Origin: Alphaproteobacteria bacterium
GTDB lineage: Bacteria; Pseudomonadota; Alphaproteobacteria; UBA828
Direction of reading: 5' to 3'
DNA: 64,000 nt
NCBI GenBank assembly: GCA_965221125.1
Contig: CBDCRW010000006.1
Location: forward strand, 320,001 to 384,000
Within the stretch, counting starts at the first letter, position 1. The number at the start of each line of letters is the position of its first letter. The notes under the pieces were generated by a model. The model was not told the DNA's origin. It worked only from the letters and a program-made list of their open reading frames with translations, and ran no database searches. The position numbers were made by a program, and so were the translations under genes. Positions 1-64,000 of this stretch are shown here, piece after piece.

Positions 1-2
1 AT

Positions 3-566
3 TCCGACACGGTGGACGTGGACGCGGTCAACCGGCTCTTCGCCGAGATGGAGGAGAGCGCGCTGCGCGATCTTGCGGCAAGCGCGATCCCGACGGAGGA
101 CGTCCACTTCCAGTGGTTCTACGACGCCGCCTACTGGGGGCAGGCGCACGAGCTGATCGTGCCGCTCGCCAAGGGCCGCTTCGATGACGTGGCCGACCTG
201 CGGCGCGCCTTCGACGACGAGCACGAGCGCATCTACACCTTCAAGATGGAGGGCGACCGGGTCAACTTCCTGCACTGGCGCGTGAACGCCGTGGTGGGCA
301 GCAGCATGCCGACGCCGCGGCGGGACGTGAGCGAGCCGGACGACCCTTCCGCCGCGCTCCGGGGCCGCCGCACGGCCTATTTCGGCGGCGAGGACGGTGC
401 GGCGGAGGTGCCGGTCTACGACGGCATGCGGCTCGAGCCGGGCCACGCGGTGCGCGGGCCGGCGGTGATCGAGGAGCCGACGACGAGCGTGACCGTCTTC
501 CCCGGCCACGCCGTGCGGGTCAGCCTCTCGGGCTACGACTATCGGGTGAACGGCGATGCCCTATAA
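3..566 (+). CDS. Hydantoinase/oxoprolinase family A subunit, C-terminal part (5' truncated by window edge)
   Basis: Frame is open from position 3. Motifs Y.GQAHEL.VP, AFDDEHERIY and GPAVIEEPTTSVTVFPG are typical of the HyuA/oxoprolinase C-terminus. Overlaps the start of a hydantoinase B gene. Confidence 0.85.
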   Translation, partial: SDTVDVDAVNRLFAEMEESALRDLAASAIPTEDVHFQWFYDAAYWGQAHELIVPLAKGRFDDVADLRRAFDDEHERIYTFKMEGDRVNFLHWRVNAVVGSSMPTPRRDVSEPDDPSAALRGRRTAYFGGEDGAAEVPVYDGMRLEPGHAVRGPAVIEEPTTSVTVFPGHAVRVSLSGYDYRVNGDAL

Positions 567-2511
567 CGACGTGACGGACGGCGAGGCGATGCAGGCGGCG
601 GGCGCGGGCCGGCCGCGCACGCGGAGCGAGGGTCTTTCCGAAGGGATCGACCCGACCATGTTCTCCGTGCTGCTGCACGCGATTGGCCAGGCCTCCGACG
701 AGATGACGCGGGTCCTGCAGCGGGGCGCGCGCAGCACGATCATCTCGATCGCGCGCGACCACTCGGCCTCGATCTACACGGCGCAGGCCCAGATGCTCTA
801 CCAGAACGACGCGCTGCCGATCCACACCATCGGCGGCGCGCTCAACATCGACGCGACCATCGAGGAGTTCGGCGACGACATCAACGACGGCGATGTCTTC
901 ATGATCAACGACCCCTACATGGGGACGACGCACAACTCCGACCTCACGGTGATCATGCCGGTGTTCCACGAGGGCCGGCACCTGTTCTGGACCTCGATCC
1001 GCGCGCACCAGAACAACACGGGCGAGGCCTCCTTCGGCCACGCCTCCACCAGCGTCTGGCAGGACGGCATCCAGATCCCGCCCGTGCGCATCTTCGAGCG
1101 CGGCAAGGAGGTGCGCAGCATCATCCGCTTCTACCTGCGGAACGTCCGGCTGCCGGAGTGGCTGGAGGCGGACCTGCGCGCCATGGTGGGCTCGGTACGC
1201 ACGGGCGCAGCGCGGCTGAGCGAGATGACCGCCACGCATGGCGAGGATACGGTGCTCGCCACGGTCGCCGAGATGATCGAGTACTCGGACCGGCGCACGG
1301 CGGCCGAGATCCGCGCGCTGCCGGACGGCGTCTACAAGGGCGAATCCTGGATCGACAGCGACGGGCAAGGCACGCACGACATTCGCATCGCGTGCACCGT
1401 GACCATCGACGACGACATGGTGCATGTCGATTATTCGGAGAGCGACCCGCAGGTGGGCGGGCATTGCAACTCCTCGCTCGCCTCGCTGCAGGCCAACGGC
1501 AGCATTCCCGTGCTCACCACCATCGACCCCACCATCCCGCGCAACGAGGGCTGCATGCGCCACATCCGCGTCAGCGCGCGAGAGGGCACGGTCGCGCTCG
1601 GCAAGTGGCCGTCGAGCACCTGGTGGTCAACCACCAATCCCGGCGACGAGCTGATCGAAGCCGCGTGGAAGGCGCTGGCGCAGGCCGCACCCGATCGCGT
1701 TCCGGCGGGCTGGGGGCGGATCCAGCAGCGGCTCTCCATGGGCGACGACTACCGCACCGACCCGCCGACGCCCTTCGCGGCCTCGATCTTCGTCGCGGGC
1801 TCGGGCGGGGGCGGCTGCAAGGGCCACGACGGCTGGCCGCTGACGCAATGCGTCTGCGCGCTGGGCGGGCTTCAAAACGAATCAGTGGAGATGGTCGAGC
1901 TGCTCCAGCCCCTCTTCATCGAGAGCAACGAGTTCCTCGTCGATTCCGCCGGCGCCGGCGAGTGGATCGGCGGCCACGGCTGCGAGACGGTGGTGATGCC
2001 CTACCACGGGCTGCTCTACATGAAGTTCGAGTACGAGGGGACGCTGAACCCGCCCTTCGGCCTGTTCGGCGGGCTGCCGGGCAACGGTGGCTGCAAGTAC
2101 AAGGAGACGCCGGACGGCAAGCGCTACTTCTACCAGGCGCACCCCGACCCCGACGCCTTCCGCGAGGGCGAGCGCTACGTCTGCATAAGCTCCGGCGGGG
2201 GTGGCTACGGCAGCGCGCTGGACCGGCCGGCGGAGGCGGTGCGCGAGCTGGTGCGGGACGAGCTGGTCTCGTCGGAAATGGCGCGCGAGCACTTCGGCGT
2301 GGTGCTCGATGCGGAGACGCTGGCGGTCGACGAGGCGGAGACCGAGGCGCTGCGCGGGCGCATGCGGGAGACGGCGGATCGCTCCATGTCGCTACCGACC
2401 GGCCCCGGCCAGGGGCTGTTCTGGAAGACCCGCTTCCGCGAGGGCGACGAGCTGGTGGTCGAGGAGACGCCCGTCGCGCTCAAGCTCGGCCTCTCGCCCG
2501 AGGCCCGCTGA
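556..2511 (+). CDS. Hydantoinase B/oxoprolinase family protein (copy 1)
   Basis: GDVFMINDPYMGTTHNSD, WQDGIQIPPV, LPDGVY, DSAGAGEWIGG and SSGGGGYG motifs. Confidence 0.9.
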   Translation: MPYNDVTDGEAMQAAGAGRPRTRSEGLSEGIDPTMFSVLLHAIGQASDEMTRVLQRGARSTIISIARDHSASIYTAQAQMLYQNDALPIHTIGGALNIDATIEEFGDDINDGDVFMINDPYMGTTHNSDLTVIMPVFHEGRHLFWTSIRAHQNNTGEASFGHASTSVWQDGIQIPPVRIFERGKEVRSIIRFYLRNVRLPEWLEADLRAMVGSVRTGAARLSEMTATHGEDTVLATVAEMIEYSDRRTAAEIRALPDGVYKGESWIDSDGQGTHDIRIACTVTIDDDMVHVDYSESDPQVGGHCNSSLASLQANGSIPVLTTIDPTIPRNEGCMRHIRVSAREGTVALGKWPSSTWWSTTNPGDELIEAAWKALAQAAPDRVPAGWGRIQQRLSMGDDYRTDPPTPFAASIFVAGSGGGGCKGHDGWPLTQCVCALGGLQNESVEMVELLQPLFIESNEFLVDSAGAGEWIGGHGCETVVMPYHGLLYMKFEYEGTLNPPFGLFGGLPGNGGCKYKETPDGKRYFYQAHPDPDAFREGERYVCISSGGGGYGSALDRPAEAVRELVRDELVSSEMAREHFGVVLDAETLAVDEAETEALRGRMRETADRSMSLPTGPGQGLFWKTRFREGDELVVEETPVALKLGLSPEAR

Positions 2512-2555
2512 GCGGCAGTGTGAGAGCCGACGACGAGAGACGGAAAGGTGAGTGA

Positions 2556-3263
2556 ATGAGCGAGACCCCCACCGCAGCGGAGATCGAGGCGCTGCGCGAC
2601 ATCGATACGCCGACCATCTGCAACCTGCTGGAGATGGTCGTGCCGGAGCGCCGCGGCTACGGCTACACGGTGCAGCATCTGCACTGCCTCTACCCGGACA
2701 TGAAGCCCATCGTCGGCATCGCCAAGACGGCGACGATGCGCGCCAAGAACCCCGCGCGCTGGAGCCCGGCGGAGTACATGGACATCCGCGCGGGCTACTT
2801 CGACTATCTGGCCGAGGGCGAGGCGCCGAAGATCAGCGTGGTGCAGGACGTCGACGAGCGGCCGGGCTACGGCGCCTTCTGGGGCGAGGTCTTCAGCGCC
2901 GTGCACAAGGCGCTCGGCTGCCGCGGCGTGGTGACCAACGGCAGCGTCCGCGACATCGACATGCTGGCGCCCGAGTTCCAGGTGCTGGCTGGGCTGATCG
3001 CGCCGTCGCACGCCTTCGTCCACGTCGCCCATTGGGGCTGCGAGGTCAACGTACACGGCATGGTGGTGCAGGACGGCGACCTGATACACGCCGACCGGCA
3101 CGGCGCGGTCGTGGTCCCGCTCGGGGCGGTGCGCGGCGTGCTCGGCAAGCTCGACCTCATGGTGCGCAAGGAGGCGGTCATCCTGGAAGCGGCGCGGCGC
3201 CCCGATGCCACGGTGGACATGATCAAGGACGCCTGGCAGCGCTCCACGGAGATCCGGGAGTAG
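2556..3263 (+). CDS. RraA/HMG-aldolase-like family protein
   Basis: DTPTICN, AFWGEV, GVVTNGSVRDID and GDLIHADRHGAVVVP motifs. Confidence 0.85.
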   Translation: MSETPTAAEIEALRDIDTPTICNLLEMVVPERRGYGYTVQHLHCLYPDMKPIVGIAKTATMRAKNPARWSPAEYMDIRAGYFDYLAEGEAPKISVVQDVDERPGYGAFWGEVFSAVHKALGCRGVVTNGSVRDIDMLAPEFQVLAGLIAPSHAFVHVAHWGCEVNVHGMVVQDGDLIHADRHGAVVVPLGAVRGVLGKLDLMVRKEAVILEAARRPDATVDMIKDAWQRSTEIRE

Positions 3264-3314
3264 TATCGGCAGGCCGGTCCGAGACGGCGATAGAGGAGGC
3301 CGAGAGTGGCGGAC

Positions 3315-4091
3315 ATGGCGGACACACCGCTCGTCGAGATGAGGAACGTCTTCAAGGCGTTCGGCGGCGTGCATGCGGTGGAGGACGTGACGGTCCAAGT
3401 GGGCGCGGGCGAGGTGCTCGGTATCGTCGGCCACAACGGCGCCGGCAAGTCGACCCTCATCAAGATCCTCTCCGGCGCGCACACCATGGACAGCGGCCAG
3501 ATCCTGATGCGGGGCGAGCCCGTCTCCATCGACAATCCGCGTGTCGCGCGCTCGCTCGGGATCGAGACGCTCTACCAGAACCTCGCGCTGGCCGACAATC
3601 TCGATGCCGCCGCCAACCTGTTCCTCGGGCGCGAGATCACGACGCCCTACGGCAAGCTCGACAACAGGACGATGGCCGAGGCGACGCGCGAGGTGATCGC
3701 CCGCATCAACCCGGAGTTCGCGAACCTCGGCACGCCGGTGCTCAATCTCTCGGGCGGGCAGCGCCAGACCATCGCCATCGCCCGCGCGGTCTACTTCAAC
3801 GCCAGGGTGCTCATCATGGACGAGCCGACGGCGGCGCTCGGCTTGCGCGAATCCGCGGCGTTCAAGGAGCTGGTACTCAGGCTCAAGCAGGAGGGCATCG
3901 GCATGTTCATGATCAGCCACGACCTGCACGACGTCTTCGACATCTCGGACCGCATCTTCGTCATGTCCGGCGGCCGCGAGGTGGGCACGCGGCGCACCGA
4001 CGAGGTGACCAAGGACCAGGTGCTCTCCATGATCATCCTCGGCAAGCAGCCGGGGGAGGAATCGGCCGAGGACCTGGCCAGGCTGCACTAA
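3315..4091 (+). CDS. Sugar-type ABC transporter ATP-binding protein (single NBD)
   Basis: Walker [23 protein letters not shown], signature LSGGQRQ, Walker B LIMDEPT, ISH. Start may instead be the GTG at 3306. Confidence 0.9.
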
Positions 4092-4109
4092 ACGGAGACC
4101 CGCACGGCC

Positions 4110-6029
4110 ATGTCGGCACGCGACCGCACGCTCGCGCTCGAATCCCAGGCCATGAGCCCGGGCGTGGACCCGGTCACGTTCTCCGTACTGCTCCACGCCA
4201 TCGGCGAGGCGTCGAGCGAGATGACGACGGTGCTGCAGCACGGCGCGCGCAGCACCATCATCTCGATCGCCCGCGACCACTCGGCCTCGATCTACACGGC
4301 AGGCGCCGAGATGCTCTACCAGAACGACGCGCTGCCGATACACACCATCGGCGGCGGGCTCAACATCGAGGCGATCAGGGAGGAGTTCGAGGACGACATC
4401 AACGACGGCGATATCTTCATGATCAACGACCCCTACATGGGGACCACCCACAACTCCGATCTCACCGTCGTCATGCCCGTGTTCGTGGACGGCGCGCACC
4501 TGTTCTGGACGTCGATCCGCGCGCACCAAAACAACACCGGCGAGGCCTCCTTCGGGCATGCCTCCACCAACGTCTGGCAGGACGGCATCCAAATCCCGCC
4601 CGTGCGCATCTTCGAGCGCGACAAGGAAATCCGCAGCACGATCCGCTTCTACCTGCGCAACGTCCGCCTTCCCGACTGGCTGGAGGCCGATCTCAGGGCC
4701 ATGGTGGGCGCGGTTCGCGCCGGCGCGGCGCGCCTGCAGGAGATGACGGAGACTCACGGCGTCGATGTCGTCGTGCCGACGCTGGCCGAGATGATCGCCT
4801 ACGCCGAGCGCCGCACGGCCGCCGAGATCCGGGCGCTGCCCGACGGCGTCTATGAGGGCGAAGGGTGGATCGACAGCGACGGTCAGGGCACGCACAACAT
4901 CCGCATCGCGTGCACCGTCACCATCGACGACGACACCATCCACGTGGATTTCTCGGGCAGCGACCCGCAGGCCGGCGGCCACTGCAACGCGACCGTGGCC
5001 ACGATGGAGGCCTGCGGCAGCATCCCGGTGCTTACCATCATCGATCCCACCATCCCGCGCAACGAGGGGTGCACGCGGCGCATCCGGGTGACGGCGCCCG
5101 AGGGCTCGGTGGCGAACGCGCGCTGGCCCGCGAGCACGTGGTGGGGCACCGTCAACCCCGGCGACATCCTGATCGAGGCGGCCTGGAAGGCGCTGGCGCA
5201 GGCCGCGCCGGAACGTGTGCCGGCGGGCTGGGGGCGCTGCCAGCAGCGGCTCTCCATGGGCGACGACAACCGGGTGAGCCCGTCCGTGCCGTTCGCCGCA
5301 TCCATCTTCGTCGCGGCCTCCGGCGGCGGCGCCTGCAACGGCGCCGACGGCTGGCCGCTCACGCAATGCGTCTGCTGCCTGGGCGGGATGCAGACGGAAT
5401 CGGTGGAGATGGTGGAGCTGCTGCAGCCGCTCTTCGTCGAGTACAACGAGTTCCTGGCCGACAGCGCCGGCGCCGGCACCTGGATCGGCGGCCACGGCAT
5501 CGAGACCAGCGTCCGGCCGGTCGACGGCGTCCTCTACATGAAGTTCGAGTACGAGGGCACGTTCAACCCGCCATTCGGCCTGTTCGGCGGCCTGCCCGGC
5601 AACGGGGGCTGCAAGTACAAGGAGCGCGAAGACGGCACGCGGCGCTTCTACATGGCGCACCCGGACCCGGACGTGATCTACGAGGGCGAGCGCTACGTCA
5701 CCGTCACCACCGGCGGCGGGGGTTACGGCGATCCGCTTGAGCGGCCTGCGGACTCGGTGCGGGTGCTGGTGCGGGACGAGCTGCTGACGGTAGAAGCAGC
5801 GCGCGCGAGGTTCGGCGTCGCGATCGATCCGGCGACGCTGGAGGTGGACGAGGGCGAGACCGCGGCGCTGCGTCGCCAGCGCGGGGACGGGGCGGCGCCG
5901 CCGCTCTGGCTGCCGCAGGAGGCCGGCGAGGCCGAATACTGGAGGGAGCGCTACCGCGATGGCGACGAGCTGGTGTGGGAGACCATGCCGGCCGCGCTCA
6001 GGCTCGGCCTCTCAGCCGAGGCGAGGTAG
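4110..6029 (+). CDS. Hydantoinase B/oxoprolinase family protein (copy 2, close paralog of 556..2511)
   Basis: Same motifs as copy 1, with long identical peptide blocks (e.g. MLYQNDALPIHTIGG, FWTSIRAHQNNTGEASFGHAST). Confidence 0.9.
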   Translation: MSARDRTLALESQAMSPGVDPVTFSVLLHAIGEASSEMTTVLQHGARSTIISIARDHSASIYTAGAEMLYQNDALPIHTIGGGLNIEAIREEFEDDINDGDIFMINDPYMGTTHNSDLTVVMPVFVDGAHLFWTSIRAHQNNTGEASFGHASTNVWQDGIQIPPVRIFERDKEIRSTIRFYLRNVRLPDWLEADLRAMVGAVRAGAARLQEMTETHGVDVVVPTLAEMIAYAERRTAAEIRALPDGVYEGEGWIDSDGQGTHNIRIACTVTIDDDTIHVDFSGSDPQAGGHCNATVATMEACGSIPVLTIIDPTIPRNEGCTRRIRVTAPEGSVANARWPASTWWGTVNPGDILIEAAWKALAQAAPERVPAGWGRCQQRLSMGDDNRVSPSVPFAASIFVAASGGGACNGADGWPLTQCVCCLGGMQTESVEMVELLQPLFVEYNEFLADSAGAGTWIGGHGIETSVRPVDGVLYMKFEYEGTFNPPFGLFGGLPGNGGCKYKEREDGTRRFYMAHPDPDVIYEGERYVTVTTGGGGYGDPLERPADSVRVLVRDELLTVEAARARFGVAIDPATLEVDEGETAALRRQRGDGAAPPLWLPQEAGEAEYWRERYRDGDELVWETMPAALRLGLSAEAR

Positions 6030-6174
6030 AGCGTTTCCGTTTGAAACGGAAACGCTCTACGAATTTTTCGCTCACGGCAGCCGGCCGTTGGCCGGCGCCT
6101 CCGCGAGGGCGCCGCATACGCGGCGGGCCGCTGTCGCGGCCTATCGCGCGTCCGTCAAAGTCGGACGCGCGATA
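6026..6174. repeat. Multi-hairpin intergenic repeat, copy 1 (REP/BIME/MITE-like)
   Basis: Perfect 17-bp inverted repeat gtagagcgtttccgttt/aaacggaaacgctctac (6026-6060), several short hairpins, and terminal hairpin tatcgcgcgtccg/cggacgcgcgata (6142-6174). Homologous to 11994-12141. Confidence 0.9.
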
Positions 6175-7420
6175 AGAGCCCGAAGCGGTCGGCGGCGAAG
6201 GGCGCGAGGTTGAGGGCGGGCTCCCGTCCGGCCACGAGATCGGCAATCACCTCGGCGGTCTTCGATGCGCCGATGACACCCTGGTGCCCGTGGCCGAAGG
6301 CGAAGAGCACCGCCGGGTGGCGTGGCGCCCGGCCGAGGATGGGCAGGCTGTCCGGCGTGCACGGCCGCTCGCCCATCCACGTCGTGCGCTCCTCGACATT
6401 GAGAGCGGGCAGCGTGGCCTTGGCGTGGCGGCAGAGCGCGTCGGCGCGCTTGCCGTTGGGCGGCGCGCCATCGCCTGCGAACTCGACGGTGCCGCCGATC
6501 CTGATCCCCATGGCCATGGGGACGATGGTCGCGGAAACGGCCGTGGGCAGGACGACCCTGCCCAGCGAGACGCCGGGGTTGGTGAAGGTCGCGTGGTAGC
6601 CCCGCTGGGAGACGAGAGGGACGCGGTAGCCCAGCCCGGCAACCAGCGGCCGCGACCAGACGCCGGCGGCCACGACGACGGTGTCGTAGTCATGAGTCTC
6701 GCCGCCGAAGTGGATGGCGGCGCTGTCCCTCCCCTGCGCCGAGATGCGCTCGACACGCGCGCGCTGAAAAGTTCCTCCCTGGCGTCCGAAATGCTCGGCA
6801 AGCCCGGTGACGAGGCGGTGGGGGTCGAGGGTGTGGGCCGCCGCCGGCACGAGGAAGCCGCTGGAAAATCCGGGCGCCAACGCGGGCTCCAGGTCGCGAA
6901 GGCCGGCCGCATCGAGCGTCTCCACCGCGTAGCCCGCCGCCCGCTGGAGCGAGACGGCGAGGCTTTCGCCGGCACTCTCCCGCCCCGCGGGGTCGACGTA
7001 GAGCATGCCCTTCTTCTCGACCATTGCGTCGAGCCCGGCTTCCCGCAGGAGCGGCATGAGCAGGTCGAGGGTAGAGCCGTTGAGCGCGGCGAGCGACGCC
7101 GAGATCGCCCGCACCCGGTCTTCCCGGCCCGCGCGCACGAAGGCGACGAGCCAGGGCAGGAGGCGCGTCAGCTCGCGCCAGTCGAGATAGAGCGGGCCGG
7201 TCTCGTCGAGCAGCCAGCGCGGGACCTTCCTCGCAAGGCCCGGCATCGCCACGGGCATCACGGCAGCGGGCGATATCACGCCCGAGTTGCCGTAGGAGGC
7301 GCCCGCGCCCGGCGCATCGCGGTCCAGGAGCGTGACCGCGTGGCCCTCGCGTCTCAGGAAACAGGCAGTAACGGTTCCGACGATGCCGGCACCGATGACC
7401 GCGACGGATCGTGCTGCCAT
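6155..7420 (-). CDS. FAD-dependent oxidoreductase, D-amino acid dehydrogenase (DadA/DAO) family
   Basis: VAVIGAGIVG dinucleotide fold, ASYGNSG, QRGYH, WMGERPCTPDSLP and AFGHGHQG. Confidence 0.85.
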   Translation of the reverse strand: MAARSVAVIGAGIVGTVTACFLRREGHAVTLLDRDAPGAGASYGNSGVISPAAVMPVAMPGLARKVPRWLLDETGPLYLDWRELTRLLPWLVAFVRAGREDRVRAISASLAALNGSTLDLLMPLLREAGLDAMVEKKGMLYVDPAGRESAGESLAVSLQRAAGYAVETLDAAGLRDLEPALAPGFSSGFLVPAAAHTLDPHRLVTGLAEHFGRQGGTFQRARVERISAQGRDSAAIHFGGETHDYDTVVVAAGVWSRPLVAGLGYRVPLVSQRGYHATFTNPGVSLGRVVLPTAVSATIVPMAMGIRIGGTVEFAGDGAPPNGKRADALCRHAKATLPALNVEERTTWMGERPCTPDSLPILGRAPRHPAVLFAFGHGHQGVIGASKTAEVIADLVAGREPALNLAPFAADRFGLLSRVRL

Positions 7421-7537
7421 GAATCACCTTGTCGGGAATGACCTTGACGGCGGGGGACACACGTTACACTAGCCAGCACGCACGGTCCGGCACGGCGTGA
7501 CGTCGGACGGTTGATGATCGCTTCCGGAGGCTTGCGC

Positions 7538-9232
7538 GTGGGAGAGGCATTCGATTACGTGATCGTGGGCGGCGGCTCGGCGGGCGCCGTGCTGGCCCAT
7601 CGCCTCTCGGCCGATCCCGCGACGCGCGTGGCCCTGCTGGAAGCGGGCCCGGACACGCCGCCGGAGACGGTGCCGGACATCATCCTCGACAGCTATCCGG
7701 GGCGCGCCTACTTCGATCCGCGCTTTCACTGGCAGGACCTGCGCGTCTACAACCGCTCGCCCGAGATCGACCCCTCGCAGAAGCCGAGCCGCTTCGAGCA
7801 GGCCCGCGTCATGGGCGGCGGCTCCTCCATCAACGGCCAGTTCGCCGTGCGCGGGATGCAGGGCGACTACGACGAGTGGGAGGAGATGGGGCTCCCCGGC
7901 TGGTCCCACGCGGGCCTTCTGCCCTACTTCAACAGGCTGGAGCGGGACGTCGATTTCGCCGGCGACGGCCACGGCAGCGCCGGGCGCATCCCGGTGCGCC
8001 GGCTCTTCCCGGAGGAATGGGGCGGGTTCAGCCGCGCGGCGCTCGCCGCGATGGAGGACAACGGCCTGCCCCTCTGCGGCGACGTGAATGGCGACGACGC
8101 CGACGGCTGCTATCCCGTGCCGCTCTCGAACCAGTACGGGCGGCGCGTCTCCACGGCGATCGGCTACCTCGACGCCGCGACCCGGCGGCGGCGCAATCTC
8201 GCCATTCACGCGGAGACCACGGTGACGCGCATCGTCGTCGACGGCGGTCGGGCGCGCGGGGTCGAGGCGGTGAGCCGGGGGAAGACCCTCCGCTTCGACG
8301 CGCGGGAGACCATCGTCTCCGCCGGCGCGCTTCACTCCCCTGCCCTGCTGCTCCGCGCCGGGGTCGGCCCGGCGGAGCACCTGCGCGCGCTCGGGATCGA
8401 GGTGGCGGCCGACCTGCCGGGCGTCGGCGGCAACCTGCTGGAGCACGCGAGCGTCAGCGTCGCGGCGCACCTGAAGCCCCGCGCCCGCGTGCCGGCCGGG
8501 CAGCGCCGCCACATCTATTTCGGCGCGCGCTACTCCTCCGGGCTGCAGGGCTGCCCGCCGGGGGACATGCTCTTCATGCCGACCAATTCCGCCGGCTGGC
8601 ATCCGCTGGGCCAAGCGATGGGCACCATGCTCCTGGCGGTCAACAAATCGTACTCGCAGGGCACCGTGCGCCTCGCCACGCCCTCGCCCTTCGACGAGCC
8701 CCGCGTCGACCTCAACATGCTCTCCGACGAGCGCGATCTCGTGCGCCTTGTCGACGGCTTCCGGCGCCTCTACAGGGTCATGGAGTCGCCGGCCGTGAAG
8801 GATCAGATAACGCTGTGGTTCCTCGCCGGCTATTCGGACGCCGTCCGCCGCCTGATGGTGCCCTCGGCCGGGACCTGGCTGAAGACGGCGACGGCACGCG
8901 CGCTGCTCGACCTGGGCGGCCCCGGTCGCGTGCTGCTGCGCCGCAAGCTCACCGGCGGGCGCGACGTGCACCGCATGGTCAAGGACGAGAGCGCGCTCGC
9001 GGACTGGATCAAGGCATCGGTCTGGCCGGGCTGGCACGTGTGCGGGACCTGCCGCATGGGCCCGGACGGCGACCCGCTCGCCGTGCTCGACGGCGAGTGC
9101 CGCGTGCGCGGCGTGGCGGGGCTCCGCGTGGTCGATGCCTCGGTGATGCCGACGATCCCGCGCGCCAACACCAACCTCACGACCATCGCGATCGCCGAGA
9201 AGATCGCCGACGGGATGCGAACGCGGGCGTGA
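7538..9232 (+). CDS. GMC oxidoreductase (HMF oxidase / aryl-alcohol oxidase-like)
   Basis: FDYVIVGGGSAG, QARVMGGGSSING, LPGVGGNLLEH, catalytic WHVCGTCRMG and ANTNLT. GTG at 7538 chosen as start; the ORF opens at 7511. Confidence 0.88.
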   Translation: MGEAFDYVIVGGGSAGAVLAHRLSADPATRVALLEAGPDTPPETVPDIILDSYPGRAYFDPRFHWQDLRVYNRSPEIDPSQKPSRFEQARVMGGGSSINGQFAVRGMQGDYDEWEEMGLPGWSHAGLLPYFNRLERDVDFAGDGHGSAGRIPVRRLFPEEWGGFSRAALAAMEDNGLPLCGDVNGDDADGCYPVPLSNQYGRRVSTAIGYLDAATRRRRNLAIHAETTVTRIVVDGGRARGVEAVSRGKTLRFDARETIVSAGALHSPALLLRAGVGPAEHLRALGIEVAADLPGVGGNLLEHASVSVAAHLKPRARVPAGQRRHIYFGARYSSGLQGCPPGDMLFMPTNSAGWHPLGQAMGTMLLAVNKSYSQGTVRLATPSPFDEPRVDLNMLSDERDLVRLVDGFRRLYRVMESPAVKDQITLWFLAGYSDAVRRLMVPSAGTWLKTATARALLDLGGPGRVLLRRKLTGGRDVHRMVKDESALADWIKASVWPGWHVCGTCRMGPDGDPLAVLDGECRVRGVAGLRVVDASVMPTIPRANTNLTTIAIAEKIADGMRTRA

Positions 9233-9275
9233 TGCGGCACACTGTCGCCCGATCTGGAATTGCGAACCGGGGAGA

Positions 9276-10226
9276 GTGCTGATGGCACGGGTCACGGAAG
9301 CGGCGCCTGACGGCGTCGTCAGGCTGGAGAACCGCTTTGCGGACGGCGCCGCCTTCATCGACGGGGCCTTCGTGCCGATCGCCGAGGCGCGGATACCGAT
9401 CCTCGACTGGGGCTTCACGCGCTCGGACGTCACCTACGACGTGGTGCACGTCTGGGGCGGCAAGTTCTTCCGGCTCGACCATCATCTCGACCGCTTCGAG
9501 AAGAGTCTCGCCAGCGTCCGCATGAGCATTCCCCACGAGCGCGACGAGGTCGTCGCGATCCTGATGCGGCTGATGCGCCTCAGCCAGCTGCGCGAGGCCT
9601 ACGTCGAAGTGCTGTGCACCCGCGGCATGCCGCCCAAGGGCACCCGCGACCCCCGTGCCTGCGAGAACCGCTTCATCGCCTTTGTCATCCCCTTCGTCTG
9701 GATCGCGGACGAGGAGATGCGCGCCCGCGGCATCAACCTGCACCTCAGCTCCTACCTGCGGATTCCGCCGGGCTCGGTCGACCCCACCGCCAAGAACTTC
9801 CACTGGGGCGACATGATCCGCGCGCTGTTCCAGAGCTACGAGCGGGGCTGCGACATGCCGGTGGTCGTCGACCTCGACGGCAACATCGCCGAGGGGCCGG
9901 GCTTCAACGTCTTCGCCGTCAAGGGCGGCACCGCGACGACGCCGGGCGGCACCTGCCTCGAAGGCATCACGCGGCGGACCGCGCTCGACCTCTTGGGCGA
10001 ACTCAACGTGAAAGGGGAGGTCGGCATCGTCTCGCCGGACGACCTGCGCGGCGCCGACGAGGTCTTCGTCACCAGCACGGCGGGCGGCATCCTGCCGGTG
10101 ACGAAGATCGACCACGAGCCGGTGGGGGACGGCGCCGTCGGCCCGGTGACCGAGAGGCTGCGCGCCCTCTACTGGGAGCGGCACGAGGACGACAGCGAGG
10201 CGACGCCGATCGACTACGAGGGCTGA
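9276..10226 (+). CDS. Fold-type IV PLP aminotransferase, probable (R)-selective amine transaminase
   Basis: LDWGFTRSDVTYDVVHVW, FFRLDHHLDRF, AYVEVLCTRG, catalytic K in DPTAKNFHWGD, EGPGFN, LEGITR and TSTAGG. Confidence 0.85.
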   Translation: MLMARVTEAAPDGVVRLENRFADGAAFIDGAFVPIAEARIPILDWGFTRSDVTYDVVHVWGGKFFRLDHHLDRFEKSLASVRMSIPHERDEVVAILMRLMRLSQLREAYVEVLCTRGMPPKGTRDPRACENRFIAFVIPFVWIADEEMRARGINLHLSSYLRIPPGSVDPTAKNFHWGDMIRALFQSYERGCDMPVVVDLDGNIAEGPGFNVFAVKGGTATTPGGTCLEGITRRTALDLLGELNVKGEVGIVSPDDLRGADEVFVTSTAGGILPVTKIDHEPVGDGAVGPVTERLRALYWERHEDDSEATPIDYEG

Positions 10227-10285
10227 GCCGCGGCGCACGGCATCAAGGTCTTCATTCGCCACTGGCCGCGGGCGCGGCGCGCGCC

Positions 10286-11953
10286 ATGATGATCGGCGGC
10301 ATACCGGGGCCCAAGCGCATCGGAGTCGGGCTCGAGGCCAGGGCCGGGCTGCTCCGGGGTGCCGCAACGGTGGGCCGCATCGTCGGCACCACCCTCGGCC
10401 CCGGCGGGCGCGCGGTGCTGATCGAGCGCCGCCATGCCCAGCCCTGGGTCTCCACCGACGGCTACACCATCGCGCGGCACATCGACCTCGAGGACCGCTT
10501 CGAGGACATGGGCGGCCGCCTGATCCGCCACGTCGGCTCGAAGGTGAGCGACGAGGTGGGCGACGGCTCCACCACCGCGATGGTGCTGGCGGCTGCGCTC
10601 ATGGAGGAAGGCCACCGCGCGACCGCCGCCGGCGCCGACCCCATGAGCGTCATGCGGGGGATGGAGCGCGGGCTCGCCGCAGCCACGGAAGCGCTGGACG
10701 CGCAGTCCCGCCCCCTGCCGGCGGAGGGCGGCCTGGAGCGCGTGGCCCGGCTCGCGGCGGGCGGCGACGAGGAGATCGGGCGCCACCTCGCCCATGCCAT
10801 CCGCCGGGTCGGCCCCGACGGGGTGGTGACCATCGAGGAGGCGCAGGGCGTCGAGACCGAGCTCTCGGTGCACGAGGGCATGAGCTTCGACACGGGCTAC
10901 GTCTCGCCCGCCTTCGTCACCGATACGGACGACATGACGGCCACCCTGGAAGACGCCTACGTGCTGATGCACGAGAAGACGATCTCCAGCGTGGACGCGA
11001 TCGAGCCCGCGCTCCGCGCCTTCGCCAAGTCGTCGCACACGCTGCTGATCGTGGCGGAGGACGTAGTGGGCGATGCGCTGGCGACGCTGATCGTCAACAA
11101 GCAGCAGGGTGGGCTCCGCGTCGCCGCGGTCAAGGCGCCGGGCTTCGGGCGCTGGCGCAAGCTCATGCTGGAGGACATCGCGGTCATGACCGGCGGGGAG
11201 ATCGTCACCGACGAGCTCGGCAACAAGCTGGAGAACCTGAAGCCCGCGATGATGGGCGCGGCGAAGCGGGTGCACGTGGCCCGCGACCGCACCGCCATCG
11301 TGGACGGCGCGGGCGATGCCGAGGAGATCGCGCAGCGCTGCAACATGCTGCGGCGCGAGGCGGAGGCCGAGAAATACCTGAGCTTCGACCGCGAGAAGCT
11401 GCAGGAGCGCCTCGCCCGCCTCGCCGCCGCCATCGCGCACTTGCGGCTTGGCGGCGCGACCGAGACGGAGCTCCGCGCGCGGAAGGAACGCGCGACGGAC
11501 GCCTTGAACGCTGCCCGCGCAGCGGCGGCGGAGGGCGTGGTGCCCGGCGGCGGCGTGGCGCTCGTGCAGGCCTCCCGCGCGCTTCGCGACGTCGATGCCC
11601 GCAGCGACGACGAGGCCATGGGCGTCTCTGCGCTGGCGGCGGCACTCAAGGCGCCGATGCGGCGGATCGTGGAGAACGCCGGCGGCGAGGGCACCTACGC
11701 CGTCGCCCGCGCGCTCGCCCAGGACAATCCGCGCTGGGGCTTCGACGCGGCCGCACGGCACTTCCGCGACCTGCCGCGCGCCGGCATCGCCGATCCGACG
11801 CGGGTGGTGCGCACCGCGCTGCGGACGGCCGTCCCGGCCGCAGCCCGCGCCATCGCTGCCGAAGCCGTGATCGCCGGCAGGCCGCAGCCCGCCGAGCCCG
11901 AGACCCAGGCGCTCCCCGAATCGGACCTGCCGGGCGGGCAGAAAGAGGGATAG
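10286..11953 (+). CDS. Divergent GroEL/Cpn60-like chaperonin paralog (555 aa)
   Basis: TLGPGGR, VGDGSTTA, EGMSFDTGYVSP, KAPGFG, KLQERLARL, EGVVPGGG and GIADPTRV motifs. ATG at 10286 within ORF 9614..11953. No GGM tail and no adjacent groES. Confidence 0.9.
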   Translation: MMIGGIPGPKRIGVGLEARAGLLRGAATVGRIVGTTLGPGGRAVLIERRHAQPWVSTDGYTIARHIDLEDRFEDMGGRLIRHVGSKVSDEVGDGSTTAMVLAAALMEEGHRATAAGADPMSVMRGMERGLAAATEALDAQSRPLPAEGGLERVARLAAGGDEEIGRHLAHAIRRVGPDGVVTIEEAQGVETELSVHEGMSFDTGYVSPAFVTDTDDMTATLEDAYVLMHEKTISSVDAIEPALRAFAKSSHTLLIVAEDVVGDALATLIVNKQQGGLRVAAVKAPGFGRWRKLMLEDIAVMTGGEIVTDELGNKLENLKPAMMGAAKRVHVARDRTAIVDGAGDAEEIAQRCNMLRREAEAEKYLSFDREKLQERLARLAAAIAHLRLGGATETELRARKERATDALNAARAAAAEGVVPGGGVALVQASRALRDVDARSDDEAMGVSALAAALKAPMRRIVENAGGEGTYAVARALAQDNPRWGFDAAARHFRDLPRAGIADPTRVVRTALRTAVPAAARAIAAEAVIAGRPQPAEPETQALPESDLPGGQKEG

Positions 11954-12141
11954 AGCGCCGCTGACTTTGACGGACGCGCGATAGGCCGCCCTGCCAGAAC
12001 GTTTCCGTATTGCACGGAAACGCTCTGGCCGTTTGTCGCTCACGGCAGCTGGCCTGCGGCCAGCGCCTCCGCGAGGGCGCCGCATTCGCGGCGGGCCGCT
12101 ATCGCGGCCTAGAACGCGTCCGCAAAAGCGGACGCGTTCTA
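11951..12141. repeat. Multi-hairpin intergenic repeat, copy 2, plus an inverted partial copy
   Basis: 11994-12141 aligns with 6026-6174. 11963-11989 (gactttgacggacgcgcgataggccgc) is the reverse complement of 6136-6162. Begins at the GroEL-like TAG and ends at the MlaC stop (CTA 12139-12141). Confidence 0.9.
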
Positions 12142-12807
12142 TTCCGCCGTGGCGCCGATGGGCGCCTCGATGCGCGCGCGGATGTCGCCGAGCAGGCCGT
12201 TGAAGCCCTTGCGGTTGATGACCGAGGCGAACTCGGCCCGGTGGGTGAGCAACATGCTGATGCCCTCGACGTAGAGGTCGACGACCCGGTGGCCGCCGTC
12301 CCTCGGGCGGACGCGGAAATCGAGCTCGACGGGGTCGGCGCCGGATGGCCGGGACACCTGCGCGCGCACGATGGTGTCGCCGCTCTCGTCGGCGATGGCG
12401 GCGTGCACCGTGAACACCTCGCCGCCGTAGGAGTATGAATCGAACCGGCTCGCGTAAACGCGCGCGAGAAAGTCGAGCAGGACGGCCGTGAATTCCGCGC
12501 GCTGGTCGTCGCTCGCCGTCCGCCAGTGCTTGCCCAGCACGAAGCGGGCAACGATCGGGATGTCGAAGCCCCGGCCCAACACGTCACGGAACGCGACCTC
12601 GCGCTCGGCCAGAGTGCTGTTCGCCTTATCGCCCAGGATGGCCATGACCTCGTCCCCGACACCCTGGACGAAGGCGACCGCCGCGTCGTCCGACGCCGCC
12701 GTCCGCTGCCCTGCGGCCGCGATCATGAGGGCGGCAATCAGGGCGCCGGCCAGCAGGGCGCGCCGGGACAGGCGGCTGAAGCGCTTCGGATTCGATCTTC
12801 GTGACAC
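12139..12807 (-). CDS. mlaC: MlaC/Ttg2D-family phospholipid-binding periplasmic protein
   Basis: FDIPIVARFVLGKHWR and VVDLYVEGISMLLTHRAEFASVI motifs; twin-arginine-like signal SRRALLAG. GTG start at 12807 is inferred. Confidence 0.85.
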   Translation of the reverse strand: MSRRSNPKRFSRLSRRALLAGALIAALMIAAAGQRTAASDDAAVAFVQGVGDEVMAILGDKANSTLAEREVAFRDVLGRGFDIPIVARFVLGKHWRTASDDQRAEFTAVLLDFLARVYASRFDSYSYGGEVFTVHAAIADESGDTIVRAQVSRPSGADPVELDFRVRPRDGGHRVVDLYVEGISMLLTHRAEFASVINRKGFNGLLGDIRARIEAPIGATAE

Positions 12808-12971
12808 TGCGACCGCCCGATTCTCGTCGACCGATAAAATGTATTGCCTTTTGACGTATTCACAACAGCGAGCGGCAAGGGACGCGCAATTAGACTGCAC
12901 CGGCGCATGGCCGCCGTGGCGGAGTCGCTTTCCCTTGCCCGACTGGAGAATCGGGATAATGTTGCGGCGCC

Positions 12972-13727
12972 GTGACACCCGACTCGATCTTCCCGCCGCG
13001 TAGGCGCGCCTGCGTGCGGGTCCTCCTCTTCTCTGTCGCAACCCTGCTTGCGGCAGCGCTCGCCTCGCCGGCGGCGGCCGACCTGCTCGCGGATGGCGCC
13101 GCCTCCTACGAGGCCGGCGACTACGAAGGAGCCGCGAAGGCCTGGCGTCCGCTCGCCGAGGGGGGCGACGCGATGGCCCAGTTCAACCTGGGCCTCCTGC
13201 ACGAGACCGGGCGCGGCGTGGCCGAGGATGCGGCCGCGGCGGCGGCCTGGTACGAGCGTGCGGCCCTGCAGGGCGTGACCCAGGCGCAGTTCAATCTGGC
13301 GTTGCTGCACCAGACCGGGCGCGGCGTGGAGCAGGACGGAGAAGAGGCGCTCTACTGGCTCGAGGTCGCGGCCCGGCATGGCGAGGGCGCCGAGGGCGAG
13401 CAGGCAGCCGACGCGGCGGCCCGGCTGGCCGAGATTCTGCCGCCAGAACAGGTGGACGAGGCCCGCACCCGCGCCGCCGATTTCGCGCCGCGCGCGCAGG
13501 AAGCGCCGACCCTGGCCGGGGCGACGACGTTGATCCTCTCGGACAGCCAGGTCGCGGAGCTGCAGCGCCGGCTCGCGGCCCACGGCTACGATCCGGGGCC
13601 TGCGGACGGCGTGCCCGGAGAGCAGACGCGGCGCGCCGTGCGCCGCTACCTCGCCGACCGGGGCGTCGAATGGTCGGCGGGCGAGAATTTGTCGCAGCGC
13701 CTGCTGGACCTCGTCCCCGCGCCCTAA
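12972..13727 (+). CDS. Secreted Sel1-repeat protein with C-terminal peptidoglycan-binding domain
   Basis: Signal peptide; repeats AQFNLGLLHETGRGV and AQFNLALLHQTGRGV; LQRRLAAHGYDPGPADGVPGEQTRRA (PG_binding_1). Confidence 0.85.
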   Translation: MTPDSIFPPRRRACVRVLLFSVATLLAAALASPAAADLLADGAASYEAGDYEGAAKAWRPLAEGGDAMAQFNLGLLHETGRGVAEDAAAAAAWYERAALQGVTQAQFNLALLHQTGRGVEQDGEEALYWLEVAARHGEGAEGEQAADAAARLAEILPPEQVDEARTRAADFAPRAQEAPTLAGATTLILSDSQVAELQRRLAAHGYDPGPADGVPGEQTRRAVRRYLADRGVEWSAGENLSQRLLDLVPAP

Positions 13728-13778
13728 CCCCCAGCACTCTCCATTATGGGCCCGTGGCGGGCCGTGCGGGAGGGAGAC

Positions 13779-14615
13779 GTGAGCGACGCAAGCGCGATCA
13801 CCGGCCACTACACGAGCGGCGACCTGCTGGCGCGGCTGGAGGCGAGGCTGCGGGAGGACGGCGCCGATCCCGCGCGGCCGACCGCCGAGGCGCTCGCGCC
13901 CTACGATCATTTCCACGGCCGCGGGCTGGAGGCGACCGAGGACATGGCGGGGCTGCTCCGGGTCGCGGAGACGGACCACATCCTCGATGTCGGCAGCGGC
14001 CTCGGCGGGCCCGCGCGCTACATGGCGAGGCGCTTCGGCTGCCGGGTCAGCGGGGTCGACCTGACGGCGGAGTTCTGCGACGTGGCCCGCCACCTGAACG
14101 CGCTGCTCGGGCTGGAGGATCGGGTCTCGATCGCGCACGGCGATGCGCTCGCGATGCCCTTCGGCGACGGGGCGTTCGACGGCGCCTATTCCATGAACGT
14201 CTCCATGAACATCGCCGACAAGCGCGCGCTCTACCGCGAGATCCACCGCGTGCTCAGGCCGGGCGCCTGGCTGATGCTGTCGGAGGTGGCGCAAGGGCCG
14301 GGCGGCGCGCCGGACTTCCCGACGCCCTGGGCGCACACAGCGTCGTCGAGTTTCCTCTCGACCGAGGCGGAGACCCGCGCGAACCTCGCGGCCTGCGGCT
14401 TCGCGATCGAGAGCCTGCGCGATACGACGGACGTGGCGCTGGCCTACGGCGCCCGCTCCCGCGCGCTGGTCGAAGCGGGCGGAAAGCCGTCGCACCGCGC
14501 GGTCTCGCTGATCCACGGCGCGCTCGCCGAGGATGCCGCCGCAAATTCCGCCCGCGCGCTCAAGGAACGCCGGGCGGTGCCGATCGAGCTGGTCTGCCGC
14601 AAGGCGGCACGCTGA
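13779..14615 (+). CDS. Class I SAM-dependent methyltransferase (sarcosine/dimethylglycine MT-like)
   Basis: DHFHGRG, ILDVGSGLGGPAR, GVDLT, GDALAMPF and RVLRPG. GTG at 13779 follows a GGGAG RBS. Confidence 0.85.
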   Translation: MSDASAITGHYTSGDLLARLEARLREDGADPARPTAEALAPYDHFHGRGLEATEDMAGLLRVAETDHILDVGSGLGGPARYMARRFGCRVSGVDLTAEFCDVARHLNALLGLEDRVSIAHGDALAMPFGDGAFDGAYSMNVSMNIADKRALYREIHRVLRPGAWLMLSEVAQGPGGAPDFPTPWAHTASSSFLSTEAETRANLAACGFAIESLRDTTDVALAYGARSRALVEAGGKPSHRAVSLIHGALAEDAAANSARALKERRAVPIELVCRKAAR

Positions 14616-15117
14616 GCCACGTCCGCCGGCCGACGCCGGCCAGGATCGTCAACAGATCGCCGAGGGCGACGGCGACGCAGCCCGCCGTCGGCGCATAGTC
14701 GGGCTGGGCCACGTGGAGGAACACGGCGCTCCCCTGCCCCGGCACCGGCGGCGCGTCGTTGTGGCCGAGAATGACGATCAGGTCGTAGACGCGGTCCGCG
14801 CGCCAGAGCTCCTCGTGGCTCGCCGCGTGCGGCAGGCGGACCGGCCGGTTGTAGAGGGGGTGGCCGGGATCGTCGCACCAGCCATCGCGCGGGCCGAGCG
14901 GGGCGATGGGAAGCGCCGTCCGGGGCGGGGCCAGCCGGTCCGGCCGGTAGAGCACCCGGCGGAGCGGAAAGCGGCCGGCGGGCGTGCCCCCGTCGCCCTC
15001 GCGCTTGTTGGGGCGGACCCCGCCCCAGCCGATCGCGCAGGCGAAGCGCCGCGCGCCCCAGCAGAGAGTTCCGGGCGGGCGGACGACGAGGTCGGCGTCT
15101 GCGGTCGGCAGGCTCAC
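14560..15117 (-). CDS. L,D-transpeptidase (YkuD) family protein
   Basis: [16 protein letters not shown]...YN and GSAVFLH...PTAGCVA catalytic motif. GTG start overlaps the rnhB stop (GTGA). Confidence 0.85.
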
Positions 15118-15752
15118 GCACCGCCCTCCAGAAGCGCGCAGATGGGGCGAAACGACCGCCGGTGGTGCGCCGTGACCCCGAGCCGCGCAAGCCCGGCCTG
15201 GTGCTCCGCCGTGCCGTAGCCTGCGTTGCGCTCCCACCCATAGCCGGGATGCTCCAGCGCGAGGCGCGTCATCAGGCGGTCACGCGCGACCTTGGCGACG
15301 ATCGAGGCCGCAGCGATGGAGAGGCTCGCGCGATCGCCGCCCACCACCGTCCGCACCGCGCACGGCAGCCGGGGCGCGCGGTTGCCGTCCACCAGCGCAA
15401 GGTCGGGCGGATGGGCGAGACGGACGACGGCGCGGCGCATGGCGAGCAGGGTTGCTTGCAGGATGTTCATGGCGTCGATCTCGGCGACGCTCGCGATGCC
15501 GAGGGCGGCATCGGCGCAGGCCAGGATCGCCGGCTGGAGCGCGGCGCGGCGTTCCGCTCTCAGCATCTTGGAATCGGTGATCGCGGCGCGCAGCGCCTCC
15601 GGCGGGCCGCCCGCGGCGAAGACCACCGCCGCAGCGACCACGGGCCCGGCCCAGGGGCCACGGCCGGCCTCGTCGACCCCGGCCACGCGCCCGCCCGCCG
15701 CGTCTTCGAGCGACAGGTCGGGGCGGTCCCGCTGGCGGCGCTTCCCTGCCAT
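15114..15752 (-). CDS. rnhB: Ribonuclease HII
   Basis: [41 protein letters not shown] and HRRSFRP. Confidence 0.95.
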
Positions 15753-15790
15753 GAAACCGTTCTAACACGACCGGCGCGCGGGTCGGCGGA

Positions 15791-16855
15791 TCAGAAGAGG
15801 GTGAGTTGCGCGGGGTCGCGGGCGGGCGGGCGGAAGCGGCCGGTGTCGAGCGTGGGGCCCTTGCGCTTCAGCCCGAGGCGCCGGGTGGCGGCGGCGAAGC
15901 GGGCGGCGATCAGCTCCGCGTAGGGGCCGCTGCCGGACATGCGGGTGCCGAAGTTGGGGTCGTTGAGCCGGCCCGCGCGCATGCCCTGCAGTAGGGAGAC
16001 GACGCGCTTTGCCTTGTTCGGCGCATGGACCGAGAGCCATTCCAGGAAAAGCTCGCGCACCTCACGCGGCAGGCGCAGGACGACATAGCCGGCACGGTCC
16101 GCGCCCGCATCGCTCGCGGCCTCGAGGATCGATTCGATCTCGTGGTCGGTGAGGCCCGGCACGATGGGCGCCACGATCACGCCCACCGGCACGCCGGCCT
16201 CGCGGAGGGCTCGGATGGCCTCCAGCCGCTTCGCTGGCGTCGACGCGCGCGGCTCCATGGTGCGGGCGAGGTCGCGGTCCCGCGTCGTGACCGAGAGCGA
16301 GACAGTGGCCAGCCTGCGCCGGGCCATGCGGGAGAGGATGTCCGCGTCCCGCGTCACCAGCGCCGACTTGGTGACGATGCCGACCGGGTGGTCGTAGCGC
16401 TCCAGCACCTCGAGGACGCCCCGTGTGAGCGCGAGGCGGCGCTCGGTCGGCTGATAGGGGTCGGTGTTGGTGCCCATGGCGATCATCCGGCACTGGTAGC
16501 CGGGCCGCGCCAGCTCGCGCTCGAGCTGCGCCGGCGCATCGTGCTTCGCGAAGATGCGGCTCTCGAAGTCCTGGCCGGGCGAAAGGCCGAGATAGGCGTG
16601 CGTCGGGCGCGCGTAGCAATAGACGCAGCCGTGCTCGCAGCCGCGATAGACGTTGATGGAGCGGTCGAAGCCGATGTCGGGGGACTCGTTCCGCGTGATC
16701 ACCGTGCGGCTGGTGTCGGGGCGCACCTCGGTGCGAAGCGGCGCCTCTGCTTCGTCGATGGTGCCCCAGCCGTCGTCGAACGCCTCGCGCCGGTGGCGCT
16801 CGTAGCGCCCGCTCCGGTTGCTCGCGGCCCCCCGCCCCTTGCGCGCGTCCCTCAT
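15791..16855 (-). CDS. PA0069-family radical SAM protein (SplB-like, DNA-repair associated)
   Basis: SPDIGFDRSINVYRGCEHGCVYCYARPTH (CxxxCxxC), GTNTDPYQP, and C-terminal QLTLF resembling a beta-clamp motif. Confidence 0.9.
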   Translation of the reverse strand: MRDARKGRGAASNRSGRYERHRREAFDDGWGTIDEAEAPLRTEVRPDTSRTVITRNESPDIGFDRSINVYRGCEHGCVYCYARPTHAYLGLSPGQDFESRIFAKHDAPAQLERELARPGYQCRMIAMGTNTDPYQPTERRLALTRGVLEVLERYDHPVGIVTKSALVTRDADILSRMARRRLATVSLSVTTRDRDLARTMEPRASTPAKRLEAIRALREAGVPVGVIVAPIVPGLTDHEIESILEAASDAGADRAGYVVLRLPREVRELFLEWLSVHAPNKAKRVVSLLQGMRAGRLNDPNFGTRMSGSGPYAELIAARFAAATRRLGLKRKGPTLDTGRFRPPARDPAQLTLF

Positions 16856-16879
16856 CGCCACAGCATACGTGGCACGAGA

Positions 16880-16894
16880 GAACATTACAAGAAC
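16880..16894 (-). promoter_or_regulatory. Alphaproteobacterial LexA (SOS) box
   Basis: GAACattacaaGAAC (GTTC-N7-GTTC on the minus strand), about 25 bp upstream of the radical SAM start. Confidence 0.8.
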
Positions 16895-16934
16895 ATTCGC
16901 GCGGAGGCCTCGTGCCGGGCCATGCTCGTGTCGG

Positions 16935-17783
16935 CTACGAGCGAATGCCGCGCAGCCGCTCGCTCCGCCGGCGCAGGAGCTCCACCATCGTGAGTAGCAC
17001 GATGGATATGAAGACGAGGAGCGTGGCGACCGCCAGGATGGTCGGGCGGATTTCTTCTCGGATGCCGGAGAACATCTTCCACGGGATCGTTCGCTGCTCC
17101 ACGGAGCCGACGAAGAGCACGACCACGACCTCGTCGAACGAGGTGATGAAGGCGAGCAGCGCGCCGGATATGACGCCGGGCAGGATCAGCGGCACGATGA
17201 CGACGAAGAAGGTCCGCGTCGGGCTCGAGCCGAGGCTCGCGGCGGCCCGGGTGAGCGAGTGGTCGAAGCCCACGAGCGTCGCCGTCACGGTGATGATGAC
17301 GAACGGGATGCCCAGAGCCGCGTGGGCCATGATGACGCCGAAGTGGGTCGAGGCGAGGCCGATCCGCGCGTAGAAGAAATACATCCCGGCGGCGGAGATG
17401 ATGAGCGGGACGATCATCGGCGAGATCAGCAACGCCATGATCGTCTTTCTGAACGGCATCTCGGGCCGGCTCAGTCCCAGTGCTGCCAGGGTGCCGAGGA
17501 AGGTCGAGATGAGGGTGGCGAAGACCGCGATGAGGAAGCTGTTCTGCACCGCTCTCTGCCAGGAATCCTCGGCAAAGAACTCGCGGTACCACTTGGTGCT
17601 GTAGCCTTCTGGATCGAAGGCGAGCATTTCCGGCGTGAAGGTGAAGTAGGGCAGCTCGTTGAAGCTGAGCGGGATGATGACGAAGATGGGGCCGACCAGA
17701 AAGATGAAGATCAGCACGCAGATCGTCCGGAACGAGTAGTACCAGGTTCGTTCGGACGGCGTGGCGTGCAGCGGCGGCGGCAT
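16935..17783 (-). CDS. Polyamine/opine-type ABC permease (PotC-like)
   Basis: ISPMIVPLII, AAASLGSSP and FITSFDEVVV; multiple TM segments. ATG at 17783. Confidence 0.9.
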   Translation of the reverse strand: MPPPLHATPSERTWYYSFRTICVLIFIFLVGPIFVIIPLSFNELPYFTFTPEMLAFDPEGYSTKWYREFFAEDSWQRAVQNSFLIAVFATLISTFLGTLAALGLSRPEMPFRKTIMALLISPMIVPLIISAAGMYFFYARIGLASTHFGVIMAHAALGIPFVIITVTATLVGFDHSLTRAAASLGSSPTRTFFVVIVPLILPGVISGALLAFITSFDEVVVVLFVGSVEQRTIPWKMFSGIREEIRPTILAVATLLVFISIVLLTMVELLRRRSERLRGIRS

Positions 17784-17788
17784 GAGCG

Positions 17789-19051
17789 CTATCCGAGCTT
17801 CATGTTGTTGACGCCGACGATCCGGTCGTAGAGGAAATAAAGCAGCAGAACGAGGGCGAGCAGGATGACGCCCAACGCCGCGGCCAAGCCCCAGTTCAAC
17901 GTCTCGCTGACGTGAAGGGCGATGATGTTCGAGATGAACGTGCCGGTTCGCCCGCCGACGAGCGCGGGCGTGATGTAGTAGCCGATCGACAGAATAAAGA
18001 CGAGAATGCAGCCGGCGCCGATGCCCGGCACGGTATTGGGCATGTAGACCCGCATGAAGCTGGTAAAGGGCGATGCGCCGAGCGAGCGCGCCGCGCGCAT
18101 GTACGAAGGCGAAATCGTCTTCATCACCGAATAAAGCGGCAGAATCATGAACGGCAAGAGAATGTGCGTCATCGCGACGAACGTGCCGATCTTGTTGTGA
18201 ATCAATTGTAATCGGCCGTCTTCGGAAACGATGCCGGTAAACACCATGAGGTCGTTCAGCACCCCTTCGGACTGGAGCAGGGCGATCCACGCGGTCGTTC
18301 GCACCAGCAGGGAGGTCCAGAACGGCAGCAGCACGAGAATCAGCAGCAGATTGCTGTGACGTGGCGGCAGCGTCGCCAGAAGGAAGGCGATGGGATAACC
18401 CAACAGCAGGCAGAGCACCGTGATGAGCGCGCTCATCCATAACGTGCGGTAGAAGAGGAACAGGTATATTCGTCGTTCCTCCGACTTCCAGGAAATGTCG
18501 CCCTTGTAGTCGACCTGAAGGTCGACCGCCGAGAGGAAATAGCTCTCCGTTACCGCGCTCGATTCCTGGTGTATGAGCCGCCAGGTATCAAGCTCGGCCC
18601 AGCGCTTGTCGATCGCGATGACCTGGTCCTTGAACGGCGCTTCGGTAATGCGCTTGGCCCGCCGCCCCGACTTGCGGAACAGGCTCGTCATGCCGGTCAT
18701 TTCGTAGTTCAGGCGCCGCCCGGCGCGGCCCAGCGTCTTGTCTTTGAACGACTCCTGAATATCCAGGACCAGGGCTTCGTAGACGAACTCGGGCGGCAGT
18801 TCCTCGCTCGCCGGGTCCCAGCTTTGAACGGCCAGCGTCGTGCGGGGAAGGACGGAGGAGACGATCTGGTTGTCGACGCTCCTGAACAGCATGTCGATAA
18901 CGGGAAAGACGAACGCGACCAGCAGGAACGCCAGGATGGGGACGACCAGCAGGAATGCGCGAACGCGCCTGCGCGACGTCGCCCGCCGCAGGCTGCGCTT
19001 CAGCGGCACGCCGTCGGCGGTCCGCAGCGTGCCGTCGGCGGCCGTGGTCAT
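17789..19051 (-). CDS. Polyamine-type ABC permease (PotB-like, large periplasmic loop)
   Basis: LGYPIA, LLPFWTSLLVRT, HILLPFMILPLY, AARSLGA and GYYITPALVGG. Confidence 0.9.
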   Translation of the reverse strand: MTTAADGTLRTADGVPLKRSLRRATSRRRVRAFLLVVPILAFLLVAFVFPVIDMLFRSVDNQIVSSVLPRTTLAVQSWDPASEELPPEFVYEALVLDIQESFKDKTLGRAGRRLNYEMTGMTSLFRKSGRRAKRITEAPFKDQVIAIDKRWAELDTWRLIHQESSAVTESYFLSAVDLQVDYKGDISWKSEERRIYLFLFYRTLWMSALITVLCLLLGYPIAFLLATLPPRHSNLLLILVLLPFWTSLLVRTTAWIALLQSEGVLNDLMVFTGIVSEDGRLQLIHNKIGTFVAMTHILLPFMILPLYSVMKTISPSYMRAARSLGASPFTSFMRVYMPNTVPGIGAGCILVFILSIGYYITPALVGGRTGTFISNIIALHVSETLNWGLAAALGVILLALVLLLYFLYDRIVGVNNMKLG

Positions 19052-19089
19052 GTCAGGCGGGCCGGGGGCCGCTCACGGGCCTCGAAGAA

Positions 19090-19125
19090 GCGGGGACGGG
19101 ACGCGATTGCGCGCCCCGTCCCGCT
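19090..19125 (-). terminator. GC-rich hairpin after the substrate-binding protein gene (mRNA stabiliser/attenuator)
   Basis: gggacggggcgcg-caat-cgcgtcccgtccc on the minus strand, immediately after the SBP stop. No U-tract. Confidence 0.45.
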
Positions 19126-19134
19126 CCGGTTCCG

Positions 19135-20238
19135 CTACTTGGCGAGCCAGGTGTTGAACACCTCGTCGAGCTCTGCCCGGTGGTCGGCCCACCAGACATA
19201 GTCGAAGTCGAAGATGGTCTTGGCGTTGTTGGGATCGGTCGGCATGTGGGGCTTCATGTCGATGCCGAGATCGGCATGGTTGCCCACCAGCGGCGCCGAC
19301 GAGTAGCGGGCCGGACCGTAGGAGATGAACTTGGCCTGGTCGGCCAGCCGCTGCGTGTCGGTGGCGTAGTAGAGATACGCCTTCACCGCCTCGAGATCCT
19401 TGACGCCCACGGGCACCACCCAGCCGTCGAGATCGAACACCTGCCGATCCCACATCATGGCGACGGGCTGGCCCTTTTCCGCAATGAGCGAAAAGAGTCG
19501 GCCGTTGTAGGTCGACCCCATGACAACTTCGCCGTCCGCCAGACGCTGCGGAGTCTCGGCCCCCTTGGACCACCAGATCACCTGATCCTTGATAGTATCC
19601 AGCTTTGCAAGGGCTCGCTCCACGCCCTCAGGTGTGCTGAGCATCGGGTAAACGTCCCCAGGCGCGACGCCATCAGCAAGCAGTGCCCACTCGAGATTGT
19701 TGATGGGCCGGCGCTCCAGCGAGCGCTTGCCGGGGAACTTCTCGAGGTCGAACACGTCGGCGATCGTGGACGGCTGCTCACCCTCGAAGGCATCGGTGCG
19801 GTAGCCGAAGGTCGTGGAATAGACGATCTGCGGGATGAAGCAGTTGGTCCCGCCCGGCGAGAGCGTGCCGGCGAAGAAATCCTCCGACGCGGGCGTACCG
19901 TCGGGTGCCGGCGCCAGCCACGTGTCGGGGTCGATTTCCATGATGAGGCCTTCGTCGCACGCGGTGATCGCGTCGGAGGCGATCATGTCGACGACGTCCC
20001 AGGTGACGTTGCCCGATTCCACTTGGGCCCTTATTTTGGCGAGACCCTCGTTGGCGGAATCGTCGTTGATGATGTTGACGTCCGGATTGGCCGCCATGTA
20101 GGGGTCGTGATAGGCCTTCTGCTGGCTCGCCGTGTAGGCGCCGCCCCACGACACGATCGTGAGGTCGACCGCCTGGGCGCTGCCGGCCGCCATCGCGACG
20201 CCGGCGGCAACCACTGTCGCACTCAACAACACTCTCAT
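19135..20238 (-). CDS. Polyamine-type ABC substrate-binding protein (PotD/PotF-like)
   Basis: Signal peptide MRVLLSAT...AQA; LTIVSWGGAY, WDVVD, FDLEKFPGKR and YNGR. Confidence 0.9.
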   Translation of the reverse strand: MRVLLSATVVAAGVAMAAGSAQAVDLTIVSWGGAYTASQQKAYHDPYMAANPDVNIINDDSANEGLAKIRAQVESGNVTWDVVDMIASDAITACDEGLIMEIDPDTWLAPAPDGTPASEDFFAGTLSPGGTNCFIPQIVYSTTFGYRTDAFEGEQPSTIADVFDLEKFPGKRSLERRPINNLEWALLADGVAPGDVYPMLSTPEGVERALAKLDTIKDQVIWWSKGAETPQRLADGEVVMGSTYNGRLFSLIAEKGQPVAMMWDRQVFDLDGWVVPVGVKDLEAVKAYLYYATDTQRLADQAKFISYGPARYSSAPLVGNHADLGIDMKPHMPTDPNNAKTIFDFDYVWWADHRAELDEVFNTWLAK

Positions 20239-20321
20239 CTTGCTCACTCCCTCTCGTTTGCCGGACATGCCGGCGGGTTCTCAAGCCTCGCATCGGCGGC
20301 GCCGACGCGTCTTGATCCAAA

Positions 20322-21437
20322 TTAGCCGGGCTCGGCTTCCTCGCTTGGCGCGTCCAATGCCCGGCAATCTTCCGCGGCCCAGCCGAGGTTGACGTCCATC
20401 CCTTCGCGCAACGCGGCGTGGCGTTCCGTATTCGGAATCTTCACGACGAACTCGTCGGTTCCCGCGACGGCCAGGCGCGCGCGGATATGGTCTCCGAGAT
20501 AGATCAACTCCTCGACGCGGCCGACGATCGAGTTGTCCACCTCACCGTCCTGGCACGCGACAATCACGCGCTCGGGCCGGAGCGAAAGGGTCGTGCGCGC
20601 GCCCGCCCCTTCGACCCTCACGTTGAGAGCGCGAACGGTGCCGCCGCCGTCCAGATTTACGTCGCAATGCTGGCCCTCGAGGGAATTAACCTTGCCGCAC
20701 AGACGATTGTTCTCGCCGATGAACTGCGCGACGAACGCGTTTTCCGGCTGTTCGTAAAGCGCGCTGGGGCTTGCCAACTGTTGAATGACGCCATCGTTGA
20801 ACACCGCAATACGATTGGACATGGTCAACGCTTCGGACTGGTCGTGCGTGACGTAGACGATGGTAACGCCCAGCTCCTCATGCAGGTGCTTGATCTCGTA
20901 CTGCATCTCCTCCCGCAGGTTCTTGTCCAGGGCGCCGAGCGGCTCGTCCATGAGCACCAGGTCGGGCTCGAACACCAGCGCCCGCGCCACCGCCACCCGC
21001 TGTTGCTGGCCGCCGGACAATTGACCCGGCCTGCGGCCGCCGAAATCCGGCAGGCGAACCATGTCGAGCGCCCGCTTTACTTTCGCCTCGATCTCGGACT
21101 TCCGAAACCTGCGGACCTTCAGAGGAAACGCGAGGTTTTCCGTCACGGTCATGTGCGGAAACAATGCGTAATCCTGAAACACCATGCCGATATTTCGGCG
21201 ATGCGGGGCGACCTTGTTTATGGGGTTTCCGTTCAGGTAAATCTCGCCGTGGGTCGCCGGCTCGAAGCCCGCCAGCATCATCAGGCACGTGGTCTTTCCA
21301 GAGCCGGAGGGACCCAGCATCGTCAGAAACTCGCCGGACTTTATGCTCAAATTGAGGTCTTTTACGACCAGGATTTCGCCGTCGTAGCTCTTTTGAACGC
21401 GGTCGAAGACCACGATATCGGGCGTGTCGACGCTCAT
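20322..21437 (-). CDS. Polyamine-type ABC ATP-binding protein (PotA-like)
   Basis: GPSGSGKT, VFQDYALFPHM, LSGGQQQR, LMDEPLGALD and a C-terminal TOBE domain. Confidence 0.92.
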   Translation of the reverse strand: MSVDTPDIVVFDRVQKSYDGEILVVKDLNLSIKSGEFLTMLGPSGSGKTTCLMMLAGFEPATHGEIYLNGNPINKVAPHRRNIGMVFQDYALFPHMTVTENLAFPLKVRRFRKSEIEAKVKRALDMVRLPDFGGRRPGQLSGGQQQRVAVARALVFEPDLVLMDEPLGALDKNLREEMQYEIKHLHEELGVTIVYVTHDQSEALTMSNRIAVFNDGVIQQLASPSALYEQPENAFVAQFIGENNRLCGKVNSLEGQHCDVNLDGGGTVRALNVRVEGAGARTTLSLRPERVIVACQDGEVDNSIVGRVEELIYLGDHIRARLAVAGTDEFVVKIPNTERHAALREGMDVNLGWAAEDCRALDAPSEEAEPG

Positions 21438-22211
21438 TCGAATACCCGATATCGGGAGCGCGGTCCGCAATTCACCGGTGATCTTCGCCACGTGCCGGCA
21501 ATCTGCGGCGCAAGCCAATACTCTGCCGATGAGAACTCGTTCCGCCCTTGATATTCCCGCGAATTCAGCGGAATTCCGGAGGCGCGATATGTGCCCGGAC
21601 TAGCGCGCACCGGCAACACCCCGGAGCATGTTGACCGAACTCGGGACGCCGGCGCAGGGTCTCGCCGATGCGGCGCGTCGATCCGTTCGGCCAAAAAGAG
21701 CAAGGATTTCGCCGGAAATCAGGCAGACAGTATCGAACTTTTTCCCGACATTAGGATGAAAAAGACATTCGTAATCGGCAAACACATTCCAGGCAAATAA
21801 CCGAGCTTTCCCCCCAATTAATTCGCGCCACAATGGCCTCATGAACCGTACCATTCGTTCTTCCCAAGCCACGGCGGCGTGCTCGACCCTTGATGGATCG
21901 GACAAGCAGCGATCAATCCTGTTCTCTGGCAATTGGGCTGTCAACAGCATTTTCGGAGAGAGTCCCTCTTCAAGCGGTCTTCCGGGGACGGATCGATCGC
22001 GCATCGGCCGCTCGGTCCTTGCGGCGCCCTTCTCCGCCCACCATGTCACCAATTGAGAGCAAGGAGGGCGCACGGCCGATGACGCCCCGGCGGATGCCCC
22101 GCCGCTGCTGCCGGATCACATCGAATAGACGGAGCTGAACGACAGGGAGATCACACCGAGCAGGCCGCCCCGCCCCTGGGCACGCGCGGTGCGGCGACGG
22201 AGACCAGGACC

Positions 22212-23033
22212 ATGGAGTACAAGGACATCGTCGTGCATCTCGGCAAGGATCACCGCTCCGGAGCGCGGCTCGACGCCGCAATCCAGCTGGCCCAGGAGCA
22301 TGACGGCAGGGTGACGGGCGTCTACGTGCTGTCCCGCCGCAACGTCCCCGGATTCATCCTCGCCGAATTTCCGCCGGAAGTCGTGAAGCGGCTGGATACG
22401 GAAGAACGCGCGCACGCCGAAGCGGCCGAGGACGCGTTCCGCGAGCTGACGGCGAGGACCGGCGTGCCCGGCGAATGGCGCCTCGCGAGCGGCGAGTTCG
22501 CCGATGCCATCGTGACCAGCGCCTACTACGCCGACGTCGTCATCGTCGGCCAGACCGACCCGGACGATGACGAGAATCACGCCGGGCTGGCCGAGGACGT
22601 GATGATGGGCGGCGGCGGCCCCGTGCTGATCTGGCCCTATGCCGGCGCCTTCGCCTCCAACCCGGAGACAATCATGCTGGCCTGGAACGGCACGCGCGAG
22701 GCGAAGCACGCGCTCGACGGTGCGCTGCCGCTCATGCAGCACGCGCGCAAGGTGGTGGTCTTCGGCGTCGACCGCTGCGACGGCAAGCACATCCCCGGCG
22801 CCGACGTCAGCGCCCACCTGGCGCGCCACGGGGTGCGAGCGGAGGCCCGGCACACGCTGACCACGCCGGGCATCGGCGTCAGCGACGCCCTGCTCTCGGA
22901 GATCGGCGACCACGGCATCGGCCTCCTCGTCATGGGCGGCTACGGCCACAGCCGCCTGCGGGAGACGCTGCTGGGCGGCGTGACCCGCGACGTGCTGCGC
23001 GAGATGACGGTGCCGGTCCTGATGGCGCATTAG
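22212..23033 (+). CDS. Universal stress protein (tandem Usp domains)
   Basis: YKDIVVHL, ADVVIVGQ, LAWNGTREA and LLVMGGYGHSRLRETLLGGVTR...PVLMAH. Confidence 0.9.
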   Translation: MEYKDIVVHLGKDHRSGARLDAAIQLAQEHDGRVTGVYVLSRRNVPGFILAEFPPEVVKRLDTEERAHAEAAEDAFRELTARTGVPGEWRLASGEFADAIVTSAYYADVVIVGQTDPDDDENHAGLAEDVMMGGGGPVLIWPYAGAFASNPETIMLAWNGTREAKHALDGALPLMQHARKVVVFGVDRCDGKHIPGADVSAHLARHGVRAEARHTLTTPGIGVSDALLSEIGDHGIGLLVMGGYGHSRLRETLLGGVTRDVLREMTVPVLMAH

Positions 23034-23241
23034 CCCGCAATTCTCGCCAAGGTCTTGGCGGGGCGAAGGGTGGGTCAGGACCACACCGCGGGTCAGTCGA
23101 TTTTTGATGGGCCTCTCCCTTAATTTCGGCATTGGGAGTCCTCCGCGCGAACGGCTACATTGCCGCTCTTCCGCGCGCGATCAGGCGCGACACCACGATC
23201 GCGGAGGACGGAACGGACATCCGACAGGACTGGGGCCAGCG

Positions 23242-24087
23242 ATGAGCGAACGCAGCTACTTCACCCCGGTGGCCGGCCTTCCGCCGCAGCAGGCGCTGCT
23301 GACCGACCGCGCGGTGATCACCGAGGCGTACACGATCATTCCGCGCGGCGTGCTGCGCGACATCGTCACCAGCAGCTTCCCGCACTGGCAGGGCACCCGC
23401 GCATGGGTGCTGTCGCGCCCCATCGCAGGGTTCGCGACGACGTTCTCCCAGGCGATCGTCGAGATCGAGCCCGGCGGCGGCAGCGCGCGGCCCGAGCCGG
23501 CCACCTACGTCGAATGCGTGCTGTTCGTCATGGCCGGCCAGGTGCGGCTCACGCTCGACAACGTCGAACACACGCTTGAGCCCGGCGGCTATGCCTACGT
23601 GGCGCCGGCCACGCGCTGGGCGGTCGCGAACACAGGCGACGAGCCCGCCTCCTTCCACTGGATCCGAAAGGCGTATCAGCCCGCTGACGGCATCAACGTG
23701 CCGGAGTGCTTCGTGACCTCCGACCACGACGTGGACCCGGAGCCGATGCCGGACACGGACGGCGCCTGGGCGACGACGCGCTTCGTGGACTCGGACGACC
23801 TGCGCCACGACATGCACGTGAACATCGTGACCTTCCAGCCGGGTGGGGCGATCCCCTTCGCCGAGACCCATGTCATGGAACACGGGCTCTACGTGCTCGA
23901 GGGCAAGGCGGTGTACAGGCTCAACCAGGATTGGGTGGAGGTCGAGGCCGGCGACTACATGTGGCTGCGCGCCTTCTGCCCGCAGGCCTGCTACGCCGGC
24001 GGGCCGGGGCCGTTCCGCTACCTGCTGTACAAGGACGTGAACCGCGTGCCCACGATGCCCGTCCCCGGCGCGCCCGCGCCCGCTTAG
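23242..24087 (+). CDS. allE: (S)-ureidoglycine aminohydrolase (allantoin catabolism bicupin)
   Basis: AYTIIPRGVLRDIVTS, DMHVNIVTFQPG, ETHVMEHGLYVLEG, LRAFCPQACYAGG and YLLYKDVNR. Confidence 0.88.
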   Translation: MSERSYFTPVAGLPPQQALLTDRAVITEAYTIIPRGVLRDIVTSSFPHWQGTRAWVLSRPIAGFATTFSQAIVEIEPGGGSARPEPATYVECVLFVMAGQVRLTLDNVEHTLEPGGYAYVAPATRWAVANTGDEPASFHWIRKAYQPADGINVPECFVTSDHDVDPEPMPDTDGAWATTRFVDSDDLRHDMHVNIVTFQPGGAIPFAETHVMEHGLYVLEGKAVYRLNQDWVEVEAGDYMWLRAFCPQACYAGGPGPFRYLLYKDVNRVPTMPVPGAPAPA

Positions 24088-24160
24088 AGCGTTTCCGCTC
24101 GCCGGACGCACGAGTCAGGAAATTCGGGGGCGTCTTTTACAAGCGAACGCGGACTCTCTA
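24085..24160. repeat. Degenerate TAGAG...CTCTA element related to the 6026/11994 repeats
   Basis: Starts tagagcgtttccg (13 nt identical to 6027-6039) at the allE stop codon and ends actctcta. Confidence 0.5.
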
Positions 24161-24328
24161 TGAGTCTGACGAGCATGACGCATCGGCCAGACGAGCCATG
24201 ACCGATCCCCGCGCGAGCCTTGGACATGTCATCCATCAGCGAACGGCCGAACTGACCCGCGAGCGCCTGAGCGAGGGGTACACGTGGGACGACCGGGAAA
24301 CCCTGCAGGGCTCCGGGGAGCGAACGCC

Positions 24329-25642
24329 GTGACCCCTGGCGAGATCGTCTACCTGGTCTGGAACGATCTCGTGGGCCTGTCGCGGACGCGGGGGCTGCCG
24401 GTCGCGGAGTACGAGCGGCGCAAGGCCCACGGGCTGGGTTGGGCGCTGGCGGGCCAGGCGATGACGCCCTTCGAGGACATCGCGGAGAACCCGTGGGGGC
24501 CGATGGACGAGGTCCGCCAGATTCCCGACGACGGGACGCGGCGGCGGGTCGTGCTGCGGCCCGAGCACCCGGCGCTTCACCTGGTCTTCTGCGACAGCCT
24601 CAACCCCGACGGGAGCCCCTGGGAGTGCTGCACGCGGAGCTTCCTCGCGGCGGCGCTCAAGGACATGAAGGCGGAGACCGGCCTCGAGCTGCACATCGCC
24701 TACGAGAACGAGTTCGCGCTGCACGGCGAGGATCTGCGCTGGGCGGCGCCGTTCTCGCTGGATGCCGCGCGGCGGATCGCGCCGTTCGCCGACCTCTGCG
24801 TCGCCGCCCTGATCGACGCCGAAGCCGGGATCGAGACCTTCGAGCCCGAGTACGGCGTGGGGCAGTTCGAGATCACCTGCGGGCCTGCCGCCGGGCTGGC
24901 GGGCGCCGACCGCGTGGTTCTCACGCGCGAAGTCGTGCACGAGGCGGCGCGGCAGAGCGGCCTGCGCGCCACGTTCTCCCCCAAGCCCGCGCCCGATGCG
25001 GTCGGCAACGGCTGCCACCTTCACGTGAGTTTTCGGGACGCCGACGGGAACGCCGCTGCCCACGACGCGGACGCGCCGGGAGAGCTGAGCGCGGTCGCCG
25101 CCAGCTTCGTCGCGGGCGTGCAAAGCCATGTCGACGCCCTCTGCGCCGTGACCGCGCCGAGCCCCGTTTCCTACCTGCGCTTGGGCCCCCATCACTGGAG
25201 CTGCGGCTACGACATCGTGGGCCTCCAGAACCGCGAGGCGGCCATTCGCATCTGCCCCTCGCCCGCCGCCGATCCGGCGGAGCGCGGCGAGGCCTTCAAC
25301 ATCGAGTTCCGCTTCACCGATTCCACAGCAAGCCCCTACCTCGCCATCGGCGCGATCGTGCGCGCAGGCCTGCAAGGCATCCGCGACGGGCTGCCGCCGC
25401 CCACCCTGGTGGACGGCGAGCCGGACGACCTGAGCGCGGACGAGAGAGAGGCGCGCGGCATCAAGCGGCTCCCCACCTCGCTCGAACAGGCGCTCGAGGC
25501 GTTCGAGGCCGACGAGACGGTGAAGGGCTGGTTCACGCCCACGATGGTGCAGGCCTACACCGCGCTCAAGCGGCACGAGATGCGGCTCTATTCGGAATCG
25601 CGGCCCGAGCGCATGTGCGAGAGATACGTGCAGGTCTACTGA
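24329..25642 (+). CDS. Glutamine synthetase-like (gamma-glutamylamide ligase) protein
   Basis: AYENEF, EPEYGVGQFEI, PKP...GNGCHLHVS, SYLRL, NREAAIR, NIEFR and ASPYL. GTG start follows GGGGAG. Confidence 0.88.
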   Translation: MTPGEIVYLVWNDLVGLSRTRGLPVAEYERRKAHGLGWALAGQAMTPFEDIAENPWGPMDEVRQIPDDGTRRRVVLRPEHPALHLVFCDSLNPDGSPWECCTRSFLAAALKDMKAETGLELHIAYENEFALHGEDLRWAAPFSLDAARRIAPFADLCVAALIDAEAGIETFEPEYGVGQFEITCGPAAGLAGADRVVLTREVVHEAARQSGLRATFSPKPAPDAVGNGCHLHVSFRDADGNAAAHDADAPGELSAVAASFVAGVQSHVDALCAVTAPSPVSYLRLGPHHWSCGYDIVGLQNREAAIRICPSPAADPAERGEAFNIEFRFTDSTASPYLAIGAIVRAGLQGIRDGLPPPTLVDGEPDDLSADEREARGIKRLPTSLEQALEAFEADETVKGWFTPTMVQAYTALKRHEMRLYSESRPERMCERYVQVY

Positions 25643-25710
25643 CGCAATCGAACACGCCGCCGCGGCGGCGACCGCCGGCGAGCGGGCCGCAAGCAAGGGA
25701 GACGACAGCC

Positions 25711-26397
25711 ATGGAGCGCAGCGAAATCGATGCCATTCCCCTGGACGGCGACGTGTCGTTCCGCCAGCGGGCGGTGGAGCCGGCGCGGGCCGCGCTGCTC
25801 GTCATCGACCTGCAGAAGGGCGAGTACGACGCGGAGCGGCGCCCGGAAAACCCGAGGGGCCAGTACATGCACGACCGCGTCCGCGACGTCGTCATCCCCA
25901 ACGGGCAGCGCCTGATCGCCGCCTGCCGGGAGGCCGGCATCGAGGTCATGTACACGGTGATCGAGTGCCTGACGAAGGACGGCCGGGACCGCAGCCTGGA
26001 CTACAAGATTTCCGGCATCTTCGCCGCCAAGGGGTCGCGGGAGGCCGAGGTCCTCGACGAGCTGCGGCCCGGCGACGACGACATCGTCATCCCCAAGACC
26101 TCCTCGAGCCTGTTCAACTCCACCAACTGCGAGTACGTGCTGCGCAACCTCGGCGTCGAGTACGTGATCGTCATGGGGATGTTGACCGACCAGTGCGTCG
26201 AGACCGCCGTCCGCGACGGCTGCGACCGCGGCTTCCTGATGACGCTGGTGGACGACGCCTGCGCCACCTATTCGGAGCAGCGCCACCGCGAGGCCCTGGT
26301 GGGCTTCAGGGGCTACTGCCGGGTCCGCACCACGGACGAGCTGCTGGAAGAGCTGGGGCAGGCGCAGAGCGCACGCGCCGTCGCCGCATCGGCCTGA
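25711..26397 (+). CDS. Isochorismatase-family cysteine hydrolase
   Basis: ALLVIDLQ, IPKTSSSLF, GMLTDQCVETAVRD and DACAT (D-K-C triad). Confidence 0.9.
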   Translation: MERSEIDAIPLDGDVSFRQRAVEPARAALLVIDLQKGEYDAERRPENPRGQYMHDRVRDVVIPNGQRLIAACREAGIEVMYTVIECLTKDGRDRSLDYKISGIFAAKGSREAEVLDELRPGDDDIVIPKTSSSLFNSTNCEYVLRNLGVEYVIVMGMLTDQCVETAVRDGCDRGFLMTLVDDACATYSEQRHREALVGFRGYCRVRTTDELLEELGQAQSARAVAASA

Positions 26398-26508
26398 GGC
26401 GGGGGCGCTTCGGCGCTTGGGGTGTCTGGAACGGCGGCGATCTTGGTGTTATATAGAGCCCGCGTGGGCGTTCCACCGGGAGGTGAGCGGCCAGGACATA
26501 GCGAATGA

Positions 26509-26584
26509 TCCCCGGTAGCTCAGTTGGTAGAGCAAGCGGCTGTTAACCGCTGGGTCGCTGGTTCGAGTCCGGCCCGGGGAGCCA
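26509..26584 (+). tRNA. tRNA-Asn (GTT)
   Basis: TCCCCGG...CCGGGGA acceptor stem, D-arm AGCTCAGTTGGTAGAGC, anticodon arm GCGGC-TGTTAA-CCGC, T-loop GTTCGAGTC and encoded CCA; 76 nt. Confidence 0.97.
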
Positions 26585-26916
26585 CCTTTAGAGGGTAGGT
26601 GTTTGAAAACAAACAGTTTTTAGACCCTGAAGCCTTCTCAGTTCCCCCAGATGTTCCGCCAGCCCGGCGGAACATCTGGGGAGCCGCAGCCTCAACATTC
26701 CGGAGTCGCGTTGGTCGGCAACTTGGCACCACTGTCCGGGGCCGAGGGGAGTCGAACAATCTCAATAACCTATTGATTTTATTGAATGGACTTAACCATT
26801 TCTCAAGACTTCCACCATTCTTCCCACCACTCTCATACGGGAATGTAGGGGCTTTTGCGGAGCATGTCACCACTGTGTCAGTATAGTGCGCTACTTGGAA
26901 CTGCTGGGAGGCAGAG

Positions 26917-27423
26917 GTGTCATTGGAGCGGCGACGGCGGCCAAAGCTGAGTTCATTAGCAATCTTGGGAATGTTGGCGCTGGTCCTCTTGGCGTCAAGG
27001 GCGGCCGGACAGTCTGCCGACGAGAGTACCGCGCGCTTCGAACTCTTCGCGAACTGCTCGCCGATGGACCTATTCATCTCGGTATCGCCTGAGGCCGCCG
27101 AGTTTGGCCTAACGAAGCGGTCCGTCAGGGCAGCCGTCGAGAGCCGGTTGCGTTCCGCTCGTCTCTTTGAACCCGAATTTCCATTCTATCTTGCAGTGAC
27201 GATAAATGTGCTTGAAAATGCATTTTCTATTAACGTAACTTATAATAAATACCTTAGCGACCTTATTTCTGATACTTTTGGGTATGCCGCTACATGGGAA
27301 GATGGATTCATTGGAACACACACAGACGATGCGAGCTTTATTCTGGGTGGTGTATCCCAAGGTATAGATGAATTCTTATTAGAATATCCACGCGCGAACG
27401 AAGAGGCTTGTGCGTCTCGCTAA
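26917..27423 (+). CDS. Hypothetical exported protein, lower GC than flanks
   Basis: Hydrophobic signal-like N-terminus (LAILGMLALVLLASRAAGQ), two Cys near the ends of the mature protein, and AT-rich codons in the 3' half. Confidence 0.6.
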   Translation: MSLERRRRPKLSSLAILGMLALVLLASRAAGQSADESTARFELFANCSPMDLFISVSPEAAEFGLTKRSVRAAVESRLRSARLFEPEFPFYLAVTINVLENAFSINVTYNKYLSDLISDTFGYAATWEDGFIGTHTDDASFILGGVSQGIDEFLLEYPRANEEACASR

Positions 27424-27580
27424 TCGCGCGCTGCTACCACTCCGCTCGGCTATCCCCGTAGGTGAACGACTGCACGCATAGCTGCTAACCGTGCCGGTTG
27501 TAACGCTGACCGCTACTCGTCCGCGACCATCAGGCCCGCCAGGGCGTCCGCCCACGGCGGACGTTCTCCGGGGCTGCCGC

Positions 27581-29551
<1,971 letters not shown>

Positions 29552-29754
29552 GCGGCTCTCCCTTTCCGGCCCTCGGGATCTGGCCGGCACCGGCTGGCCA
29601 CGCGGGAGGCGCAATCCGCCCCTCGGACGGCTTGGGCGCGCGCATGCGTCGCCTGCGCCCGATTCGCGTGATGTGGGGTCGGAGGCTTGCCGGATCAAGC
29701 CCCTCGGTCGCGCCGGAGTCTCTTAGAGACGGGCTATCCTGTCAAGCGCCGCGC

Positions 29755-31560
29755 TCAGTCTGGAATCTCGGCTTCGGCCCTGGCGAGGTCGTGATTGCGC
29801 CGGACGGCCTCGGTCAACTGCTCCAGCGTTTCCTCGCTCTCTTCATCGGCGAAGGCCCGCTCGGCCGCCGCCAGCTCCGCCGGCAGCTCCACCGCACGGC
29901 GCTGCATCCCCAGAAGGTGAGCCAGCTGGCTGCGGGCATCGTCGAGGCCGGCCGCCCGGTTGAGGTAGGCGGTGTTGCTGTCCAGGAGCTCGCCCACCAC
30001 GCCTTCGAGTCCTCGGTCGGCCAGGTGCGCGCGCAGGTTCGCCGCGTCCGGCTCCGGTCCCGCCTCTGCCCAGTCCACCATCGCGTCCTTTACCGTGCGG
30101 AAGCGCTGCGTCTCAAGGGGGAGGACGGCCAGGGTCTCGCGCTGCTCGATCAGCAGGTCGGGGAAGTCGAGCAGGGTCTGGAGCAGGGTGCGTTCGCGCG
30201 GCTGCGGATCGCCTTGCGGGCCGGGGCCGAGGGCTGCGCCGCGGCGTACCGGCGGCTCGGGCGCAAAGGCGGGTGGCGGGCCCCCCTGCTTCCGCCCCTG
30301 CCACGGCAGCCGCAGGCGGCGCCGAAAATCCTCCAGGTAGCGGTAGCGGAGGTCCTGGTCGGGGATCCGCTCGATCTGCTCCTGGAGCTGCCTGTTGATG
30401 CGCGCGCGGACCTCGGGCGTATCCAGCGCGCGGCCGCCCGCCGCCATCGCCCAGAGCTGGTCGGAGAGCGGGATGGCGGCAGCGACGATCTCGGCCATCG
30501 CTTTGGCGCCGCGATCCCGCACCATGGTGTCGGGGTCCTGGCCCGCCGGCAGCGTCGCGAAGCGGAGCGAGCGCTTGGCGCTCAGCTTGGGCAAGGCGCG
30601 CTCGACGGCGCGGCCTGCGGCGCGGGCGCCGGCCTCGTCGCCGTCGAAGCAGAGGACGGGGTCGTCGGCGAGCCGCCAGAGCCCGTCGAGCTGCTGCTCC
30701 GTGAGCGCGGTGCCGAGGGGCGCCACCGCCTGGGCGATTCCCGCCTGGTGCAGCGCGATCGCGTCCATGTAGCCCTCGACCGCGATCACCTGGCCGGCCT
30801 TGCGGGCGGCGGGCGCGGCGAGATGCTGGCCGTAGAGCAGGCTGCCCTTGGCGAAGAGCGGGGTCTCCGGCGAGTTCAGGTATTTGGGCTGGCCGTCGCC
30901 GAGCGCCCGGCCGCCGAAGGCGACGACGCGGCCGCGCCGGTCGCAGATGGGGAAGATCAGGCGCCCGCGGAAGCGATCGTAGGGCGGGCGCCCGTCATCC
31001 GGCGCGATGACGAGCCCGGCCTCCAGCAGCATTGCCTTCGTGACGCCGTCCTTCTCCAGCTTGGTGCGGAGCGCGGTGCGGCTGTCGGGCGCGAAACCCA
31101 GGCGGAAGGTGGCGCGGGTCGCCTCGTCCACGCCGCGGCCCTCGAGATAGCGCCGGGCCTGAGCGCCGCGCGGCCCCGCAAGCTCCGCCTCGAACCACGC
31201 GGCGGCGGCCTCCACCACCTCGAAGAGCGAGAGCCGCTGCTTCTCCCGCGCCTCCGCGCGGGGGTCGCGCGCCGGCAGCGCGAGGCCGGCATCGCCGGCC
31301 AGCCGCTCCACCGCTTCGGGGAACGAGAGGCCCTCGTCCCGCATGACGAAGCCGATCACGTCGCCGTGGGCGCCGCAGCCGAAGCAGTGGAAGAACCCCT
31401 TGTCCTCGTTCACCGTGAACGACGGGGTCTTCTCCTGGTGGAAGGGGCAGAGGCCGAGCAGCTCGCGCCCGCGGCGGGCGAGCCGCACGCGCTTGCCGAT
31501 CACGCCTTCCAGCGGCACGCGGGTGCGAATCTCGTCCAGAAATTGCGGTGGGAACGCCAT
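29755..31560 (-). CDS. dnaG: DNA primase
   Basis: CPFH-EKTPSF...CFGC zinc ribbon, DRFRGRLIFPI, PKYLNSPET, VEGYMD and CFDGDEAG. Confidence 0.97.
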   Translation of the reverse strand: MAFPPQFLDEIRTRVPLEGVIGKRVRLARRGRELLGLCPFHQEKTPSFTVNEDKGFFHCFGCGAHGDVIGFVMRDEGLSFPEAVERLAGDAGLALPARDPRAEAREKQRLSLFEVVEAAAAWFEAELAGPRGAQARRYLEGRGVDEATRATFRLGFAPDSRTALRTKLEKDGVTKAMLLEAGLVIAPDDGRPPYDRFRGRLIFPICDRRGRVVAFGGRALGDGQPKYLNSPETPLFAKGSLLYGQHLAAPAARKAGQVIAVEGYMDAIALHQAGIAQAVAPLGTALTEQQLDGLWRLADDPVLCFDGDEAGARAAGRAVERALPKLSAKRSLRFATLPAGQDPDTMVRDRGAKAMAEIVAAAIPLSDQLWAMAAGGRALDTPEVRARINRQLQEQIERIPDQDLRYRYLEDFRRRLRLPWQGRKQGGPPPAFAPEPPVRRGAALGPGPQGDPQPRERTLLQTLLDFPDLLIEQRETLAVLPLETQRFRTVKDAMVDWAEAGPEPDAANLRAHLADRGLEGVVGELLDSNTAYLNRAAGLDDARSQLAHLLGMQRRAVELPAELAAAERAFADEESEETLEQLTEAVRRNHDLARAEAEIPD

Positions 31561-31682
31561 CCCCTCACGCCTGGCTGCGCGGCCATCATGGCCCGGCCCT
31601 TGGCCGTTGCCTAGCCCTTGTGCCGCCGGCCGGGCGGCTCACCCCGCGGGGCGGCGGGTCTCTCCCAGCGGGCCGCGGTGGA

Positions 31683-32141
31683 TCAGCTCGGCGCGAGCAT
31701 CTCCTTGACCACGCCGCTCGCCTTGGCGAAGTCCATGCGGCCCGGATACTGCTGTTTCAGGCGCGCCATCGTGCGGCCCATGTCCTTGATCGTGCACGCA
31801 TCGAGGTCGTCCATGACGCCGCGCACGGCGGAGATCAGATCGTCGCCCTCGATCGCCGGCGGCAGAAAGCTCTCGATGACCGCGATCTCCTCGGCCTCGC
31901 GCTCCGCAAGGTCGATGCGGCCGCCGCGCTCGTACTGCTCGATGCTCTCCCGCCGCTGGCGGATCATCGTCTGCAGCAGGGCCAGGATCTGGCCGTCGGC
32001 CAGCTCGCCGTTGCCCTTGCCGCGCTCGGCAATGTCGCGGTCCTTGAGCGCGGCAAGGATAAGCCTGATCGTCGCCACCCGACACGCATCGCGCGCCTTC
32101 ATCGCGCGCTTAAGCGCGTCTTCCAGCTGCACTCGCAGCAT
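31683..32141 (-). CDS. GatB/YqeY domain protein
   Basis: LKRAMKARD, RRESIEQYERGGR.DLAERE and IKDMGR..GRMDF. Confidence 0.92.
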   Translation of the reverse strand: MLRVQLEDALKRAMKARDACRVATIRLILAALKDRDIAERGKGNGELADGQILALLQTMIRQRRESIEQYERGGRIDLAEREAEEIAVIESFLPPAIEGDDLISAVRGVMDDLDACTIKDMGRTMARLKQQYPGRMDFAKASGVVKEMLAPS

Positions 32142-32299
32142 GGGCAGTCCCCCGTCACTTGGAATGGCATGGACTATAGGGGCCCCGAATCGGCGATCAA
32201 CAACGATTCGTCCTTGACAAGATTCTCGTTGCCTGACGGGGCCTTCCGGTAACCGAAACTATGCCCCGCCGCGGCGGGGCCGGAGATCGGGGGTCGATG

Positions 32300-32328
32300 C
32301 TTGACCCCGGCATGGCCCCGACTACACT
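32300..32328 (+). promoter_or_regulatory. Candidate sigma70 promoter for carAB
   Basis: cTTGACC-N16-TACACT about 60 bp upstream of the carA start, followed by a leader hairpin (cggacagg...cctgtccg, 32345-32377). Confidence 0.4.
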
Positions 32329-32389
32329 GCGGCCACCTCTGATTCGGACAGGGCGGCGGGGATTCGCGGCCTGTCCGCAGGAAGCTCCG

Positions 32390-33541
32390 ATGTCCGGGAC
32401 AGGCTCTCCTACCGCCACTGCGGCGCTCGCGCTCGCCGACGGGACCGTCTTTCGCGGCCGCGGCCTTGGCGCCGTGGGCGAGGCCGTCGGCGAGATCTGC
32501 TTCAACACCGCGATGAGCGGCTACCAGGAGATCCTGACCGATCCCTCCTACGCCGGGCAGATCATCACCTTCACCTTTCCCCATATCGGCAACGTGGGGA
32601 CCAACGACGACGATCTGGAGGCAGGCACCCCGGCGGCGCTCGGGCTCGTGCTGCGCGCCGACGTCACCGAGCCCTCCAACTGGCGCGCGGTGCAGCACCT
32701 GGAGCGCTGGCTGGAGAGGCGCGGCCTCGTCGGCATCGCCGGCATCGACACGCGGCGGCTGACCCGCCTGCTGCGCACCGCCGGCGCGCAGGACGGCGCG
32801 CTCGTGCACGCGCCTGAGCCCGAGGCGATCGACGAGGCCGAGCTCGTCGCCAAGGCCCGCGCCTGGCCGGGGCTCGAAGGCATGGATCTGGCGAAGGACG
32901 TCTGCTGCCGCCAGGCCTACGAATGGACCGAGACCGCGTGGGATTTCGAGCGGGGCGGCTACGGCAGCCTGGACGCGCCGCGCCGCCACGTCGTCGCGGT
33001 CGACTACGGCGCCAAGCGGAACATCCTGCGCTCGCTGGCAGAGGCCGGCTGCCGGGTGACCGTGGTGCCCGCCACGGCGGACGCGGACTCGATCCTCGCC
33101 CGCGAGCCGGACGGCATCTTCCTCTCCAACGGGCCGGGTGACCCGGCGGCGACCGGCGACTACGCCGTGCCGATGATCCGCGCGCTGATGGCGAGCGGGC
33201 TGCCGCTCTTCGGCATCTGCCTCGGCCACCAGCTGCTTGCGCTGGCGCTCGGCGCGGAGACGCGGAAGATGCCCTTCGGCCACAGGGGCGCCAACCACCC
33301 GGTCAAGGAACTCGCGAGCGGGCGGGTCGAGATCACGAGCCAGAACCACGGCTTCGAGGTGACGGCGGAGTCGCTCCCTGCCGGCGTCACCGCCACGCAC
33401 GTCTCCCTCTTCGACGGCTCGCTGGAGGGGCTCGCGGTCGACGACCGGCCGATCTTCTCGGTCCAGTACCACCCCGAAGCGTCGCCCGGCCCGCAGGATG
33501 CGCAGCATCTCTTCGCCCGCTTCTGCGCGCTGATGGACTGA
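32390..33541 (+). CDS. carA: Carbamoyl-phosphate synthase small subunit
   Basis: [37 protein letters not shown] and [11 protein letters not shown]. Confidence 0.98.
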
Positions 33542-33548
33542 CGGGCGC

Positions 33549-36824
<3,276 letters not shown>

Positions 36825-36889
36825 GTGGAGATCATCGACAGGCTCGGGAGGGGACGCGCCCCCGGATGCGGGTGCGCGGCGATGCGGCG

Positions 36890-37360
36890 GTGGACAAGCA
36901 CTTGATGACGCCCGAGGGGCACAAGCGCCTCAAGGAAGAGCTGAGCCGCCTCAAGGCCGAGCGGCCCCGCATCGTGCGCGAGATCGCGGCCGCCCGCGAG
37001 CACGGCGACCTCTCGGAGAACGCCGAGTACCACGCCGCGAAGGACCGCCAGGGCCTCACCGAGGCGCGCATCCTGGAGCTGGAGGCCAAGATCGGCGGCG
37101 CCGAGGTGATCGACACCAGCACGCTCTCCGGCGACCGGGTGCAGTTCGGCGCCACGGTCTCGATCGTCGACGAAGACACCGAGGCCGAGAGCACCTACCT
37201 GATCGTCGGCGCCGACGAGGCGGATGCGAGCGAAGGCCGGCTCTCCATCACCTCGCCGCTGGCGCGCGCGCTGGTGGGCCGGGCCATCGGCGACTCGGTG
37301 GAGCTGGAGACGCCGGGCGGGCGCCACACCTACGAGATCACCGCCGTCCAGTACGGCTGA
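36890..37360 (+). CDS. greA: Transcription elongation factor GreA
   Basis: MTPEG, AREHGDLSENAEYHAAK and SPLARALVG. Confidence 0.96.
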   Translation: MDKHLMTPEGHKRLKEELSRLKAERPRIVREIAAAREHGDLSENAEYHAAKDRQGLTEARILELEAKIGGAEVIDTSTLSGDRVQFGATVSIVDEDTEAESTYLIVGADEADASEGRLSITSPLARALVGRAIGDSVELETPGGRHTYEITAVQYG

Positions 37361-37610
37361 GTCTTCGGTCCGACCTGCGCCACATGGCCGGGGCGGCTGC
37401 TCCGGCCAGCTTCTCGCGTGCCCTGCTCCCAGCCGAACGCGAGCGCATCGTCCGGGACGACGACATCAAGCCCGCATTTCTCACCAAGGTCATGGTCTGC
37501 GCCGCACTGCCCGGCTATAGCGACACCAAGTCCAGGTGAATCCGATCCTGTCCACGCTAGGCACCCCCTGTTGTCAGTAACCCAAATCCGGCCGCACGAC
37601 GTTTTGGAGC

Positions 37611-39063
37611 GGTTGTGTCCCCAGACGTGGTGTAGGAGCTCCCGCTACCCCCGGTAGCTGTGGGTAACCGGCTTGGCGCCGCGACCGCCCTCGAGTCTGG
37701 TGGCGCCAAGCCGGTTATCCACAGCGGGGTGGCCATCGCGGTTCCGGTTTAGGGTTTGGGTGAATCCGAATCGACCCGAGCCTAAGGAGAACCACGATGA
37801 CCGATGACAAGCTTACCCTGCGGACGCTGTTGGAGAAGAGCTCTGACGCCGATCTGCTGCGTGAGATGATCGCCTTCTCTGCGCAGCGCCTTATGGAGCT
37901 GGAAGTCGAGGGCCTGACCGGCGCCGAGCATGGCGCGCGGACGCCGGAGCGGATCAACCAGCGCAACGGCTACCGCGATCGGCCTTGGGAGACCCGGGCC
38001 GGCACGGTCGACCTGAAGATTCCGAAGCTCAGGAAGGGGAGCTACTTCCCCGGCTTCCTGGAGCCCCGACGGACGGCGGAGAAGGCGCTCACGGCGGTGA
38101 TCCAGGAGGCCTACATCCAGGGGGTATCGACCCGCTCGGTCGACGAACTGGTTCAGGCCATGGGCATGAGCGGGATATCGAAGAGCCAGGTCTCGCGCCT
38201 TTGCGGGGAGATAGACGACAAGATCCGCAGCTTCCTCGACCGCCCGCTCGAAGGCGACTGGCCCTATCTCTGGCTGGATGCGACTTACGTGAAGGTGCGC
38301 GAGGCCGGGCGCATCGTCCCGGTCGCGGTCACCGTGGCCGTCGCGGTCAACGACCAGGGCCGGCGCGAGATCCTCGGCATGGCGATCGGCGCCTCCGAGG
38401 CCGAGACCTTCTGGACCGAGTTCCTGCGCTCGCTGACCAGGCGCGGCCTGCGCGGCGTGCAGCTGGTGATCTCCGACGACCACAAGGGCCTGAAGGCCGC
38501 CACCACCCGGATCCTCGGCGCCACCTGGCAGAGATGCCGCGTCCACTTCATGCGCAACCTGCTGGCCCATGCCGGCAAGCAGGGCCGGCGCGTCGTCTCC
38601 GCCTTCGTCGCCACCGCCTTCGCCCAGGACGATGCCGAGGCCGCTGCCGCCCAGTGGCGCCTGATCGCCGACCAGCTCAGGCCCAAGGCCTCCAAGCTGG
38701 CGGCCCTCATGGACGAGGCCCAGCACGACGTCCTCGCCTACATGAGCTTCCCCAAGGAGCACCGGGTCAAGCTTCACTCGACCAACCCGCTCGAACGCGT
38801 CAACGGCGAGATCAAGCGACGCACCAACGTCGTCGGCATCTTCCCCAACGAGGACGCCATCACCCGCCTCGTCGGCGCCGTGCTGCTCGAGCAGAACGAC
38901 GAATGGACCGTCGGAAGGAGGTACATGACGCTGGAATCGATCGCTCCCCTGAGCGACAATCCCACGATCAAGCTGTCCGCTGTGGCAGCCTGAATAACCC
39001 GGCCCTACCCGCCGGATGCCGCGTAAAGCGCGACGCTCTTACACCACTCCTCGGGACACGATC
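37611..39063 (+). mobile_element. IS256-family insertion sequence (1453 bp) with 8-bp target-site duplication
   Basis: IRL ggttgtgtccccagacgtggtgtaggagc versus reverse-complemented IRR gatcgtgtcccgaggagtggtgtaagagc (23/29 match). Direct repeat TTTGGAGC at 37603-37610 and 39064-39071. Confidence 0.95.
37797..38993 (+). CDS. IS256-family DDE transposase
   Basis: [43 protein letters not shown] and [15 protein letters not shown]; the ORF is intact. Confidence 0.96.
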
Positions 39064-40063
39064 TTTGGAGCGGCTCGCCCCGGATATGGCGCCGGAGATT
39101 GTTGAAGAGGATGTCCAGCGTAATCGGCACATAGTTGTCGCCGTCGTCGGCGGAAACATGTGGCGTCACGACAAGATTGGGCACATGCCAAAGCGGCGAT
39201 TCAGGCGGAAGGGGCTCGGGATCGAAGACATCGATGATGGCGCCCGAAAGATGGCCCGCCCGCAAGAGGTCAGAGAGTGCCTCATAGTTCATGGCGGACG
39301 AACGGCCGACGTTGACGATACCGGCGCCCGGCTTCATCCGTTCAAGCCGCCTGCGGTCGAACAGCCCCACCGTTTGCGGTGTGGACGGCAGCGAGACGAA
39401 GACGTAATCGGCGCGTGGCAGGATGTCGTCGATCCGGTCCGTCGTGACCATTTCATCGACTTGCGGATGCGGTCTGCCGCTGCGATTCACGCCCAGCACT
39501 TCGAGCCCGAGGCGCTTGAGCTGCGTTGCGGCGCCGCCGCCCAGACTGCCGACGCCGACGACAAGGACCGTCTTGCCGGCGATCGGCGTCGAAAAGAGCG
39601 ACCGCCACTTGCCATTCCGCTGATTGGTGACAATGGCCGGCATATGGCTGTGCAGCATCAGGATGCTCATCAGGCCGAATTCGCCCGCCTTGGCCGCATG
39701 GGCGCCCTTGTTCGCGACGACCTGTACGCCCTCGGGGACCCAGTCCATCGGGCACAGGTGCTCGACACCGGCGCCGATGATGTGAATCCACTTGAGGTTC
39801 GGCGCAATCGTGGCCAGGTCTCGCGTCGGCAAATCCCAGCAGAACAACACATCGGTGTCGCGCATCGACCGCGTGAAATTGTCGCAATCCCAATCGATGA
39901 AGACATCCACATGCCGAGCGACATCGGGATGCCGGCCGGCTGCTTCGGCCCAGTGCTCCGGCGTCGTCGTGAACACGGCTTCGGACTCCGGTGTGGAGGG
40001 AAATGTCTCCGGCGAAGCGTGGTTGTTCTTGACGTGCACCTTTATCTTGCGCGGCGGATCCAT
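39005..40063 (-). CDS. D-2-hydroxyacid dehydrogenase family protein; native C-terminus replaced by IS256-encoded residues
   Basis: GAGVEH, VVGVGSLGG, VNVGRS, DVFDPEPLP and VTPHVS. The last 19 aa are read from the IS right end. Confidence 0.85.
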   Translation of the reverse strand: MDPPRKIKVHVKNNHASPETFPSTPESEAVFTTTPEHWAEAAGRHPDVARHVDVFIDWDCDNFTRSMRDTDVLFCWDLPTRDLATIAPNLKWIHIIGAGVEHLCPMDWVPEGVQVVANKGAHAAKAGEFGLMSILMLHSHMPAIVTNQRNGKWRSLFSTPIAGKTVLVVGVGSLGGGAATQLKRLGLEVLGVNRSGRPHPQVDEMVTTDRIDDILPRADYVFVSLPSTPQTVGLFDRRRLERMKPGAGIVNVGRSSAMNYEALSDLLRAGHLSGAIIDVFDPEPLPPESPLWHVPNLVVTPHVSADDGDNYVPITLDILFNNLRRHIRGEPLQRSCPEEWCKSVALYAASGG

Positions 40064-40103
40064 ATGCGGGCCCTTGGTGCGATTCGAAAGAGACTGGCCG
40101 GGG

Positions 40104-41168
40104 TCATGTCGGTGCGTTACCTCGGATTCCGTTCAGGAGATTGGAGACGGTGACGATTCCGACCGGGTTGTTGTCGCCGTTGACGACGAGGACCGGCTCA
40201 AGGCTCACCGTCTTCATCTGGACCAGGCTGTCGAGATCCGTATCGTCCGGAACGCAGCGATAGTGCGCCACCGCCGCACCCGGATTTTCGTGTTCGTATT
40301 GTTCGACCGGCTGCATGACCGAGTGCGCGCGAACCAGTTTCAGCTTGGAAATGCCCCTGACGAACTCGGCGACGTAGGCGTCCTTCGGTTCGGTCACGAT
40401 TTCCTCCGGCGTGCCGACCTGCACGAAGCGCCCCTCGTTCATGATGGCAATCCGGTCGCCCAGGCGGATCGCCTCTTCGAGGTCGTGCGTTATGAATACC
40501 GACGTCTTGTTGAGTGTCTTCCACAGATGCAGGAACTCATCCTGCAACTGCCGCCGGATCAGCGGATCCAGGGCACTGAAGGGTTCGTCCATCAACAGCA
40601 GTTCCGGATCCGTCGCCAACGCCCTGGCCAAGCCGATGCGCTGCTGCATCCCGCCCGACAGTTCGTCCGGATAATGTCTTGCCCAGGCCCCCAGCTGCAC
40701 CAGTTCGAGCATCTCCTGCGACCGTTGCCGCCGTTGCTGTTTCGGGACATTCAGCACTTCCAGACCGAACGAGACGTTGTCCGCGACGCACCAGTGGGGG
40801 AACAGCGCCATTTTCTGAAACACCATGCCGATCTTTTCGGAGCGCAGGCGCAGCAGCTCCTTGTGGCTCAAGCCGTTGATGTCGACACCGCCGACCAGCA
40901 GCTCTCCGGCGGTAGGTTCGATCAGGCGGTTGATGTGCCTGATGAGGGTGGACTTGCCGCTGCCGGAAAGGCCCATGACACAGAATATCTCGCCGTGCAT
41001 CACCGCGAAATTCACACCGGCAACCGCGACGATTGCGCCGAATTCGTCGAGCACCTGCTCCTTGCTCAGGGTGTGCGATCGCATCGCCTCGAGCGCTTGC
41101 TCCACATTGTGTCCAAATATCTTCCAGACGTCTCTTCCAGCGACCGCGGGTTCCTCTCGTTCGCTCAT
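40104..41168 (-). CDS. proV: Glycine betaine/proline ABC ATP-binding protein (ProV-like)
   Basis: MGLSGSGKSTL, YPDELSGGMQQR, LMDEPFSALDPLIR and C-terminal CBS-like region. Confidence 0.9.
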   Translation of the reverse strand: MSEREEPAVAGRDVWKIFGHNVEQALEAMRSHTLSKEQVLDEFGAIVAVAGVNFAVMHGEIFCVMGLSGSGKSTLIRHINRLIEPTAGELLVGGVDINGLSHKELLRLRSEKIGMVFQKMALFPHWCVADNVSFGLEVLNVPKQQRRQRSQEMLELVQLGAWARHYPDELSGGMQQRIGLARALATDPELLLMDEPFSALDPLIRRQLQDEFLHLWKTLNKTSVFITHDLEEAIRLGDRIAIMNEGRFVQVGTPEEIVTEPKDAYVAEFVRGISKLKLVRAHSVMQPVEQYEHENPGAAVAHYRCVPDDTDLDSLVQMKTVSLEPVLVVNGDNNPVGIVTVSNLLNGIRGNAPT

Positions 41169-41276
41169 TTCGAGCTCCCGCTATCGTCGCGGCGAAGGAT
41201 GGGCGCGCGTCCGGATCGCGGAAAATCCGGACAGTGCGCGCCCTCCTCTGCTCTGCGGAACAATCCGCGCCTGCGG

Positions 41277-42287
41277 TTACTGGCCGGCGCTGCGCGCGTC
41301 GGCCAACCAGCCGTCAAACAATTCCTGGTTTTGCGCTATCCACTCTTCCGCGTGGCGGCGGACATCCTCGAACGAGTCCTCGCCCTGCCGAATCTGGTAG
41401 TTCTCATCGTTGACGTCGCCGATCGGGATGCTGACCAATTCGAACCAGCGCGCCGCGTCCGGGTGTTCGTTCAGGAAGTCGTTGTTGGCGATGATCCTGA
41501 TCGTGTTCACGGAAAAGCCGATATTGCGCCCATCCGGCAGCATGGTGTCTTCCTCGGCATCGTCGGGAAGCGCAGTGAAGGGGACCTCCAGCCATTCCAC
41601 CTGGTCTCCGGGCCGCAACACCTGAGAGACCCAAAGCGGGGTGTAGGTGTAGTAGAGCACCGCCTCGCCCGCACCGTGACGGGCGACCACATCGGCGGCC
41701 ATCACCATGAACTGCCCCTGGTTGTGCGTCACCGTATCGCGCAGGCCGTAGGCATCGAGGTGGTGTTCGATGACCCTCTCGCAGCCCCAGCCGGGCGGAC
41801 AACCGGCAAGGTCGGCCTTGCCGTCCTCATCGGTATCGAAGATCTTGGCGATCTCCGGGTCCTTGAGCTGCTCGACATTCGTGATGCCGTGCGCCTTGGC
41901 GGTCGCGGAATCGATCAGATATCCCTGTCCGGCGCCCTCGACCAGCGCGCCGAGCTTGGTCATGGCACTCGTTCCGCCGGCCTTGTCGAAATAGACATTC
42001 TGAAGAGGCTGCCAGTGAACGGCGACGAAGTCGGCCTCTCCCTGGCCGACTGCGACGTGCATGGCCGGAATGTCGAGGTGCTTGACCGTTTCCACGTCGA
42101 AGCCCAGGCGTTCGAGGCCGATGTTGACCACTTCCGTCTGGAACAGTCCTTCCAGCAGGCCGTCATAGGCCGGGCGGACCGTGCCCTTGTCGCCGGCAAT
42201 CGCGGCTGACGATGCGCCCAGGCCGATCAGCGCGAGCGCGAGGGCCGTCGACCGTCCGGTCCGGTTAAGTCGTTCCCATGTAGACAT
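41277..42287 (-). CDS. proX: Glycine betaine/proline ABC substrate-binding protein (ProX-like)
   Basis: FQTEVVNIGLERLG, HWQPL, QGYLID, DGKADLAGCPPGWGCE and YYTYTPLW. Confidence 0.88.
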   Translation of the reverse strand: MSTWERLNRTGRSTALALALIGLGASSAAIAGDKGTVRPAYDGLLEGLFQTEVVNIGLERLGFDVETVKHLDIPAMHVAVGQGEADFVAVHWQPLQNVYFDKAGGTSAMTKLGALVEGAGQGYLIDSATAKAHGITNVEQLKDPEIAKIFDTDEDGKADLAGCPPGWGCERVIEHHLDAYGLRDTVTHNQGQFMVMAADVVARHGAGEAVLYYTYTPLWVSQVLRPGDQVEWLEVPFTALPDDAEEDTMLPDGRNIGFSVNTIRIIANNDFLNEHPDAARWFELVSIPIGDVNDENYQIRQGEDSFEDVRRHAEEWIAQNQELFDGWLADARSAGQ

Positions 42288-42340
42288 GTTCGTGTTTCCT
42301 TTCCTATGGTTTTGGGTTGGATTATCGGGCTCGATCGCCC

Positions 42341-43270
42341 TTATGAGGCACGCGCGGTTTGAGCCCCTCCGCGTCGGGTCAGGCGCAGACAAACGCCGAC
42401 CGGGCCCCGTTCCCTCCAGCTGGTTCTGTCACGACTGGAGGACGCGGCGGCCTGAGTTATTCGGTCTATGATCATGGCGAGGACGACGATCGCGATGCCG
42501 CCCACGGCAGCCAGTCCCATGTCGAGACGGCCGATGCCGCGCAGCACCATTTGCCCCAGGCCCTCGACGGCAATCATCGAGGCGTAAACGACCATGGAAA
42601 GCACCATCATGAGCGTCTGGTTGACGCCCGCCATGATGGTTCGTCCGGCCAGCGGAATCTGGACACGAAACAGCACCCGCGTTTCCGAGGCGCCGAATGC
42701 CCTCGCTGCTTCGAGCACGTCGGGCGGGACTTCCCGCAATCCCAGGTTTGTCAGCCTGATGACGGGCGGCAACGCAAAGATCACGGTAACGATAATCCCG
42801 GGCACGTTGCCGATGCCGACAAGCATCACGACCGGCACCATGTAGACGAAGCCCGGCATCGTCTGCATCACGTCGAGAACCGGCCGCAACGCTGCCTCCA
42901 CCCGGTCGTTCCGCGCGGCCCAGATGCCGAGCGGGACTCCGATAACAACGCAGAAAAGCACCGAGGTGAGAACCAGGGCTATGGTGGTCATGGCCTCGTC
43001 CCACACCCCGATAAATCCCAGGAAGGTCATCGCCACCGCGGCGAAAATACCGATCCGCAGCCCGGCAATCTGCCAGCACAATAGAAAGAGAAGCGGTAGA
43101 AAGAGCAGCGGTGGGACCGCCAACAAAGCTGTTTCTATCCCGTCCAGAATTGCACCGACGGGCCCACGAATTGCATAGAATATCGAGCGGTATTCCTGTA
43201 CCAGGTAATCCAGTGCCGTCTGTATCCAACCGTCCAGCGGAATGTGGTAGCGGTCAAATATGTCGGGCAT
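42341..43270 (-). CDS. proW: Glycine betaine/proline ABC permease (ProW-like)
   Basis: RPVLDVMQTMPGFVY, RLTNLG, EAARAFGA and IMAGVNQT. Confidence 0.9.
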   Translation of the reverse strand: MPDIFDRYHIPLDGWIQTALDYLVQEYRSIFYAIRGPVGAILDGIETALLAVPPLLFLPLLFLLCWQIAGLRIGIFAAVAMTFLGFIGVWDEAMTTIALVLTSVLFCVVIGVPLGIWAARNDRVEAALRPVLDVMQTMPGFVYMVPVVMLVGIGNVPGIIVTVIFALPPVIRLTNLGLREVPPDVLEAARAFGASETRVLFRVQIPLAGRTIMAGVNQTLMMVLSMVVYASMIAVEGLGQMVLRGIGRLDMGLAAVGGIAIVVLAMIIDRITQAAASSSRDRTSWRERGPVGVCLRLTRRGGAQTARAS

Positions 43271-43321
43271 CGTGCCCTCCCATTCGCCTGGCGCCGGCAC
43301 GCACGATCACGGCAATCGGGC

Positions 43322-44698
43322 TCACCCGAATTCCTGGTCGACCCTCTCGTCGGATTCGATTTGCCTGAGCCGGCGGACGACACTCTCCACGCGCTCGTCC
43401 TCGGGCAGCCCCTCGGCCTCGAATTGCGCCTCCATCACGGCTTCGCCGACTGCGCGCAGCAGCGCGCCGTCGTCGCTGCCGTTGCTTGGCTTGTGGAGGA
43501 CGGTGTCGCCGCCATACGTTGGAATCGGGCCATCGCGACAACCGTCCGCCGCCTGGAGCGGCTCGGTACCGTCCTGCAGAGCGCGAACGAGCGAACGCAG
43601 ACGCTTGCGATAGCCCACGATGCCCCGGTCGCTGGGCACGAGGTGTTCCTTCTCATGCTCGGTAACGGTGCCCATGCTCTCGGTGGCTTCGGCATCCGCA
43701 GGGAAGAGCTTTTTTTCCTCGTCGGATCGATCGAACAGCTCGCCCTGCTCGATCAGTTCGCAGCCCTCGGGCGTGTTGTATTCCGGCGGATCGGCACGGT
43801 CGCCGAAAACCGCCCAGGCAAAGCACATCGTCTCTTCGTCACTGAGCGGAACCACCCAGCGTACAAAGGCGGTCCGCCCGTAATAGCGCTGCGCGCTTCC
43901 GTCAGCGGCGAAGGCAGCGCCGGCCTGGGTGAAGTTGGGGAGTACTAATTCATTTGTGCGGACCCAGACGTTCTCGCCCACCCTGCGTGTGGAGGTACCC
44001 AGAAAACTCGTTTCCCGGTCGTAGAACTTCATCTCGCCGATTTCCCCGAACCCTTTCGAGAACTGCTCACGGCTGGTGCGCGAATGCAGGAAAGCGGTGT
44101 GAAGCGGGTCGACGATTGCGTCGAGCACCTGCAACCAGTTGCAGTGAAACGGCGCCTTGTAAGGCACGAGTTCCTGTCCGGGCAGATCGAAAATGTCGTA
44201 AATGGGAAACGCGGGCTTTAGTTCGGGCGGCCCCAGATAGGCAAATATCAATCCCTTGTAATCCTTCACCGGATAGGCACCCAGGGTCACGGTCTGACAA
44301 ACCCGTTCTTCCACCTTCTTGGGCTGCCCCGGTACCTCGAGGACCGTCCCATCGGTATCGAAAAGCCAACCGTGGTAACAGCAGCGGATGCCTCGTTCTT
44401 CCGGAACGCCGTACTCGAGCGAAGATCGCCGATGAGGGCAGCGGCGGTGCACCAGGCCGATGCGGTCGCTCTTGTCTCGAAACAGGACAAGATCTTCGCC
44501 AAGCACCTGAATCAGCCTGGGCCTCGCACCAAGCTCCGACGCCAGCGCCACGGGATGCCAGAACCGTCTCAGATACTCGCCGCACGGCGTATTCGGGCCG
44601 ATCTCGGTCAACTCGGCATCGCTCTTCCCGATCCATGTCTGGTGATAGCCGCCATAGGTAAGGTTCTGCTTCGGTCGGTATCGAATGGAATCGGTCAT
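43322..44698 (-). CDS. Rieske non-heme iron oxygenase alpha subunit (phthalate 4,5-dioxygenase/LigX-like alpha3 group)
   Basis: GPNTPCGEYLRRFWHPV, Rieske CPH...CCYHGW and mononuclear Fe CNWLQ...DPLHTAFLH. True start is ATG 44698 within the long ORF 43322..49531. Confidence 0.9.
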   Translation of the reverse strand: MTDSIRYRPKQNLTYGGYHQTWIGKSDAELTEIGPNTPCGEYLRRFWHPVALASELGARPRLIQVLGEDLVLFRDKSDRIGLVHRRCPHRRSSLEYGVPEERGIRCCYHGWLFDTDGTVLEVPGQPKKVEERVCQTVTLGAYPVKDYKGLIFAYLGPPELKPAFPIYDIFDLPGQELVPYKAPFHCNWLQVLDAIVDPLHTAFLHSRTSREQFSKGFGEIGEMKFYDRETSFLGTSTRRVGENVWVRTNELVLPNFTQAGAAFAADGSAQRYYGRTAFVRWVVPLSDEETMCFAWAVFGDRADPPEYNTPEGCELIEQGELFDRSDEEKKLFPADAEATESMGTVTEHEKEHLVPSDRGIVGYRKRLRSLVRALQDGTEPLQAADGCRDGPIPTYGGDTVLHKPSNGSDDGALLRAVGEAVMEAQFEAEGLPEDERVESVVRRLRQIESDERVDQEFG

Positions 44699-45304
44699 AT
44701 TTGTGACCCCGCATCGTTCGACGCGTTCTCCACCGTGAGCACGCTCGGACTGGCGTCGAGGGCCATGGCGGCAGGGAACGCGCGCGAACCGTTCATGGCG
44801 TGTTCCTGACCCCGCGGTCCCCGTGTCCGTATTCGGCACGAAAGCCGCGACGGCCGGCGCGTACGTTCTGCCGTCGAGAGGGCAAGAAAACTCCACGGCG
44901 GATGCGCGCCGACCGCCGCACTCGGTATCTATCTCTTGCAAGTATACCGGCATATCAACGAATATAGTGCGTATAATGAGTTGAATTAGGCGAATAATTG
45001 GAGAATTTCTGCCGTCCCATCCCCGGTCGCTCAGGTTGTGGAACAACTGCGCGCAGTGAACGCAGCATCGGCCTGAGCGGGTACGGGCTACGGGCGCCGA
45101 CCCCGCCCCGCCGTCCCTTTGGCTCGGATGCCGGGCGGAAGCGGCATAAAGTCGCCTTATATTCGCATAACTCGCGCCACTATAGTCATACATTTCGTAT
45201 AACCATTTTGTATACTGCCATTCCGTTGAAGCTATGACCGCAACGGTCGGCGTGCCGCCATCGCAGGCCGGGTCCATCCGGCTTCGTGTGAAAGGGGATA
45301 CTCG

Positions 45305-48300
45305 ATGCTCCCGGCGATTCGCGGCACGATGCGCCTTCTCCGCTCCACGGCTGCCCACGCCGACAGAGTCGTTCGCGTCGGCCGCTTGCCCCGTTGCGGC
45401 CTGCGCCTGCCGTCCGGCGCGATGATGTCCGGCGTTTTCGTGCTGCCGGCGTGCCTGCTGCTCGCGGCCTTCGCGCTCGCGCCCTCTCCCGCCGCGGCGC
45501 AGTCGGAAGGCGAGCTGCGCATCGTCCCGCTGGAGGCGGACGTGCCCGAGAGGGGGCGGCTGGAGATCTTCCACACGCCAACCGGCGGAACGGGCCGGTG
45601 GGGACCCATCTGCGACGATGCCTTCCGCATGGACGAGGCGAAGGTGGCCTGCAAGCAGATGGGCTACCGGGACGCCGAGAACTACATCCTGCGCTACAGC
45701 AAGGACTACGCCCATACCGAGGCGGCGTACTGGCTCGACGACATGGACTGCAACGGCTCGGAATCGAAGTTCACCGAATGCCGGCAGCAGAACACGAGGG
45801 GAGGGGGATACTTTTCGGAGCTGCAATGGGGCCAGCACGACTGCAACCGCCTCGAGCAGGTGGGCCTGCAATGCACGGCCGATACGGCCCTGAACTACAC
45901 CCGGGTCGACAAGCGCGCGCTCACGGTGGTCGAAGGGCTGAGCGCGACCTTCAAGGTCTGGCTGGGCAAGGCGCCGAGCGGCACCGTCACGGTCACGCTG
46001 AGCGGCCATAGCGGGACCGACCTGACCCTGAAGGACAGCGACAGCAACACGATATCGTCGCTCACCTTCACGACGTCGAACTGGAGCGATCCGCAAACAG
46101 TGACGGTGGAGGCGGCAAGCGACACCGACACGACCGACGACACGGGCATCACGATCGGCTTCAGCGCGGCCGGCGGCGGTTACGCCGCCGCGACTGATCA
46201 GCAAGACGTGCGGGTCACGATCAGGGACGATGACGTCAAGGGGTTCGCGATCGCGCCGACGAGCCTGAACTCGTTCGAGACCGAGGAGCTGAACCGGAGG
46301 CAGGTTGGAGGAGTCGCGGCGGGCGACCGCACCGTCAGCAGTACGGTCGGAGACCCGCCGGTGACCAGCTACACGGTGAGGATGAAGGGCCCGCCCTCGG
46401 CAAACGTCACGGTCGCTCTCGCGGTCACCGCCAATACGCCCGGCGGCACCGGGGCGGCCGATGTCTCCTTCGAGCCCTCGACCCTCACCTTCACGACGTC
46501 CGACTGGAGCACGCCACAGACCGTGACGCCGAAGGTGACCAAAGATGACGACACCGTCGCCGAAACGGTCACGATCTCGCACACCGTCACCAGCACCGAC
46601 AGCGGCTACGACGGCATGGACCTCCCGGACGTGACGATGGAGGTGAAGGAGACGGAACCGCCCTACACCTCCGGCCTTTCGGTGTCCAATGCCACTGCGA
46701 ACGAGGACGATGACCCCCCCGAGCTCGATTTCGAGGTGACGTTGTGGCCTGCGTCGACGGAGACGGTGACGGTGAAGTACAAGACCATCGACCGCACGGC
46801 GACGGCGGGCGACGACTACATCCACACCAGCGGAACGCTCACCTTCGAACCGGGCGTGACGGGGCTGAAGGTCCGGGTGACGATTATCGACGACGACGTG
46901 GAGGACGACGGGGAGACGCTGTGGCTCAAACTGACGGACCCCGTTGGTGCGTTCTTTGACGATTCGTGGGGGCTGGGCACGATCGACAACACCGAGACGG
47001 GCGGCGACAACACGGCGCCGACGGGACTGCCGACGATTTCGGGCACGGCACAGGTCGGCGAGACGCTGACGGCGTCGTCCGCGGGGATCGCGGACGCGGA
47101 CGGTCTTACGAACGCGACCTTCGCCTGGCAGTGGATCGCGGACGACGAGGACATCGCGGACGCGACCGACGCGACCTGGACGCTGACCGCCGCCGAGCAG
47201 GGCAAGACGGTCAAGGTGCGGGCGACCTTCACCGACGACGGGGGCACGGAGGAGACGCTGACGAGCGCCGCCACGGAGGCGGTGGCGGCGGCCGTTCAGC
47301 AGCAGGTTGCGAGCGACACCGAAGCGCCGACGGTTACGGTGACGAGCGATGCGACCGGGCCGGTGACGGGCGAGTTCGACGTCACGGTGACGTTCAGCGA
47401 GCCGGTGACGGGTTTCGAGATGTCGGAGCTCTCCATCGTCAACGGCACGGCGTCCGCCATGACCGGCAACGAGGCGGGCGACACGTACACGGTGACCATC
47501 ACGCCCGACGGCGGTGCTTCGGGGACGCTCTCGGTGGAGGTTCCGGCGGGGGTGGCGAGCGATGCGGCGGAGAACGCGAACACAGCCTCGGGCGCATTCG
47601 GCATCGCGGTGCGGACCGCGCTGACGGCGTCGTTCTCGTCGGTCGCGCGAGAGCATGACGGGTCGAGCGTCTTCCTGGTGCCGCTCGACTTCAGCGAGGA
47701 CGTGGAGGGGCTGAGCTACCGGACGTTGAAGTTCGGGGGCATCGAGGTGACCGGCGGGACGGTGAAGAGGGCGAAGCGCCGCCCGCCCGGGTCCGGGCAG
47801 GGCAAGTACTGGACGATCCATGTCAAGCCGAATACGGACGGCGACGTGACGGTCGTGCTGCCGGAGACGACGGACTGCGCCGCGACGGGGGCCGTCTGCA
47901 CTCAGGACGGGCGGATGCTCGCGAACGCGTCGCGCGCGACGATCCCGGGACCGGCGTCCACGCCGCTCGTGTCGATCGCGGCGGCGACGTCGCCGGTGAC
48001 GGAGGGGACGGCGGCGTCGTTCACGCTCAGCCGCAGGGGCGGCCCGGCGACGGCGCTCACGGTGGATGTGAGCGTGAGCGAAGACGGGGCGATGGTGGAC
48101 GGGACGGCGCCGTCGACGGCGACCTTCGCCGCGAACTCGACGACGGCGACGCTCACGGTGGCGACGGCGGACGACGAGGTCGCGGAGTCGGCGAGCGTCG
48201 TCACGGCGACGATTTCGTCCGGGACCGGCTACGAGGCCGATTCGGGCGCGGAGAGCGCGTCTGTGACGGTCGAGGACGACGACGAGGCGCCAGCCAACGC

Positions 48301-51067
48301 CGCGCCGACGGGCCTGCCGACGATTTCGGGCACGGCGACGGTCGGCGAGACGCTGACGGCATCGGAAGCGGGGATCGCGGATGCGGACGGGCTGACCGAT
48401 GCGACCTTCGCCTGGCAGTGGATCGCGAACGATGCGGACATCGCGGACGCGACCGACGCGACCTACACACTGACCTCCACCGAGGAAGGCAAGACGGTCA
48501 AGGTGCGGGTGACGTTCACCGACGACGGCGGCAAGGAGGAGACGCTGGTAAGCGCCGCCACGGCGGAGGTCGCTGCGGAGGTTCCGCAGGTCTCGATCGC
48601 GGCGACCTCCTCGCCGGTGACGGAAGGCACGGCGGCGGCGTTCACGCTGAGCCGCACGGGCGGCACGACGGCGGCGCTGACGGTTACGGTAAGCGTGAGC
48701 GAGGCGGGCACCGTGCTGTCGGGGACGCCGGCTTCCACGGTGACCTTCGTGGCCGGGAATGCCACGGCCACGCTCAGCCTTGCTACCGAGAACGATGCCG
48801 TGGACGAGGCCGACGCCAGGGTGACGGTGACGGTCGCCGCCGGGACCGGCTACACGGTGGACCCGGACGCAGGCACGGCCGGGGTCGACGTCTACGACAA
48901 CGACGCGGCGGCCACGGGCGAGGCGACGGTGACGACGCTCTGGTCCACGACGCTCCAATGGGCGGACTGGAACGGCAACGTGATCGCCAACGCGGCGGAC
49001 TTCACGAACGCGACGTGGTCCGAGGACGGGAGCGACTTCAAGGTCTGGTACTTCGCCTACGATCCGTGGGACGGCACTCTGTGGTTGCGGCTGAACTCGT
49101 CCCAGTCCGGCGGGGACATTCCCCGTGCGGGCGAGCTGACGCTTCACATCGGCGACGAGACGGTGGAGGCGGGCGATGCGCTGTCGGACTTCGCCGCGGG
49201 CAGGATCGGAACCGTCAGCGGGCTCGACCGGGACTGGGAGGAAGGCGACCGGGTATCGGTGCGCCTGACGCGCACGGTTGCGGCGGAGACGACCGTCTCC
49301 CTGCCGGGCCTCTCGGTGGTGGACGCACAGGTGCGCGAGGCTGACGGCGCGGCGCTGCCGTTCGTCGTGACGCTGGGCGACGTGCAGACCTCTGCGGTCT
49401 CGGTGCGCTACGCGACATCGGACGGCACGGCGACGGCGGGCCTGGACTACGAGGCGGTGTCCGGGATGCTGCGTTTCGAGCCGGGCCAGACCTCGAAGAC
49501 GGTGTCGGTTCCGGTGATCAACGACGAGCACGACGACGACGGGGAGACGCTGACGCTGACGCTGTCGCAGCCGTTCGGGGCCACGCTTGCCGACGGCACC
49601 GCGACGGGGACGATCGTGAACACCGACCCGATGCCGCAGGCGTGGATTGCGCGCTTCGGGCGCACGGTGGCGGAACAGGTGCTCGAAGCGGTCGAGAGCC
49701 GGATGCAGGCGCCGCGGACGGCGGGCGTCGAGGTGAGCCTCGGCGGCCGGCAGGTCGGCGGCGCGGCCACGGAGGACGGCGCGCAGACAGTAGCCGGTCG
49801 CAACCCGGCCGAGCTGTACGGCAAGGGAGCCGATCCGGAGCAGCGGCTCGGCCTGGAAGCGCAGACGATGACGCAGCGCGACTTCCTGCTCGGCTCGTCC
49901 TTCTCGCTCACGGGCGGGACGGAGCGTGACGGCGCCTACGCGCTGTGGGGCCGGGGCGCCGTGACGCGGTTCGACGGCCGCGACGGCGCGCTTTCACTGG
50001 ACGGCGAGGTGACCAGCGCCATGCTGGGCGCCGACTGGAGCCAAGATGCACTGATGGCGGGGCTGGTGGTCTCGCACAGCCGGGGCGAGGGCAGCTACGC
50101 CGGAGAGGGCGGCAACGGCGCGGTGCGCTCCTCGCTGACCGGTCTCTATCCCTGGGGCCGCTATGCGCTGAGCGAGCGGGTCTCGGTCTGGGGCGTCGCG
50201 GGCCACGGCGAGGGCACGCTGACGCTCACGCCCGAAGGCGAGGCGCCGATCGACACGGACCTCGACCTCAGGATGGCCGCGGCGGGCCTGCGCGGCGTGC
50301 TGGTGCAGGCGGCGGAGACGGGCGGGCTCGAGCTTGCGGTGAAGTCCGATGCCCTGGGCATGCAGACGAGCACGGCGAAGGCGGACGGCCTTGCGGCGGC
50401 GGATGCCGACGTGACGCGTCTCAGGCTCGGTATCGAGGGCTCGCTACCCTCCCGCTTCGCGGGCGGGGCGAGCCTCGTGCCGAGCGTCGAGATCGGGGTG
50501 CGCCGGGACGGCGGCGATGCCGAGACCGGGTTCGGTGTCGACATCGGCGGCGGTCTGTCCTGGTCGGACTCGCAGCGCGGCCTCTCGGCCGAGTTCCGGG
50601 TCCGCGGCCTGCTGAGCCATCAGGCGGACGGGTTCCGGGAGCGCGGCTTCTCGGGCTCTCTCTCGTGGGATCCGACGCCCGACACGGCGCGCGGCCTCAG
50701 TTTCTCGATGAGCCAGACGGTGGGCGTTCAGGCGGCGGGCGGCATGGACGCCCTGCTCGAAGGCGACACGCTGGCGGGGCTCGCGGCCAATGACGACGGG
50801 CAAGACGAGTTTGCGCGGCGCCGTTTCGAGATGAGTCTCGGCTACGGCTTCGGCGTGTTCGGGGACAGGTTCACGGCGACGCCGGGGGTCGGGCTGGGTT
50901 TGTCGGACGACCATCGGGAGTACCGGCTCGGCTGGGGGCTCGGGCTCGTCCGCGGAGGCTCGCTGTCGATGGACTTCGATCTGTCGGGCTTGCGGCGCGA
51001 GGCGGCAAACGACGAGGGGGCGGCGCCCGAGCACGTGCTGACGCTGCGAGGGCAGGTCCGCTGGTGA
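45305..51067 (+). CDS. Large autotransporter-like surface protein: SRCR domain + Ig-like/Calx-beta repeats + C-terminal beta-barrel
   Basis: RBS AAAGGGG and signal peptide ending AAAQ. SRCR at about 45510-45875, Calx-beta twice, Thr-rich beta repeats, and an amphipathic beta-strand C-terminal domain ending in W. Confidence 0.85.
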   Translation: MLPAIRGTMRLLRSTAAHADRVVRVGRLPRCGLRLPSGAMMSGVFVLPACLLLAAFALAPSPAAAQSEGELRIVPLEADVPERGRLEIFHTPTGGTGRWGPICDDAFRMDEAKVACKQMGYRDAENYILRYSKDYAHTEAAYWLDDMDCNGSESKFTECRQQNTRGGGYFSELQWGQHDCNRLEQVGLQCTADTALNYTRVDKRALTVVEGLSATFKVWLGKAPSGTVTVTLSGHSGTDLTLKDSDSNTISSLTFTTSNWSDPQTVTVEAASDTDTTDDTGITIGFSAAGGGYAAATDQQDVRVTIRDDDVKGFAIAPTSLNSFETEELNRRQVGGVAAGDRTVSSTVGDPPVTSYTVRMKGPPSANVTVALAVTANTPGGTGAADVSFEPSTLTFTTSDWSTPQTVTPKVTKDDDTVAETVTISHTVTSTDSGYDGMDLPDVTMEVKETEPPYTSGLSVSNATANEDDDPPELDFEVTLWPASTETVTVKYKTIDRTATAGDDYIHTSGTLTFEPGVTGLKVRVTIIDDDVEDDGETLWLKLTDPVGAFFDDSWGLGTIDNTETGGDNTAPTGLPTISGTAQVGETLTASSAGIADADGLTNATFAWQWIADDEDIADATDATWTLTAAEQGKTVKVRATFTDDGGTEETLTSAATEAVAAAVQQQVASDTEAPTVTVTSDATGPVTGEFDVTVTFSEPVTGFEMSELSIVNGTASAMTGNEAGDTYTVTITPDGGASGTLSVEVPAGVASDAAENANTASGAFGIAVRTALTASFSSVAREHDGSSVFLVPLDFSEDVEGLSYRTLKFGGIEVTGGTVKRAKRRPPGSGQGKYWTIHVKPNTDGDVTVVLPETTDCAATGAVCTQDGRMLANASRATIPGPASTPLVSIAAATSPVTEGTAASFTLSRRGGPATALTVDVSVSEDGAMVDGTAPSTATFAANSTTATLTVATADDEVAESASVVTATISSGTGYEADSGAESASVTVEDDDEAPANAAPTGLPTISGTATVGETLTASEAGIADADGLTDATFAWQWIANDADIADATDATYTLTSTEEGKTVKVRVTFTDDGGKEETLVSAATAEVAAEVPQVSIAATSSPVTEGTAAAFTLSRTGGTTAALTVTVSVSEAGTVLSGTPASTVTFVAGNATATLSLATENDAVDEADARVTVTVAAGTGYTVDPDAGTAGVDVYDNDAAATGEATVTTLWSTTLQWADWNGNVIANAADFTNATWSEDGSDFKVWYFAYDPWDGTLWLRLNSSQSGGDIPRAGELTLHIGDETVEAGDALSDFAAGRIGTVSGLDRDWEEGDRVSVRLTRTVAAETTVSLPGLSVVDAQVREADGAALPFVVTLGDVQTSAVSVRYATSDGTATAGLDYEAVSGMLRFEPGQTSKTVSVPVINDEHDDDGETLTLTLSQPFGATLADGTATGTIVNTDPMPQAWIARFGRTVAEQVLEAVESRMQAPRTAGVEVSLGGRQVGGAATEDGAQTVAGRNPAELYGKGADPEQRLGLEAQTMTQRDFLLGSSFSLTGGTERDGAYALWGRGAVTRFDGRDGALSLDGEVTSAMLGADWSQDALMAGLVVSHSRGEGSYAGEGGNGAVRSSLTGLYPWGRYALSERVSVWGVAGHGEGTLTLTPEGEAPIDTDLDLRMAAAGLRGVLVQAAETGGLELAVKSDALGMQTSTAKADGLAAADADVTRLRLGIEGSLPSRFAGGASLVPSVEIGVRRDGGDAETGFGVDIGGGLSWSDSQRGLSAEFRVRGLLSHQADGFRERGFSGSLSWDPTPDTARGLSFSMSQTVGVQAAGGMDALLEGDTLAGLAANDDGQDEFARRRFEMSLGYGFGVFGDRFTATPGVGLGLSDDHREYRLGWGLGLVRGGSLSMDFDLSGLRREAANDEGAAPEHVLTLRGQVRW
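47009..48571 (+). repeat. Intragenic duplicated ~92-aa module (47009-47284 and 48296-48571)
   Basis: NTAPTGLPTISGTAQVGETLTAS...EETLTSAAT versus NAAPTGLPTISGTATVGETLTAS...EETLVSAAT, with high DNA identity. Confidence 0.9.
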
Positions 51068-51158
51068 GTGTCGCGCTTCACCGGCAGCGAGCAAGGACCG
51101 CATGGCCGCCGCCGGATGCTGGAGTGGCCTGCAGCGTCGCGGACTGTCGGGACGGCCG

Positions 51159-53507
51159 CTAGATTTCGTCGCGGCGCGGCATGCGGTAGCCGACGCGGCG
51201 TTCGGTGAGGATGTAGGTCGGCTTGCTGGTGTCGTCGCCGAGCTTGCCGCGCAGCCGCTTGACGTAGGCGCGCACGAGCTTGGGATTGGCGTGGCTCCGC
51301 CCGCTCCACACCTGGCGCAGCAGCGCATCGTAGGTCGCGACCCGTCCCTGGCCCAGCGAGAGAACGCGCAGCAGATCGTATTCGGTCGCCGTCAGCTCCA
51401 ACTCGCGGCCCGCGAGCGTGACCCTGCGGTGGGCGTAGTCGATCGCGAGTTCCCCCAGGACGAACGGGTCGGGCTCGGCGCGGCGGCGAAGCGCCGCCCC
51501 GATCCGCGCCGTGAGCTCGGTCGGAGAGAAGGGCTTGACCACATAGTCGTCCGCGCCGGCCTGGAGCGCCCGCGCAATGGTCTCGTCGCGCCCGTAGCCG
51601 GAGATGAAGATGACCGGCAGGTCCGCGAGCCCCGGCACCGTCTCCATCAGCTCGATGCCGTCGGTTCCGGGCAGAACCAGGTCGAGCACGACCAGTACGG
51701 GTTTTTCCGCCTCCAGCAGCTCGGCAAGCTGATGATGGTCGGTGGCGACCAGCGGGGCATAGCCCTCTCCGAGCAGCGCGTCGCGCACGAAGCGCAGCAT
51801 CTGCGGGTCGTCGTCCACCACCAGGATGCGCGGACGCTCCCCGGTTCGACGCGCCGCCGCGCGCACGCCCTGCGCCATGCCGGCTTCGTCGCCCGCCTCC
51901 TCGGCGAGCGGCACCGTGAAGGTCACGCGCGCACCCCGCCCCGGCCCCGCGCTCTCGGCCCGGATGCGCCCGCCATGCGCCTCCACCAGGCCCTTGCAGA
52001 TGGCGAGCCCCAGTCCGCCCCCGACACCGGGCCCGCCGTCGCCGGCGCCGCCGTACTTGCGGAACAGGCGCGCCAGGCGCTCCGGCGACATCCCCCGGCC
52101 CTCGTCCACCACCGAGACCGCGACATGCATGCCGTCGCGCTCCGCGACGATACCGATCGGGGCACTCTCCGGGGAGTGCCGCGCGGCGTTGGCGAGCAGG
52201 TTGTTCAGCACCTGCACCATGCGCCCCCGGTCGGCCATCACGCGGGGAAGATCCGCCGGAAGGTCGATGTGCACCGTTTGCCGGCCGTCGCCGGAGAGGA
52301 ACGCAGTGCGCGCCTGCTCGACAAGCTCCCCCACCTCCGTGGGCTCGGGCGCGACCGAGAGCGTGCCGGTGTCGATCCGCCCCGCGTCGAGCAGGTCGCC
52401 GATCAGCCCGCTCATGCGGTCGGCCTGCTCGTCGATGATACGGAAGAACTGCTGCGTCTCCGCGGGGCCGAAGCTCTGCGGGGTGCCCAGCACCGTCGTG
52501 GTGGAACCCTTGATGGCGGCGAGCGGCGTGCGCAGCTCGTGGCTCACCATCCCCAGGAACTCCGCCCGCATCCGGTCGATCGCCTCGAGCGGGGCGAGAT
52601 CCTGCACGGTGACCATCACCGATTCGACCGTGCCGTCCTCGGCATGGATGGGAGTCGCGTTGACCAGCGCGCTGACGCTGCGCCCGTCGGCGGTCGAGAG
52701 CACGACCTCCTCGGCGCGCAACGTCTCGGCGCTCTTCAGCCGTTGGGCCAGAGAGAGGCGGTCGAGTGCGATCTCGCGCCCGTCGGAGAGGCGGCAGGTG
52801 ACCGCCTCGATCATTTCCTCGATTGCGCGTCCGGGTATGCACAGCACTTCGAAGAAGCGTCGGGCCTCGCGGTTGAACACCACCGGCTGGCCGGTGTGCG
52901 GATCGAGCACCACGACGCCGATCGGCGAGGTCTCGACCAGGGCCTCGAGGTCGGCGCGGGCGCGCCGCTCGGCGCGGTAGGTGCGGGCGTTGACGATGGC
53001 GGCCGCTCCCTGGGCTGCGAACAGCAGCAGTGCCTCCTCGTCCTCGTCGGTGAACTCCAGCCCGCCCTCCTTGTCGGCAAGGTAGAAGTTGCCGACCTGC
53101 ACGCCGAGATGGTGCATCGGCGTGCACATCCCGGTGTCGAACGGCTGCAGGTCCCAGGCAAACCCCAGGGACCGCACGAAGGCGCGGAAATCGGAGAGCC
53201 GGAGCGGTCCCGGCAGGTCGCGGAAGCGCTCGAACAGCTGCAGCCTGTCGGGCCACTCCTCCATCCGGCGGCGCTCGTCCTCCGTCATGCCGGAGGTGAC
53301 GAAGTCCTGGGGCGTTCCCGTCTCGTCGAAGGTGACGATGCATCCCTGGCTCGCCCCGGTGAGCGCGCGGGCGCCGTCGATGACCTCGCGCAGCACGGTC
53401 TCGAGGTCGAGGCTCGCGCTGATGCGCAGCAGCGCCTTGCTCAGGGTCGACCGGCGCGACTCGTCGGGCGTCGGGTTCTCGGAGGGCGTGTCGGGCGGTG
53501 CGGTCAT
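51159..53507 (-). CDS. Cytoplasmic all-in-one sensor-regulator: GAF-PAS-HisKA-HATPase-REC-OmpR winged helix
   Basis: GAF (FTDEDEEALLLFAAQ), H-box SHELRTPL, N-box NNLLANA, G-boxes DEGRG and GLGLAICK. REC VVDDD..LDLVLPG..KPF; wHTH LTATEYDLL...LRGKLGDD...GYRM. No TM segment seen. Confidence 0.9.
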   Translation of the reverse strand: MTAPPDTPSENPTPDESRRSTLSKALLRISASLDLETVLREVIDGARALTGASQGCIVTFDETGTPQDFVTSGMTEDERRRMEEWPDRLQLFERFRDLPGPLRLSDFRAFVRSLGFAWDLQPFDTGMCTPMHHLGVQVGNFYLADKEGGLEFTDEDEEALLLFAAQGAAAIVNARTYRAERRARADLEALVETSPIGVVVLDPHTGQPVVFNREARRFFEVLCIPGRAIEEMIEAVTCRLSDGREIALDRLSLAQRLKSAETLRAEEVVLSTADGRSVSALVNATPIHAEDGTVESVMVTVQDLAPLEAIDRMRAEFLGMVSHELRTPLAAIKGSTTTVLGTPQSFGPAETQQFFRIIDEQADRMSGLIGDLLDAGRIDTGTLSVAPEPTEVGELVEQARTAFLSGDGRQTVHIDLPADLPRVMADRGRMVQVLNNLLANAARHSPESAPIGIVAERDGMHVAVSVVDEGRGMSPERLARLFRKYGGAGDGGPGVGGGLGLAICKGLVEAHGGRIRAESAGPGRGARVTFTVPLAEEAGDEAGMAQGVRAAARRTGERPRILVVDDDPQMLRFVRDALLGEGYAPLVATDHHQLAELLEAEKPVLVVLDLVLPGTDGIELMETVPGLADLPVIFISGYGRDETIARALQAGADDYVVKPFSPTELTARIGAALRRRAEPDPFVLGELAIDYAHRRVTLAGRELELTATEYDLLRVLSLGQGRVATYDALLRQVWSGRSHANPKLVRAYVKRLRGKLGDDTSKPTYILTERRVGYRMPRRDEI

Positions 53508-53835
53508 CGGCTGGTCCCTGGCTCTTGATCTGGCGCCCTGCGCGGCTAGCGTGGGGATGGAGGTAAGCGAAGAAAATCGCGAAATATTCGCCTAATAGTC
53601 GTTATTGTGAACGCAACATTCTCATGCACATGAGCGTACTCGCAAGGCATAGATCGTCGACCGCAGCTGTCGGCCGGTATCGGCGGCCATGTCGATCGCG
53701 CACAAGGACGCACAAGGACGACGTGGTGTCCGAGCCCTTCCCGCAGGGCTGGGCGATGCCGTACTTCATGGACCGCATCTAGCGGCAGCGACGCGAACAG
53801 GGGAGACCGGCCGGCGAGGCCGAGACGGCCGCAGA

Positions 53836-54297
53836 TCAGCTCTTGAGAGCGACCACCGCTTCGATCTCGACCGGTATCTGGTTCGGCAGCGAGCCCATGC
53901 CGACCGCCGAGCGCGCGCACCGGCCCGGCTCCCCGAAGATCTCGATCATCAGGTTCGAGAACCCGTCCATGACCCTGGGGTGATGGCGAAAGTCCGGCTC
54001 GGCGTTCACCATGCCGAGGACCTTGACGAAGCGCTCCACCCGGTCGAGGTCGCCGATCGCCGCCTGGAGGCTCGACAGCACGTTTATCCCGACCTGGCGT
54101 GCCGCCTCGACCGCCTCCTCGACGCTCACGTCGGTCGGGACCTTGCCGCTCGGATAGCTGCCGTCCTCGCGGCGCGGCCCGTGGCCTGCCACGAACACGA
54201 GGTTGCCGGCGACGACCGCGCCGACATAGGCGCCCAAGGGCGGAAGCGGCGGCGGCAAGGCGATGCCGAGCGTCGCCAGCCGTGCGTCGATGCTCAT
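53836..54297 (-). CDS. RidA/YjgF family protein
   Basis: RLATLGIALP, VFVAGHGP, HPRVMDGFS and ARSAVGMGSLPNQIPVEIE. Confidence 0.9.
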   Translation of the reverse strand: MSIDARLATLGIALPPPLPPLGAYVGAVVAGNLVFVAGHGPRREDGSYPSGKVPTDVSVEEAVEAARQVGINVLSSLQAAIGDLDRVERFVKVLGMVNAEPDFRHHPRVMDGFSNLMIEIFGEPGRCARSAVGMGSLPNQIPVEIEAVVALKS

Positions 54298-54320
54298 GTC
54301 GCTTGCTCCTCGGTTCCGGG

Positions 54321-56030
54321 TCAGTCGTCCTCGCCTGCGGGCGGATTGGACAGGCGATCCAGCATGTCGGCCAGGCGGCCGGGATCGGCGCCCGGCATGC
54401 CGATCTCCTTGAGCAGCGCATCCACGATCGGCGCCTGCGCCCGGTATCGCAGCGCGCTGTCGGTGAGCTGCTCGGCATAATTGCCCGGCCCGCCGCCCTC
54501 GCCCCGGCTGCCGCCGGCGCCGGCACCGAGGCCATCGACGTGCACGATCTTGATCCCCTCGATGTTCTCGAGCGGCTTGACGGTCTCGCCGATGATCTCC
54601 TGCAGCCGCTCGATGATCGCCATCTTGACCTTGAGCTCGATCAGCGCGGGCGTGAGCGCGGTATCGGCTTCGTGCATGGCGCGTTGGGCCTTGGCCTCTA
54701 CCGTGCTGCGCACGTCCGCGGCCTCGGCACGCTGCTTCTCGGCCTCCGTCTCGGCGAGCGCGAGAAGGCGCACGCGGTTCGCCTCACTCTCGGTCTGGAT
54801 CTGGCTGGTCTCGGCCTGCTCGATGGCCGCCTGGCGCCGCGCCTCGGCGGAGACCACGACGTCCACCGCGCTGCGTTCCGCCTCCTGGCGGGCGGCGACC
54901 AGCTCGATCGCCTTCTGGCGCTCGGCGCGTTCCACCTCGCGCACCGTGGTGACCGTCTCGCTCGCGCGCACGGCCTCCGAGCGGGCCGTCTCGGCTTCGG
55001 CCTGGGCGCGCGACTGGTCCTTCGAGCGCTCGGCCACCGAGATGTCCCGCTCGAAGCGGGCCAGCTCGATGGTGGCGTCGCGGGCGATCTCGTGCTCGCG
55101 CACCTTCTGCTCGGAATCGAGACGCGCCTCGCTGACGATGCGCTCGGAGGTGAGCTGCGTCAGTTCAATCTGCTCGCGCGCATTGACCCGGGATTCTTCC
55201 ACGTGGCGGTCGCGCTCCGCCTCGCCGGCCGCGATCTCCGACTTCTGCTGCGCGCGCCGGAGCGCGATCTCCTTCTGCTGCTGCAGGCGCGCGTGCTCCT
55301 CCTGCTTCGCGATCTCCAGCTTGAGGCGCTCCGCTTCCAGGTTCTTCTCCTGAATCGCGACCTCGGCGTCCTGCTCGATCTCGTTGCGCGCCCGGCGCCG
55401 CGTCTCGATCTCCGCGGTGAGCTTGGTCAGGCCCTCGGCGTCGAAGGCATTGTTGGGGTTGAAGTGCTCGCGGCTCGCCTGGTCGAGGCCGGTGAGCGAG
55501 ATCGATTCCAGCTCCAGGCCGTTGTGCTCGATTTCCCCGGCCAGCGCCTCCCGCACCGTGCGGACGAAGTCGATGCGCTGCTCGTGCAGCTGCTGCATGT
55601 CCCGCTCGGCCGCGACCGCGCGCAGCGCATCGACGAACTTGCCTTCCAGCAGCGGCCGCAGCTGCTCTGCTTCGAGGGTCCTCGAGCCCAGGGTTTGCGC
55701 CGCGGCGGCGATCGCCTCGGCGTTGGGCCGGACGCGGACGAAGAACTCCGCCGTGACGTTCACCCGCATGCGATCGCGGGTGATCAGCGCGTGCTCGTTC
55801 CCGCGCGCGAGGTCCAGCAGCACGGTCTTCATGTTGACAGGCGTGGTGTTGTGCAGGACCGGCAGAACGAAGGCGCCGCTGTTCATGACGACCTTCTCGC
55901 CGCCGAGGCCGGTGCGCACGAACGACATCTCCTTCGATGCGCGCTCGTAGAGCCACCAGAACAGGAGCCACGCGATCCCGATGACGGCAAGGATCACGAC
56001 GATGATCAGGACTATGCCGCCCGCGCCCAT
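54321..56030 (-). CDS. Flotillin/SPFH family protein (YqiK-like)
   Basis: N-terminal TM helix, FVRTGLGGEKVV, LITRDRMRV, NGLELESISLT, FNPNNAFDAEGLT, AEA-rich coiled coil and KPLENIEGIKI. Confidence 0.9.
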   Translation of the reverse strand: MGAGGIVLIIVVILAVIGIAWLLFWWLYERASKEMSFVRTGLGGEKVVMNSGAFVLPVLHNTTPVNMKTVLLDLARGNEHALITRDRMRVNVTAEFFVRVRPNAEAIAAAAQTLGSRTLEAEQLRPLLEGKFVDALRAVAAERDMQQLHEQRIDFVRTVREALAGEIEHNGLELESISLTGLDQASREHFNPNNAFDAEGLTKLTAEIETRRRARNEIEQDAEVAIQEKNLEAERLKLEIAKQEEHARLQQQKEIALRRAQQKSEIAAGEAERDRHVEESRVNAREQIELTQLTSERIVSEARLDSEQKVREHEIARDATIELARFERDISVAERSKDQSRAQAEAETARSEAVRASETVTTVREVERAERQKAIELVAARQEAERSAVDVVVSAEARRQAAIEQAETSQIQTESEANRVRLLALAETEAEKQRAEAADVRSTVEAKAQRAMHEADTALTPALIELKVKMAIIERLQEIIGETVKPLENIEGIKIVHVDGLGAGAGGSRGEGGGPGNYAEQLTDSALRYRAQAPIVDALLKEIGMPGADPGRLADMLDRLSNPPAGEDD

Positions 56031-56198
56031 TGTCTCGACCTCCCTTGTCGCGGTTGTGGCCGCTCGGCCGGCGGCCGCCCGCTGTTGCTGAAACTATTAC
56101 GGAACTTGTCCCGGCATGCCACCCTCAATACCCTGCCGGACTGCATGACGGCGGGCGGATTTCGCGATTAGCCGCCCGAACGAGCCGCGAAGGCAGGC

Positions 56199-57672
56199 AT
56201 GGCGACACGAGCGCGAGAGATCGCCCCTGACGTTCGAGAGCTGAGCAATTACGTCGGTGGCCGGTTCGAGGCGACCGGCTCGCTCTTCGATGACGTGACG
56301 CCGGTGAACGGCACGTGCGTCGCGCGGGTCCACGAGGCCGACGAGGCGCTCATCGACGCTGCGGTCCACGCCGCGCGCGGCGCCTTCGAGGGTGCGTGGC
56401 GGGCGCTGCCGATGGCCGAGCGCTGTGCCCTCCTTCACAAGGTCGCCGACGGCATCGAGGCGCGTTTCGACGAATTCCTCGCGGCGGAAGTGGCCGACAC
56501 CGGCAAGCCGGCGCAGGTCGCGCGTCAGATCGACATCCCGCGCGGCGCGGCTAACTTCCGCCTGTTCGCCGATCTGGCCAAGACGGCGGGAACCGATTGC
56601 TTCGAGATGGATACGCCCGATGGCCGCGGCGCGCTCAATTACTCGGTGCGCGAGCCCCACGGCGTGGTGGGCGTCATCGCGCCCTGGAACCTGCCGCTGC
56701 TTCTGCTCACCTGGAAGGTCGCGCCGACGCTCGCGAGCGGGAACACGGTGATCGCCAAGCCCTCCGAGGAGACGCCGGCGACGGCGACCCTGCTTGCCGA
56801 GGTGATGGACGCTGCCGGCGTGCCGCCCGGCGTGTTCAACGTGGTCCACGGCTTCGGGCCGAATTCCGCGGGCGAATGGCTCTCTCGTCACCCCGGCATC
56901 GACGCGCTCACCTTCACCGGCGAGAGCAGGACCGGCACCGCCATCATGAAGGCCGCCGCCGATACCGTGAAGCCGCTCTCCTTCGAGCTTGGCGGCAAGA
57001 ACGCGGCCGTCATCTTCGCCGATGCGGATTTCGAGGCGGCGGTCGAAGGCACCACGCGGTCGGTGTTCGCCAATTGCGGGCAGGTGTGCCTCTGTTCGGA
57101 GCGGGTCTACGTGGAGCGCCCCATCTACGAGCGCTTCGTCGACGCCCTGAAGGTGCAGGCAGAGGCGCTGGTCCCGGCCGATCCCTGGGCCGACGACTGC
57201 ACGCTGGGGCCGCTCATCTCGGCCGAGCATCGCACCAAGGTTCTGGGCTACTACGATCTCGCGAGAGATGAGGGCGCGGAGGTGGTGACCGGCGGGGGCG
57301 TGCCCAGCTTCGGCGACGCCCGCGACGCCGGCAGCTACGTGGAGCCGACCATCTGGACCGGCCTCGACGACACCGCGCGCGCGATGCGGGAGGAGATTTT
57401 TGGGCCCGTCTGCCACATCGCGCCGTTCGACAGCGAGGACGAGGCGGTCGCCCGCGCCAACGACAGCGACTACGGCCTGGCGACGGCCATCTGGACCCGC
57501 GACCTCGCGCGCGCGCACCGCGTGGCGCGGCGCATCCAGGCGGGGATCTGCTGGGTCAATTGCTGGTTTCTCCGCGATCTCAGAACGCCCTTCGGCGGCG
57601 TCAAGCTCTCCGGAATCGGCCGCGAGGGCGGGCTCCACTCGCTCAACTTCTACGCCGAGCAGAAGAACATCT

Positions 57673-57686
<14 letters not shown>
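56199..57686 (+). CDS. amnC: 2-aminomuconic/2-hydroxymuconic semialdehyde dehydrogenase
   Basis: IDIPRGAANF, PWNLPLLLLTWK, FTGE, ELGGKN, GQVCLC, EEIFGP and WVNCWFLRDLRTPFGG; adjacent to 2-aminophenol dioxygenase. Confidence 0.85.
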
Positions 57687-59081
<1,395 letters not shown>

Positions 59082-59112
59082 CGATGGCGCCCGCGAGACC
59101 GGCCGCACGATC

Positions 59113-59925
59113 ATGACGCTCGCCGCCGCGTTCCTGGTTCCGGGCTCGCCGCTTCCCTACCTGCGCAAGGACAATCCGCCCTGGCTCGGCCTCGCCGCCG
59201 GCTACGAGAAGGCGGCGCGCGCGCTGGCCGCTGCCCGCCCGGACGTGGTGCTGCTCTACTCCACCCAGTGGGTGGCCGTGCTGGACCAGCTCTGGCAGAC
59301 GCGGCCGCGCCTGCAGGGCGAGCATGTCGACGAGAACTGGTACGCGTTCGGCGAATTGCCGTTCGACCTGCACATCGATACCGCGCTTGCGCAGTCCTGC
59401 GTCGAGAACGCCAATGCGCTGGGGCTGGCCTCCAAGGCCGTGGACTACGACGCCTTCCCGGTCGATACCGGGACCATCGTCGCCAGCAACTGCCTCGATC
59501 CCGAGGGCGCGCGGCGGTTCACGCTGGCCGCCAACAACCTCTACCACGACTTCGAGACGACCCGGCGCGTCGCCACCGTCGCCGGCGAGGCCGCGAGCGC
59601 GCAGGGCAAGCGCTTCGCCGTGGTCGGTGTGGGCGGGCTGTCGGGCACCATTTTCCGCGAAGAGATCGACATCGCCGACGATCGGATCGCGAGCGACGAG
59701 GACGATCGCTGGAACCGGCACATGCTGAGCTTGCTGGAGAAGGGCGAGACGCAGCAGGTCGACCGGGAGTGCGCCGATTACGTGCAGGCAGCGAAGGTCG
59801 ACATGGGCTTCAAGCACCTTGCGTGGATCCAGGGTGCGACGGGCGGGCGGTACTACGGCGCGCGCGTACACGCCTACGGCCCCACCTACGGGGCGGGTGC
59901 GGCGGTCGTCGAGTTCAAGGTGTAG
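59113..59925 (+). CDS. amnA: 2-aminophenol 1,6-dioxygenase alpha subunit
   Basis: AFLVPGSPLP, YSTQW.AVLDQLWQ, VDENWY, FPVDTG, ANNLYH and KVDMGFKH; lacks the Fe-binding His of the beta subunit. Confidence 0.88.
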   Translation: MTLAAAFLVPGSPLPYLRKDNPPWLGLAAGYEKAARALAAARPDVVLLYSTQWVAVLDQLWQTRPRLQGEHVDENWYAFGELPFDLHIDTALAQSCVENANALGLASKAVDYDAFPVDTGTIVASNCLDPEGARRFTLAANNLYHDFETTRRVATVAGEAASAQGKRFAVVGVGGLSGTIFREEIDIADDRIASDEDDRWNRHMLSLLEKGETQQVDRECADYVQAAKVDMGFKHLAWIQGATGGRYYGARVHAYGPTYGAGAAVVEFKV

Positions 59926-59953
59926 TAAACCGAAAACGGACGGGGAGAAGACA

Positions 59954-61213
59954 ATGAGAAAGATACTCTTGCTTGCGGCGTTCGCGATGGTTGCCGCGAC
60001 GTCGTTCTGGCAGGCCGCGCCGGCGCAGGCGGCTGACGATTGCGTCGTCACCGTGGGCCGGGTCGTGCCGCTCACCGGGCCCTTGCTGGACATGGGCCGC
60101 GAGACGCCCTGGCTCGACCACAACAAGGTCGACCCGATCAACGCGGCCGGCGGCCTGCAGGTCGGCGATCAGCAGTGCAGGATCGAGTTCAAGATCTTCG
60201 ATTCGAAGGGCACGATGGCCGGCTCCGGCGAGGCGGCGACGCGGGCGATCCTGGACGACAAGGTGGACGTGGTCTTCGCGCAGGGCACGCCCGACACGAC
60301 AAACGCGCCGTCGGACCTGTGCGAGCGCTACGAGGTGCCCTGCATCACGTCGAACACGCCTGTCGAGGCATGGCTGTTCGGCCCCGACGGCAAGCCGAAG
60401 ACCTACAGCTACACCTATCACTTCTTCTTCGGCGTGCCCGATCTCGTCGCCAACCACGTCGGCATGATCAAGTCGCTGCCAGGCGGCTTCAACGGCAAGA
60501 TCGGCTACCTCTATCCCAACGATCCCGACGGCGTGGTGTTCGCGAGCCTGTTCGACCCGACCTTCAAGGGCGAGGGCTGGGAGCCGATCGATCCCGGCCG
60601 CTTCGAGCAGGGCATCCCCGACTTCTCCGCGATCATCAACAAGTTCAAGCGCGGCAGGGTCGAGGTCGTGACCGGCGTGCTGGCCCCGCCCGATCTGCAG
60701 AACTACCTGCAGCAGGCGGCGCAGGCGGGCTTCAAGCCGCGCATGTACATCATCGACAAGGCCACCGGCTATCCGGAGGCGATGCGGGCGCTCGGCGAAT
60801 TCGGCATCGACATCCTGAGCGTGAACTTCTGGTCGCCGGCCTATCCGGGGTCGTCGAAGTACGGCGGCTACTCGGGCCAGGGACTGGTCGACGCCTACGA
60901 GAGCGCCAACCCGGACAAGTACTATTCGCCGCCGCTGGCTTACACGGACGCCTCCTACGACGTCCTGTTCGACGCCCTGCAGCGGGCGGGCACGACCGAT
61001 CGCGCGGCGCTTCTCGCGGCCTTGGCCGAGACCGACCTCGAGACCGTCGTCGGTCAGGTCAAGTTCAACGAGCAGCACTATTCGGTTCAGCCGCTGGGCG
61101 GCGCGCAATGGCGCGTCGACGAGGAGACCGACCGCTGGGTCAAGGACAACGTCTACAACGCCGTCTACCCGGACGTGCAGAAAACCGCGGAGATGCGTCT
61201 CTACCAGCAATAG
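59954..61213 (+). CDS. Branched-chain (Liv-type) ABC substrate-binding protein
   Basis: Signal peptide, VGRVVPLTGPL, INAAGGL, YPNDPDG, DFSAII and ETVVGQVKF. Confidence 0.88.
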   Translation: MRKILLLAAFAMVAATSFWQAAPAQAADDCVVTVGRVVPLTGPLLDMGRETPWLDHNKVDPINAAGGLQVGDQQCRIEFKIFDSKGTMAGSGEAATRAILDDKVDVVFAQGTPDTTNAPSDLCERYEVPCITSNTPVEAWLFGPDGKPKTYSYTYHFFFGVPDLVANHVGMIKSLPGGFNGKIGYLYPNDPDGVVFASLFDPTFKGEGWEPIDPGRFEQGIPDFSAIINKFKRGRVEVVTGVLAPPDLQNYLQQAAQAGFKPRMYIIDKATGYPEAMRALGEFGIDILSVNFWSPAYPGSSKYGGYSGQGLVDAYESANPDKYYSPPLAYTDASYDVLFDALQRAGTTDRAALLAALAETDLETVVGQVKFNEQHYSVQPLGGAQWRVDEETDRWVKDNVYNAVYPDVQKTAEMRLYQQ

Positions 61214-61294
61214 CGGAGTGGGGTGGCGGCGGCCTCCGCCGCCGCCTTCCCGTCTCTGGCGTTCCTTTCGCAAGTCCGTGCTCGGTCCGACAGG

Positions 61295-61991
<697 letters not shown>

Positions 61992-62011
<20 letters not shown>

Positions 62012-62759
62012 GGATGACGGGCCGCTTCTGAGGGTCGCGGGTCTTTCCGCCTACTACGGTGAGCTTCGCGCGCTCACCAACATCGGCTTCGAGATCGAGC
62101 GCGGGGAGATTCTCTCGATCATCGGCGCCAACGGCGCCGGCAAGACGACTCTCCTGAAGTCCCTGGTGGGCCTGATGAGCCGGGGGCGCCTGTCCCGCAT
62201 CGAGGGGCGGATCGAATTCGAAGGCCGCGCCGTCGAGCACCTGTCCACCGAGGACATCGTCAACGCCGGCATGGCGCTGGTGCCCGAGGGCCGCCGCCTG
62301 TTCTCCCGCCTTTCGGTGCAGGAGAACCTCATGGCGGGCGCCTATCTGCCCCGCTGCCGAGGCACGCTGAAGGAGCGCCTCGACGAGATCTTCGCGTTGT
62401 TTCCCGTGCTCGCCGAGCGGCGCCGGCAGATCGTCTCGCAGATGTCCGGCGGCGAGCAGCAGATGGTGGCGATCGGGCGGGCGCTGATGTCGTCGCCGAC
62501 CCTGATCCTGTTCGACGAGCTGTCGCTCGGCCTTGCGCCTTCGGTGGTCGACGACATCTACCGCAAGGTCCGGCAGATTCACGAGCTCGGCGTGACCGCA
62601 ATCGTGATCGAGCAGGACATGAAGCGTGCGCTCCGCGTTGCATCGCACGTGTTCGTCATGCTCGAGGGCCACGTCGTGCTGGAAGCCAGGCCGGAGGACG
62701 TCACGGAGGAGCAGGTCAGCGCCGCCTACTTCGGCACGGAAATAGAAGGCTTCGGCTGA
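61992..62759 (+). CDS. Liv-type ABC ATP-binding protein (LivF-like)
   Basis: GANGAGKTT, VPEGRRLF, MSGGEQQM, DELSLGLAP and IEQ. Confidence 0.9.
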
Positions 62760-63676
62760 TGAGCGAGGATCTCTACTGGTCGCTCATAGACATCGCCAAC
62801 GGCCTTCTCTCGGGCACGATGCTCGGCGGCTACTACGCCATCATCAGCCTCGGTCTCGCACTGGTGTTCGGCGTCATGCGCCTGGTCAACCTGGCACACG
62901 GCGACTGGCTGATCGTCGCCGCCTACATCGCCGCGGTGATCGTTCAGTTCCTCGGCTTCCCGCCCTTCGCCTCGTTGATCGTCGTCGTCCCGGCCATGTT
63001 CGCGATCGGCTATGCGCTGCAGCGCTACGTGCTGAACCGGGTCTCGGTCCAGGCGATGGAAGAGAAGGGCATGTCGTCCGGCTTCGGGCTCATGTCGCCC
63101 ATCCTGGTGACCTTCGGCATGTCCATTGTGCTCGCGCACGCGCTGCTCGGAATCTTCGCCTCCGACGCCACGGTCATCAAGAACGCGCTGAGCTACTCGG
63201 CGATCCGGCTCACGCAGGATCTCAGCATCTCGACCCTCCGCCTGATCTTCTTCGGCATTGCCGGCGCGATCCTGGCGGGGGTTCACCTGTTCCTGCACCG
63301 CAGCCACGCGGGGCGCGCAATCCGCGCGGCGTCGGACGACCCGGAGGTCGCTTCGCTGATGGGCATGCGGACGGAGCGCATCTACGCGCTGGCGAGCGCG
63401 ATCTCTCTCGCGGTCGCGGGCGTTGCCGGAGTCGCGGTCGGCATGTCGCGCACCTTTCAGCCGTTCGACGGGCCGCAGTTCCTGCTGATCGCGTTCGGCG
63501 TGGTCATCGTCGGCGGGCTCGGGTCGATCGCCGGCAGCCTGGTCGGCGGAGTCCTGCTCGGCATCACGCAGGTTCTCGCCGGGACCTACTTCGGCCCCTC
63601 GGCGCAGCTCGTCGCCGGCTACATGCTGATCCTCTTCGTGCTCGCGGTGCGCCCGCAAGGGCTCTTCTCGCGATGA
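62759..63676 (+). CDS. Liv-type ABC permease (LivH-like)
   Basis: GLALVFGVMRLVNLAHG, GRAIRA, GGLGS and RPQGLF. Confidence 0.9.
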   Translation: MSEDLYWSLIDIANGLLSGTMLGGYYAIISLGLALVFGVMRLVNLAHGDWLIVAAYIAAVIVQFLGFPPFASLIVVVPAMFAIGYALQRYVLNRVSVQAMEEKGMSSGFGLMSPILVTFGMSIVLAHALLGIFASDATVIKNALSYSAIRLTQDLSISTLRLIFFGIAGAILAGVHLFLHRSHAGRAIRAASDDPEVASLMGMRTERIYALASAISLAVAGVAGVAVGMSRTFQPFDGPQFLLIAFGVVIVGGLGSIAGSLVGGVLLGITQVLAGTYFGPSAQLVAGYMLILFVLAVRPQGLFSR

Positions 63677-64000
63677 TCGCGCGCGGCCTCAACGTCCTGC
63701 TGAGCGGCTGGTCGGGCCGCGGCCTGCTCGCCGCGCTGCTCGCCGTCGCCGTCGCCATCCCGTGGCTGGTCGGCGACCAGAGCTACGTGACCTACCTGGT
63801 GTTCACGTTCTTCGTGTTCGCCGTGTTCGGGCATGCCTGGAACCTGCTGGCCGGCTACTGCGGCCTGCTCTCCTTCGGCAACCAGGTCTATGTCGGCATC
63901 GGCGGTTTCACGCTCGCGATCATATTCTACTACGGCGGCATCAACGTCTGGCTGGCGCTGCCGATCTCCGGGGTCGTCACGGCGGCCTTCGCCTTCCTGC
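63673..64000 (+). CDS. Liv-type ABC permease (LivM-like), 3' truncated by window edge
   Basis: ATGA overlap with the livH stop; translation gives WNLLAGYCGLLSFGNQVYVGIGG. Confidence 0.85.
   Translation, partial: MIARGLNVLLSGWSGRGLLAALLAVAVAIPWLVGDQSYVTYLVFTFFVFAVFGHAWNLLAGYCGLLSFGNQVYVGIGGFTLAIIFYYGGINVWLALPISGVVTAAFAFL

Follow-up and report, generated by a model that had tools for sequence, protein, structure and literature searches.

A transaminase–GroEL gene pair beside an accessory catabolic block in an alphaproteobacterial genus

Specialised extra GroELs include mycobacterial Cpn60.1/GroEL1, Myxococcus GroEL2, rhizobial copies that are co-regulated with nif or nod genes, and chlamydial GroEL2/3, and client specialisation has been proposed for such extra copies. 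The divergent GroEL paralogue described here, encoded in a 64,000-nt stretch of an alphaproteobacterial contig (hereafter, the window), resembles these proteins in having no groES of its own, a non-Gly-Met tail, and canonical groESL copies alongside. Unlike them, it is tied to one metabolic enzyme gene, a transaminase, in all genus genomes with both, and the two genes lie under a common conserved upstream element; against the chlamydial GroEL2/3 models, it scores 204 and 167 bits, far below the cutoffs of 600.

The closest described counterparts of the transaminase are the (R)-selective amine transaminases (R-ATAs; 8zm7, 6xwb, 4ce5, 4cmd, and 3wwh), with which it shares (i) the Aminotran_4 fold, (ii) both Hohne motifs, R-x4-Y-x-V-x-H and YVE, present here as RSDVTYDVVH and YVE (motif definitions from PMC8048526), and (iii) a lysine aligned to the KN found in R-ATA chains. 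Like the R-ATAs, it has neither the RxH carboxylate trap, which was not found in a motif check of its sequence, nor the BCAT-type YxR at motif 2, and its best ∼20 PDB matches are all R-ATAs (E 2e-82 to 1e-69), which rank above branched-chain and D-amino-acid transaminases. In contrast to the solved enzymes, its clade is alphaproteobacterial, comes from metagenome-assembled genomes only, and is known here from sequence; it is also the sole clade among 80 homologue loci in which a GroEL gene comes next.

Two further systems bear on the neighbouring genes. The top PDB match of the GMC oxidoreductase is 5-hydroxymethylfurfural oxidase (HMFO; 4udp and 6f97, E ∼1e-115, with 1.9e-115 for the top match and 6.5e-73 for the next family), and the FAD-binding N-terminus and the WH and ANTN stretches align. 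Unlike HMFO, it carries an insert of ∼35 residues (query positions 428-480), reaches no NCBIfam equivalog cutoff, and has Hyd, ABC, and DAO genes, rather than furan-catabolic genes, as genomic partners. The Pseudomonas jessenii caprolactam pathway (PMC6061476 and PMC8453981) combines an ATP-dependent caprolactamase, CapA/CapB, with an aminotransferase. CapA/CapB are the best-named relatives of the HydA/HydB proteins at our locus; a lactamase-type enzyme likewise lies near the transaminase in many of our loci, and in one genome, G329, a class-III aminotransferase shares an operon with HydB and HydA. The Hyd proteins here nevertheless score only 227-624 bits against the equivalog cutoff of 1000, and our transaminase is of fold IV, not class III.

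The features of the window on which the analysis draws are as follows.

3..566, plus strand: 3' part of hydA (Hydantoinase_A), gene start upstream of the window, partial NCBIfam caprolactamase alpha match; block A.
556..2511, plus strand: hydB1 (Hydantoinase_B; Pfam E 8e-129); block A.
2556..3263, plus strand: RraA-like aldolase/decarboxylase family gene (PF03737, E 2.5e-18); block A.
3306..4091, plus strand: sugar-type ABC transporter ATPase with a single nucleotide-binding domain (NCBIfam RbsA/XylG-type matches, all below cutoff); block A.
4110..6029, plus strand: hydB2, a second Hydantoinase_B paralogue (Pfam E 9e-134); block A.
6027..6170, no strand: copy of a ∼145-nt intergenic repeat (121 blastn matches in the genome).
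6155..7420, minus strand: DAO-family FAD oxidoreductase, DadA-like (PF01266, E 8.6e-61); block A.
7511..9232, plus strand: GMC oxidoreductase (GMC_oxred_N and GMC_oxred_C), the final gene of block A.
9231..9249, plus strand: conserved 19-nt element GATGCGGCACACTGTCGCC, overlapping the GMC stop codon and 32 nt upstream of the transaminase ATG.
9282..10226, plus strand: R-ATA-type transaminase of fold type IV (PF01063 Aminotran_4, E 1.6e-45).
10286..11953, plus strand: divergent GroEL paralogue (Cpn60_TCP1; TIGR02348, 585.4 bits against a cutoff of 582.1).
11996..12136, no strand: second copy of the ∼145-nt repeat, right after the GroEL stop (83% identical to the first by blastn).

The four open reading frames of the interval 6155-11953 were confirmed, and domain profiles and nearest solved structures bear out the families originally assigned to them, namely a DAO/DadA-like protein, an HMFO-like GMC oxidase, an R-ATA-type fold-IV enzyme, and a divergent GroEL. 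The GMC, transaminase, and GroEL genes are co-oriented with gaps much as first stated (∼45-60 bp), the first being 43-49 nt, depending on the start codon used, and the second 59 nt; the DAO gene is indeed divergent from the GMC gene, but across ∼90 nt (7421-7510) rather than ∼120. For the transaminase, ATG 9282, which follows the ribosome-binding site GGGGAGAG, is the most likely start, ahead of the alternative GTG 9276. The GroEL paralogue starts at ATG 10286, and a 779-aa frame from 9614 was rejected as an over-extension. The DAO protein falls under both DadA cutoffs (202 bits against 383 for NCBIfam D-amino acid dehydrogenase). Among the Hyd genes, hydB1 matches caprolactamase beta best in NCBIfam (311 bits, cutoff 1000), hydB2 is 75% identical to hydB1, and the full-length hydA orthologue in G004 comprises Hydant_A_N, Hydantoinase_A, and Hydant_A_C.

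All 17 congeners with both the transaminase and the GroEL gene have them side by side in the same orientation, as does the genome studied here (18/18), and the two are adjacent again in G077, a member of another genus, in agreement with the predicted chaperonin dedicated to the transaminase. Their spacing is ∼20-100 nt in 10 long loci, no terminator-like site was found between them in a terminator scan, and among the five metagenome loci with the paralogue, the three with upstream sequence all have the transaminase directly upstream. The surroundings of the pair vary, with a TauD-family gene upstream in 10 genomes, a GMC gene in two, an ABC binding protein and permease in three, and none of these in four, and with an FAD-linked oxidase, PhyH, asparaginase, or MlaC gene downstream, according to the genome. 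In our genome, the FAD-oxidase and PhyH genes that are the congeners' downstream neighbours now lie ∼150 kb off, and a TauD orthologue was not found; the pair is intact despite these relocated or lost neighbours. When the 100-nt regions preceding the transaminase gene at 26 loci are aligned, every one retains the core of the 19-nt element, whichever gene lies upstream, and the element is a candidate promoter or operator for the two genes. Positions 9231-11953, with the following repeat, delimit a lineage-specific transaminase-then-GroEL bicistron.

Transaminase orthologues (81-97% identity) occur in 18 of 20 congeners and GroEL-paralogue orthologues in 17 of 20. G019 has an intact transaminase (92% identity) and a cleanly absent GroEL gene. 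In G013, the transaminase reading frame is broken where 2 nt are missing, because the gene is a pseudogene or because the assembly is wrong there; the GroEL gene is intact. Pairwise dN/dS values against our genome (G000; eight pairs) are 0.10-0.23 for the transaminase and 0.14-0.33 for the GroEL paralogue, and both genes are under purifying selection. In the transaminase tree, a single clade (SH-aLRT 93) unites the GroEL-linked rows with G019 and L040; the linkage therefore has a single origin, and the adjacent cases are not independent. Of 300 genomes sampled across the class, only G077 yielded the paralogue, which was found in none of 21 genomes from the family's seven other genera and in none of five from the order's other family; among the genomes sampled, its range is limited to three genera within a single family.

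The paralogue is 46% and 45% identical to the two canonical GroELs of its genome. It retains the ATP-site motifs, with TLGP, D52, GDGSTT, and GGG all kept and D398 present in 11 of 12 orthologues, and carries the substitutions K34G, K51T, R197T, Y203A, and L234E, as well as a 6-residue N-terminal extension; for the residues named, we take the functional roles to be those of E. coli GroEL. Neither groES nor a CIRCE element was found at the paralogue, whereas both are present at both canonical groELs (CIRCE perfect at one and with two mismatches at the other). Residue analysis found no Gly-Met tail, which is reported always to be kept on at least one copy in bacteria with several chaperonins (PMC11978752).

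Taken together, these features are best read as those of a co-expressed, client-dedicated chaperonin. Both genes would share one transcript, driven from the conserved 19-nt element and independent of HrcA/CIRCE heat-shock control. The paralogue would still be an ATP-driven chaperonin, with a remodelled apical face and tail, that would help the transaminase translated from this shared mRNA to fold or assemble, and it may borrow GroES from either canonical groESL operon. We name the transaminase as its client tentatively; the blended reading, in which this client assignment is joined to the two-unit architecture described below, appears reasonably probable.

The paralogue might instead serve large ATP-dependent Hyd-type enzymes (caprolactamase/oxoprolinase-like), or an entire lactam-plus-transaminase pathway, and not the fold-IV transaminase specifically. 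In G329, the transaminase and the paralogue are on different contigs, and the latter is convergent on a HydA-HydB-class-III-aminotransferase operon, ∼100 nt from its end, a position consistent with a client distinct from the fold-IV enzyme. The transaminase of G019, which has no GroEL paralogue, is in line with this. HydA/HydB genes, moreover, lie within 8 kb in 14 of the 27 transaminase loci with ≥64% identity, as against 0 of 53 more distant ones, and the lineage is very Hyd-rich (32 HydA and 38 HydB matches in 4.6 Mb). That richness cuts both ways, because with 32 HydA copies per genome we estimate that a copy would fall within 8 kb by chance at ∼1/8 of loci, and the association may thus be inflated. 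The nearby Hyd genes also come from different paralogue groups, with mutual identity of just 33-41%, and vary in distance and orientation, whereas the transaminase is always immediately upstream of the paralogue where the two are linked; in G004, the pair has no Hyd gene at all within ∼8 kb. We consider a Hyd-type client unlikely, and retain the transaminase as the tentative one.

The genes on the other side of the 19-nt element have a separate distribution. They form the end of a 13-kb block (block A) that starts 3.9 kb upstream of the window, ends within it at ∼9203, and comprises genes for a sugar-type ABC binding protein and permease, a caprolactamase-like HydA, HydB1, an RraA-like protein, an ABC ATPase, HydB2, the divergent DAO protein, and the HMFO-like GMC oxidase. 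Orthologues of the last two occur in 8 of 21 genus genomes (G000, G004, G005, G007, G009, G013, G014, and G020); those of the seven congeners are 80-86% (DAO) and 88-91% (GMC) identical to ours, and the two genes are invariably head-to-head, with ∼100 nt between them, at the end of this same Hyd/ABC block. The order Perm-HydA-HydB1-(extra gene)-RraA-ABC-HydB2 precedes them in all six further loci inspected. Block A is an accessory catabolic block, to which, rather than to the transaminase, the DAO and GMC genes belong.

It is very probable that the interval is the junction of two independently inherited units. Block A adjoins the transaminase in only two of seven genomes having both (G000 and G020); in G004, it lies ∼2 Mb away on one chromosome, and in G005, G007, G009, and G013, the two are on different contigs. 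G014 has block A and lacks both the transaminase orthologue and the GroEL paralogue, and at least 12 congeners have the transaminase without the block. Metagenome contig L116, 94-96% identical to ours, is collinear with contig positions 311160-316148 and resumes at 329204-331981; it lacks 13,055 nt, exactly from the start of the binding-protein gene to the GMC end, and retains the final 29 nt of the GMC 3' end plus the transaminase-GroEL pair.

These distributions weigh against the original prediction of a single amine-to-acid module with D-alanine recycling, whose genes proved not to occur consistently together. In our strain, this would take the form of a GMC-transaminase-GroEL operon, in which transamination of an amine with pyruvate would yield D-alanine and an aldehyde, the former turned back into pyruvate by the DAO enzyme and the latter oxidised by the GMC enzyme. 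Co-orientation with short gaps, the full R-ATA motifs, the GMC enzyme's nearest solved relative, and retention of the juxtaposition in the sister species G020 speak for it; because no terminator was predicted between the GMC and transaminase genes in G000 or G020, read-through from block A, and some functional coupling, are possible there. Against it stand the near-identical L116, which deleted the block and kept the pair, the transaminase's own conserved upstream element, and the sub-cutoff DadA scores, as well as the 80 transaminase-homologue loci in species genomes, where GMC and DAO genes each lie within 8 kb at two and both at one (the G020 record). The general logic of a transaminase beside an aldehyde oxidiser has weak, scattered parallels: an aldehyde:ferredoxin oxidoreductase beside the pair in G077, an aldehyde dehydrogenase directly downstream of more distant homologues in G029 and G025, and an aldehyde dehydrogenase within 8 kb at four of the 80 loci. 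We hold the integrated module to be quite improbable.

An equally doubtful alternative, that the paralogue is a third general or condition-specific chaperonin placed behind the transaminase by inherited chance, agrees with the frequency of multiple chaperonins in bacteria and with the single origin of every linked case, but not with a pair that has outlasted changes of neighbour, in at least four contexts upstream and several downstream, as well as a 13-kb deletion right beside it, with its 20-100 nt, terminator-free gap, with the joint absence of both genes from G014 and G015, or with the lack of a heat-shock control element at the paralogue.

The repeats on either side of the four genes may mark transcript ends. 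The first arm of the first copy forms a perfect 16-bp hairpin with a T-run behind it (6026-6060; terminator scan), a terminator-like structure that would serve hydB2 and, on the opposite strand, the DAO gene; the second copy probably marks the end of the transaminase-GroEL transcription unit. In four metagenome runs, read depth was 20- to 40-fold higher in the bin that holds the first repeat.

The four open reading frames described in the original prediction are present, and Pfam assigned each of them to the stated family. As the window is rich in G+C (∼0.61-0.75 over its first 20 kb), real frames were chosen by their third-position G+C. The features of the locus are as follows:

Upstream of DAO and GMC, + strand: Peripla_BP_4 binding protein, BPD_transp_2 permease, HydA, HydB1, RraA-like protein, ABC ATPase, and HydB2
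6155-7420, - strand: DAO (Pfam DAO)
7511-9232, + strand: GMC (Pfam GMC_oxred_N and GMC_oxred_C)
9276-10226, + strand: transaminase (Pfam Aminotran_4)
Frame ending at 11953, + strand: GroEL paralogue (Pfam Cpn60_TCP1)

The DNA places the start of the GroEL paralogue at ATG 10286, and translation of the transaminase probably begins at ATG 9282, just behind GGGGAGAG. The short gaps proposed within the co-oriented genes were borne out (43-49 nt between GMC and the transaminase, and 59 nt between the transaminase and GroEL), but the divergent DAO/GMC gap is ∼90 nt rather than ∼120 bp. A strong hairpin with a T-run follows hydB2 (6026-6060), and an MlaC gene lies downstream of the GroEL paralogue on the opposite strand. 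A terminator scan found no terminator-like site between GMC, the transaminase, and GroEL; a sigma-70 promoter scan of the locus returned nothing, and Rfam gave no match on 5900-12300 at E values up to 0.1. Among the sequencing runs that match the locus, none is an RNA run.

These genes had been proposed to form a single amine-catabolic module. To place each family among relatives, the transaminase was searched in 20 congeners and 20 further relatives, the GroEL paralogue in the order and in a 300-genome sample of the class, and GMC and DAO across the family; all of the genomes compared are metagenome-assembled, with our own assembly being 92% complete with 5.8% contamination. Within the genus, a transaminase orthologue occurs in 19 of the 21 genomes (our own included) and the GroEL paralogue in 18, and in all 18 genomes that hold both, the two genes are adjacent and co-oriented. 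Two genomes (G014 and G015) have neither gene, and a third (G019) has the transaminase but no paralogue. DAO and GMC orthologues occur in 8/21 genomes, always head-to-head, as the end of a 13-kb accessory block (block A) that also encodes ABC uptake, HydA, HydB1, HydB2, and an RraA-like protein. Block A touches the transaminase only in our own genome and in a sister species (G020); elsewhere it lies 2 Mb off or on another contig, such that the block and the pair stand apart in five genomes, and G014 carries the block with no transaminase orthologue. All four families come together only in these two sister species within the genus, and in 1 of 80 transaminase-homologue loci from species genomes, a census made by tblastn with our own query proteins (E 1e-10), which may miss divergent DAO-family genes. 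DAO and GMC are thus rarely found beside the transaminase, and for these two the failure to co-occur that the original prediction had named as its own refutation is what we found. The amine-to-aldehyde-to-acid cascade with D-alanine recycling reflects a chance juxtaposition in two sister species, and is unfit for annotation as the physiological role of this enzyme class.

The boundary between block A and the pair is visible in a metagenome contig (L116) that is 94-96% identical to our own contig, C6. L116 follows C6 without a break as far as C6:316148 and then continues from 329204, and the 13,055 nt that it lacks correspond exactly to the block from the start of the binding protein to the end of GMC. 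Since the final 29 nt of GMC, stop codon included, survive in L116, the block was deleted there while the pair stayed; an insertion in our own genome was rejected on the same ground. Contigs of four runs placed on 4100-12100, which are short and of mixed strains, include no piece that spans a junction. Immediately 3' of the junction, at 9231-9249, lies GATGCGGCACACTGTCGCC, the core of which is kept in all 26 aligned transaminase-orthologue loci, another genus included, and is retained whether TauD, GMC, an ABC permease, or another gene stands upstream. From this conservation we infer that GATGCGGCACACTGTCGCC is a putative promoter or operator belonging to the pair itself. Its reading as a sigma-54 promoter was rejected, because its GG-to-GC spacing is one base shorter than that of the sigma-54 consensus.

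The surroundings of the pair vary on both sides. Upstream of the pair or transaminase, ten genus genomes have a TauD-family dioxygenase, two have GMC, three have an ABC binding protein and permease, and four have none of these, and the downstream genes differ among genomes too. In our own genome no TauD orthologue remains, and the FAD-oxidase and PhyH genes that follow the pair in congeners are now ∼150 kb away. Farther out, the pair stands beside a divergent aldehyde:ferredoxin oxidoreductase in another genus (G077). In a third genus (G329), the transaminase and the paralogue are unlinked, and the paralogue faces, in convergent orientation, an operon that encodes a class-III aminotransferase, HydB, and HydA (L026, 9855-17253), a gene set that resembles the caprolactam pathway. 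A paralogue search yielded 13 metagenome loci, five of which carry the paralogue (85-96% identity); upstream sequence is available in three of these, and the transaminase is there in all three. Among the 80 transaminase-homologue loci (52-97% identity), GroEL lies within 8 kb in nine, all of which fall among the ten loci with at least 80% identity, and the census showed no universal partner. On the transaminase tree, the GroEL-linked rows together with G019 and L040 form one clade (SH-aLRT 93), which indicates that the linkage arose once. Eighteen other loci from alphaproteobacterial metagenome-assembled genomes (L059-L090) hold 54-58% identical transaminase homologues in one clade, directly preceded, in conserved synteny, by a ∼700-aa molybdopterin oxidoreductase with an Fe4S4 domain.

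The paralogue itself is narrowly distributed. In the class sample, only 1 of 300 genomes gave a match of >49% identity; the 299 negatives include G069 and G268, in which canonical GroELs match at 46-47% identity. At E 1e-170 there was no match in the seven other genera of the family (21 genomes) or in the order's other family (five genomes). A large protein collection gave 157 clusters at E 1e-150 among 8000 scored, and the best 120 of these are at least 78% identical, all without a name. Both genes of the pair have low dN/dS values relative to our own genome (0.14-0.33 for the paralogue and 0.10-0.23 for the transaminase), indicating that they are working genes. In one congener (G013), the transaminase orthologue lacks 2 nt relative to the window's gene and so falls into two frames (L028, near 9125), either as a pseudogene or through an assembly error; the GroEL paralogue that follows is intact.

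The transaminase had been called an (R)-selective amine transaminase (R-ATA), and its nearest structures and diagnostic residues agree with this assignment. It matches PF01063 (Aminotran_4; E 1.6e-45, residues 54-278), and its closest solved structures are R-ATAs (E 2e-82 to ∼1e-69), with branched-chain and D-amino-acid transaminases ranking below them. A published R-ATA survey gives two diagnostic motifs (PMC8048526), namely (i) [HR]-x4-Y-x-[VT]-x-[HSAPT] and (ii) [YF]-V-[EAQN], with neither the BCAT YxR at that place nor the D-ATA RxH. The transaminase has RSDVTYDVVH at residues 47-56 for the first and YVE at 107-109 for the second; RxH occurs nowhere in the protein, and its two Y.R strings (158 and 186) lie elsewhere than motif 2. 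The catalytic lysine, Lys171, is invariant in all 25 aligned homologues and aligns with the KN of R-ATA chains. Domain, both motifs, and lysine all being in place, the protein is predicted to be a fold-type IV transaminase of the R-ATA type. Our genome has nine fold-IV matches in all, including four further R-ATA-like paralogues (36-44% identical; C6:436531-438373, C6:688071-688949, and C3:199766-200632), two of which form a convergent, tail-to-tail pair.

The GroEL paralogue reaches two full-length GroEL models, scoring 606 bits against PRK12849 (cutoff 352) and, marginally, 585.4 bits against TIGR02348 (cutoff 582.1); its closest solved structure is the alphaproteobacterial Cpn60 1iok. The two other GroELs of the genome share 46% and 45% identity with it; against these we compared an alignment of 12 orthologues, taking the residue numbering of these canonical copies to be that of Escherichia coli and assuming the functional roles usually given to the named residues and nucleotide-site motifs. 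The nucleotide-site motifs TLGP, Asp52, GDGTTT (as GDG(S)TT, through T89S), Asp398, and GGG are all present in the window's copy, and Asp398 is kept in 11 of the 12 orthologues, the remaining one having Gly. Relative to the canonical copies, the paralogue is altered at Lys34, Lys51, Arg197, Tyr203 (Ala in 9/12), and Leu234, and carries a six-residue N-terminal extension. Both canonical GroELs end in GGM repeats, whereas all 12 paralogue sequences have a Pro/Glu-rich C terminus in place of a Gly-Met-rich tail. Both canonical groEL genes are preceded by groES and a CIRCE element, whereas the transaminase occupies the place directly upstream of the paralogue, where groES is absent; CIRCE-like sites were found only at the two canonical operons, apart from one weak, distant site, and none at the paralogue.

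Taken together, these features suggest that the pair would be a bicistron under its own control element, in which a specialized, still ATP-driven chaperonin is made along with the transaminase and aids its folding. We propose only tentatively, somewhat short of an even chance, that the transaminase is the client of the paralogue. A fuller proposition we regard as rather unlikely: the paralogue, lacking heat-shock control, its own groES, and a Gly-Met tail, and with an altered apical face, would have abandoned general proteostasis and become an enzyme-specific chaperonin, sharing an mRNA with one PLP enzyme that depends on it for folding or assembly. A predicted complex of the transaminase (25-row alignment) with the paralogue (17-row alignment), run without controls, gave no support. 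The main alternative is that the client is one of the hydantoinase/caprolactamase-like (Hyd) enzymes, or else the entire pathway. It fits the paralogue locus of G329, the presence of the transaminase without the paralogue in G019, and the 14 of 27 close transaminase-homologue loci that have a Hyd gene no more than 8 kb away, but it is weakened by the hydantoinase/oxoprolinase expansion in our 4.6-Mb genome, which has 32 HydA-like and 38 HydB-like matches by tblastn, each spanning over half the query. For the same reason, we down-weighted Hyd nearness as strong evidence of a lactam pathway. Caprolactamase-like, lactam-opening enzymes as recurrent neighbors are a better, if weak, lead to the natural substrates than the amine cascade. 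That cascade may run in our own genome and G020, given read-through from GMC into the transaminase, yet nothing favors it other than adjacency in these two sister species.

Extra GroEL copies that lack groES and the Gly-Met tail are already known. In the literature searched, we found neither a GroEL gene linked to an amine or class-IV transaminase nor an extra GroEL that is coupled throughout a lineage to one metabolic gene and shares an upstream element with it. R-ATAs are valued industrial catalysts. In the survey cited above, four of eight R-ATA candidates yielded nothing soluble in E. coli; three of the four were of Gram-negative bacterial origin (PMC8048526). If the fuller proposition holds, the pair would form a bacterial "private foldase" operon for an R-ATA, and the paralogue would be a ready-made helper for expressing bacterial R-ATAs; the pair also offers a tractable model of a general chaperonin turning client-specific.

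The proteins of block A are less sharply defined. HMF oxidase is the nearest solved relative of the GMC protein (E 1.9e-115, with the next family at 6.5e-73), in keeping with the HMFO-like assignment; both GMC domains are present, and the WH and ANTN stretches, presumably catalytic in HMFO-type enzymes, align with it. The protein reached no NCBIfam cutoff, and its ∼35-residue insert relative to HMF oxidase, together with the different gene context, calls for caution regarding an HMF-oxidase function. The proposed DadA-family gene belongs to the DAO Pfam family and is DadA-like, but it fell below the cutoffs of both NCBIfam DadA models (NF001933, 202 bits versus 383; NF009074, 146.5 versus 494); it reaches only the broad Pfam family, and its closest solved relatives are glycine oxidases. 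The Hyd proteins likewise missed the caprolactamase CapA/CapB equivalog cutoffs (1000), with best scores of 624 bits for the alpha and 318 bits for the beta subunit. In six extra loci, DAO and GMC close the same permease-HydA-HydB1-(extra gene)-RraA-ABC-HydB2 block. The extra gene, which separates hydB1 from the RraA-like gene (5199-6341 in L110, and at the equivalent position in L111-L115), encodes Ala_racemase_N and D-ser_dehydrat domains, with the 3-hydroxy-D-aspartate aldolase BhcC as its best NCBIfam match, below cutoff; it is missing in our own genome and in G020. Our genome also has a second DadA-like gene (C3:15037-18459; 31% identical, with one in-frame TAG), near which lies a fold-IV transaminase (30% identical).

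An intergenic repeat of ∼145 nt with several G+C-rich hairpins occurs at 6027-6170 and 11996-12136 of the window, as well as at C6:313059-313202. Counts by blastn (121 and 122 hits) put it at ∼120 copies in the 4.6-Mb genome; it lies at gene ends, has a 20- to 40-fold higher depth in four metagenome runs, and has no Rfam match; it may be a terminator or a REP/MITE-like element. Elsewhere in the window, a 1946-codon open frame with gene-like codon bias spans 45230-51067 (+ strand). The DNA sequencing runs that contain the locus bear either coded names or the label "sponge metagenome".
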